A DNA stretch of 56,759 bases, counting the filler, from Dugesia japonica (taxonomy: Eukaryota): the NCBI GenBank assembly GCA_001938525.1. It is 5 parts of 5 records of this genome, joined end to end, with 100 filler letters (N's around TTAATTAATTAA, not from the genome) between each part and the next. Parts side by side here need not be neighbours in the genome. Positions count along the whole stretch, not along the records: positions 1 to 10,719 come from MQRL01496685.1; 4 more parts are not named here. One strand, given 5' to 3'. The position numbers and the translations under genes are program-made. This document shows, piece by piece, positions 1 to 56,759 of the stretch (position 1 is the stretch's first letter; every line of letters begins with the position of its first letter). The notes below the pieces were generated by a model. The model was not told the origin of the DNA. It was given only the letters and a program-made list of their open reading frames with translations, and did no database searches.

Positions 1-188
1 CCCGGTTCAAGTTTTTCTTCTTTATCATTAATTTTAAATTTATTATTTTCCACAGTGACATTAAAAATGATATTTTAACATGCAAAACATAATAACCCTA
101 ATTCATACTCTGCATCTAGTTCTATAGGATATTTTAAATGCATTCTTAAATTATTTTCTCTATTAACTATTAAGAATTGGTTTGACAT
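1..188 (-). pseudogene. Minor capsid protein (penton) N-terminus, truncated by window edge, one in-frame stop
   Basis: Manual translation from ATG at 188: MSNQFLIVNRENNLRMHLKYPIELDAEYELGLLCFAC*NIIFNVTVENNKFKINDKEEKLEPG. PIELD-x-YELGL...NV...NNKF...PG is the typical Polinton penton start. TAA at 75-77. Absent from the ORF track. Confidence 0.72.
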
Positions 189-355
189 TATGCTTGTTGC
201 TATTTATTATAAATAAAAATTATGCTTGCGTAGCAAGCTTTATTAATTACCAGTATTTAGGATTTAAATGTGTCACTCCATTACGATAAACCGTTTTGGG
301 AATGACACATTTAGGATTTAATATTTACATCTAAAGCCTGCTACGCAGACTAATT

Positions 356-940
356 TTATATTCCAAGTTTCACTTTCATTTCATTAATAACTTTTCTTAA
401 ATCTTCATCATCATTTTTCTTATTTTTTACATGTTTATTATTTGAAATTATTTCATGAACTTCATTAACCATATTTTTACTAATTGCTAATTCTTCATCA
501 GTTAANNNNNNNNNNNNNNNNNNNNNNNNNNNNNNNNNNNNNNNNNNNNNNNNNACAGCTTCAAGTTTTTTAATTAATTTTTCATATCTTTCTTTTCTTG
601 ATTTTATTACTGATGAATTTATTGTCCCTATTACAGGCAGGACTGAAATTGCCCCTGTCAAAATAGGAATCCCGATTGTTACCAAAGGCACTCCAACTGG
701 GGCGATCAATATGACACCGGCAATTCCAATCCCTGCACTAACAATTATTTGTGTAATTTTAATACTTGAATCAATTCTATTCCATCTTCTATGAATTTTT
801 TTATAATGATTAATTTTATCTTTTATAAAGTAAAGGTCATTCTCAAAATCTTTTATTCTAGATAATGCTAATTTATTTTTTAAATCTAAAATTGTATAGT
901 TTTTACTTTCATCAATATTCGGATATAAATTCTCACCCAT
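356..940 (-). CDS. Adintovirus GasderminX-like membrane protein
   Basis: 194 aa with a central Gly/Ala-rich hydrophobic hairpin (IIVSAGIGIAGVILIAPVGVPLVTIGIPILTGAISV) between charged helices, and a C-terminal LTDEE motif. Layout matches the conserved Polinton/adintovirus membrane ORF. Contains an N gap. Confidence 0.6.
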   Translation of the reverse strand: MGENLYPNIDESKNYTILDLKNKLALSRIKDFENDLYFIKDKINHYKKIHRRWNRIDSSIKITQIIVSAGIGIAGVILIAPVGVPLVTIGIPILTGAISVLPVIGTINSSVIKSRKERYEKLIKKLEAXXXXXXXXXXXXXXXXXLTDEELAISKNMVNEVHEIISNNKHVKNKKNDDEDLRKVINEMKVKLGI

Positions 941-957
941 TTTATATAGGTGAAAAA

Positions 958-1800
958 TTAACTATATGGAGGTATTAATGAAATAATAATTTCATGAATG
1001 TAATTATCTTTAGGAATCTCTATTTCAACAGAATTTGAAAACTTTGATTTTTTAATTCTTTTGTTTTTTAAATGAATACTTGATGTTATAAAAATAAAAT
1101 GATTTCTACTTTCTATAACTCGAAGAGGAACAAGTTCTTGTTTATTAACAAATAGATTAATTGTGGGTTTATAGCTAGGATATTTTCCATAACCTGTAAT
1201 TGTAAACCATAAAACCATCTCAAAAGTTCCAGTTATAATAATTTTTAAGGCATCTTCAAGATACCAATATGAAATCCCATTTTTAATTTTAAAAACTCCA
1301 TTTAATCTTGAAAATTCAATATTAGTAATTCTTATTTCTTGATAATTTTTAAAAGAATAAGATGGAAGTTTTGGATGTTGACTTGAATAAGTAAGACCAA
1401 ATATCATATAGAATTTACTTTTATTAGGAATTACCTTTTCCATTTCCATATATGGAAAATAATTATAAATTATTTGTTTTATTTTATATTTAGTTTGTTC
1501 AGATTTATTTTTTTTAAATTCTTGAATTAAACTATTAATTTTATTAATATTTGATTGATGGAAATCTTTTTTTATTTTTTCAAATTCAACAAGTGTAGGA
1601 TTAATATTTTTCTCAAAGAATTTAATTTTTGTTTTAAGTTCTTCAATGAGGGATATGGAATTTTGAAAAGTTTTTTCATCTAAATTATCAGGTAAAACAT
1701 TGACTTTATTTAATATTAACTTAATTTCTTCATTAAAATTTTTATTATTTCCTACTTCATTTAATTTTAATAATAAATCACTTTTATTATATTTTGGGGA

Positions 1801-1858
<58 letters not shown>

Positions 1859-2355
1859 GTTATTGTCTCAGTAGGTTTATTAGATGTAAAACTATCAATC
1901 TTTAAAGAAAGTTTAGAAAATAATAATTCATGAGTTTTTATTTTATCTTCTAAATTTTTAACATAATTTAAATTAACTGGATCAGTAGGTTTATTAGATG
2001 TAAAACTATCAATCTTTAAAGAAAGTTTAGAAAATAATAATTCATGAGTTTTTATTTTATCTTCTAATTTTTCTTCCAACTTATTATATTTTAAATCTTT
2101 AGAATCATCTTTTATTTTTAGAGTTGTTTTTTCAATTTCATTAATTTTATCTTCTAAATTTTTAATATATTTTAAATTAACTGCATCTTTTAAATCTTTA
2201 GGATCATCTTTTATTTTTAGAGTTGTTATTGAATCTCCAGTTTCATTAACAAATTTATTTTCATTTTTCACATCTGAAATTTTAAATTTTGCATCAACTT
2301 TCTTTAATATTTCTTTTGAATTTATTTTTTTACTAGTTTGACCAAATTTATTCAT
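958..2355 (-). CDS. Putative fibre/spike-like virion protein (coiled-coil repeats, poly-Asn, beta-rich C-terminal domain)
   Basis: 465-aa ORF. Repeated DPKDLKDAVNLKYI / DPVNLNYV resembles the D-A-V-N-x-x-Y-V fibre neck motif. Internal duplication of LEDKIKTHELLFSKLSLKIDSFTSNKPT. AAT microsatellite encodes poly-N. Confidence 0.45.
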
Positions 2356-2374
2356 CTTTACTATTTATTAATTA

Positions 2375-2821
2375 CTAATATTTAGATGCCACATTAACAT
2401 CTAATTTATCATACAAATTTTTCATCTCATTTATTATTTCCTCGAAATTATTATCTCGAATCTTGTATAAAAAATAAATGCATAAAATACCACAAATATT
2501 TGTACCAAAATGTTGAACTTGAATTTCATTATATTTCCTGGTATATTTAGCTATATTTTCCAAAGGTTTTAATCCAAAAGAATCAAAATAATATCCACTA
2601 CTATAGCATGTCCAATGTGTTCCTTTTTGATTTGAATTTTGATAATTAAAAATATAATAGGAAGGCTTGTCTTCCTTTTTTGATTCCATCAAATTAGGAA
2701 CCTCATTCTTCATATAAATTTCTAGATCCAAATTTAAAAAATCTGCTATTGAATATAAATCAAAATTTGTAGTTGTATTAATTCCAAATGTTTTTAAGAA
2801 ATCTAATAAATTATAATCCAT
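2375..2821 (-). CDS. Adenain/Ulp1-like cysteine maturation protease
   Basis: Catalytic His (GTHWT), Asp (YFDSFG), oxyanion Gln (QVQ) and Cys (ICG) in the order and spacing of Polinton proteases. Confidence 0.92.
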   Translation of the reverse strand: MDYNLLDFLKTFGINTTTNFDLYSIADFLNLDLEIYMKNEVPNLMESKKEDKPSYYIFNYQNSNQKGTHWTCYSSGYYFDSFGLKPLENIAKYTRKYNEIQVQHFGTNICGILCIYFLYKIRDNNFEEIINEMKNLYDKLDVNVASKY

Positions 2822-2871
2822 TTTATTTAAGATTTAATTTCCATCACGATTAATCGTATTGGAAATTTTAT

Positions 2872-2946
2872 TATAATAAATAGCATAATAAAGTAAGGAT
2901 AATAGCATAGTAAAGTAAGGATAATAGCATAGTAAAGTAAGGATAA
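2872..2946 (+). repeat. Tandem 22-bp repeat (ATAATAGCATAGTAAAGTAAGG) x~3.3 ending at an ATG
   Basis: Directly visible; the last unit runs into ATG 2946. Confidence 0.9.
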
Positions 2947-3233
2947 TGGAGAATCTTATTAGTTATTTAAATGAAGCTGTAATGGAAATATTATCACTCC
3001 CCCAAAGTGATGATGATTTTTTTTTTAAATATTTAAAGAATAATTTAATCAGTGCAATAAGACTTATTAGTCAAATGAAAATTACAATTAATCATAAAAA
3101 TAATTCTGGATCAGTATTTATAAATGAAGATAAAATTAAAATAAGTAAAAATGAAAATAAAATTAAAATAATAAGTAAAAATAAAAAACGTAAAAATAAA
3201 ATAAATTTTGGATCAATATTTGAAAATGAATAA
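2946..3233 (+). CDS. Viral hypothetical protein, paralogue of the N-terminus of ORF 5625
   Basis: 95-aa ORF. ENLISYLNEAVMEI...FFKYLKNNL aligns ungapped with ENLINNLHDAIMEI...FFRNLQYNL. Confidence 0.6.
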   Translation: MENLISYLNEAVMEILSLPQSDDDFFFKYLKNNLISAIRLISQMKITINHKNNSGSVFINEDKIKISKNENKIKIISKNKKRKNKINFGSIFENE

Positions 3234-3291
3234 TTGTTCCCGCACACCGGCGTCTCGGAACAAAAGTATAATTAAATTATTTCTATAGAAA

Positions 3292-3906
3292 ATGGAAGTA
3301 ATAATGGACATGTTAAAAAAAATAAAACAAATGTTAAAAACGAAAAAATATGATAAAATAAAAATGAATGAATTAACTAAAGAAGTTAAAATTATACTTC
3401 AAATAATTGAAGAACTTAATCAAAATAATAATATGGCCAATCAAAATAATAATATGGCCAATCAAAATAATAATATGGCCAATCAAAATAATAATATGGC
3501 CAGTCAAAATAATATGGCCAGTCAAAATAATAATATGGCCAGTCAAAATACCCCAGTTACTGAAAGTATAATTCGTGAAGGTGTATTATTATCTGAATCC
3601 GAATCTGAAATTAGTTATTATGAGTCAGATTCAGATTTAGATTTAAATTTACCAAATGTACCCGCTACACCACTTGATATTGTAAAAAAACCAAGAATAG
3701 CTATTAAAGATAAAGATAATATACAATTATTAAGAAATAACTTTGAATATATTCATATTGAAAATTCATCCGTTCCTCAAATTGAAGAACCAAAATTTAA
3801 AATACCACATAAACTTACTTTAATGGATTTACCATTAGAACCATGTAAGAATGAGATGACTACACGAAAAACTTTTATTAAATCGGGAAAAATAAGAAGA
3901 ACATAA
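3292..3906 (+). CDS. Viral hypothetical protein with (NQNNNMA)n repeats
   Basis: 204-aa ORF preceded by TTCTATAGAAAATG; 21-bp coding tandem repeat at ~3418-3550. Confidence 0.7.
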   Translation: MEVIMDMLKKIKQMLKTKKYDKIKMNELTKEVKIILQIIEELNQNNNMANQNNNMANQNNNMANQNNNMASQNNMASQNNNMASQNTPVTESIIREGVLLSESESEISYYESDSDLDLNLPNVPATPLDIVKKPRIAIKDKDNIQLLRNNFEYIHIENSSVPQIEEPKFKIPHKLTLMDLPLEPCKNEMTTRKTFIKSGKIRRT

Positions 3907-3909
3907 GAA

Positions 3910-4767
3910 GTGGATAATGAAGATCAAGTGTCATTACAAGCAACTCAACAATCATTTAAATGGGAATTAATTCAATCATTTAGTGCTAATAGATGTGGTG
4001 GTGTTACTAATGAAAAATTAAAAATAGAAAATTATAGAGAACATTGTGCTTTTTACTTAACTCAAGATGAATGGTGTTTAATGATGCAATATAAAGAATG
4101 GGCAGCCCAATTGGCCAAATGTAAACAGGGTACATTAATTTCATATGCCCAATTGGGATCAATTTTCTATGCATTGAAACTAAAATTTTTTAATTTGACA
4201 AATAAGAGATTTAATAGTGAAGCATTTTTGAATTTCATAGCAGGATTTAAAATCCACCACTCGATGAGCTATATAAATAGATTAATTAGATTTGCTCGAA
4301 TGGTGGAAAGATGGCCCGCACTTGTTAGATCTAGTTTTACATTTAAAAAAATTCAAGAACATTTTGCAGAAATTGAAGATATAATAGGAGATCATATGGA
4401 TGATGAAAACTTTCAATCTCTTGGTCAGTTGAAAAATGAATTTAAGAATTCAGATCCAAAGGTAATAAAATGGATTGAAGATAATAAAATTACAGATCAA
4501 AGAAATAGACATGTAGAAGATGAATATGATGATGATATTTATTTAGGTACTCCAGATGTGGTTACAGAAAGAGAATCTGAAACTAAAATTGAAGATGATG
4601 ATGAAAGTAATGATGATGATAAAGATAAAGATAAAAATAAAAGTAATGATGAAAGTAATGATGAAAGTAATGATAAAAGTAATGATGAAACAGAAACTGA
4701 TTCTGGATCAGAAATTGAAGATACAACAACTCCATTTACAGATGAACAATTAACATTATTTGATTAA
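3910..4767 (+). CDS. Viral hypothetical protein (helical domain plus acidic tail)
   Basis: 285-codon open frame (GTG at 3910; first ATG at 4081). Complex non-repetitive core (SYINRLIRFARMVERWPAL) and Asp/Glu-rich tail. Confidence 0.7.
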   Translation: MDNEDQVSLQATQQSFKWELIQSFSANRCGGVTNEKLKIENYREHCAFYLTQDEWCLMMQYKEWAAQLAKCKQGTLISYAQLGSIFYALKLKFFNLTNKRFNSEAFLNFIAGFKIHHSMSYINRLIRFARMVERWPALVRSSFTFKKIQEHFAEIEDIIGDHMDDENFQSLGQLKNEFKNSDPKVIKWIEDNKITDQRNRHVEDEYDDDIYLGTPDVVTERESETKIEDDDESNDDDKDKDKNKSNDESNDESNDKSNDETETDSGSEIEDTTTPFTDEQLTLFD

Positions 4768-4808
4768 TTATTTAGCCATTTAATTTTAAAGTTTAATTTT
4801 ACATTAGT

Positions 4809-5561
4809 TTAGAATAAGTCATCAAGTAATTCATCTGATTCTTTATTTAAAAAAAAGTAATTATACTTTGTCTTCCAGTGAAGATTAACTTCATGATCAT
4901 ACTCTAACTTATTATTAAAAATATTTGAAAATAATTCATGATAAACGTTATCTCTATCGGTTTTATTTAATTTAAAAAATATGTAACAATTAGAATTATT
5001 TCTGATAGAGTTTTTATCCAGATGATAATAAGTTTGAGAAATATAAATCACATTACAATTTGAATGACGTCCACGGGTAAAATAACTTTTTTGTATCTCT
5101 TGATTTTTCTCATTAACAACGTCATCAAAAATAATTAAATTTTTCTTATCTTTAGAAAGTCTATCACAAGGAATAATTTCATTTGGTTTATTACTTAAAG
5201 TAACATTTATGGATCTTGATTTTTTAGTTATCATTTTTTTAGAAATATAAAAATCATAAACTTGATATGGAGTTAAGCAAGATTCAGGAACTAGATTTTG
5301 ATTTCGAAACATTGATGTTATTTCTTGTTTAGATAAACCATTTTCAAAACCAATATAAAGTAATTGAATTTCAAATTGATTTATCGTTGTAGAGTAAATA
5401 ATTAAATTATCATAATCTAGGAAATCGGGTGTTAGGAGCATTTTCATTAATAGTACATTTTTACCACAACCTGATGACCCTATAATTAATAATCTAAAAT
5501 TATTTGGAAGTATTTTATTATTAAATTTTGTTAAATTTTTAGTCCATATTAATTCAGTCAT
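4809..5561 (-). CDS. A32/FtsK-HerA family genome-packaging ATPase
   Basis: Walker A IIGSSGCGKN, Walker B LIIFDD, TRGRH arginine finger, ISQ sensor and IRNN motif. Confidence 0.93.
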   Translation of the reverse strand: MTELIWTKNLTKFNNKILPNNFRLLIIGSSGCGKNVLLMKMLLTPDFLDYDNLIIYSTTINQFEIQLLYIGFENGLSKQEITSMFRNQNLVPESCLTPYQVYDFYISKKMITKKSRSINVTLSNKPNEIIPCDRLSKDKKNLIIFDDVVNEKNQEIQKSYFTRGRHSNCNVIYISQTYYHLDKNSIRNNSNCYIFFKLNKTDRDNVYHELFSNIFNNKLEYDHEVNLHWKTKYNYFFLNKESDELLDDLF

Positions 5562-5624
5562 TATGTCACTATACTATTTATTATAATAATAATATTAACA
5601 TGTTTAAAATTTAATTATAGAAAA

Positions 5625-6258
5625 ATGCCAGGATTATTTAAAATAGAAAATCTTATTAATAATTTACATGATGCTATTATGGAAATAAAATTAAATATAA
5701 TAAGTAGTGATAGAGAATTTTTTAGAAATTTACAATATAATTTAGAAGACACATTACAAATTATGAAGTATATATCAGAAAATAAATGTGAATCAGAAAT
5801 TGCTATTAAGCATTTTAAGAATCTAGATATATATGGAAATGAAATTGAACCTGAAAAAATAAAATCTGAACCTGAAATTGAATCTGAACCTGAAATTGAA
5901 TCTGAAATTAAATCTGAAATTAAATCTGAAAAAATAAAATCTAAATCTGAATCTGAATCTGAATCTGAAATTGAATTTAAAAAAGTGTTTGAAAATATAA
6001 GTTCCAAAGTTGAAAAAATAAAATCTGAAAATATAAGTTCCAAAAATGAAAAAATAAAATCTGAACCTGAAATTGAATCTGAAAAAATAAAATCTGAATC
6101 TGAATCTGAATCTGAATCTGAATCTGATCTGAATCTAAATCTGAATCTGAATTTGAATCTGAATATGAAATTAAAAAAATAAAACCATTAACAGAATTGG
6201 GTAAAAAATTAATTCAAAGAGGAAAAATAAATAAGAAAGTGATGATAAAATTTTAGCA
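5625..6258 (+). CDS. Viral hypothetical protein with ESE/KIKSE low-complexity region; probable 1-nt frameshift near 6127
   Basis: The GAATCT hexamer run loses one A at ~6127, giving NLNLNL. Restoring it reads ...SESEFESEYEIKKIKPLTELGKKLIQRGKINKKVMIKF*. Preceded by TTATAGAAAAATG. Confidence 0.6.
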
Positions 6259-6318
6259 TCTTATGAATCAAAACAATTAACGAAGAATGTATTAAAAGTG
6301 AGTCATCCATGACCTATA

Positions 6319-7197
6319 TTAATAATTAGTTTTCTGTAATTCATTAGAATAAAGTCTTCCAATAATTTCTTCACCACTTAAATGACTGACTTGGTATGTG
6401 TATGGTTTTGTTTTATAAATTTTTGTAAGAATATAAATTCTCTTTGACCATTTTAAAGTATAACTCTTTGGAAATGTTTTCTTGATAATAAAAATTCTTA
6501 CTCGATCTCCAATCTTAAATTTTGGTTTTTCCTTTAAATCATAATTTTCAGTCATATTTTTTTCATTCTGAATCCGGATAATTTCTGGATTTTTTGTTGC
6601 CGCCTGGGGTGTTTCTTTTATTGATGAATGGATGGTATTGTTGTAATCATTTACAATTTCTTTTAATAGTTCAGATGTAATATCTTGATTTCCAACGGCA
6701 GTAAAATGTTTAAAGAGTCTATTTTTAAGGGTACGGTTAAATCTTTCAATAACTACTGCTTTACCTTCATTTTCTGTTGAATATAAATTTATTTGATTTT
6801 CATCACAAAAAGATTTAAAATGTTTATTATAAAATTCAGTTCCCTTATCTACCCATAAATTATTTGGAACTCTATGAGTATCATTTAAACTTTTACGAAA
6901 TGCATTTGTTACATTTACTCCAGTTTTCTTTTTAAAATTCTCAATAAAAGCATAACGAGTATAAAGATCAATTACTGTTAATATTACCCATTTATTTTTT
7001 CTTTCAATTCCATGGAAAATTAAATCAGCTGACCAAATATCATCTTTATTATGAACTACTACTTTTAGAAAATGTTTTGGTTTTCTATATTCATGATGTA
7101 ATTCATTAACAAGATTTTTATTATTATTGGGAACTGTATTATTATTATTGTTGGGATCAAATGAGGGGACTTCGTCCCCAGATTCATTAACAGTATC
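6319..7197 (-). CDS. Polinton-type retroviral-like (rve, DDE) integrase; C-terminal part of a PLA2-integrase fusion
   Basis: Uninterrupted 292-codon frame: ELHHEYRKPKHFLKVVVHNKDDIWSADL...VIDLYTRYA...LWVDKGTEFYN...KAVVIERFNRTLK...YNNTIHSSIKETP...FKIGDRVRI. D-D-E triad intact. No Met until 6555, so the ORF track shows only the last 78 aa. Confidence 0.93.
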   Translation of the reverse strand, partial: DTVNESGDEVPSFDPNNNNNTVPNNNKNLVNELHHEYRKPKHFLKVVVHNKDDIWSADLIFHGIERKNKWVILTVIDLYTRYAFIENFKKKTGVNVTNAFRKSLNDTHRVPNNLWVDKGTEFYNKHFKSFCDENQINLYSTENEGKAVVIERFNRTLKNRLFKHFTAVGNQDITSELLKEIVNDYNNTIHSSIKETPQAATKNPEIIRIQNEKNMTENYDLKEKPKFKIGDRVRIFIIKKTFPKSYTLKWSKRIYILTKIYKTKPYTYQVSHLSGEEIIGRLYSNELQKTNY

Positions 7198-7738
7198 CTA
7201 TTAATAACACTCTTTCTAATAGATTGTCCAATTATTATTTTACCTTTCATTGCTAATTTTACAAGAGCTCTTTGTATTTTTCACTGATAGTTGGATTAGG
7301 AATATTATTTAAATCATGAATCAAATTTACATCAGCAATATGACGATCGCGTATATCGTTAGATGAATAAGCAATGTCATGTTGCAATGCTGCAGCATCA
7401 ACTTGATTAATTGGTTCTTCTCCAGGTTTTGGATTATTATTTTCATCAAGTCTCAAATCTAATCTAGTTCCTGGTCCAGTGTAATTATGTTTAAATAAAT
7501 GTCTTTCACCTGGATATTTTTCTGTAGTAAATGGTTTTAATAATGTTGATGTTAACTTACTAGATTGAAGATCTCCTCCTTTATGAGGGCCTCCTTTATG
7601 GGTTTTAGGATATGGTTTCTGTTTCACATTATTTAAACATAAATCTAAATGTCTCGATCTATTTTTCATCTTTATAATTTTACCACAATTATCGCACATG
7701 TATTTTTTGTACTTGGGTACACCTGAAGGATGTGCCAT
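7198..7738 (-). CDS. C2HC zinc-finger-like motif + parvovirus-VP1-type phospholipase A2 domain
   Basis: CDNC-x11-H-x3-C, Ca-binding loop HNYTGPG and catalytic DAAALQHDIAY...AD. After a 1-nt shift at ~7271 it continues RALVKLAMKGKIIIG, the usual tail of this PLA2 family. Confidence 0.88.
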
Positions 7739-7927
7739 TTATTAATTGTTAAATTTAATATAAGGATAAAAATTTTACATTTGACATTTTATAATAAATA
7801 ATTGGTCCACGTAGTGGGTCTTTTGGGTCCCTTTGGGGTTAAAGTTTAATTTTACATTTTAATTTTAAATATTAACATTTGACATTTGGGTAAAACATAG
7901 CTTGCTTCGCAATCTTTTATTTATTTC

Positions 7928-9238
7928 TTATTTAATATAAACTCCCTTTAAATTATCAATCATAACAATTCTACCATTTGATAATCTCATTTCAACATGT
8001 TTCTCTTCAAGAATGCACCAATATAAACTTCCTTGGAATTGGGGATCTTTTGTAATATTTAAAGTTACATCAACATTATTAACTGATAATTTTTCATCTT
8101 GTGCACTGACATCAAAACAAAACATTGGATATAAATTTTTAAAATCCATTAATGATACTTGAGGTTCACATAAAAATTCTCTACAACAATTGACATAATT
8201 CATATAAGGGAAAATCATTTCATTATTAACCAAATTAAATTTACATTCATTAGCAGGATAATTTGTATTATTTAATGTTAACTGAATACTGTTAATATAA
8301 TGATAAGTTGTAACTTTTTCTTTTTTATCATTTTCTTTAGTTATGCTAGATCTTTGTATAAATAAATTATTATTCTTTTCAAATGAACTATCAGTTTCTT
8401 TTATGCAAATAAAAATATATCTTGGTCTATATGGTAAACTTGTTAATTTTATTGCACATCTTCCTCCTTGTGGTAAATNNNNNNNNNNNNNNNNNNNNNN
8501 NNNNNNNNNNNNNNNNNNNNNNNNNNNNNNNNNNNNNNNNNNNNNNNNNNNNNNNNNNNNNNNNNNNNNNNNNNNNNNNNNNNNNNNNNNNNNNNNNNNN
8601 NNNNNNNNNNNNNNNNNNNNNNNNNNNNNNNNNNNNNNNNNNNNNNNNNNNNNNNNNNNNNNNNNNCGATTACATTTTAATTCAATCATTGTATTGTATA
8701 CTACTCTATTATAATTTTGTAAAAATCCAAATAAATTTCTTAATGGGAAGTAACCTTCGAATTTTTTACTTTCATAAAGTTTTCTTCGATTATAATAACC
8801 AAGATTACAGTCCCAAGATGTTACATCAGTATTTCCTTTATTAACATCGGGTAACCATCCAGATAATTGTCCATATTCTTTTTTCCATGTTTCNNNNNNN
8901 NNNNNNNNNNNNNNNNNNNNNNAAATTGTTCCTGGTTCATAAATAGTTTCCACATCTGATGACCCTAATTTTAATGTAATATTTTTGAATAAATTTGGGA
9001 AAAAATTATTTTCTAAGGTGATTTTTGCTGGATCTGAGGGGGTGATTTCAATTGTAAAATATAACATCGAATTACAGATATCCAGTGCATTTGATGATTG
9101 CAGGGATTGGAAAATAATATCTCCCGATGTCATTAAATGATTAATCGATCCTGATGAGGGTGAAATTTTAAGGATATCATTTTTTACTAATGGATGTGTA
9201 AATTCAATATTATTATCTAACTCAATCTTTGATCCCAT
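7928..9238 (-). CDS. Double-jelly-roll major capsid protein (hexon-like)
   Basis: ~436 aa with N gaps. Motifs LENNFFPNLFKNITLKLG, PLRNLFGF, RPRYIFI, LNNTNYP and FKNLYPMFCFDVSAQ are typical of Polinton MCPs. Confidence 0.85.
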   Translation of the reverse strand: MGSKIELDNNIEFTHPLVKNDILKISPSSGSINHLMTSGDIIFQSLQSSNALDICNSMLYFTIEITPSDPAKITLENNFFPNLFKNITLKLGSSDVETIYEPGTIXXXXXXXXXXETWKKEYGQLSGWLPDVNKGNTDVTSWDCNLGYYNRRKLYESKKFEGYFPLRNLFGFLQNYNRVVYNTMIELKCNXXXXXXXXXXXXXXXXXXXXXXXXXXXXXXXXXXXXXXXXXXXXXXXXXXXXXXXXXXXXXXXXLPQGGRCAIKLTSLPYRPRYIFICIKETDSSFEKNNNLFIQRSSITKENDKKEKVTTYHYINSIQLTLNNTNYPANECKFNLVNNEMIFPYMNYVNCCREFLCEPQVSLMDFKNLYPMFCFDVSAQDEKLSVNNVDVTLNITKDPQFQGSLYWCILEEKHVEMRLSNGRIVMIDNLKGVYIK

Positions 9239-9273
9239 TTTCTATAGATAAAATTTAGAACTGAAATTATTAT

Positions 9274-9412
9274 CGTTACTGTATCCTTACCATTACTTTA
9301 CCATTACTTTACCATTACTTTACCATTACCTTACCTTACCTTACGTTACCTTAACCTTACCTTAACCTTACTGTAACCTTACTGTAACCTTACCATAACC
9401 TTACCTTACTGT
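9274..9412 (-). repeat. Degenerate (TTACC/TTACT)-based tandem array upstream of the MCP gene
   Basis: TTTACCATTAC x3, then CTTAC / ACCTTA / CTTACTGTAAC units. Confidence 0.85.
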
Positions 9413-9696
9413 AATGCTTTTTTCATATTAATAAATAAATTATCATAATTTTTAACACCAGAATTATTTTTAATGGTATTTAAATTTTTCATTGACTCTT
9501 TTTTTTCAAATCGATCAATTGAGGAAATAAAACTGCCATGTGAATTTCTTTGCAAATTTCTGGATGGATTTCACGATCTGGTATTGTATTCAATTTCCCA
9601 TTTTTTCAAATATTTTTTTACCGTTTTTTCATTAATGTTATTAGCTTTACAAAAAGCACTTATTGAATTATTTTTAAAATTATAATCATTTAACAT
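9406..9696 (-). pseudogene. Small HTH-like protein with an in-frame TGA
   Basis: MLNDYNFKNNSISAFCKANNINEKTVKKYLKKWEIEYNTRS*NPSRNLQRNSHGSF...MKKALQ*. HTH-like pattern; TGA at 9571-9573, then the frame stays open for 54 codons. Confidence 0.5.
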
Positions 9697-9723
9697 TTTA
9701 TAAAATACTGAATTTGCATCCAT

Positions 9724-10332
9724 TTATTTATGTTTTAATTTGGCATATGCTCTATCAATTCCAGTTAATTCTTTTTTGGCTTGTATTCGAGTATATTTAT
9801 TTTGTGATAAATCATTCATATTTAAATTCTTAGTTAAATTATTAAAAAGTTTTGCAGTTAAATATGGATTTTTATTTTTTGGATTAATATGGCATACTAT
9901 GTCAATATCATCAATTATTACTGGTTTTGTTTGTTCACCCAATCTTAATAAAGCTTGATTATGTTCATCTCGTTCTCTTTGTAAAATTTCTTGACATCTT
10001 TGAAGAGATTTTTTTAATTCATTATTTTGTTCTGCATATAATTGAAGTAATAAACCTCTACTATCACTTTCAGTATATTTTGTAACAAGAACAGTCATTA
10101 TTTTTTTAAACATTTTATTATTCTCTTCTGGTAAGTCTAAATCCTCTAATTTTTTATATAATGCTTCAATATAATTTAAATAAGATTCTGCAATTTCTTT
10201 TGTTAAACTATTATTTAAATATTCTTTTATTTCTGATAAATTAATCTCTTCTATATTATCAAAATTTTTTATTGAATTTATTACTGTAACTAATGTTAAC
10301 TCACTAACAACTTTTTCTTTATCGGCACTCAT
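9724..10332 (-). CDS. Viral hypothetical coiled-coil protein
   Basis: 202-aa ORF preceded by CCCTATAGAAAATG. Confidence 0.7.
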   Translation of the reverse strand: MSADKEKVVSELTLVTVINSIKNFDNIEEINLSEIKEYLNNSLTKEIAESYLNYIEALYKKLEDLDLPEENNKMFKKIMTVLVTKYTESDSRGLLLQLYAEQNNELKKSLQRCQEILQRERDEHNQALLRLGEQTKPVIIDDIDIVCHINPKNKNPYLTAKLFNNLTKNLNMNDLSQNKYTRIQAKKELTGIDRAYAKLKHK

Positions 10333-10371
10333 TTTCTATAGGGAAAATTTAAGAAATTTTATTTTTCATGA

Positions 10372-10472
10372 TTTCAGAATTTTTATTTTTATTTTCAGAT
10401 TATTTTTTATTTTCAGATTATTTTTTATTTTTATTTTTATTTCAGATTATTTTTTATTTTCAGATTATTTTC
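10372..10472 (+). repeat. TTCAGATTATTTTTTATT-like tandem repeats
   Basis: About five TTCAGA(A/T)T units separated by T-tracts. Confidence 0.75.
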
Positions 10473-10719
10473 ACCGGATAGGATTTTGTTATCTGGATTA
10501 TTACTTTTAAAACGGGGGGGGGTCAAAATGCTGTTTTTTTAATTTATGATTTATTTTTAGTTTTTCTTTGTTTTTTAAAGTAATTTAATGTAGTATGGTG
10601 TTATTGGGTATGTAAAATGTGAAATGTATAAAATATGGGTAGGGTACGGTAAATAAAATTAATATTTAATTTAATTTTATTTTTTGGTTTTTTAATTATT
10701 TTTAATTATTTCTTGATTT

Positions 10720-10819
10720 NNNNNNNNNNNNNNNNNNNNNNNNNNNNNNNNNNNNNNNNNNNNTTAATTAATTAANNNNNNNNNNNNNNNNNNNNNNNNN
10801 NNNNNNNNNNNNNNNNNNN
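10720..10819. other. Artificial 100-nt contig spacer (44N-TTAATTAATTAA-44N); identical spacers at 20441-20540, 30151-30250, 39169-39268
   Basis: Same length and six-frame-stop core four times. Confidence 0.97.
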
Positions 10820-10920
10820 TTAAATATTGAAATTTGAAATTTGTTTTAATAATATAAATTGACTAAATCTAATTATTATTTTAATTTTCGGAATAAATTT
10901 TTGTAACATAAATATTCCAA

Positions 10921-13900
10921 ATGGGAAGTTTATTTAGAAGTGAGGAAATGACACTTTGTCAGTTATTTTTGCATACTGACTCTGCCTATTCTTGTATTTC
11001 TCAGTTGGGCGAACTGGGGGCTATGGAATTCATTGATGTAAATTTTAAAATTCTTCAATCATTTTATATGCATTTTTTCAGACAATTCCAGAGACTAACG
11101 CTTTTCAAAGAAAATTTGTAAATGAAGTTAGGCGTTGTGATGAAATGGAACGCAAACTAAGTTACCAATTAACATTAATTATTTTTTTTAAATAGTTCTT
11201 CAGGATATCTAGAAAAAGAAATTAACTTGGATGTAATTCCGATTCTGGATACAGGAGATAACCCACCAGCCCCTGAGCCCCGAGAAATAATTGATTTAGA
11301 AACTAATTTAGAGGGCATAGAAGAAGATTTAAAAGAAATAAATCATAATTATGAACAATTGAGAAAAAATTATTTTGAACTTATAGAACTTCACTACTTA
11401 TTGCAAAAAACAAAAGTGTTTTTTGAGGGGGTTAGATTTATATTGCTTTTAGTAAATCCAAATTTTTGTGCTTTGGTGTTTTTATAGGGTGTTGAATCCC
11501 GATTATTACAAGATCACGATCCTAATAGCGATGATAAAGAATCTGTCATGGTTGAAAATTCTAATATGAGGTGATTTTAATAATTTTAATTTCCTCAAAA
11601 TGATTATCCCCTATTATAATAAATAATAATTATTGTAACTACATCTTATACAGGATTCTGATTCATTAATGATATCAGTTGGTTCTGTCACTGAAAATAC
11701 GGAAATTTATAAAATGGAAGATAGATTACTTGAACATAGATTAGTAGATACAAATAAGGACAATTATAAAGTAGAGTGAGTTATCTTTATCTCAAAATGA
11801 AGTTTGAATTAAAAATTTTATTTTGTGTTAATTAATAATTTTCTATATTTGAATCAACATTTGAAGTTTTTTGAGATAATTTTAAAATAGTGATAATTAA
11901 AAATACGAGTTCTAACAAAATAAAATTATGTAATGCCAATTATGATATGGGTTTCCATTGGCAATATTGTGTAATAATTGTGCTAAGAAAGCGCAAATAT
12001 ATTTTTGTAAAATTTTATGATATTTTTTAATAATGCAGATTCATATCTGGAGTTATTCTAAGAGAAAAGATCCCAGGATTTGAACGAATGCTTTGGAGAG
12101 TCTGTCGTGGAAACGTTCTTATTAAGTTCAATGAAATTGAAGTAGACCTTGAAGATTTAACAACAGTTTATTAATTTTGTAATTGGTATAATTAAATATA
12201 AATTTTAGACAAATAAAAAAGTTAAAAAATCAGTTTTCGTGGTGTTTTTTCAAGGTGAACAGTTACATCTTCGCGTGAAAAGGATATGTGAAGCGTAATA
12301 TATTAAATGTTTTTTCGTATTTATTAAAACACCAAATAGGTATCATGCAACGATTTATCCTTGTACAGACAACCCAAATGAAAGTAAAGACATGATTCGA
12401 AATGTTATGACTCGAATGGAAGAATTAAAGAAAGTAATTGATCAAACTGAAAGTCACCGGCATAATGTTTTGATAACAGCTGCAAAACATATTAGAATAT
12501 GGTTCATTAAAATTCGTAAAATCAAAGCAATTTATCATATTCTTAACCTCTTCAATGTTAATGTGACAGATAAATGTATGATTGGAGAATGTTGGTGTCC
12601 AGTTAATGATATTGAAGCCATTTATGCTGCACTTCGTCTTGGAATGGAGAAAAGTAACGGAACAATTCAACCTATTTTAAACCGATTAGGGGATAATGTC
12701 AAAAAGTCTTTTCCACCAACATTTAATCGAGTAAATAAGTTCACATCTGCATTCCAAAACATTGTTGACGCATATGGAGTTGCTAATTATAGAGAAGTGA
12801 ACCCAGCACCATACACTGTGATAACTTTTCCATTTCTATTTGCTATAATGTTTGGGGATTGCGGCCATGGGTTGATTATGTTTTTATTTGCTTTAATAAT
12901 CATCCTAAGAGAAAGAAGTCTACTTAAACAAAAATCTGATAACGAGATTTGGAATATATTTTTCGGGGGTCGCTATATAATTTTGTTAATGGGTATTTTC
13001 TCAATATATACCGGATTGATTTACAATGACGTCTTTTCTAAATCTTTTAATATTTTCGGTACAAATTGGTATCCTGGAAACTATTCATTATCTGATATTG
13101 ATTCAAGTCCCGAATTACAGCTTAATCCAGGTAATTCAACTGTTTTTCTCGACCACCCATATCCATTTGGAATTGATCCAATCTGGCAACTGGCAAAAAA
13201 CAAAATCACATTTACAAACTCTTTGAAAATGAAAATGAGTATCATTTTTGGAATTTTTCAAATGATGTTTGGTGTAATATTGAGTCTGATTAATCAATGG
13301 TAAAAACATATTGATTTAATTATATTGATTTGAAAATTTAAATTTTTTTAGCTATTTCAAAGATTATCTTAGTATTCTCACTGAATTTATTCCACAAGTT
13401 TTATTTCTACTAGCGATTTTCGGATACTTGGTCGTTGAGATTTTCATAAAATGGGTTACATATACAGCAACTATGTCACACTGTGCACCATCACTTCTAA
13501 TTGGTCTTATCAATATGTTTATGTTCACGAAATCTGATGAAACCACTATCCCATGTTCAAATAGACCATTATTTAATGTAAGTTTTTCTATGATCATTTC
13601 TTCATATGCATTCATTCATTTAATTAAACTTTTCATATTATTAATAATGTTTGATAACTCAATAGGGTTTTGGAGTTTAAGGTGGAATTTTANNNNNNNN
13701 NNNNNNNNNNNNNNNNNTACCTTCGGCAGAAATTTAATTAATAATAATGCTTAATACAACAAATAATATCATTCAATATTCAAATTTATTGTTGATCATT
13801 TTCTGAGGTTGAGATATTTTTTCTAAATAATTTCTAGTTTAAAACGAATATTTTCCATAGCAATGAATTACTAGATTTTGTGCAGAAATTCAGGAATTAT

Positions 13901-14956
13901 AATTCAAAAAAGATAGTCCGAGCTAAATAAGTCAGTGTTTTTTGTTCAGGGATACAAATATTTAGTTTGCGTTTTGTAATTGGTGAAATAAGGAATATAC
14001 AGCAGGAATACAAACTGTTGTTTCCTTGGTATTTCCGGTTTAAAAAATGTTAAAATATGGAGCCGTAATAGAATTTCCGCTCATCTATAATGCAATATTA
14101 CATAAAAATTTATATAAAATATGGAAACATCAATAATTATTATTTTGATATTTTATTTTAGTCGCAATTTGAAGTTCAAAGCGCGCTTGTTGTTATCGCT
14201 GTGATTTGTATTCCGTGGATGCTAATTATCAAACCAGTGGTTTTAATGGTATCGCATTCGAAAAAACACAAAGTAATTCTTTTGAGTGAATAATTAGTTT
14301 TACAGGAATTATTTTTTTACAGAAAAGATCACAATCCACTTTATTATTAGATCCTGGTCATATAAATGACGGTGCTGATATTGATCATTCATTAAAGAAT
14401 CCNNNNNNNNNNNNNNNNNNNNNNNNNNNNNNNNNNNNNNNNNNNNNNNNNNNNNNNNNNNNNNNNNNNNNNNNNNNNNNNNNNNNNNNNNNNNNNNNNT
14501 TACCATATAAAATATTTAGTTCGAAATGGGTGAAGTCTTTGTTCATCAATGTATTCATACAATTGAATATTGTCTTGGTTGCATTTCAAATACAGCATCT
14601 TACTTACGATTATGGGCTCTTAGTTTGGCTCATGCCCGTTAGTTATATTATTGTAATTTGTTGAATTAGTATAATTCTGTTTGTTTTTAGAGTTGTCTGA
14701 AGTTTTATGGCAAATGGTACTCAGTATTGGACTTAAACAAAGCAGCTTAGGTGGATCAATAATTTTGTTTTTTGTATTCGCAGCTTGGGCGGTATTAACA
14801 ATTGCGGTACTTTTATTAATGGAAGGATTATCGGCATTTTTACATGCTCTTCGTTTACATTGGGTTGAATTCCAAAACAAATTTTACAAAGGTGAAGGTT
14901 ACAAATTCAATCCGTTCAATTTCAAGGGTGTCGATGATTTAAGTTTAGATATATAA
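10921..14956 (+). CDS. ATP6V0A: V-type proton ATPase 116-kDa subunit a (multi-exon host gene)
   Basis: [59 protein letters not shown]...[20 protein letters not shown] (essential Arg), [23 protein letters not shown] introns at 11038-11081, 11161-11203, 11431-11487, 11571-12038, 12166-12208, 12295-12339, 13300-13351, 13578-14161 and 14638-14690; exons near the 14.4-kb gap are uncertain. Confidence 0.97.
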
Positions 14957-15634
14957 TTGGAAAATACATTTTGCTATGATATTTAATATATCAAAACTTT
15001 TGTTTTAATTTCTAGCGGTTACTGATGTTGATTTTTAACTTTTTGATATAACTTTTTTAAAATAAAAAAAAAATTATTTAGTTGGGTTTGATATTTTGTT
15101 ATTTATTTGGTTTTTGATATTTGAGTTTTTTTTATTTAGTTTAACTCAAAGTCTCGGAGCATACATGCAAAAAAAATTTAAAACCACACAATGGTTCCCC
15201 ACAAAAATTAGTTGGAACCCATGGTCTAGTAAATTTAGTCATTTTAGTATTTGTTACTTTATACTTAATTAAAAAGTATAAATGTTATTAAAATTAAAAA
15301 TATGCATTTTTACACCTAAATAAATGCATTTGCCATAAATAAGACCAATTACGGCCTACAATTCTATGCCAATGGACACATAGTCTATCTGTTTCATAAA
15401 TTCTTTATCCTGATCTCATGTAACATTGTTCCGGGTTATGCATCACTGTTTTAAATAGTAGTTTGAGATCATTTCATGATGGGTTGAATGTATTTTTCAG
15501 GTAAAATAGGGATGATAGAAAACAAATCTGACGCAAGTTATAATAAAATATAAAGAGAAATCGATAAATTATTAAAAAAAAGTAATTAAAAAAAACAAGT
15601 ATCTAAAAGGAACCACGAAGTTTCGAAATCGTAA

Positions 15635-15955
15635 TGTTAGGGTTCCATCTGTGGTGGCGATAGAAAAAGGTTGCTGGGAGAAAATCAGCCGTCAGTGGAC
15701 CCCGTCAAAAATTTACCTAATGTCCCTGATTAGACTTTCAGTGTTGAGCCGTTGACTCTCAACCAGTAGTTAGAGCTCAGATTCCCACACCTTTAATTCG
15801 GGTTCATAGTTCACTTAAGTTGTAGAAGTACAAATACGAAGTCAAACTATGTACACAGAAAATATATTTTACAAAATGTCAAAAGCTTCAAAGTCTAACC
15901 ACTCGGCAGGCGCGTCGTCCTTAAAATTGAACGCAGACTCGTTGTCATCATCAAA
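15635..15955 (-). mobile_element. 3' remnant of an unknown element: ORF C-terminus plus possible LTR-like end
   Basis: 15869-15955 reads FDDDNESAFNFKDDAPAEWLDFEAFDIL*, homologous to the end of ORF 16387. The GC-richer tract ends ...CCCTAACA on the minus strand. Confidence 0.45.
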
Positions 15956-16386
15956 AGAATTATATAGTGGAAAACAACCTCTCAAAAGTGACCACCTCCA
16001 CATGGTGACTACCCTATTTTGGTGACCACCTCTATAAATTGACCACTTCTAAAAGTATAATGAAATACTTAAAGTTTAGCTTCAAAATTCTTTAAAATAA
16101 TTAATAAAAAGTGACAACTGTTAAAATAAATTCCGGTATATTAAAAAAGTTTTATTATTTTTTTAATAGAAAATAATAGAAAAATTTATTTTGTGTAAAT
16201 AAGATAGAGTTAGAAGAAATTTTAAAAAGTGAATTATGGGAAATTGAATGAAACACAGAAAAAAAATGCTTTCAAAACTCATAAAGAAAGGCGCATCTCA
16301 AAGAAAATTGGCAACGGAATATTGCTTCACTAAAACAGCAATTCAAAAGGTATGGGCCGAAAAAGATTTGATTATTTCCAGTGTTG

Positions 16387-16797
16387 TTATAATTCATCCA
16401 AAGCGCCAGGGTCGAGCCACTGGGCTGGGTCAGTTAACAAAAAATTGAACGAAGCTGTATCGTCGTTGTCGTCCCATTGCACCCAAGTGGGGTTGCCAAG
16501 TTGGCGAGAGAGGTCAAAAATATATTGCTTTAAGAAGTCGATTTTCCTTTGCAAGGATTGTTTAATTTCTTCTTTGAGGGTTTTTGTTTGGACAGCTAGC
16601 TTGCTTTGTTTTTTAACTATTATATCAAGTTTCTTTATCAGTTTATCTCGTTGAATGAGATGCTTTAAAAGTGCCCTGCCTGTTTTCCGTTTAAGGTGCC
16701 TTTCTACTAAGAGACGGCGCATTATTCTGTGAAAACGTCGAATACTATTCGGAAAGATAATGTGAGGCACTGAAAGAAAATTATTAATGATATTCAT
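16387..16797 (-). CDS. Orphan basic/coiled-coil protein with acidic-aromatic tail
   Basis: 136-aa ATG-initiated ORF. C-terminal motif conserved at protein level in the 15869-15955 copy. Confidence 0.6.
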   Translation of the reverse strand: MNIINNFLSVPHIIFPNSIRRFHRIMRRLLVERHLKRKTGRALLKHLIQRDKLIKKLDIIVKKQSKLAVQTKTLKEEIKQSLQRKIDFLKQYIFDLSRQLGNPTWVQWDDNDDTASFNFLLTDPAQWLDPGALDEL

Positions 16798-16838
16798 ATC
16801 TCATTTATGAGAAAACTAAATGTAAAGACGGAAATAGT

Positions 16839-17246
16839 TCAGACGAAATTAAACACAATAGAAAAATATATTAAATTGAAGTAAAACACGGGTTTACGGA
16901 CGAGAGATCTGGGCCCCTTTATCAGCGGTGTTAAGGGCATGGCTTTCCTCAAGTTCATAATATCTCCCACCAGTTTATTCTCACGGTCTTGGTTGAACTG
17001 GATAATATCGGTAAGGGACTCTAACTGTGCCTTCCAAACTCGTTCTAGTTGATGTGACGCCTCGGCTTCCGCTTTGAAAGCCAGGCATTTCCTTTTGTAA
17101 CGCTGAACTTTGGCAGCTGCGGTTGCTACATCCTCCTCCCAGCCCCGTTTGGCCAACTTATATAGGTCCCAAGTAATCTCGGTGTCATCATTAGAAGCCC
17201 TTACTTTCTTGGTCGGGGCCGCAACACGATTCAATGAGGAGTGCAC
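16839..17246 (-). CDS. Orphan coiled-coil ORF/exon
   Basis: 135-codon frame, GC-richer than the host, starting at an acceptor-like TTTATTCTAG. The hydrophobic AT-rich tail is probably non-coding read-through. Confidence 0.45.
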   Translation of the reverse strand: MHSSLNRVAAPTKKVRASNDDTEITWDLYKLAKRGWEEDVATAAAKVQRYKRKCLAFKAEAEASHQLERVWKAQLESLTDIIQFNQDRENKLVGDIMNLRKAMPLTPLIKGPRSLVRKPVFYFNLIYFSIVFNFV

Positions 17247-20200
17247 TAGAATAAACGAGATTGATCAAACATGATATAAAGATTTGGTGAATAACATCAA
17301 CCACTTACATCTATTGTTACTCGGTGGACATTTTATCTATCGTTAAGGTTAATTTTAATAAAAGGAAAATTTACGTGACAAAAGATTTGGTTAAAAATCC
17401 GGAACAATTATATATTTTATTTTAACACACCAAAAAAAATAAATCACTAATGAGTAGGTGCTGAATCAGCCACGGGTGCGGTATTCTCAGAATCTTCGCT
17501 ACCCGAGGGTTCTCTTACACCCCATAATAAATTGTTAATAAAGGCCTGCATCGCTGGGGGTAGGGCGGAAGGTTGATAGTGGAATGACGTGGCAAGGGTT
17601 TGGTCATGCCCCGTTCAGATCTGATAACTTTGTCGCTTACCAAAGTCTTGGATCCTGGCGACCATGGCCTCTACCAGAGGTAAGTTAGACCGATCGGATA
17701 AAATACCGGCATCCCGACGATGAGGGTTTCTATGTCGTCGGAAAATGATGCGACGAGTCCTGCGGTCAATCACTCTTTCCCATATTGATTCCATTCTGGA
17801 ACATAAAATTTAATTTATCATAACAGACCAGTACATTAATTAGTAAACTGAACAGATAAAAATAAGAAATAAAGATTTAAATTGGACATTTAATCAGGCA
17901 TAAAAAATTTTATATTTCAATGAAATTAGTTGTACTCTCGCAGAGACCTTCCGTTCTCATCTATATCAATTTTCGCAGTCGACGGAAACATCTCGGTGAA
18001 GCAAATCAAAACCGTTTCGTCAGGATGCCTAATTAGACTGGGAGCTATGAGATGCCCGATTAATTGCCTTTTGCGTGATTGTTCGCGCTCTCGTTGAATA
18101 AATTGAAGAGTCGATAGGAGTATATTCGACATGGAGTATCTGAAACTGATACACAATTATTATACCATTAGCAAAAAAAATTAGTTATTCCACAGGTTTT
18201 TATTGTTCACCGGTAAAAGAAACACTCGCAACTTTACTATAATTGAGTATGACAAGAACTAATTCACTTCTGAGAGTGCTTGAGAACCTGAACATAATAG
18301 TCAAGGTAAATAACAGGGTTAGTCGCGAATAGCACTATTTCCTTTTTCTTATAAATTGGGTAAGATTTGCGTCCACAGGATTTGGTTAATAATGCTAGTC
18401 AGTAGTTTCAGTGGTGACGATATGACTTTTAATATCCCTAATAGTGAATGTTTAACCATCAATTATTGCACTAATAATAAACCCATTTATTATTATTTTA
18501 ATAATTATACGGAGGTTATGATATCCACATATGATTATATATCCTTATTATAATGTTATTTGAATGTTATTAACTGTTGTTAGTTATAATTAGAATCTTA
18601 TTTATTCTTATCCCCCTGATTTTAGCTGTTAAAAACCATGATAAATATTCGGTCATATAATGTATTTTTAATTGTGATTGAATTTGGGCGTTATGGGTAA
18701 CCTAGCACCACGAAGGTCACATCAGGTCTGTAGTAATAACCCNGCTGGCGTGTAAAAAAGAAAATAATATCTGTAGGTGTGCAGAATAATTTTATTTTAT
18801 ATCGACTAATTTAACACCATCACTAGTAGTGGTTTTCTTGTTACCTCATTTACATACTACGGCAACTTAATTCACTGTCGATGTTAGTTGGTCATTGTAT
18901 ACACGGAAAATTGCATAACTAACATGCGGATATTCCGTTGATATTATCTTTAACAAATCGACTCAATTTTGTGCAAATCACGTAAGTAAATAATTAATCA
19001 GTTGACTTTATCCACCAAAATATTTTTATTGTTAATAATAGTAATATAAAAATAATAAAAAAAATATTAAAATTTAAAAATTTCATTAAATCATCGCAAT
19101 AATTATATTATTGTCTTATAGCATAACAGATTACCCACTGGTAAATGATTCTGAAAGAATTTCTGCAACGCTTGCTATAAATTATTGGTGAAATAAAGGA
19201 ACAATCTTTTGAATATAGGTAATGGTTGTCGTACTTCTGCTGTTACGAAAAATTGAAGCTAATTTATGATCAAAATAATATAATTACTTTGTAGCTTGGC
19301 AGCAAATTGATCTATGGGAAATAACTAATCACGTCTTTTTTCAATAAATTATAATGGTGGTAGAATAACTGTTCTCGGATAATCGTCGACTTCGCAGTTT
19401 TTTTTGTAGTTGACTTTTCAGTTGTTTGTGGTTTGCAGTTGATTTTTTGTAGTTGAAGTTATAGTTGTAGTTGTTTTTCAATTTGTGTTTTTTCTGCTAA
19501 TTCCATGATTCCTTTTATACAATTTTTCTTCGCACCCCAACTTTTTCCATATTCGCTGGTTATTTTTAATTTGATTTTACTGCTTTCGATTGGTTCTACT
19601 GCCAATTTTCTGAAATTTTTTCAGAGTTTTAGAGTTCCAATTGGCGGCTATTTTTAAATCATCAGGTGAGGTTTAGTGCTTTGTTTTATTTTTTTAATTT
19701 CAGGATGCTATTGGACCAATCTTAGAATCTTCGTGGGAGTCCTCTAGATGGTGGTACCAGTTTCTTGTGTCAAAATTTCAATGACCTGATCCAAATCCTT
19801 CCCGAATTTTCTTCTGCCCANCTCCTGTGTCTTTTGGTTGTAAAGTTATTCGTATAAAACGAGTTTTTTGCTAATTTTGGTTTATTTTATTTCTGAATTA
19901 ATTAATGTTTTTTCTTTTTAAAATAATTATTTTGATTAATGATTTTCTTGTTTTTATTATTGATTTTGTTAATTTTCCGAATTCAATGGATTGGTGTACA
20001 TCATCTTTATTCACCCAATTTTTCTATGGTCATCTTCTGAATTTTTCACCCTTTTAAAGATTTATATGTAGCGTCTGATTTATGATCGGGACTGTTTCTT
20101 TTCCTAACGTGCTCTTGTGTTGCCCTTACTATTCTTCTTTACGAATTGGAGCTTATGTGGTTTTGTTTCATTAACTAGGTGTTTCACCCCAACACTTGCA

Positions 20201-20540
20201 TAATAGTAAGATTAAAAATAAAATTTCGCATTTAGAAATAGAAAATGGGATTATTTGATACGTTTGATGGGCTACGAAGCTGCAATATTTCTTTTTCTGG
20301 TCATATGCTTCAAGCGTTTACATTAAAAATAGCTAAAGGGCTACATTTTTACGATTTTAAGGCTTCTTACGGATGGTTGCAAAAATTTAAACTACGAAAC
20401 GATTTTGTTTTTAGGAAACTAATTAGGGAGTCAGAGTCCGNNNNNNNNNNNNNNNNNNNNNNNNNNNNNNNNNNNNNNNNNNNNTTAATTAATTAANNNN
20501 NNNNNNNNNNNNNNNNNNNNNNNNNNNNNNNNNNNNNNNN

Positions 20541-20720
20541 TCTTGATTCCAAAAAGTAGTAGCAAAGCATGCAACAATATGGAAATTCATAGATTATTTG
20601 AAAAATGACGAGAGATAATAAAATTTTGATTTCGCAACTGCTGGCAGATCATACTAGAATCAGGCATTCAATTAAAATGTAAAAGAAATGGAGATATAGG
20701 TGACTATGTTTTAAGCATAG
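20541..20720 (+). pseudogene. MULE (Mutator-like) transposase C-terminal remnant
   Basis: HATIWKFIDYLKNDE/DNKILISQL resembles the HPNIWKFIxxLKxE motif. Confidence 0.55.
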
Positions 20721-21440
20721 GAAAGTTACTCAAAATTAACTTTGTAATTATTGATGAATAAAAGTTAAATTCTTAAATTATAATACATTTCTAAACATAA
20801 GATATTATTATATAGATTCATAGGAATTATAAATTTTATGTGAAATATCCAGGTATTCTATTTATAACAATAAATTCATTAATTATTGAATTCTTCAATA
20901 TGAGGATAAAATTACAGAGTTTTCTATTAAATTCAATCCTTTTGAAATATATCATTTAATCTATAGTTCAAAATAATAAAAAAATTTAAAGAAATTATAA
21001 AACAAGAAAATTAAATTTTCTAATATTATACTAAAAATCTTCTTTTCTAAAACCTTTCTCTGCAAATTCTCTGATGTCATCTGTGAGCTGCTTTTTTCTC
21101 GAAATAATGTTTTCCATTTTAAATTATTTAAATTTTGAAAGCATTAAACAAAATTGCAAAAGNNNNNNNNNNNNNNNNNNNNNNNNNNNNNNNNNNNNNN
21201 NNNNNNNNNNNNNNNNNNNNNNNNNNNNNNNNNNNNNNNNNNNNNNNNNNNNNNNNNNNNNNNNNNNNNNNNNNNNNNNNNNNNNNNNNNNNNNNNNNNN
21301 NNNNNNAACAAATAGAGCATATCAGAATTATTATTTTTTTATTATCATATTATCAAAATATTATGAAAAAATAATCAAATGAAACAAAATTATGCGAAAA
21401 AATATTTATTAAAGTGTAAAAGGAAATTTAAGCTCATTTT

Positions 21441-21701
21441 TCAATTATCATAGCTAAAATATTTCAATGCTGATTTATGCATATCTTCAAATGTCATCGA
21501 TAACAACTCTCTGAAATAAGGATCAGCCAAGTCAGACAATAAGTGATTGCTTGACCGATAATCTTTACTTATTCTCTCTACATTACTCGCATCAAGTTGA
21601 CAAGATATTACTTCTTTAATAGCTTTCATTTGGCATTTATAATCAGTCTCTTTAATTTTAAAGTATTCCGATCCAGCAGTGATGAGAGCCTGAATCCAAT
21701 C
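21441..21701 (-). CDS. Probable terminal exon of a sesquipedalian/IPIP27-like PH-domain protein
   Basis: After acceptor TAATAG: DWIQALITAGSEYFKIKETDYKCQMKAIKE... (PH C-terminal helix plus coil) and a C-terminal FEDMH (FxxxH) motif. Upstream exons not identified. Confidence 0.45.
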   Translation of the reverse strand, partial: DWIQALITAGSEYFKIKETDYKCQMKAIKEVISCQLDASNVERISKDYRSSNHLLSDLADPYFRELLSMTFEDMHKSALKYFSYDN

Positions 21702-21859
21702 CTATTACGGATAATTGATAAATAATTATAAAAACTCAATTATTTGTAAATTTATAACTGTTATAAATTGAAAAATATAATTAAACAGGAGATAAGTGGA
21801 ACTTTTTTTTATAAATATACTTGAAGATAATTTTCATCATTTACTTTATCATCTATTCC

Positions 21860-23710
21860 TCATACAAATATTGGTACAGATCATGTAAAATTAAAAGGTA
21901 TTCAATCATTTTGGGAACCATCGTGTGTGAAACAACTTCACGACTTCCAGGGACCTATAATTATTACAGAAAGTTTATTCGCGGCTACGCAAATAAAGCT
22001 TGGAACAGCATTGCAGTAATTCCGGGAATACGAAAATAGTTTGGTCTTTAGAAATGTCAGTTGTGTTTACAGAAATGAAGAAGGCTTTAATTTCCACACA
22101 ATGATTTCCGAATCTACAGGAAGAGTTTATTTTATACACCATTGCGAGTTTTGGAACGATTGGTGCGGTACTATTGCAGAGAGATGAAGACGGAAATGAA
22201 AGAGAGATAGTGTACGATTCTCATGCGATGCCTACACACGAGCAAGGATACTACATAAATCGTAAGGAACTTTTGGTAGTATATTACTTTTGTTTAACTT
22301 TAAACATTATTTATATGGTCAACGATTTATTTTAAAAACGGATCTTGTTGCATACCATAAAGCCAATCACTGTGCAGTTTCAAATCTGTATTAATTTCCT
22401 GAGTAGCTTGGAAATAAATAAGAGTTCAGAAAAGATTAGAATTATGACAATACAGGCACGTTAAGTTGATTAAACTGTGATAAATGCATGCAGTGCCAAC
22501 TGACACGAGCAGACAAAAATGAGAAAATTGAAGACTAGGATAAGCTGATGAAATGAATATAAAGTGACGGAAAAGACTTAGTTATCAGATGAGATAATGA
22601 AACTGAAGATATACAAATCATTATGCCATGTGGGCATAAAAAAATCGGAGGAATACACAAGCTCAATATACGATGGGAGATCATTAAGATCAATAACTAG
22701 AAAGAAAGAAGCTGTACAATATGTCGAAAAGTGAAATAACGAAAAGTCGGACATTTACGCACTACTAGAAATGATATTCATAGAAATTAAAGGACCATTG
22801 AAAGAGACAAAGAATATGAAGAGTTACATTCTTGACATGATCAACAGGTGTACGAAGGATGTGGTATTATCAAGTTTAACCATACAGAGTGAAGTTACGA
22901 TTCAGGATTGTATTTGGAAGCACTGGATTCTGAAGTTTGAATGCCCTAGATTAATTTGCTCAGTCTTCGAAGCTATAGAGATGAAATAGTTCACGAATAA
23001 AGCACAGATTATGTAGCAAGTGTCAAGTCCATATCACCTTAAGACCAACATTCAAATCGAACGCCAATTTCGGACGATTAGGGATTTGCTGATTGTCTCA
23101 ATGCAATAAAGAGGAACTACGCATTGAGCAAACATTCTGTACTTAATGCGACTATACAAAAAAACACATAATTTAGTTCAGCAGAGTAAGTATTTGGGAG
23201 AAAGTTGTAAAGGGAAAGACAGTAGTCGAAAGATAAGACGAATCAGAATCAATTGTTGAGGCAATGAAGTCCTGGTAGAATTAGAATCTCGAAATAAAAA
23301 CCAATATTAGTATGAGAGACCGTTTAGAAGGGAAAGATGAGAAAGATTGATGCGGAACATCAAAAAGCTTTAAAAATTCTGGGAGGGAGATGTCAAGATA
23401 GAAAATGATATTATTTTAAGTTTGAATTTTCAGTAATGAAAAAGAAATTAATCATTTTAAAATAACAAGTATTTTATTTAAATATTGAGAATTTTAAGAA
23501 AAAGAAATGAAGAAGAGAAAATTAGAAATAACTGTTTTGTGAAAAATTTGAGATTTGTTCAATAATCAAATTTTTATTGGAATACGTAGGTTTTATTTAT
23601 TATTAGTATTATTTATTTTAGTTTTGTAAATCAGAAAATTTAAGACTTGAATGGTTCTTATTGGAAATTTACAAAAGATTTTTTATTTGTATTTTGAACT
23701 AAATATTACA
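21860..23710 (+). mobile_element. Degenerate Ty3/Gypsy pol (RT end, RNase H, integrase) with PPT and 3' LTR
   Basis: NYYRKFIRGYA, ASFGTIGAVLLQ, RKELLVVYYF, IERQFRTIRD. Purine tract GGGAGGGAGA at 23381 followed by TGTCAAG...TTACA. Confidence 0.85.
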
Positions 23711-25179
23711 AAATTATGTCTGAGTCTTATATGAACGAGTATGTATGCTCTGCCGCTAAAAACCTCCATTTCAACTTTCATTTGGTTCGTCACGCTTGTA
23801 TTCTTTTCTATTTTCTATAATTATTCTATTTAAATCTATATTTTTTTTATTTTTGCCTTTTTCTCTATTCACCTCATTTAAACTTCTACAATCTATTAAA
23901 CGATATCAATCTGTGGTTTCGTAATCGTTCTCTCCTCGGCTGTTATAATTCAAATGGTTTTCTCAATTATAATTATCTCTCATATTATACGGTCTAACTT
24001 TTTCTATCATTCACTAAAGAAGCATCACAGCGATGATTACTTTTATTTTTTAGTATATCTTTATAACGAATACGTATGTCATCATCATGATCTTGTCTAA
24101 GACCTAAAGAATCTTTTCTTTCACTATTTCGATAACTTCTACGTTTCATAGAATTGATAGAATGACTTAAATAGCCAAACAGCATTTTTACTTACAAACT
24201 GTCTTGGTTCTCGGTTTTTAGAATCACTATTTCAAGAATATTTGGAAATAATTGCCACTAATATGAATCTCTAGAAAACTGGAAGAATGCCCAAATATTC
24301 AACATTTAACAACCAGATGTTTGTTAAAACCATGAAATTCTAATTAATATTTATATTGAATTGTGTTGGTATGATTACACATAATCAATTTATTGTTGCT
24401 TTAAAAAAATAAATCAATAACCTCTACTATTAATTGTGAAAAATAGACGTTTATTTTACTAATATAGTTATCAAATAACATTTTAATAGAAGCAAAAAGT
24501 GTAAGAAACTCTGTACAAAAAATAAATTTTAAAATGTAACTTGAAAAATTTACCTGTTCCGTGAATTACAGCGGAAAAACGAATTTTTCATATAGTAAAA
24601 TTATATAGTAAAATTTTAAATTTAATAACTACATTAAGTAGAATTTATTGCTTCAAACCATTAGCAATCGACCACTGTCTAAAAATTTGTCAGTATGCTG
24701 TAAAAATTTTAAAATATTTTATTAGATTTAATAAGAACTATATCAATAGATAAAATAACGCATAACAAATTGACAATTCTCACGCGATATATGTCATATA
24801 ATTAATTAATATTAGTCTACAAACAATAGTTAATGTGCACAATTGATAAAAATCAGAATATTGAGACTATTATTAGAAAATATAATTTTGATTTTTATAT
24901 TTTTACAGTAATAATTATTTCTTAAATAATTTTTTCATTGAATCATTAATATCATAAACTTTTTAAAATACAAATACATAGAATTTTGAACATATTCATT
25001 AACTAGAGCTTTTCAAAATTTCGAAAAAAATCTTCACTATTACTGTACTATTAATTGGACATTAAAATGAAAAAATATTCAACTGAAATAAAAATTTGGT
25101 AAATAGTTAGAGCATAAATTAATAATGATAAGTTTAAAAATAAAATAATGATTGTAAGGAAATAATTAGATATTACGAC

Positions 25180-27960
25180 TGTTTTAAGATAGTATTGTCA
25201 TAATTAGTTAATTTTTATGTATTTAACAGCACCCCGTCAAAATAGGCCATGACAAAATAGCTTATATAATTAAAATTAGATAATTAAATAATTAAATCTT
25301 ACAATAATATTTTTTATAGTTATGTATTATATAATTATTAATTTAATTAATTAGTGTATTTAATTGTTTAAATATTTTATTAAATCTTAACTTTGTGTTA
25401 TTTTTGAAATCGTGTTATTATTAAATCAGATGTTGAAGATAGCGTAACTTTTATAATAAATTTTCATTTTGATTTTAAAAAAAAACATTGTATTGGGGGG
25501 TATTTTGTTTGTACTTATCAGGAGTACTTCTAGAAAATCGAATTATTTTCAATGGGATTCTCGTGAAAGTGATATTAATCGAATTCCAATGTATAGAATA
25601 GAAGAAAATATGGATGTTTTAGCAGAGCATTGTCATTGGTTCATGAATAGAACCACCAAAGTAGTCTTTTTCATCTTTGTCAATGTTTATGGAGAAAGTA
25701 AAGGAGTTTCATCTAGCTGACTGTTATCGAGATGGTGAGAATTTACGTTTACATGTGAAAATGATTTTAGCATTGAGTCTTTGTTCACGAAATTATAAGA
25801 TATAGGGTTATTAATGATCTACCGTTGAAACATGGCATCGTAGTTTTCAGCAAACAATTGATTGCCATTATCCCCTATTTTCAAACTCATTGGAAATTTT
25901 CTTAAAGAACAAGATAAAGTATAAATTGATATGCTCGTGTTAAAGCAGGCAAAGGACTACCAGAAGCATCTCCGTGGAATTGCTTACAATCTGTCCATGT
26001 AATTGATTTTTTAATAATTTATTTATTTAGCCATAAAGATTATTTACAAATTGAATTAATAAATTTAAGTATTTTTTAATATAAATATTAGATTTTATTT
26101 TTAAAAATTGTATTGGGCTATTTTGGCTAGTCACCGTATGTAACATTAACGTATATTTTCTAATGATTAATATTTATTTTTCTATGTTGTTTAAATATTA
26201 TAGTTTGGGAAAGAGTGTTTGGAAAATTTTTTTAAAGTTGAGTAGGTCATTTTAAATTTTTTTTGTTATAAATTCTTTGTTATAAATTTATTTTGTTATA
26301 ATGATATTTATTGAAATTTGGAAAAGTTATTATTTTAAATAGAATTTTTAATTTTAGAAGTATTTTTTTATATTAATAAATTTTAATCGTTATTTTGATA
26401 ATTTAATTAAAATTAATAAACTATATAATTTCATTAGAATTTTGAATCCCATGCAATTTGAAAATATCATCTGGATATTAACTATATTAAGATATTATTT
26501 ATAAAGTTTAACACAAGAGTTCCTTTTATAAATGGATATAAGTTTGAGAAAGCATCAACTTATAAAGAATTCATTCATTGGATACACATTAATCCACAAT
26601 GAAACGTAAAATTGAAAACAAGCTCTCATGCTTTAATCTCCATAAAGGGAGTTCTCATTCATATTGCAAAAGAACATCAACAGGTAGAGAGCAATTTCAA
26701 CTGTGAAATACATAAAATGGTTGCTACTTACCATTTCTATTCTGCAAAAAAGATTTACGATAAAATTTATAATTGAATAAATAAAATTTCATTTTGTAAC
26801 AATTTTTATTTTTTAATATTTGTATTAAATCTTTAAAAATTTGTAATTTTTTGATTTTGTAATTTTATTATCAACAATTTTTATTATCAATTTTTGTAAA
26901 AATTTATGACAAACTAGAAGACACCATTTTAATTATATTTAATGAATTTTTATTAAATTGTATTTTATAAATTTTTATATTTTGTCATTTTTTATAGAAT
27001 ACAATTTGTATAATTTTAAATTATTTATAATATTGTAGAAATTATATTTTTGATATAATAAATGTTATCTGAAAGTGAAGATCTTTTTAATGTAGGGTAT
27101 GTAGGTGCAACCCCTAATATGGTGACATCGGTATGGTTGATGCCCGAAGTATTGGGAAGATATGATGATGTGGAAAATTTTATAAGTAAATGCGACTTAT
27201 ACTTTGAAGAAAAAGTAATCACCAACGAGAGAGCAACAAAGTTCAGTTACTTGTATGATAGAATACGTAGAAAATTTGTGGAAAGCATAAGGTTTATAAA
27301 AGCGTTTGCGTAGAGCATTCAGTAAAGACATACTAAAAGATATAAGAGAAATGTTGGAATACAGAATACGAGAAAAAGATATTGATGTATATATTAAAAA
27401 GTAGAAGAATTTGTGGAAAAGTTATTCTCAAATAAAGAGAATTAACAGCAAAGCTTCTGGTACAGTGTGCAGGAAACAAAAGGATTGAGAAAGAAGTGAT
27501 ATTGCATAAAGTTCAGAAAGTAGATGAGATCAAAGAATAAGAAGTTATTAGATAAAGTATAAAACAACGAGGATTCGGATAATTTTATGAGCTTTGCGAA
27601 ATTATTTCAACGAACTAAAATGGACAATCGATATCTGGAAGTGAGACGACTAGAAAATCTGGTATATAAAATTAGGCGTACGGAAAATCGAAATTATGGT
27701 GAAGAACGACGAGTTAATGACATGGGGGATGTTTTAAGTTAGTATTGTCATTATTAATTATTTTTTATGTATGTAATATTAATATATATTACTTAATATT
27801 TATTTTTCTGTGTTAAAATAAAGTTGTTTAAACAATATAGTTTGGGAAACAGTGTTTAGAAGATTTTTAAAAGTTGAGTTGAGGTCATTTTTTTTATATA
27901 GTAATAAATGTTATCTGAAAGCGAAGATCTTCTAAATGTAAGGTATGTAATCCCAAACCA
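25180..27960 (+). mobile_element. Internally deleted (gag-only) LTR retrotransposon whose 5' LTR is split by two DNA-transposon insertions
   Basis: 3' LTR 27730-~27960 (TGTTTTAAG...) follows PPT ATGGGGGA. The same sequence occurs in three pieces at 25180-25222, ~26138-26255 and ~27050-27119. PBS TGGTGACATCGG at ~27120; gag-like MPEVLGRYDDVENFISKCDLYF. Confidence 0.8.
25225..26137 (+). mobile_element. MULE-derived element
   Basis: Ends CAAAATAGC / GCTATTTTG are inverted. Remnant VETWHRSFQQTIDCHYPPIFKLIGNFLKEQ matches the MULE C-terminal EGWHxxF...HPxIFKLI motif. Confidence 0.7.
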
Positions 27961-28067
27961 TAATAAATATAATTATATTAATAATTATTATAAATGAGTA
28001 TATTGAATATTGTGACTGATTTGATCTGTGCATTGTGTGTGAATGTTGAGCTTAATTATACAATATA

Positions 28068-28233
28068 CAGTAAAATCCGAATATAGAGATCATTTAGTGA
28101 CAAAATATTTGTTCAGTGTATCCGATATTTTACTATATCCGAAATAAATTTATCGGTATTGAAGAAAATTAATGTAACAAGTTAGAACCAAAAAAGTTCA
28201 TTAAAACGAAAAATCTATAAGCGGAATCTACTG
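28068..28233. mobile_element. Tigger/pogo-type MITE
   Basis: TA|CAGTAAAATCCG ... CGGAATCTACTG|TA: imperfect TIRs with TA TSD. Confidence 0.7.
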
Positions 28234-30472
28234 TAAAACTTAATGATAATTATGTGTGTATAATTACTATTTTTATTGGTAATTTTCAAATAAAATAGTT
28301 TTGACTATTGATAGTGTGAGATAAATCACAACGGGCAATTTTTTGATCAATTGTTATACATATATTTATTTATTTAAATACATAGATTTAAAAAGAAAAA
28401 GTTTGTTTAAAATCAGAATTTTTGGTGGATATAAAAATTGTAAGTATATTTTACATGATAGTTGAAATAATGAATTATGTTGATGTAATTCAAATTAATT
28501 CAGACCAAATAAATATACTAATTCGTGCTTAATTTTGATTCAGAGTTCGCATAAAATTCCCACACACCCACACACACACAAATCATACTTGCACTATATA
28601 CATACTTGCACTATATATACATGATATTCACCAAATCAACTCAAAATAATACTCGAACTAAAATCAATATGCTAATTGGCTAAGCTGAATTAATTTACCC
28701 GTTGCAAATTATATATTGACCAGACTATTCAATTTGTATTGATTCTTGTAAGGAAAAGTTTGAATATTTTTAAGTTGATATTTTTATTACGTGTAATTTT
28801 TAAATTATATATTGATTTTTTAAAAAAACGAGGTTGTTTGAATGTTTGTTTGTAAGATTTAATTTGTGAAATTTTTAGTAACTGTTTATAAGTCGTGTAA
28901 TATTCAGAGAATAAACTTAGGATTATATTTGAATATAATTGTATAATTTTTTGGTAATTATACATTCATTCAATTATTTTTTATTACATTTTATCGACTG
29001 TTTTATTCGACATTCATATTTAATCTTATAAACCGAAAACGTAAATATAAATAATACATTCAATTTTAATTCTAGAAACTTGAATGGTGTGAAATCTTGT
29101 TTATAAAGTATGTGAAAATTTCATTAAAATATTCAGTTTTAATTATCGTTAAAATTTTATGAAAAAACTATTTAAATATTTATTTTACCTATGCATACAC
29201 GAGGGTGCAACTGAACATTATAAATCAGTATAAACACTAAGTAAATACAGTTGTTCACCCTTAAAATTATTATCAGGTTAAATTTACACATGATTTCCTT
29301 TTAAAATTCCATCAATACTTGTTTTTTTATTTATACACATTTATACGTAATGTGAGGAAAAATGTAATATGAACAAAATTTTGTTTTTTAATATTCTATT
29401 TGATTTTCGAGAGCGAATTAAGTTTGAATTGAACGTTTTTCAAATACAATATTTCGGAAATGTTAAAGTTAGTGTTAATATCAATCTGTACCTATAAGTA
29501 TTAAATGTTATTTTCATTGTATGTTATTTTTTTGTAAAAAAAAGTGTTTGTGCAAAATTAAATGTGCAAACATTAAATTTTAATTAATAATAAAATTTTT
29601 TTTGATTTTAAATATTTATTATTTATTAAATTTTTACAAAGACGTTTTTATTTAAAATACGGCTTGTTATGTTAAACAAAAATGGCCCGTGAAGCCATTT
29701 AAGTTGGTCAGACCTGCTTTAAATATTAGTAATTTTAACTATTTGCTATTGTTATTAATATTTAACTAAACATTTAAGTAATTGTTGTTATTGTACTCAC
29801 AGGTTTTATTATTATGACATGTTAAAGGAAGAAAAGGAAATAACAAATGAATTATTTCTATATCTTATATTAAACTATTATCAAAATCTAAATATGGTAT
29901 AGAGTCTATTATAGACCAATATTTAATTAGTATCAATTATCCAGTAATATGAATCACAATCTTCTTTTGATTTAATAAAATTTTTGTGGAGTTGTGTTTT
30001 GTAAGTATGAATATTTGGAAAACAATTCGAAAAAATTAATGCTTCTGAGAATTATGAAGAGAAATTAAGAAAATGAAAAATCGAAAAATTTACAAAATGC
30101 TTTCATAGGGAATATTTATTGAGATATTTGCTTTTGGGAGGGAAAAGCTANNNNNNNNNNNNNNNNNNNNNNNNNNNNNNNNNNNNNNNNNNNNTTAATT
30201 AATTAANNNNNNNNNNNNNNNNNNNNNNNNNNNNNNNNNNNNNNNNNNNNACATACAATAAAACTAATACATTCATTAAACCTTATACATTATGTATCAA
30301 TGAATATTAATATCCCTCAGGACGAATTTATTGTGTAACAAAAAGTAACTAATGGGGGCTCATGTTTTATTTTATTATGTAATTGAGTGGAAATAATTGA
30401 AATTGTTAGGTAAAATGTCACATGTTATTTAGACATGTGTTTTGATTTACCGATGTATTTTTCACATGAACT

Positions 30473-30473
<1 letters not shown>

Positions 30474-30539
<66 letters not shown>

Positions 30540-30610
30540 NNNNNNNNNNNNNNNNNNNNNNNNNNNNNNNNNNNNNNNNNNNNNNNNNNAATAATAATAA
30601 TAATAATAAA
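30474..30610 (+). repeat. (AAT)n microsatellite; a (TAT)n array also at 31861-31926
   Basis: Directly visible; both abut N gaps. Confidence 0.95.
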
Positions 30611-31860
30611 TTTTAAATAAGGTCAAAAATAAGAAAATAAATTTGAATGATTTTATTTTTTGATTTTACTAACAAAACTATTTTGTTTTTTATATTTTAT
30701 GTATTTTTAAATAAGCAACTTTTATCGTCAAATAATTATTCAAGTTTTACAAACATACAATATCAAAGTAATAAAATACCCACCTGAAAAAGTTTCCAGT
30801 TTTACATTATCGTCTTTACGAGTATAGAAAAACAAACCGAAAATAAATAGTATTGATAAAATTACAAGTAAATAAACTTGATTTCTTTTCATTTTATTAT
30901 TAAAATAATCATTATAATTAAATACTGACTTTAAATAAGTAATAATTTTACATTAATAAGAGGTAAACAATCTAAAAATTCAAAACCAATCAAAATTCTG
31001 GAAAGTTTCCATTGTTAAGTAGTTTATTTACCTTCTGTCAACAGAATGAGACGAGAATCAATAAATTTTCTATCTATTAGTTGATATTGATTTTAAAAAT
31101 TAATGGTTTAAATGGTGATAGTAAATTTCTTTATTTAATTAATTAATTAATACATGCGAATATCAATAAACTTTCAATAAATTAAAAAGCCTAAATCAAA
31201 ATGTGGTTTTCTTGTTCATAATTCGAAAAGTAGGATTGATAAAAAAAGAACAACATTTTGATTTATGCTTTTTAATTTATTGAAACTGACAAAAATGTGA
31301 TCAATAATGAACTCTAATAATTATTGTCGTGAAAATTGAAATTGTAAAAATCAATAAATTTATTAATATTTACTGTAAATATTAAAGAATGTTTAGAATG
31401 AATTGATACAATTCCCTAGATATTTTCTTTGTAATAAATTTTCCAATCTCTAACATTAGATATGCTTTTTAGTGTAATCCTATTTGAAAATTATGACAAA
31501 ACATAGAAAATACAAATCAATGTATAATATTAATTCAAAAATCACCACCAACCTAATCTCTCGGTTTTTAAAATGACATTTTTATATTTTTTTCGTTAAA
31601 TTTTTCTTTAAAATTTTCTAAAATAAACTTTTACAACTTCTATTACTTTCCTTAATTTGTACAATTTGTGAAAATTTATTTTGAATTTTCTTTNNNNNNN
31701 NNNNNNNNNNNNNNNNNNNNNNNNNNNNNNNNNNNNNNNNNNNNNNNNNNNNNNNNNNNNNNNNNNNNNNNNNNNNNNNNNNNNNNNNNNNNNNNNNNNN
31801 NNNNNNNNNNNNNNNNNNNNNNNNNNNNNNNNNNNNNNNNNNNNNNNNNNNNNNNNNNNN

Positions 31861-31927
<67 letters not shown>

Positions 31928-31962
31928 GTAAAATCATTCTTATTATTTAAATCACATATTTA

Positions 31963-33244
31963 TTAGGTAGTTACATAGATTCTCGCTGTTTGTTTTAATT
32001 AACTAACTTATTAAATATTTCAGCGATAATTTAATCAATCGATAAGATTTGTTAAGTATTAATATTTAAATTTTACTATTTAATTAAGTTGTACAGCAAA
32101 CGAAAACCGTTCCATTTAATATGAATAGTTTTTATTTCAAAAAACGTACATTTGCGGGAGGCGTTGCTTTTTTGTTTTCTTCTCAAAAGAAGTACTGCAG
32201 AAAGTCATAGGATGCTTTCAGAAGCTTATGACAAGCATGCTTTGTCTGAAACATGCTGTCGAGAATGGTTTCGGCAATTCGAAATGGGTGAGTTTGATTG
32301 GCAGGATAAACAAAGTCTAGGTCAACCAAATCGCTTTTCAGATGAAGATTTGTAAATTGTGTTGATCAAAGATCGATTCAAAACAATTGAAACAATGTCA
32401 GAAATCCTTAATGTAAATAAATTTACCATAAGCAGACTATTAAAAGCCATTGGATACAAACAGAAAGTAAATNCTTGCCTCATCAATTGAAAGAAGCAAA
32501 TATCGCAAAACTAATAGACATTTATCAGACGCTGCTTAGCAGGCAAAGGAAAAAGTCCTTTTACATCGCAATATTACTAGTGATGAAAAATGGATTTCTT
32601 AATAAAATCCAAAACTAAGAAAATTATGGGTGAAGTTTGGTCAACCCGGAAAATCAACACCAAAACGAGTAATGTGTGGAAACAAGGCGATGTTATTCAT
32701 TTTGTGGGCTCAAAGAAGGATTATTTATTTTGAGCTTCTGAAAAAATGTGAAACGGTTGATGGTTGGTGTTATTAACCACAGTTAATAAAATTGAGTCAA
32801 GCATTGCACGAAAAACGGCCAGACTATTCCAATAGACATGAGACGGTTTTGTTACAGCATGATAATGCTCTATCTTACACTTCNNNNNNNNNNNNNNNNN
32901 NNNNNNNNNNNNNNNNNNNNNNNNNNNNAACTCACCTGCCATACTCAACAGACATCGCATCAAGTGATAACTACCTTTTTCGCTCAATACAACATGACCT
33001 TTGTGAACAGTACTTCAACAATCATTATGATGTCTAGAAATGGCTTGACTATTTGGTAAATTCCAAGGAAGAATAATTTCTTTATCGTGGAATTCATCTG
33101 TTGACAGTAAGGTGGGGAAATGTTGTTGGCAATAATGGACGCTACTTTGAATGAGATGTTATGTATAAATAAATGTATTTGGAGTTTTTATTTATATTTC
33201 TTCTTATTATTAAAAAAACAACTAGAATTAATGCAACTACCTAA
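31963..33244 (+). mobile_element. Full-length but inactivated mariner (Mos1-like) element
   Basis: TA|TTAGGTAGTTACAT ... ATGCAACTACCTAA|TA. Transposase remnants AESHRMLSEAY, ITSDEKWI, LQHDNA, HLPYSTDIASSDNYLFRS; several stops and frameshifts. Confidence 0.93.
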
Positions 33245-33329
33245 TAGTAATCACGCTGATTCAAAATCTATTTAATAAAACAAAACAGGATTATATAATA
33301 TATAACTCTTATCTCGCAAAACTAAACCC

Positions 33330-35200
33330 ATGTTTTAAAATATTCCATCCATCTATGTTTTATAATCCACCTGGGCAGATCAATTCAATCTGATTGGGCA
33401 AGGCAAACTTAGTGATTTTTAAAATTATTTATCTTACTGTTTTGGGGTTCTTTCTTGACCAAAACCTTGTATCCGATATTTAAATCACGTTAGCTTCGTT
33501 TATCATTTTTGAAACTGGCCATTCTTCTAGCACCAATTTCTATATTCTTTCCTGCATTCCTTTATAACTTCAGTATCTAGTTTTTTTTGGTGATTCATTC
33601 CTGAATTTTATTTATCTTGTGATCAAATACGATTTCAAAAGGCTAAACTCCGGTCAAACCTTATTCAGTTGTGTTAATACTAATTAAATCCTCGTAAGTA
33701 ACACATGCTATTTTGTTTCTTCAGGACCTCCTTTTAAAAACGTAATCATCATGTTACAGATGGTACTTATCACTGATGTTGGCACGTAGAACTTTCATCA
33801 AATCTTTCTACTTTTGTTGAAATTGCATGCTCTCAAAATTCTTTTATCTGTCTGTCAAAATACTTAGTAGTCTTCCAATTTCATATTTCTAGCTGTACAT
33901 AATTACTTTTAAAATTGATCGATCATTCAGCTTAGACAATGCACTCAATTTCACCAACCAAATATTTATAAGTGGCTCCATCTTTTTCGATGATATTTTT
34001 CACAATCATTTCCTGGAAGTGCAAGCTTCTTCTTGGAATCAATATTTCTTTTGTACGAATCTAATCTACTTTTTTTCTAGCACAAACAATACAAGCTTTC
34101 AAACACGACCTGATTGAATTATACATTGATGGCCAGTAATAATGATCTTTTAAATAATTGAATATCTTGCTCCCAAAATGACATAATTCTGAATGAATAT
34201 TTGTAACGAACTCTTGAACAAATTCTTCTGGTATTAAAATAAGATTTGTATTATCTCCTCTTGGAACCAGCAAATTGTTCACTACATTAAGACTGTTTTT
34301 CAGAGAAGAAAGAATATTTTTTTCTTAAACTTCTGACAATTCAACTCTTTCCCTTGTTGAAACTTCCTTGATAAAAATCCATTAATAACTGGATCGACGT
34401 TCTGTTCACGTTTTAGCCTCTTCAGCTGACCAACATTCTTCTGTAAAACATTTATATATCTCGTTTTAGGCTTTTCTATCTTTGTATTACTGTGTTTTGT
34501 CTGGAACTGCACACATGTGATGTCAGAAATCCTTGACAATCCATCAGCATTACCATGCATCTCGTCTTTTCTGTACTTTAAATAAAAATTAAATCCAAAT
34601 AAATTTACTAANCATGTCTGAAATTGTGGACTGGTGGAACTTTTTGTAGTATTCATAAAAACTAAGACTTTATGATCCATGCGGCAATATACTGTTTCTC
34701 ATATAGATATAGTTTAAAATGTAAAACAAATTTGTATAAGGCTAGCAACACAGCATTCCAGCGCATCAGCCGACCAATGCCTGGATCAATATGCAATAAC
34801 TGCTTCAGTATCCTTCTCTCTTCTTTGACTTAGTACTGCTTCAGTGGTACCAAAACTAGCATCTGTTTCAAGAACAAAAACTTGATTATTCCTAGGAAAG
34901 TATAATATTGGTGCATTTAATAATCTAATTTTTAGATTTTGTCAACATGATACCAATCGGTTCATTGTAAAACCTTATCTCTCCATAAAATATTAGCTTA
35001 TAATGGTGTAGCAATTTCTGTATATCGTGAAAAAAGTTTCGATAATAATATGTTATCCCAAGAACACTGCAGGTGAGAAACGTAAACATGAGATTATGCT
35101 TTAAAATTTCATCAATTTTCTGCATATTTTCTTCGGAAAGTTTTCTTAGATAATGAATTCGTTAAATTTAAGAAACGGCAATTCTAGCAGGTTGATTTTT
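33330..35200 (-). mobile_element. Degenerate Ty3/Gypsy pol (RT end, RNase H, integrase)
   Basis: YYRNF, LETDASFGT, DHKVLVF, HGNADGLSR and HHCC motif HSELCHFG...CIVCARKK. Confidence 0.85.
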
Positions 35201-36754
35201 AATTTTAAATCTTTATTAACGATTTACTATTATAAAAGCATTCAATAATTAATTCGATTTGTTGAAGAGATTTCAGAATTGATTGCGTAATCATAATTTT
35301 TAATATAATTGTTGCGGAAACACAAACACCAACTAATTAAAACATCAACAAAAAACACAATACAAGCACACATACAAAACACAATACAAGCACGAACAAA
35401 CAACAACAATCAGACAAACAACAACAATCAGAACAAAATTCAGCTCAAGATCAACTCAACCATTCAACATCCGGTAACTTCTCAATTATTTGAACTTTGG
35501 TGAATTNNNNNNNNTTATCATACTTTGTGATTTGAATTTTTGTGAATTTAATTTTAACTATTCGGGCTTGTGTGATCAATTTTGGCAATTTGTAGATATC
35601 ATCAATAATTATTTATTTTTAAATTTTTTGATACAAAATTTTCGATATACTTTGTTAATTTGTATGTTATTCCTAATCGATTTTATTTACATGTGGAATT
35701 AATNNNNNNNNNNNNNNNNNNNNNNNNNNNNNNNNNNNNNNNNNNNNNNNNNNNNNNNNNNNNNNNNNNNNNNNNNNNNNNNNNNNNNNNNNNNNNNNNN
35801 NNNNNNNNNNNTTAATGTAAATTTTATATTTATTTTTTAAAAATTTTTATAAATCATACAAATTATAATAAATATTTATTAATTTCATACGTGATCTGTA
35901 GATAGCCACTAGTATAAATAGTGGATTTTATTTCATTTTTATTAACCATTTTAAGCTGTACAACAGTTTGAATTGTATTTTGATTCACAACTGAGGCAAA
36001 AATATTAACACATTTTTTGTTTGATAAAGCGTACTTTTGTATTAACTTAATATATACTATTTTCAAAAAGGTTATTCTTAAATTTATTACATAAGGACTA
36101 CTATATAGTGTATCTATAAATATTATTTTATCTATATTAAAAATATTCAGACACATAAGGACAATTTATAAGTTTAGTATATCCGGATTATTGTGTTATT
36201 TAAATTCAATTTATAAAATTCATACATCACTGATTTACTTTGGTAATAATCCCCCAAAGTATCTCAACATAAGCATTATTTTTTTAGAAAATGATTAAAT
36301 ATTGTTTTAAAAGAGTAATAAATATCTGAAGATGACAGATATTCTATTGAAACATATGTATATTTAAACTATATTGTAATATTCAGAACATAATTTTACG
36401 TCCAATGATACCAAGTTAAATATGATTACATAAACTTTGACATTGACCTTGAATTGTGATCTTTAATTTATTACTTGTACAACATTACTTTTATCATTTT
36501 ATTATTCGATTGTCATGAAATTAATAATTTTTCGAAAAGTTAATTATAGAACCTACGCTTTTCATCTAAAGTAGATTATTTATTGTAATAATCAATTGTT
36601 TTTTATAAATATGTAATAACAATAAACATTTTCCCATTTTGATAGCATAAGTCTTTATGAACCTCATTTCGTCCTAAAATTGTTGTTGTTTGAGATGTTA
36701 ACGCTTACTTATTTCATATATATTCAGTACTATTAATTAAATCATTTAATACCG

Positions 36755-37790
36755 TACAAGATTAAGTCATAAGTTATTAACGTTTTTCGTACATGTTAAA
36801 CTTGATTTTTCTATTCTAATAATACAAAACCTTTTGCTGCCATATATGGTGCTATTAAAAGGTGAATAGTCCTGTATTGTTAATTTACTTATATATTTTT
36901 AATGCAATATTCTATGCAGAATGAAAGAAGAAAAATTGTAATACGGGTCCTGTTACTTCATTATTGGAAAAAAGGGCTAGTGACAGAAACTATGACTCAT
37001 GAAATTTGTAATATTGAAGACAGTGATGTGATGAAACAGGGCACGGTCAGATGGCGATTCCTGTGCTTCAACCAAAGAGAGAGGATCAATAGAGTTCAGG
37101 CCTGCCCTTCGGGTGTGAAAGGAGAACTTCGTGTCATTTTGGAGCAGCAATCGTCTTCCACCATCGCAGACTTTTGGAAGAACTAAGTCCTTCACTAAGC
37201 ACTGTTTTTCAAATTTCACATTGTCTACGAATTTTCCACAATTGGATAGAAAGGCAAATTGAACGTTAATTTGATATTTGCTGCGGTAACCCACGAAGCA
37301 TTTGATTTTGAAGGCGAATTGTTATTGCCTTTTTCTTTACTATTTTTGTAGAGGCAGGCAGTACCCGCAAGCTAGTCAGTCGACTCAACTGGTAATCCTA
37401 ACTAGCAGCTTTGAGAAAAAATTTATGTTATGTTTAGGAACTCGTTTTAGACGATCAAGCTACTGATGATAATATTTTCACTGAACATTTGGAGTGAGTT
37501 CAATTTTATATGAGCAATATTCCAAACCACACTTAGTGAAACATGAAGCAAAAGCTAAAAGAATTACAAGGGGTTGAAGTTTTTTCTCAGTTTGCGTATA
37601 GCTCTGACCTCGCTCCATCTGATTTTTACCAGNNNNNNNNNNNNNNNNNNNNNNNNNNNNNNNNNNNNNNNNNNNNNNNNNNNNNNNNNNNNNNNNNNTA
37701 AATTTTAGATACCCGAAACCTGGGTTTTGATGATAAGGAAATTCGGGTTTTAAGAAAGAATCTTAACTAAACTTATGCTATAAAATAGTT
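36755..37790 (+). mobile_element. Highly degenerate mariner element
   Basis: IRVLLLHYWKKG...HEICNIED...TVRWRF and AYSSDLAPSDF (YSPDLAPSD) remnants. Boundaries approximate. Confidence 0.75.
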
Positions 37791-38399
37791 TTTTAAAAAA
37801 TAGATTTAACTTTTTAATTTTATAACGGAATTTTTTAAAATCAAAAGTATATTTAAATTTGTATCAAGAAAATAATTTATAAAATAAATTACTAAAATTT
37901 AAAGATTTTTAAATAAAATTAAATGAATGAAAAATGTTAATTTTAGTATTTTAAAATTTATTATTAATAAAACTAAAAAATCAAAATATATTTTAAATAT
38001 AATAAAATATAAAATTAAAAGAATAAGAAATGTTTATTTTAAAATTAAATATTAATAAAATATAAGAATTTAAATATCTAGTATTATCCGTTTTTTTAAA
38101 ACTGAATTTTTAAATTTGTTTGGAAAATACAAATTTAAGTTTATAGTTTTTTTCTAATATATCTTGTTCTGATGTTGATAATCCGATGAATATTCAAAAC
38201 CCATCTAACATGGTGGCAGCGGTAATCATCGATGCGATCACAGAAAGATTGCTGCCAAGTAAAAAACTTAATACCAGATCTAATTGGTGGAGTAAAATTT
38301 CAGAATATCTTTGGGTATTATCTTTATAAAAAGTGCAGGGTAGACACCAATAATCAACGAGACAAATTTGTTTGCAACATCGAAGCAAAATTTTGAAGA

Positions 38400-39168
38400 G
38401 AGATACAGACGGGTGAACGATTGAGACATGCAATGGAGATTCTAGAAATTAACAAAGATCATAGATTAACTGTGATTATTCAGAATAACGAAAACGTATT
38501 TATGGCGGATAAATGGGACATTGGATGCACACATTTAACGAAGCATTGAATAATCACTAAGGGAGGTAAAATAAAAATAAAATCGTATCGTCAAACAATG
38601 AATATAGAAGAAGAAGAAGAAGAATCTATATGATAATGGTATCATCCGAAAGTATAGTTCTCAATGGAATACGCCATTAATCTGCGTTTGGTAAAAGAAA
38701 AAAGGATATACAATTATGCTCAGACTTTAGACAGTTTCATACAATAACAGAAAGACAAGCTTTTCCTATGCCAAATGTGGACGAAATGCTGGTTCCTGTG
38801 GAAGGTACGCAGTATTTTAGCTCAATAGACTTGGGAAATGCATACTACCAAGTGGAACTCAGTGAAGATTCTCAAGAAAAGACAGCTTTTTCGAACAAAC
38901 CAGGGCAATTTTGTTTCAATAGAATGCCTTTTGGAATTGCAGCAGCACCAGGTACGTTACTGGAAATTATGAATAAAGTAATCGGAAAAATAAAAGGAGT
39001 GATGGTTTATCTAGACGATACTCTCATGTTTACCGAAACAAAGGAGCAATACTATGAAATAATCAATAGAGTATTAATAGAAATTAAGAAGGCCGGTCTT
39101 AGAGTTAATCCGGAGAAATGTCAATTCATGCGAAAGGAGATCAAATTTTTGGGACACGTTATCAGTAA
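38400..39168 (+). pseudogene. Ty3/Gypsy reverse transcriptase fragment
   Basis: FSSIDLGNAYYQV, KTAF, RMPFGI, VYLDD, EKCQF...FLGHVIS; disrupted upstream. Confidence 0.92.
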
Positions 39169-39457
39169 NNNNNNNNNNNNNNNNNNNNNNNNNNNNNNNN
39201 NNNNNNNNNNNNTTAATTAATTAANNNNNNNNNNNNNNNNNNNNNNNNNNNNNNNNNNNNNNNNNNNNATTTTACTTTACTTTTATGAAATATTATTTTT
39301 GATTATTTTATTTTATGGTGAACATTTTATTTATTCAAATGTGAACATTTTGTTGTTTAATTATTTTATTATTTTTACTTTATTTTTATGAAATATTATT
39401 TAAGCTTCTGAAAATTGTTGTAAAAATTTTGTAAAGAAAATAAATAAAATAGCGTAT

Positions 39458-40257
39458 GTTGTTATGTAGGTGTAAAAGACCTACTGATTGAAAACAGTAT
39501 AAATACTGACAATCAATTGTAAATTTTTAGAACTTTTGAACTAAGATAACCTCTTTTTGAAAGTGGACTTATCTTTCTTCATTAATATTGTAGCCTATAG
39601 TGCCCGAAAATATAAACATTTAAAAAAGTGTGTTATTTTGTTTATTATATAAGACACTCACAGTATATCAGCTATTTATAATTTAATAATATATCGCAAT
39701 TATATAATAGAGTATTTACATACGGTTGAACCTATAGAAATTTTAACACCCTTAAACTCTTATTTATATTTGTACGAACCATAAATATTTTTGTTGAGTT
39801 AGAATACCCAACAAATTTGGTGCTGCGAACCGGGACTAAAATAAATAAAATTAGTAAAAACAATTTAAAATCAAGCGGGTGTTCAGACGTTTATTAAAAT
39901 ATACCGCGAAATTATTCAGTTTGATATCAGACATNNNNNNNNNNNNNNNNNNNNNNNNNNNNNNNNNNNNNNNNNNNNNNNNNNAGATAACCTCTTTGTG
40001 AAAGTGGCCTTATCTTTTTTCAATAAAGTATTGCGAATAGGTTGTACAATAAAAATCCGTTAAAAAGTGTGTTATTTTATTTAGTTTAATAGGATATTCA
40101 CAATATATCAGTTATCTATATTTCGATAATAATATTGCACATATATAATATTGTATTAACATATATTTGATACATAAAGAATTCTAACACCCGTAAAATC
40201 ATATTTATTTATTCTCGAACCAAAATATCTTTTTGTTGAGTCAAGTACCCAACAACA
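39458..40257 (+). mobile_element. Pair of diverged LTRs with PBS-like site (TRIM-like or collapsed LTR element)
   Basis: 39544-39813 repeats at 39985-40257 (AGATAACCTCTTT...TACCCAACA). The first copy is followed by TGGTGCTGCGAACCGGGA. An N gap lies between them. Confidence 0.7.
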
Positions 40258-40946
40258 GGAACCAACAATCTCAAGATAAAAATAGTAACTTGCAATTCAT
40301 ACATGTATATTTTAAGCTTTGATTACTTTTAAAAAGTAAAAGTTCTTCCATTGAATAGTCGACTATATAGTACATTTATATTCATTTTATTATATTTATA
40401 TTAAAGATATTAAGATCTAATAGGTGAAGCATATAAATATAATATAATTAGATCGGATTGTTTAAGGGTATATATATAAAGAGATCACTAAAGCTCACGC
40501 AATTGCTGATTTGCTTTGGCAACAATCCACAAAGCATCTCAAATTTTCATGATCACATCCCAGCCAAATCCAAAATATAATTCCATAAATCTAGAGCTAG
40601 ATTTTTTACAAATAATTATTCACTTTTCATTAAATTAAAGCTTCCATCAAAATGTTTGAGGAAGTTGGCAGATTTTGCACCTCCAAAGACGCAGATTTGA
40701 AAACAATGGAATTTAGAAATTTGTGTTCTGTTAGGAAAGTATTTTTCATTATAACGGTGACTATTTAGATGAACAAGATCTTCTTATTTGACTTAAATTT
40801 TACAGTTTATTTGAGAATAACCGCACTAACTTTCGGATTTACCTGATAATTTTCAATGTGATGTAATCAAAGAAAATTATTTATTTATTTAATCATAAAA
40901 TTTGTAATTTGTTATGTGAAATAATGACATTATTGTAACTGTAGAT

Positions 40947-41742
40947 CAGTGGTTCTCAAGGTGGGGCGTATGCGCCACCTGGGGGGCAATTTCATTTTTT
41001 ATGGGGGCAAAGGGATATTTTTTGTTTGAAGGTGCTACTTCAGAATTAGTTATTAACATTGAATTTTATTCCAAATTTATATGTAATATATTTTAATCAT
41101 AATGCAAAGTCCATTTCTACCGAATGTATAAAATTTATAGTCTATGATTAAATGGCTAATCAATCTATGCTTGTGTTTAAATGCGTCAAATTACATTTTG
41201 TGTCGATTTGTTGATAGTTTAAAATTGGTGGTATTCACTGGTTACTAGTGTAAATTAAAACCCGATTTGACATTCTAAGTATCTACAATAATTGTTTCAC
41301 AACTCTAAAACAATGGTATGTTTTATTAAATTTCCATGAGTATTTTTTATGTTTATTTCATTCAGAAATGATCCCGATGTCTAACAGTGATATAATTACT
41401 GCGAAGAAGAAAAAAGTTCGTCAATATTCAGAGGAATACTTAAAATGGGGCTTCATACCGGCCAACCATGATAATTTTTTACCTTTCTGCCTTTTATGCC
41501 AGCAATGGTTGTCTAATGAATCAATGAAAAACAAATCTTCTTCAGGCGCATTTAATGGCGAAACATAGTGCATATGTAGATTCAGATTTACATTATTTCA
41601 AGTCTTTAGTTTCTGTTTTTCATAACATGCATGACTTGTACTAAGATTATGGAACTTTTCCCATCTGTTGTGTATATGGGGGACATCTGGATTTTAAAGA
41701 GACTTTGATGGGGCATGGCCTCATAAAGGTTGAGAACCACTG
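40947..41742 (+). mobile_element. Non-autonomous hAT (Buster/Charlie-type) element, 796 bp
   Basis: TIRs CAGTGGTTCTCAA / TTGAGAACCACTG, perfect 8-bp TSD CTGTAGAT, and BED-finger remnant RQYSEEYLKWGF...PFCLLCQQWLSNESMK. Confidence 0.95.
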
Positions 41743-42024
41743 CTGTAGATGAAAGTAAACCTGTTAGTCATTCCTTAACCAAAATGTCATTCTGTTATCA
41801 CGATCACTCCAAATAATGTGGATAAACATTCGAGTTTGTTGTTAAAATAATATTTATTTAGTTATTTATTTTTTAATTTTTTTCTACACATAAAATGTTA
41901 GGTTTTGTATTTTTCGATTAGTTAATTACAGAAAACCTGACGAGCGAATTGATCCACGATTTTCATTAACTTTGGAGAACCTACCTTGTATAACGACTGA
42001 TGGTTTGTAGAAATAGGATATAAA

Positions 42025-42695
42025 ATTAATACCATTGCATAATAGATCAAGAGGATTTATGCTCGAAATCTTTACGAATCTATAATGTCATGCAAGTTGT
42101 CATCAAAACTGTGGATTTCATAAAGTCTAAGGGATTGATTCATCGCCAATTCTAGGAATTTTGTAAAGATATTGATACTGAATATGAAGGCGTCATTTAT
42201 TTCTCGGAAATAAGGTAGTTGAGTCGTGGTAAAATGTTGCAAAGATCATATAATTGGCGAAATGAAATCAAGTGATTCAATGAATCAACAGGAAAATTTA
42301 TAGTATACAAATTTAGCATTTTTGGTGGATTTAACGAGTTATTTAAATGAGTCGGACATGCGCATACAAACATAACAACCCGCCAATGAAATGTTTAAGG
42401 TTATAACAGTGTTTGAAATGAAACTTAAACTATGGAAAGTTGAAATTACTGCAAATAACTTGATGGATTTGGAGAAATTGGTTAATTGGACTGCCCGGTA
42501 AACAATGAAAAATATGGATTATTGCTATCCGTTTTAATATAACAATTTGAGGATTAGTTTGAAGATTTCTGATAGAATCAACAATTTGCTGTTATATTTG
42601 CGACACCAATCTCAGTCAACATAAATACGCTACCATCGAATTTTCAAATAGAATGCATAGAATTGCAATTTGATATTTATTTCAAGAAAAAATCG
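42025..42695 (+). pseudogene. hAT transposase fragment (SPIN/GTF2IRD2-like)
   Basis: HCII-QE-LC, VIKTVDFIKSKGLIHRQF, SEIR*LSRGKMLQR, LAFLVDLT, QIECIELQ. Confidence 0.88.
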
Positions 42696-42699
42696 CGAA

Positions 42700-42991
42700 C
42701 ACAAAAATTGAAGCACAAAAAATTGAAGCACAAAAATTGAAGCACAAAAATTAAAGCACTAAAATTAAAGCACTAAAATTAAAGCACTAAAAATTAAAGC
42801 ACCAAAAATTGAAGCACAAAAAATTGAAGCACAAAAAATTGAAGCACAAAAATTGAAGAGAAAAATTGAAGCACAAAAATTGAAGCACAAAAATTAAAGC
42901 ACAAAAATTAAAGCACTAAAAATTAAAGCACCAAAAATTGAAGCACAAAAAATTGAAGCACAAAAAATTGAACCACGAAAATTGAAGCACA
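42700..42991 (+). repeat. Minisatellite, 15-16-bp unit AAAAATT(G/A)AAGCAC, ~19 copies
   Basis: Directly visible. Confidence 0.95.
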
Positions 42992-43505
42992 TTTTATGTG
43001 GAGAGGAGGGGGGGGTTACCATTTTTTCGTCTAACAAATTGCATTAGAGAAAACCCCAACTAATTGCACTGTGCCAGTGCTGTACTAACTACCGAATGCT
43101 AAAAAGGTTTTCGACTCAAAAGACGCAAACTTTTCTTTGAAAAAAATGGAATTTACAAATTTGTGTTCTGTTTGGAAAGTGTTTTTCATTATAACGGTGA
43201 TTATTTAGATGAACAAGATCTTATTATTTGACTTGAATTTCACAGTTTATTGGAGGAAAACTGCACTAACTTTCGGATTTACCTGATAATTTCCAAAGAA
43301 AATAATTGTAAACCAACCCGTATTGTTTATTTATGTGAAATTATAGAGTTGTGATATTATTGTAACTGTAGATGAATACTACCTGTTAGTAATTCACTAA
43401 CCAAAATGTCATTCTGTTATCACGAGCACTCCAAATAATGTGGATAAAAATTAGAGTTTTTTGTTAAAATAATATTTATTTAGCTATTTATTTTATATCA
43501 TTTCA

Positions 43506-43917
43506 AATCGACTCGTTTCTTTCTTGTTAGCAATTCATATTTCCTAGTAGAAATGAACCAATCAGTTTGATTGCACTCATTTGTTCGTTTATACAGCGAG
43601 GGTGCCAAATTGACTCGTTTATTTCTTGTTAGCAATTCATATTTCCTAGTAGAAATGAGCCAATCAGTTTGATTGCACTCATTTGTTCGTTTATACAGCG
43701 AGGGTGCCAAATTGACTCGTTTATTTCTTGTTAGCAATTCATATTTCCTAGTAGAAATGAACCAATCAGTTTGATTGCACTTATTTGTTCGTCCATTTAG
43801 CGAGGGTGCCAAATTGACTCGTTTATTTCTTGTTAGCAATTCATATTTCCTAGTAGAAATGAACCAATCAGTTTGATTGCACTCATTTGTTCGTCCATTT
43901 AGCGAGGGTGCCAAATT
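43506..43917. repeat. 102-bp tandem repeat x4
   Basis: GACTCGTTT recurs at 43510, 43612, 43714 and 43816; copies are near-identical. Confidence 0.95.
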
Positions 43918-44189
43918 GGACGAGTACAACAGGAGGTGTGGAAATATGATAATTGTGCGTGCGAAATATTCTGATTCTGAGTTATAAATAACAATAATTA
44001 TCAAAGGTGTAAGGTAAATTGTAAATTTACAGTTAAACAACCCTAACCCCCCCCCGCCTAAAGTTACCATGGAGAATCTAATGAAATCTTTGTTGAATGG
44101 AGATGGAATAAGAAAGAAATAATCAAATGGGATAACATAAAATATTTATTTCAATAATAATAAATGCAAAATGGGCTCGCGGGAACCTC

Positions 44190-45345
44190 TTATTTCACCT
44201 TTGTTGTCTCCTCGGGAATAATTGTATTAAAGAAACTAGAAGAATCCCTATAAAAAATGAAAATGAAAGCAAAAACTGGTAAACGAGTGAGCAATACTTG
44301 ATGCTGTCAGCATGATTCTTGTATTCGATAACAGTGTTGGCGGGCAACTGGAGAACACGAAACATTTCTTCTCGAATTTTCATTTTGGCAGCCTCGTTAT
44401 CTCTCGATTTATTCCACACAGATAAAATATCTTCCTGGTCAAAATTAAAGATTATTAATGAAATTTACACCATCGACATTTCTTTTCCAGCAACAATTTG
44501 TCACAAAATCACTTCCAAATTATCAATTAAAGAATTTTTTTAAATTAACAATAAATTTTACAAATTTCTCAATAAATAATATCAAAATAAAAATCATTTC
44601 TAAAATAGGAGACCCAGAAACATGTTAATTTAAATAATCAATTATTTCTAAATTATTAAACAAATACGAAAAAATTATCAAATCTAATATAAATTTATTT
44701 TAAAAATTGATAAAATTATTCATTAAAATTAAAAATTTAATCAGTTAAAATAATATAAATGATCTTTTAATATCTTTACTATATTTATCATTAAATTATT
44801 AAAACCTATTTAAATATCCCTGGTAAACAGTTTAAAATTTAAAAAAGTAATTAATTATTTCAAAGTTTTACCTGGCCTCTAACGGATACAACAACTCCAC
44901 AAATTTCATTTTCTACATCAAACTTATCTGTAAGCATAGCAAGAACTAAATTCTCCCAAATATGAGAAGCTAGACCTTTTTTCAAACGTAAAATCCATTT
45001 CCCACCATTTATATTGGCTTTATCCTGAATTAATGGTAAGCGATTTTAATTATCAATAAGCTGATTTTTCCAACCTCCCATAATGGTTTAATTCCAGTTT
45101 GAAATATTAAACTGTCAGCATGAATATTCAACTCATCAGGATAACTGATTGCAGAAAAAATGTTCATAAATTTCTCTAACTAATATAATTTTATTTGGAC
45201 TATAACATATGTACCACAAATTTACTGTATCAAAAGTAGCAACTTCTATAAGACTTTTTTTATACAATTTAAGTCTGTTAAAATTATTAAACCAATAGGT
45301 GTAAGAATTCTTAAGTAATATTTCAGAATAACTAGTTTCGATCAT
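44190..45345 (-). CDS. EIF4E2: Class II cap-binding protein eIF4E2/4EHP (5 exons)
   Basis: Exons 45345-45226, 45179-45075, 45024-44872, 44434-44298 and 44247-44190 splice in frame with GT-AG introns: ...GIKPLWEDKANINGGKWILRLKKGLASHIWENLVLAML...EICGVVVSVRGQEDILSVWNK...RVLQLPANTVIEYKNHADSIKDSSSFFNT, colinear with 4EHP. Confidence 0.93.
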
Positions 45346-47822
45346 TTTAATTATTTTAAAATTACTAAATTTAATTTAGAAAAATGAATATTAAATATTA
45401 AAACAAATACACTTCTTCAAATTAAAGCATGTTAATAAAAATATTCAAAGCTTGTTCATTTCATTTTATTATGTATAAGTCAATGCTGGAAATATATGTT
45501 AAAATATTAATATTATTACATATTAAATAATTAATTAAAATAATGTTTGCAAAAGACAAAATTTCAATTATATTTTAAAGTAAATTGAATTCTGAATTCT
45601 CAATGTTATATAAAGAAGTATATTAAATTTTCTAAAACATATTTTTTCGATTTTTATTTTATAAAATCATCTAATTAACCGTTCAATTTGTAATAATTAA
45701 AGTTATTTCAAATTCTGACTAAAAATTGTTTCAAATTTTTTAAATTCAAATAACATTGAATAGATCAAATATTTCAACAACAATAAGTAAGTAAATTCAT
45801 TTTCATAACACTCGTATATGATATCAAAATTAAGTACCTTCTAAGATAAATGTGATGACAAGCTTCTTATTTTTCTGAAATACATTCCTCTATGAAGCGT
45901 TAGTTGTTGTCGCTCACAATCAGAAGATTGTCCGAAGATTCATTATTAATATCTGTCTTAATGTTGCGAGCGACTTTCTCTTCTCTATTAGGACAAGCTC
46001 ACCTTAAAACTGCGGCATATAGGAGAAGTGTTTTGAGTCATTATATATTTCCAAATCAACTGTTGAATCAATGTTCCAGACCTCATTACACGTAATATGA
46101 TGGTATCAGCTCGAAACATTAACTTATATTAGCTTAATCGTTGGTGTAGTTATACTACAATACGCAAAAAACTATTTCTATAGTTGTTAGATTCTTTGTG
46201 GGTCAAAGTTATATCTAGCCAGAAGTATTCTGACTCCACAAAATTTATAATTATGTTACGAGAAATTGCTATTTTATTGAATGTATATGTTTGTGTTAGG
46301 ATTCTAGACTTTTAATGTTAATTCTTTCTCTTCGATTATCTGTCATTAGCATAATCGTTGTTTGTCCTCTCAGTCTAAGGGCAACCTAGAATCCGTAAGC
46401 ATTTGGGACACCTCTGTGCCATGCCGCTCTTTTCCCGATTCAGTACGACTTTGTGGTATCGTGTTTTTTCTTTTTAAAGAGGTTCTCAGACAACAGTCGT
46501 TATGCTTAGTCTTTCATTTTTATTTTTGTTCGTAATTCAATTCAAAAGAAAGAGAAATATGTATCTCTGGCCATACAACCGATTTTTCGGCCTACTGCCT
46601 ATTAGGCCTTCTTCCCTTCTTCTGGAGTATGAACTTCGGGAGATATCTTTATCGTTTTACGTCCAAATACATAAGGAGTTCTGACAAGACTTTCCTAACA
46701 TTTTATTCGAACAAAAACGAAAAAGGAATTTTATTATACTAAGTTAACTATACAAATGTTTATAATGATGGTTATCGTAAAGGACAAATTATAGCACAAT
46801 CAATTAATACTTATTCAATTACAATTATTAGTCAAATTAAATATCGTTAAAATATTCAGTTACAATGATTAACACTTTGTTTTTGATATTATTTAGAAAT
46901 TGTGTAATTTGGATTTATAATAAATATTTAAATAAAGTCGAATTTTGAAAGTAACTTGACTTATCCATTAGGATATTTAATCAATCTTATTCAATCATTA
47001 TTAAGATTTCATTAAACATCATATGATTTAATAAATTATTAAACATAACACAACGTGTAAGGAACAAAATTTATTTTACAACCAAAATCAAACTTTTGAA
47101 TTTATTTTTAAGGTGTGATTTCGTTATTGTTCGATTTATCCTTTCAATCACAATCTTTGCTCACTCTTCTCAATTGTTATTACCAAGTAACTACTTAAGA
47201 ACTTCGTTATTTTTCTGTTAATATTCTCGCTTGCTTAATATTCAGTTGCCTTCTTCACTGATGTTATTATCCATTTTTATAGGTAAGATTTCTGGTCTGT
47301 CATAATTGCTTGTGATTAACTATTTTCTAGTGTTGGGTATTTCCATTCAACAGAAAATTTTATGTTTTGATTTTGAAACTATGTCAATATAAACGATACC
47401 TACTCAAATTTGAGTATTTATATTTGATTGACATTTTTGGGAATTTATAACTCTGATTTAAAGTGTTGAATTTTTGATACAATTATTATATAATAATATA
47501 AAAAATGTGAAAAACTTTAATAGATAGCTGATATATGTAACCATAAGTAATACATACATTCTAGAAAAAATGTATTTAGGGTGTACAACATATCAAGATA
47601 GTACAACTTATGTGCAACATTTTACTTTAAAAAAATTTCCAGCTTTGGTAAAACTTCAGTCGGCAATTGTTGACTGAAAATCTAACCGAAGTGATCAGTA
47701 TTTATAATGATTTTTACACATTGATTGACATAACTAACATGCAATACATATTAATAAACAACATGGTATACATTAAAACTTCTATAAAAATTTTTGTTTT
47801 TCCAAAATTAATTCATGATCAA

Positions 47823-56759: not shown

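Follow-up and report, generated by a model that had tools for sequence, protein, structure and literature searches.

The window (the whole stretch of DNA analysed, 56,759 nt) contains a set of viral genes on a scaffold of their own, bases 1-10719, followed by an artificial 100-nt spacer and the scaffold of a V-ATPase gene; identical spacer copies start at 10720, 20441, 30151 and 39169 (n=4). Linkage of the viral scaffold to the V-ATPase gene is ruled out by the spacer between the two. The viral genes had originally been described as endogenous; integration in the V-ATPase-bearing genome is not visible here, the two lying on different scaffolds. The viral scaffold is 88% coding and without introns (Table 1), and blastn against the rest of the window gave a single match of 48 nt in low-complexity sequence. 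Nor is the rest of the window compact, as the genome had originally been called; it abounds in transposon relics. Rfam and tRNA scans found nothing.

Table 1. Features of the viral scaffold and the adjoining spacer, in window coordinates
Feature	Position	Strand	Remarks
Putative minor capsid (penton) gene, 5' fragment	1..188	-	cut by window start; one in-frame stop
Two-helix membrane protein, SLATT-like	356..940	-	one N run; NCBIfam and L001 relative
465-aa orphan, fibre candidate	958..2355	-	Lys/Asn-rich repeats, Asn run, hydrophobic C-terminal domain
Adenain-like cysteine maturation protease	2375..2821	-	PF00770 and L001 relative
Start motif B, AATAAATAG	2875..2883	+	further copies 208(-), 2369(-), 5582(-)
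Three 22-nt tandem copies with AGTAAGG	2879..2947	+	divergent intergenic region upstream of orfA
orfA, 95-aa orphan	2946..3233	+	N-terminus paralogous to orfC
Start motif A, TATA(G/T)AAA(A) abutting ATG	3284..3294	+	further copies 5616(+), 948(-), 9246(-), 10340(-)
orfB, 491-codon orphan	3292..4767	+	N-terminal repeats, helical core, acidic tail; in-frame stop ~3.9 kb
A32/FtsK-HerA genome-packaging ATPase	4809..5561	-	PF04665 and motifs
orfC, orphan with Glu/Ser repeats	5625..6182	+	probable frame change in tail; low-complexity match only
Zinc-finger-like tip, PLA2 and rve integrase, one fused gene	6319..7738	-	two frame changes ~7.2-7.3 kb
Double-jelly-roll major capsid protein (MCP), open frame	7928..9238	-	two N runs; Pfam, homologues, fold
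GTAAGG-rich tandem array	9285..9410	-	upstream of MCP gene
50-aa helix-turn-helix (HTH) protein	9571..9723	-	PF13518 E 9e-4, under cut-off
orfD, 202-aa helical orphan	9724..10332	-	no family at E<0.01
AT-rich non-coding scaffold end, short tandem repeats	10336..10719	.	without known Polinton end motif
Artificial spacer, not biological	10720..10819	.	44 N, six-frame stop 12-mer, 44 N

Virion genes and orphan reading frames

There is good support for reading the scaffold as a virion module of Polinton/Maverick type with an integrase, the hallmark double-jelly-roll MCP, A32 ATPase, adenain-like protease and rve integrase all being present. Pfam PF21738 is matched by the window MCP, gaps included, at E 3e-5 and by its relative P0001 at E 2e-27, and 22 of 950 candidates are homologues, at 29-59% identity. 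A protein not folding as a double jelly roll would have refuted the original reading, but the predicted structure (AlphaFold, pLDDT 79, pTM 0.81) and the fold search show that fold: the top 16 of the best 50 matches in VIA are viral double-jelly-roll capsid proteins, the best with Z 17.2 and rmsd 3.6 over 290 aligned residues. Two stretches of N in its gene cover 10 and 64 codons, and relatives have exactly 10 residues at the first in 17/18 cases and 64 at the second in 14/18. A search of GTDB genomes gave 98 pattern matches to the MCP, none confirmed, and a search of phages no match. In the MCP tree the window groups solely with these relatives, so that neither Alpha nor Beta, and neither group 1 nor group 2, can be assigned from it.

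The ATPase is identified by PF04665 (E 2e-10, 40.9 bits, cut-off 22.8) together with Walker A, Walker B and RGRH motifs; no match to it was found in plasmids. The protease falls under the Pfam cut-off (PF00770, E 0.007), as a lead that the protease of L001, a related locus described below, shares, and the two proteases are 35% identical over 141 aa (E 7e-18) with His, Asp, Gln and Cys positions aligned. Neither protease nor ATPase significantly matched any PDB sequence. The expectation that catalytic residues would be mostly intact is borne out for the PLA2 and integrase columns; the ATPase residue following the Walker A lysine is non-canonical. Of the virion genes proposed, MCP, ATPase, PLA2-integrase and protease stand where they had been placed; penton and fibre are putative, and GasderminX is unsupported.

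The 62-aa fragment at the window start matched no family in Pfam, PHROGs or NCBIfam, and we label it a putative penton gene (a single-jelly-roll minor capsid protein) from its position, its start motif B and its resemblance to such genes. The adjacent frame had been labelled GasderminX-like; Pfam lists no gasdermin family for it at E<=0.1, none of 218 candidates is a homologue at E<=1e-3, and an Atlas value of 0.85 is a lead only. NCBIfam instead gives a weak match to SLATT_1 (E 0.0037, 17.2 bits against a cut-off of 41), and the protein, hydrophobic at residues ~59-105, is 28% identical to its L001 relative (E 2e-10), a score reached by 0 of 2000 shuffles. The low-confidence model of that relative (pLDDT 58) returned no gasdermin among 50 fold matches; its PDB matches are generic helical folds, and no viral match reaches E<=1e-3, the best being iridovirus proteins (E 2-3e-3). 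The 465-aa orphan, which contains a 114-nt duplication (repeat D17), may be a fibre; it matched no family in Pfam, PHROGs or NCBIfam, and its C-terminal 165 aa matched nothing in the PDB. Among the remaining frames, orfA and orfC share 21 of 57 residues (BLASTP E 3e-5), and the orfB core (3907-4548) has no match in 1.84 billion representatives; its Atlas value of 0.94 to a Mucoromycota cluster is weak (recognition 2070, below threshold).

The PLA2-integrase gene and its relatives

A parvovirus-type PLA2 domain (PF08398, E 2e-9) and an rve integrase domain (PF00665, E 1e-10) lie in different frames. Judged from the alignments, they are one gene broken by frameshifts: the 463-aa relative P0023 aligns to the locus in three frames, at 61%, 94% and 55% identity, the 94% segment being an 18-residue linker between PLA2 and integrase. 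The alternative, two separate neighbouring genes, one of them a PLA2X gene of the kind Alpha adintoviruses have, or a programmed frameshift that links the two, with nothing broken in either case, would accord with the different frames and with the stand-alone PLA2X genes on record (Starrett et al., PMC8502044). However, the integrase frame has no Met ahead of the catalytic core, P0023 spans all three frames, linker included, and 28 of the 30 top integrase matches are fused single ORFs; on these alignments the reading is largely refuted, and we consider it very improbable.

An N-terminal PLA2 is present in 81/120 of the best integrase matches, whose identity reaches 56%. Since 21 of these 81 lie on contigs >100 kb, chromosome-integrated forms with such an architecture exist; in the window's own integrase clade, 72/72 relatives are on contigs <=36 kb. 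PLA2 and integrase catalytic residues agree with the invariant columns of the relatives (the integrase D, D and E are kept), and 93 of 106 conserved columns are retained (88%; the median among relatives is 95%). No chromo family was found on the integrase at E<=0.1 (Pfam), whose ORF ends where P0023 ends; PF00385 is listed for 2/120 of the best matches.

Glycine motifs flank the PLA2 domain, GG[D/N] ahead of it in 26/38 relatives and GxG behind it in 32/41, and among 391 windows a comparable GxG occurs elsewhere only in the PLA2 loop. Adenovirus protease sites have Met, Ile or Leu at the fourth position before the glycine; here that position is mostly Lys, which speaks against cleavage of the fusion.

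A GTDB scan for PLA2-integrase returned three loci (L001, L002 and L003) from 101 stretches. L002 and L003 show 28-30% identity, and L001, the locus compared in detail, has counterparts of four window genes (MCP, protease, SLATT-like, integrase) within 2.5 kb. From sequence comparison, the scaffold is placed in a widespread, little-described lineage with PLA2 fused to integrase. Members of that lineage (P0001-P0022, P0023-P0142 and L001) share the fusion, with identities of up to 59% for MCP, and of 61% and 55% for PLA2 and integrase. L001 differs in arrangement, its protease being followed by the SLATT-like gene whereas the 465-aa orphan lies between the two in the window, and no relatives of the window's orphans were found.

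Maverick-Polintons (10.64898/2026.06.19.733378, in its available text; PMC8097293) have in common with the window MCP PF21738, A32, adenain, rve and dense intron-free genes, and phospholipase, as here, is common in their group 2. Unlike them, the window has PLA2 fused to integrase, six ORFs that are orphans or nearly so, three of these on the opposite strand, and no PZ/pX gene in 10.7 kb (the pX-like gene of L001 has no match there); if the element has a pPolB, terminal repeats and a target-site duplication, they are beyond the window. Adintoviruses (PMC8502044, PMC11071296) likewise have hexon, adenain, FtsK ATPase, integrase and a PLA2 domain, and SLATT is marked on Hydra and Stylophora maps in supplementary Fig. 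S2. Going by the descriptions, however, adintovirus PLA2X is a separate gene with a pX-like tail, whereas the window PLA2 is the integrase N-terminus; the adintovirus integrase ends in a chromodomain (Buck 2024, PMC11071296), which the window integrase lacks; and the Beta-class module (Starrett 2021) has a GasderminX gene, whereas the window gave no gasdermin match. The adintovirus definition also includes a PolB with an N-terminal OTU domain, the window having no PolB, and a hexon that BLASTP recognises from Mayetiola or Terrapene references (Buck 2024, PMC11071296). Mavirus, as far as the available text of PMC8547959 describes it, resembles the window in combining an integrase with a double-jelly-roll capsid and short gene-start motifs, but the MCPs are 10% identical in the fold alignment, and helper dependence, shown for mavirus, is only hinted at for the window. 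Entomopoxvirus-associated lepidopteran PLVs, likewise double-jelly-roll viruses with an integrase, also carry a parvovirus-type phospholipase (PMC11296320, in part).

Composition, breaks and start motifs

GC content is 0.24 on the viral scaffold, 0.25-0.31 on the other scaffolds and 0.37 in L001; CpG o/e, at 0.82-0.98 on those other scaffolds, is down to 0.49 on the viral one, and GC3 is 0.26 in the V-ATPase exon but 0.07-0.18 in viral genes. Because the CpG deficit is confined to coding DNA (non-coding o/e 1.02, 18 observed and 17.7 expected) and GpC is likewise low, it is at most a weak sign of another, methylating host. The neighbouring V-ATPase is animal-like (426 bits to mammals versus 278 to plants and 218 to yeast).

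The scaffold is truncated inside a gene at the window start, beyond which pPolB could lie; a six-frame motif scan and Pfam on 75 ORFs (at least 62 aa, beyond 15 kb) found none in the window. A terminal repeat pair, target-site duplication and host junction are absent from the window, which can hold only one element end; the final 1500 nt of the viral scaffold carry no AG/AGT end motif, and no long inverted self-match was found.

Five or six breaks occur in ~9 kb. Relatives back both frame changes that separate PLA2 from integrase (three matches in three frames); a third, located where ORF 5625-6182 ends in low-complexity sequence, is indicated solely by the repeat carrying on in another frame. 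In-frame stops lie in the penton-like fragment and in ORF 3292-4767, and a third, at ~9.57 kb, may instead mark where the 50-aa HTH gene really ends, past which the frame stays open for 54 codons. From two to three stops, a neutral divergence of roughly 0.36-0.55% follows (95% range 0.04-1.6%). Three N runs fall inside two viral ORFs, with comparable runs on host scaffolds. Breaks so few fit the early decay or consensus error originally suggested. The lineage, originally called divergent, is not isolated, its relatives reaching 59% (MCP) and 56% (integrase) identity.

Motif A occurs at gene starts in 5/5 cases, adjoining the ATG in 5 of 12 genes and at 0 of 1583 ATGs on other scaffolds, a result equalled by 2/5000 matched random draws. 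All four occurrences of motif B in the viral scaffold are upstream of gene starts; its control is weaker, 86/5000 draws equalling the 25-nt version. Motif B includes TAAAT, and the mavirus/CroV TCTA core is found at 2/5 motif A sites. GTAAGG occurs 13 times on the viral scaffold versus 1-4 times on each of the other four.

Origin and significance of the scaffold

We interpret 1-10719 as the capsid-and-integrase part of a Polintoviricetes virus, and think it more likely than not that it is a recently disabled provirus in an AT-rich eukaryote, probably the sequenced animal. Its replication gene and second end would be found past the window start. In an intact member of this kind, the capsid would consist of MCP and penton, linear DNA would be packaged by the A32 ATPase, and particle maturation would fall to the adenain. 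PLA2 and integrase would be produced as a single protein, probably packaged and cut at the glycine motifs flanking PLA2, whereupon freed PLA2 would breach the endosome and the integrase insert the genome; the SLATT-like protein may work on membranes when the virus enters or leaves the cell. The sequence itself establishes what the MCP, ATPase, integrase, PLA2 and protease genes are, as well as the fusion, the breaks and the start motifs; that the element is integrated, in which host, that the fusion is packaged and cleaved, and what the SLATT-like, penton-like and fibre-like genes do, are all inferred.

The proximity of viral GC to that of the other scaffolds and the animal-like V-ATPase speak for a provirus in the animal; against it are the lack of a host junction, terminal repeat pair, target-site duplication or pPolB in the window, the differing CpG o/e and GC3, the integrase-clade relatives all on contigs <=36 kb and breaks that could be consensus errors. 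We rate as rather unlikely a Polinton-type virus that is free or was co-sequenced, from the animal, its food, its host or a contaminant, with breaks that are assembly errors or collapsed variants. Its stand-alone scaffold, nearest relatives all on short contigs and composition unlike the other scaffolds would suit this, as would N runs of expected length, which show imperfect base calling or masking, and adintoviruses have been described as contaminants of unrelated assemblies (Starrett et al., PMC8502044). However, host scaffolds carry similar N runs, the breaks number five or six independent ones in 9 kb, and the shortfall in conserved columns leans towards drift; with a stop in the penton-like gene and a broken integrase, a dead chromosomal copy suits the data better than a replicating virus.

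Integrated or not, the element could also be a virophage-like Polinton that relies on a co-infecting giant virus (Nucleocytoviricota) for cytoplasmic transcription of its genes, a reading we regard as unlikely. By analogy, the start motifs resemble giant-virus late initiators, a lead that hints at helper dependence and is unproven: motif A lies nearer to the ATG than a Pol II TATA box would, in ASFV the late initiator is TATA, the leaders having a median of 9 nt, and its vaccinia counterpart is TAAAT (PMC7163114, in part), and the TCTA core is that of mavirus/CroV (PMC8547959, available text). The iridovirus fold matches of the SLATT-like relative and the co-occurrence of lepidopteran PLVs with entomopoxviruses (PMC11296320, available text) point the same way. 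Yet the motifs were picked post hoc in very AT-rich DNA, L001 lacks exact motifs A and B, the 75 ORFs elsewhere in the window include no giant-virus gene, and an integrase implies nuclear entry. An animal-associated virophage-like Polinton that would combine giant-virus-type late initiators with a packaged, protease-cut PLA2-integrase coupling endosome escape to integration is a shade less likely still.

Polintons are very common in animal assemblies, with 20,702 integrase-linked pPolB1 genes in 960 genomes according to the available text of Jeong et al. (10.1101/2023.08.22.554363), so that one further partial copy is ordinary. Maverick-Polinton virions have never been observed, as the accessible part of 10.64898/2026.06.19.733378 has it, and no description of the PLA2-integrase fusion was found in the available texts of the literature searched. 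The fusion, kept in 81 of the 120 best relatives, suggests that the integrase travels in the virion, and the start-abutting motifs make it testable whether animal Polintons are autonomous nuclear viruses or depend on giant viruses.

Virion genes of the first scaffold

Coding sequence makes up 88% of the viral scaffold, and its major capsid protein (MCP), which the original prediction expected to fold as a double jelly roll, is borne out as such by structural modelling. An AlphaFold model built from a 19-row alignment (pLDDT 79, pTM 0.81) was compared with the PDB by Foldseek, where viral capsid or scaffold proteins of the double-jelly-roll type account for 30 of 30 rows among the matches listed, and with VIA, where the same holds for the top 16 of 50 rows. 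The best VIA match, with a Z of 17.2 and an rmsd of 3.6 over 290 aligned positions, is a PBCV-1 capsid chain, and Sputnik (Z 17.0) and mavirus (Z 15.6) are also matched. Among 950 candidates, 22 MCP relatives were found at 29-59% identity; in the MCP tree the protein groups with five relatives (support 99/97) on a long end branch (0.57). Pfam searches further identified an A32 ATPase (E 2e-10), rve (E 1e-10) and a parvovirus-type PLA2 (E 2e-9), along with weaker matches to adenovirus protease (E 0.007) and an HTH (E 9e-4). For neither the penton-like fragment nor the fibre candidate was there a match among family profiles including Pfam, PHROGs and NCBIfam, and the fibre C-terminus had none in the PDB. 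An N-terminal domain is common to orfA and orfC (E 3e-5), and the orfB core returned 0 matches among 1.84 billion representatives. The divergent region separating the protease gene and orfA holds an imperfect 81-nt palindrome.

The protein encoded at 356-940 had been labelled GasderminX-like; it gave no gasdermin match and instead weakly matched NCBIfam SLATT_1 across profile positions 6-123 of 132 (E 0.0037, 17.2 bits where the cut-off is 41). A relative (28% identity, E 2e-10) is encoded on L001, a 2472-bp contig (VBPR01000135.1) binned in an archaeal MAG (GTDB). The low-confidence model of this relative (pLDDT 58.5) has uncharacterised iridovirus proteins as its best fold matches (E 2-3e-3), and 4 of its 50 fold rows are named SLATT (E 0.7-2.3). 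SLATT proteins have been reported from PLVs and polisuviruses (PMC12220804; 10.64898/2026.10.13.758929), and maps of Hydra and Stylophora adintoviruses carry a SLATT label (PMC8502044 supplement). We tentatively prefer SLATT-like to GasderminX as a label. L001, a Polinton-type fragment that was probably mis-binned, also encodes relatives of the integrase (47% identity), the MCP end (36%) and the protease (35%), as well as a pX-like gene (PF05829, E 0.002) for which no counterpart was found in the window.

The PLA2-integrase gene

The integrase search matched 3470 proteins out of 4134 candidates, and the best 120 of these 3470 were analysed. The top match, P0023 (463 aa), aligns in three consecutive frames (61%, 94% and 55% identity), which indicates that PLA2 and integrase make up a single fused gene in which the frame changes twice. 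An N-terminal PLA2 was detected by BLASTP in 55 of the 120 best matches, including 28 of the top 30, and by profile search in 81 among the best 120 of 3470, with a profile made from 41 of the 120 and circular for those 41. In the integrase-domain tree (FastTree, midpoint-rooted), the integrase of the viral scaffold falls in a 73-leaf clade (support 1.0), where PLA2 is present in 59 of the 72 relatives and all 72 lie on contigs of ≤36 kb. A second integrase group is found mostly on contigs >100 kb, with a divergent PLA2 on 21 of those.

In agreement with the original prediction of mostly intact catalytic residues, PLA2 retains its His-Asp and loop residues, and the integrase its D-D-E. Conserved columns are kept at 93 of 106 positions in the PLA2-integrase (relatives' median 95%, range 81-99%) and at 79 of 87 in the MCP. 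Glycine motifs stand on both sides of PLA2 (GG[D/N] in 26 of 38 rows, GxG in 32 of 41), and among 391 windows a comparable GxG was found only in the PLA2 loop. The adenain cleavage consensus is glycine-based, and these flanking motifs would be compatible with adenain cutting of the fusion; their P4 residue, mostly Lys, departs from that consensus. By eye, another integrase relative (P0096) has an adenain-like segment at the N-terminus where PLA2 would be, a second fusion type. No description of the PLA2-integrase fusion was found in the literature searched, a scope outside which most subscription papers, bioRxiv supplements and the Starrett supplement figures and sequence files fall.

Motifs at gene starts

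Twelve gene starts were considered, each taken as the first ATG of its frame. Motif A, TATA(G/T)AAA(A) abutting the ATG, occurs five times across the 427 ATGs on both strands of the viral scaffold, in all five cases at gene starts; on the other scaffolds, none of the 1583 ATGs has it directly in front. Motif B, AATAAATAG, occurs four times, always upstream of further gene starts. As a control, 12 first-after-stop ATGs were drawn from the viral scaffold 5000 times: 2 draws reached the best 8-mer shared within the final 12 nt, and the best 9-mer was matched by 22 draws within 80 nt and by 86 within 25 nt. Because of these counts, we regard motif A as solid and motif B as moderate. Neither exact motif was found on L001. 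The orfB and MCP gene starts have 21 of 23 nt in common, lengthening motif A.

Direct contact of this TATA element with the ATG excludes motif A as a canonical Pol II TATA box. Late genes begin at TATA in ASFV, where the median leader is 9 nt long, and at TAAAT in vaccinia (PMC7163114), and TCTA is common to mavirus and its helper (PMC8547959). By analogy, the start motifs hint at cytoplasmic, helper-driven transcription, a lead only; we consider it unlikely that the element is helper-dependent.

Other scaffolds of the window and placement of the element

Coordinates of features in the window
Feature	Positions	Strand	Description
Penton-like fragment	1-188	-	
Fibre candidate	958-2355	-	
Protease gene	2375-2821	-	
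Palindrome	2811-2891		
Shared start sequences	3273-3295, 9235-9257		orfB and MCP genes
PLA2-integrase gene	6319-7738	-	
MCP gene	7928-9238	-	double jelly roll
Artificial spacers	10720-10819, 20441-20540, 30151-30250, 39169-39268		identical copies
V-ATPase subunit a gene	10921-14953	+	animal-like; many short introns, one long 1-kb exon
Adjacent ORFs	16390-17264	-	137 and 141 aa
Transposon relics	20242-20439, 22105-22332, 32125-32352, 34064-34324, 36884-37183, 38681-39166, 48048-49937		Tc5/Mos1-type transposase HTH, reverse transcriptase, RNase H, integrase pieces
Tandem array	43504-43918		four copies of 102 nt; open on minus strand
eIF4E exon pieces	44198-45375	-	PF01652
Direct repeat	47823 and 51963		115 nt, 93%
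Short-repeat cluster	55300-55560		rich in TGACTCA/TGAGTCA palindromic words

Four identical 100-nt spacers, each consisting of 44 N, a six-frame stop 12-mer and 44 N, split the window into five scaffolds. The window is hence a concatenation, and neighbourhood arguments across the spacers are void. The viral element occupies the first scaffold (1-10719), which opens part-way through a gene where the window begins and runs up to a spacer, and the V-ATPase gene begins 100 nt into the next; since the two lie on separate scaffolds, the window contains no join of virus to host DNA. The V-ATPase subunit scores 426 bits against mammalian versus 278 against plant and 218 against yeast chains; its short introns were judged by inspection. 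The adjacent ORFs have a GC3 of 0.40-0.51, far higher than the rest, and match no Pfam family. On the other scaffolds lie pieces of mariner and Tc5 transposases, along with reverse transcriptase and integrase pieces that we read, from their domain set, as Ty3/gypsy-type. An eIF4E gene is also present there, and its pieces adjoin the tandem array. With such relics present, the host does not appear especially compact, contrary to what had been proposed. The direct repeat lies on either side of the retroelement relic at 48-51 kb, to whose LTRs it may belong. The words in the short-repeat cluster are AP-1-like.

The scaffold carries what four Maverick-Polinton gene criteria call for, and judging by these genes the element probably works like a Maverick-Polinton. 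Adintoviruses are defined by Buck et al. by an integrase chromodomain (PMC11071296) and have a separate PLA2X, whereas here a Pfam search found no chromodomain in the integrase and PLA2 is part of the integrase gene; for these reasons the element should not be classed as an adintovirus in the strict sense. Among the lesions, two in-frame stops are clear and a third is possible; two frame changes were confirmed and a third is inferred. Stops are created by 6.1% of random substitutions in the affected ORFs, and 2-3 stops correspond to about 0.36-0.55% divergence (95% range 0.04-1.6%), if the stops are real and neutral. Runs of N in the MCP gene are as long as relatives predict and are therefore withheld bases, not estimated gaps. 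Either decay or consensus error is compatible with the breaks, given the assembled sequence alone.

We are nearly certain that 1-10719 is a partial, lightly broken Polinton-type virus. That it is a recent proviral copy, with a putative link to the host, is the best explanation and a reasonably probable one. The observation behind the original prediction of a recently integrated endogenous adintovirus/Polinton virion module is confirmed in part and its interpretation supported in part: the Polinton-type virus stands, and the host link is putative. Polintons are in themselves ordinary; it is the PLA2-integrase fusion and the start motifs that set this variant apart.

Follow-up and report, generated by a model that had tools for sequence, protein, structure and literature searches.

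A damaged PLA2-integrase fusion gene in a Maverick/Polinton-type stretch of Dugesia japonica DNA

The gene at positions 7738-6319 (minus strand) of a Maverick/Polinton-type stretch of Dugesia japonica is a damaged copy of a genuine gene fusion that joins a phospholipase A2 (PLA2) to an integrase. Positions count along the window, by which we mean the whole stretch of DNA analysed, 56,759 nucleotides of assembly GCA_001938525.1 with filler included, in which several contigs are strung together by runs of N. A preliminary description of the window had reported a PLA2-integrase fusion split by two frameshifts, and we confirm that observation. Judged from its relatives, the gene is by descent a single ORF with the order variable zinc module, GG, parvovirus-type PLA2, GxG, linker and rve integrase. 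We hold with high confidence that the best explanation of the whole is a Maverick/Polinton-type copy in which an ancestral single-ORF fusion was broken by copy- or allele-specific damage.

Anatomy of the gene

The 5' piece (7259..7738, minus strand) encodes 159 aa, comprising a zinc finger-like N-terminus and a parvovirus-type PLA2 that ends early in this copy; the stop of the PLA2 ORF at 7259 is where it had been placed originally. This ORF is hit by the Pfam PF08398 with E=1.6e-9, above the cut-off, and tblastn aligns it at 61% identity to residues 3-140 of P0001, a natural 463-aa single-ORF protein that served as reference for three frames of the window. The PLA2 signature residues (7331..7483, minus strand), namely the calcium-loop GPG motif, D-x-HD-x-x-Y and a downstream Asp, are all intact, and the ORF has both hallmarks of the parvovirus type, the calcium-loop GPG and HDxxY.

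The 3' piece (6319..7197, minus strand) has 292 codons covering the linker, the rve integrase core and the C-terminal domain (PF00665 E=1.4e-10, above the cut-off), and is 55% identical to P0001 198-463. All three residues of the DDE triad are present (D 7035-7021, D 6855-6841 and E 6753-6736, minus strand). The sequence bears out the earlier remark that this frame has no start codon: TAA TAG at 7203-7198 lies directly upstream of it, and its first Met sits downstream of all three catalytic residues. No chromodomain (PF00385) was found, and the integrase frame stops right past the integrase C-terminal domain.

Between these pieces lies the shifted frame that had been proposed to join them, and it is not a chance reading: its segment 7227..7280 (minus strand), encoding the last PLA2 helix and a conserved Gly after it, is identical at 17 of 18 positions to P0001 135-152, between the two other P0001 matches. 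We identify the segment as the last PLA2 helix because of this match and because the P0001 structure model has a helix at 132-151. The full open extent of the bridging frame is 7280-7065 (minus strand), and besides P0001 five more of the 13 protein queries match it. The Gly after PLA2 reads G-Q-S in the window, and GxG or GG in most relatives. Because P0001 matches all three frames in order, we take them, from PLA2 ORF through bridging frame to start-less integrase frame, as a single gene with two breaks. That PLA2 and integrase make a single fused protein also agrees with the closest relatives, which are single ORFs of 430-530 aa.

The first break, a frameshift seen as a tblastn frame switch, maps to 7277..7287 (minus strand), within a short run of A's or next to it, where the last PLA2 helix begins. 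The second (7198..7203, minus strand) falls in a variable linker, where two stops close the integrase frame upstream. The preliminary description had put the second break near 7200, which fits our placement at about 7198, and the first at about 7271, which must be moved slightly upstream, since homology to the bridging frame starts at 7280. A copy cut by these two frameshifts would make a truncated PLA2 only and no integrase, a presumed loss of function.

N-terminal zinc module

A C-x2-C-x11-H-x3-C pattern is seen in the sequence at 7637..7696 (minus strand), so that the extra N-terminal C2HC finger reported earlier exists as a pattern; as a type for the family it fails, C2HC occurring in none of 155 fused relatives. 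Most of these have no zinc module at all. A C2H2 finger is found in 9/44 and 7/111 of the fused relatives in our first and second sets, and a C4 ribbon of the DUF5679 type in 1/44 and 27/111. The zinc module is a variable appendage of the family, and the pattern in the window is probably a variant or decayed form of its lineage's C2H2 finger.

Host element

The first contig (positions 1-10719) is, by its gene content, the morphogenesis module of a Maverick/Polinton with all genes on the minus strand. A double jelly-roll capsid gene lies at 7928..9241 (minus strand); its PF21738 match is gapped and below the cut-off (E=3.5e-5), and its product is 43-47% identical to the capsids of the related locus L008 and 36-45% to those of L014. 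It matches the capsid of L045 weakly, and the L045 capsid itself scores 7e-56 with PF21738. An A32/FtsK-type packaging ATPase (4809..5573, minus strand; PF04665 E=1.7e-10) is 44-49% identical to the ATPases of L010, L012, L014 and L017. An adenovirus-type (Ulp1-family) cysteine protease, the presumed processing enzyme, is encoded at 2375..2833 (minus strand) with a PF00770 match of E=0.008, below the cut-off, and 32-37% identity to ORFs beside the integrase in L007, L011 and L017. A small two-helix membrane protein (356..961, minus strand) is 31% identical to an L020 ORF; by eye only, it resembles the 'Slatt' gene listed for Adinto6405 (see below).

Capsid, A32/FtsK ATPase, adenovirus-type protease and rve integrase with DDE are together the genes that place the contig in Maverick/Polinton (Polintoviricetes). 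Matches to pPolB and penton were absent from the 10.7-kb contig, which ends in gaps; the fusion-bearing relative L045 has both. No pair of terminal inverted repeats was found within 1-10719, and the element ends may lie off the contig. Buck et al. 2024 define adintoviruses by an integrase with a C-terminal chromodomain, and since the integrase of the window ends without one, the window stands outside that strict definition; a chromodomain is present in other fused relatives and missing in Adinto6405.

Plus-strand ORFs inside the element (3289-4767 and 5553-6182 on the plus strand, and 2928-3233) encode acidic or Asn-rich repeats; they gave no convincing Pfam match and no homolog among the fetched loci. 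Short tandem repeat arrays occur at 9263-9431 and 10381-10471, near the right end of the element.

Other features of the window

A V-ATPase subunit a gene with several exons spans 11179-14956 on the second contig; its score is 427 bits with mammalian chains, 280 with plant ones and 219 with those of yeast, which points to an animal host. Fragments resembling the reverse transcriptase and integrase of LTR retroelements were noted by eye at 38681-39220, 48045-50649 and 52759-53097, the integrase piece being weakly matched. At 43402-44013 about five units of 102 bases stand in tandem, with an open frame on the minus strand, and there is an imperfect repeat cluster built on the palindrome TGACTCA/TGAGTCA at 55328-55559.

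Relatives of the fusion

The PLA2-integrase fusion is widespread among relatives. PF08398 and PF00665 occur together in 11 of 33 longer homologs of the PLA2 ORF and in 27 of the best 150 representatives, three of these being doubtful or in reverse order. A profile search returned 1280 proteins at E<=1e-60; both families are present in 114 of its best 120 matches, several of them on megabase contigs and in clusters of >100 members, and a separate domain test found 111/111 new profile matches fused. The searches were seeded with fused proteins and therefore favour fused forms. ESM Atlas clusters of 184, 111 and 72 members with rve and PLA2 (scores 0.82-0.85) serve as leads only. Catalytic motifs are well kept in the fused relatives, HDxxY in 110/111 and the DDE-like motif in 108/111. 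The structure model of P0001 (pLDDT 87, pTM 0.60) is confident within domains and of low confidence at the joints; in Foldseek it matches foamy-virus, MELD-virus and mavirus integrases, and with the whole model the matches listed comprise only integrases and transposases, the PLA2 fold not being confirmed structurally.

Because protein sets cannot show frameshifted forms, DNA was tested too. Both domains are found in 25 of 44 JGI loci. PLA2 and integrase are separate distant genes in three of the 25, and adjacent in the remaining 22. Among the adjacent loci, 13 are open between the domains, five have one stop at scattered places, and four are frameshifted. With L045 added to these 22, the linker is continuous in 20 of 23 adjacent-domain loci, and the last PLA2 helix lies in one frame in 30 of the 31 loci covering it. 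L045 is a complete element in which pPolB, capsid, penton and ATPase are all present; its fusion gene reads C4 ribbon, PLA2, integrase, chromodomain with one frameshift. A rearranged fragment, L029 (600-760), has two frameshifts at places equivalent to those of the window. A scan of viral contigs with the window integrase alone gave 12 stretches, none of which was confirmed; with the alignment as query it gave one locus.

A quick integrase tree, made without bootstrap, gathers 33 of the 37 fused rows into a single clade of 49 rows (SH-aLRT 94), the other four falling elsewhere; it omits cluster mates and rows with <200 profile columns, and the 'solo' rows include fragments. It has 16 label changes with 63 of 156 branches open, and so the fusion may have had more than one origin. 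P0139 is a fusion in reverse order (integrase, chromodomain, PLA2) and may be an independent one. The 'PLA2-like' proteins of the limpet Lottia gigantea (P0005-P0025) look like mis-spliced models of this fusion: of 19 Lottia PLA2 models, three continue into the integrase start and one into the integrase C-terminal domain.

The two breaks in host DNA

Three DNA runs of one organism were compared over a 1.7-kb stretch, which was matched by 8,800-9,790 contigs in each run, mostly at 90-95% identity; with so many matches the stretch must be part of a large repeated family, and summed contig depth is not copy number. At 7281, 37, 38 and 32 contigs of the three runs are clipped, and the continuation of these sibling contigs departs from the register of the window. 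Depth in run X1 is about 35,000 at 7277 and has dropped to about 1,700 by 7287. None of the 24 contig pieces listed (there are 27,902 further ones) bridges the first break free of differences, so this break could be an assembly error in the A-run.

For the second break, one contig of run X3 equals the window over 7087-7241 with 0 differences, at depth 17.7. Contigs lacking the break account for a depth of 25 out of 42.7 in X3 and of 33.5 out of 46.9 in X4; run X1 has no depth there. Given the matching X3 contig together with the contigs that do not share the break, the second break is real in DNA and polymorphic among near-identical contigs of X3 and X4. The breaks are not common to sibling DNA, as is seen from the clipping at the first and the polymorphism at the second. 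In the linker bin depth is about 500-650, compared with about 100,000 in its neighbour; many sibling contigs leave the linker out. Across 6250-7950 the depth peaks over the PLA2 core are far higher than those over the integrase, perhaps a sign of many PLA2-only derivatives. A single RNA run (X22) gave 69 reads, none at >=99% identity and 66 of them partial fits, and is uninformative on expression of the window copy. On these comparisons both frameshifts appear as copy- or allele-specific damage of the -1 type.

A possible objection is that both breaks are assembly or sequencing errors and the genomic copy is intact. The homopolymer run at the first break, the assembly gaps of the contig and the high repetition of the family (about 9,000 contigs per DNA run) all speak for this, but the X3 contig spans the second break with no difference and no gap over 155 bases, at least 41 on each side. 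That match is less independent than it looks, because X3 might be the source sample; even so we consider the objection improbable. Still less probable is a cryptic intron over both breaks that would yield a shorter in-frame fusion. Frame arithmetic on splice-like dinucleotides does offer GT-AG pairs that span both breaks and preserve frame; such a splice, however, would remove the last conserved PLA2 helix or helices, the very segment that is nearly identical to P0001, no joints were seen in run X22 (with none of its 69 reads reaching 99% identity), and intact vertebrate Mavericks are described as intron-free (PMC8097293, in the part covered). The least probable reading of all is that PLA2 and integrase are two separate genes and the fusion mere adjacency. 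Separate genes do occur in the more distant relatives L032, L033 and L038, stand-alone PLA2 ORFs in L031, L034-L037 and L041, and in reference adintoviruses PLA2X and integrase are apart. The integrase frame, though, lacks a Met ahead of its catalytic core, the nearest relatives form a 24-row clade of 21 fused rows and three short fragments (SH-aLRT 99), and the conservation of the bridging frame in the P0001 match largely refutes this reading.

Programmed recoding had been left open in the preliminary description on account of a GC-rich hairpin. Under this reading two -1 ribosomal frameshifts in succession, stimulated by the hairpin, would yield mostly stand-alone PLA2 and a small amount of the full-length fusion; we rate it very unlikely, between the assembly objection and the intron. 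The hairpin is there: the 6-bp stem at 7165..7179 is the only perfect GC-rich one in the window (0 of 100 local contig shuffles), with a folding z-score of only -1.9 (8 of 200 shuffles equally stable). A part in recoding finds no support, the hairpin being private to few copies, absent from all 15 relatives' linkers examined, and unaccompanied by a slippery heptamer: there are 0 strict ones (X XXY YYZ) at either junction, the three loose ones are all downstream of the hairpin, leaving no slip site upstream of it, and the first junction has no 3' structure (z=+1.05). It is true that both shifts in the window are of the -1 type, as are all 10 mapped frameshifts (window, L006, L019, L023, L029 and L045), and that for other adintovirus genes Buck et al. 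(PMC11071296, in the part covered) have predicted slippage of the -1 type. Four of the 10, however, in L019 and L023, fall within the integrase; L029, broken at places equivalent to those of the window, is a rearranged fragment whose siblings in the same metagenome are continuous. The one linker shift of L006 does come with a strict slippery heptamer and is open into the integrase, but this heptamer is unremarkable because intact ORFs of these A-rich genes hold 5-7 strict heptamers per ~470 codons. Against recoding stand also the continuity of 20/23 loci across the linker and of 30/31 across the last PLA2 helix, and the absence of the second break from contigs near-identical to the window copy's private linker region. 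Recurrence of GC-rich palindromes across the family found no support, with four in 137,895 bases against 0-3 in each of 10 shuffles.

Glycine motifs flanking PLA2

Returning to the fusion as the ancestral state, two diglycine motifs precede PLA2 in the window (7574..7594, minus strand) and are candidate sites for the maturation protease. In relatives a GG or GxG follows directly after PLA2 in 37/44 proteins of the first set and 106/111 of the second, against backgrounds of 3/1450 and 7/4053 seven-residue windows; within 30 aa before PLA2 such a motif is found in 17/21 and 65/71 relatives, against a background of 4/319. These counts come from related sequences and hence are not independent, and the set of 44 was obtained by leaving out 13 of 57 rows (nine near-duplicates, three truncated overlaps and one in reverse order). 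The motifs on both sides of PLA2 are new here, and by their sequence they match the specificity of the mavirus protease, reported to cut GG|X and GX|G (PMC6048507, in the part covered). According to the same source, mavirus virions hold integrase and a cleaved hydrolase, and Polinton lipases have been proposed to be packaged for entry (PMC4642659, in the part covered).

Because GG/GxG motifs flank PLA2, together with this protease specificity and virion content and the proposed packaging of Polinton lipases, we favour, with some reserve, the view that in intact relatives the fusion protein works as a virion core polyprotein that is processed by protease and delivers PLA2 and integrase. Its PLA2 part, presumed to be a capsid-packaged entry enzyme in Mavericks, would bring the integrase into the particle; the adenain/Ulp1 protease of the element would cut the GG and GxG sites at maturation; PLA2 would then breach the endosome, and the integrase would follow the genome to the nucleus. 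The flanking motifs add support to the virion packaging and the membrane breaching that we infer. Stand-alone PLA2X proteins end in the same GG/GxG motif, so the motif may be inherited or structural and not used in the fusion.

Discussion

The fusion is already annotated, and, as far as the sources go, little discussed. Supplementary file 2 of Buck et al. 2024 (PMC11071296), in the part covered, labels two proteins 'Adinto15303_PLA2-Integrase' and 'Adinto6405_PLA2-integrase', from Adintovirus sediment15303 (GenBank BK066759) and Adintovirus nemertoderma6405 (BK066529); the main text has 0 occurrences of PLA2. Among 30 of the 59 'PLA2' places in that file, at least four are labelled PLA2X-Adenain, and Adintoc3-PLA2X is labelled as well. 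The literature searched, which left aside subscription journals, Repbase and parts of supplements, gave no account of the fusion, of how widely it occurs or of how it is processed. Like the window, Adinto6405 and Adinto15303 have PLA2 and then an rve integrase, in their case in one ORF, with glycine motifs on both sides by eye; Adinto6405 likewise ends without a chromodomain, and its gene list of hexon, PacK, adenain, Slatt and Cah parallels the contig. The window differs in being broken twice and in its N-terminal zinc module, which both lack, and the pPolB and penton of Adinto6405 were not found on the window contig. Sharing their collinear order of PLA2 then rve and lacking their single ORF, the window gene is a broken derivative of this type of fusion, not a working member.

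The PLA2X of Alpha adintoviruses and group 2 Maverick-Polintons resembles the window in its PF08398 domain, its intact catalytic motifs and the capsid-ATPase-protease module beside it (PMC8502044, 10.64898/2026.06.19.733378 and PMC5803895, each in the part covered), and like the fusion family it has a GxG closing the domain. In the account of Starrett et al. (PMC8502044, in the part covered), PLA2X and integrase are two distinct genes. There PLA2X runs into a pX-like tail, whereas here the integrase sits in the place of that tail; in the fusion relatives the integrase N-terminal region has shrunk to a short linker with a median of 16 aa.

The mavirus virion, with rve integrase, a lipase-like hydrolase and an Ulp1-type protease in the particle (PMC6048507, in the part covered), is like the model proposed for the fusion; it differs in that these are separate genes, in that the hydrolase is of the alpha/beta type, and in its protist host. 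The PLA2 of the parvovirus VP1 unique region is a homologous domain (PF08398), cited in PMC4642659 and PMC5803895 (in the parts covered) as acting in endosomal escape. Its fusion partner is a capsid protein instead of an integrase, and solved parvovirus capsids were matched weakly (E=0.53). Virions of animal Maverick-Polintons have not been observed, according to 10.64898/2026.06.19.733378 and PMC8097293 in the parts covered.

A broader parallel is with retroviruses. There the integrase reaches the particle as part of Gag-Pol, joined to a virion protein, and is freed by the viral protease; Gag-Pol itself is made by frameshifting or read-through. The PLA2-integrase differs in its unrelated carrier and protease, and frameshifting or read-through is without support here. 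It seems to us as easily right as wrong that a large branch of Maverick/Polintons packages its integrase in a retrovirus-like way with unrelated parts, behind PLA2 and freed by adenain at GG/GxG; the same even balance holds for the idea, part of the same reading, that PLA2 in the fusion replaces the integrase N-terminal region.

The broken copy in D. japonica is ordinary decay; it is the polyprotein model at the level of the family that is worth following. Annotators should take warning: many fusion proteins go under no better name than 'transposase' or 'hypothetical', and in the limpet the gene models splice them wrongly. With the integrase coupled to a presumed virion entry enzyme that lies between protease-type sites, this widespread gene offers a direct biochemical handle on integrase delivery. 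If true, the retrovirus-like packaging would be evidence, at the level of sequence, that elements of this kind in animals make particles and integrate upon entry.
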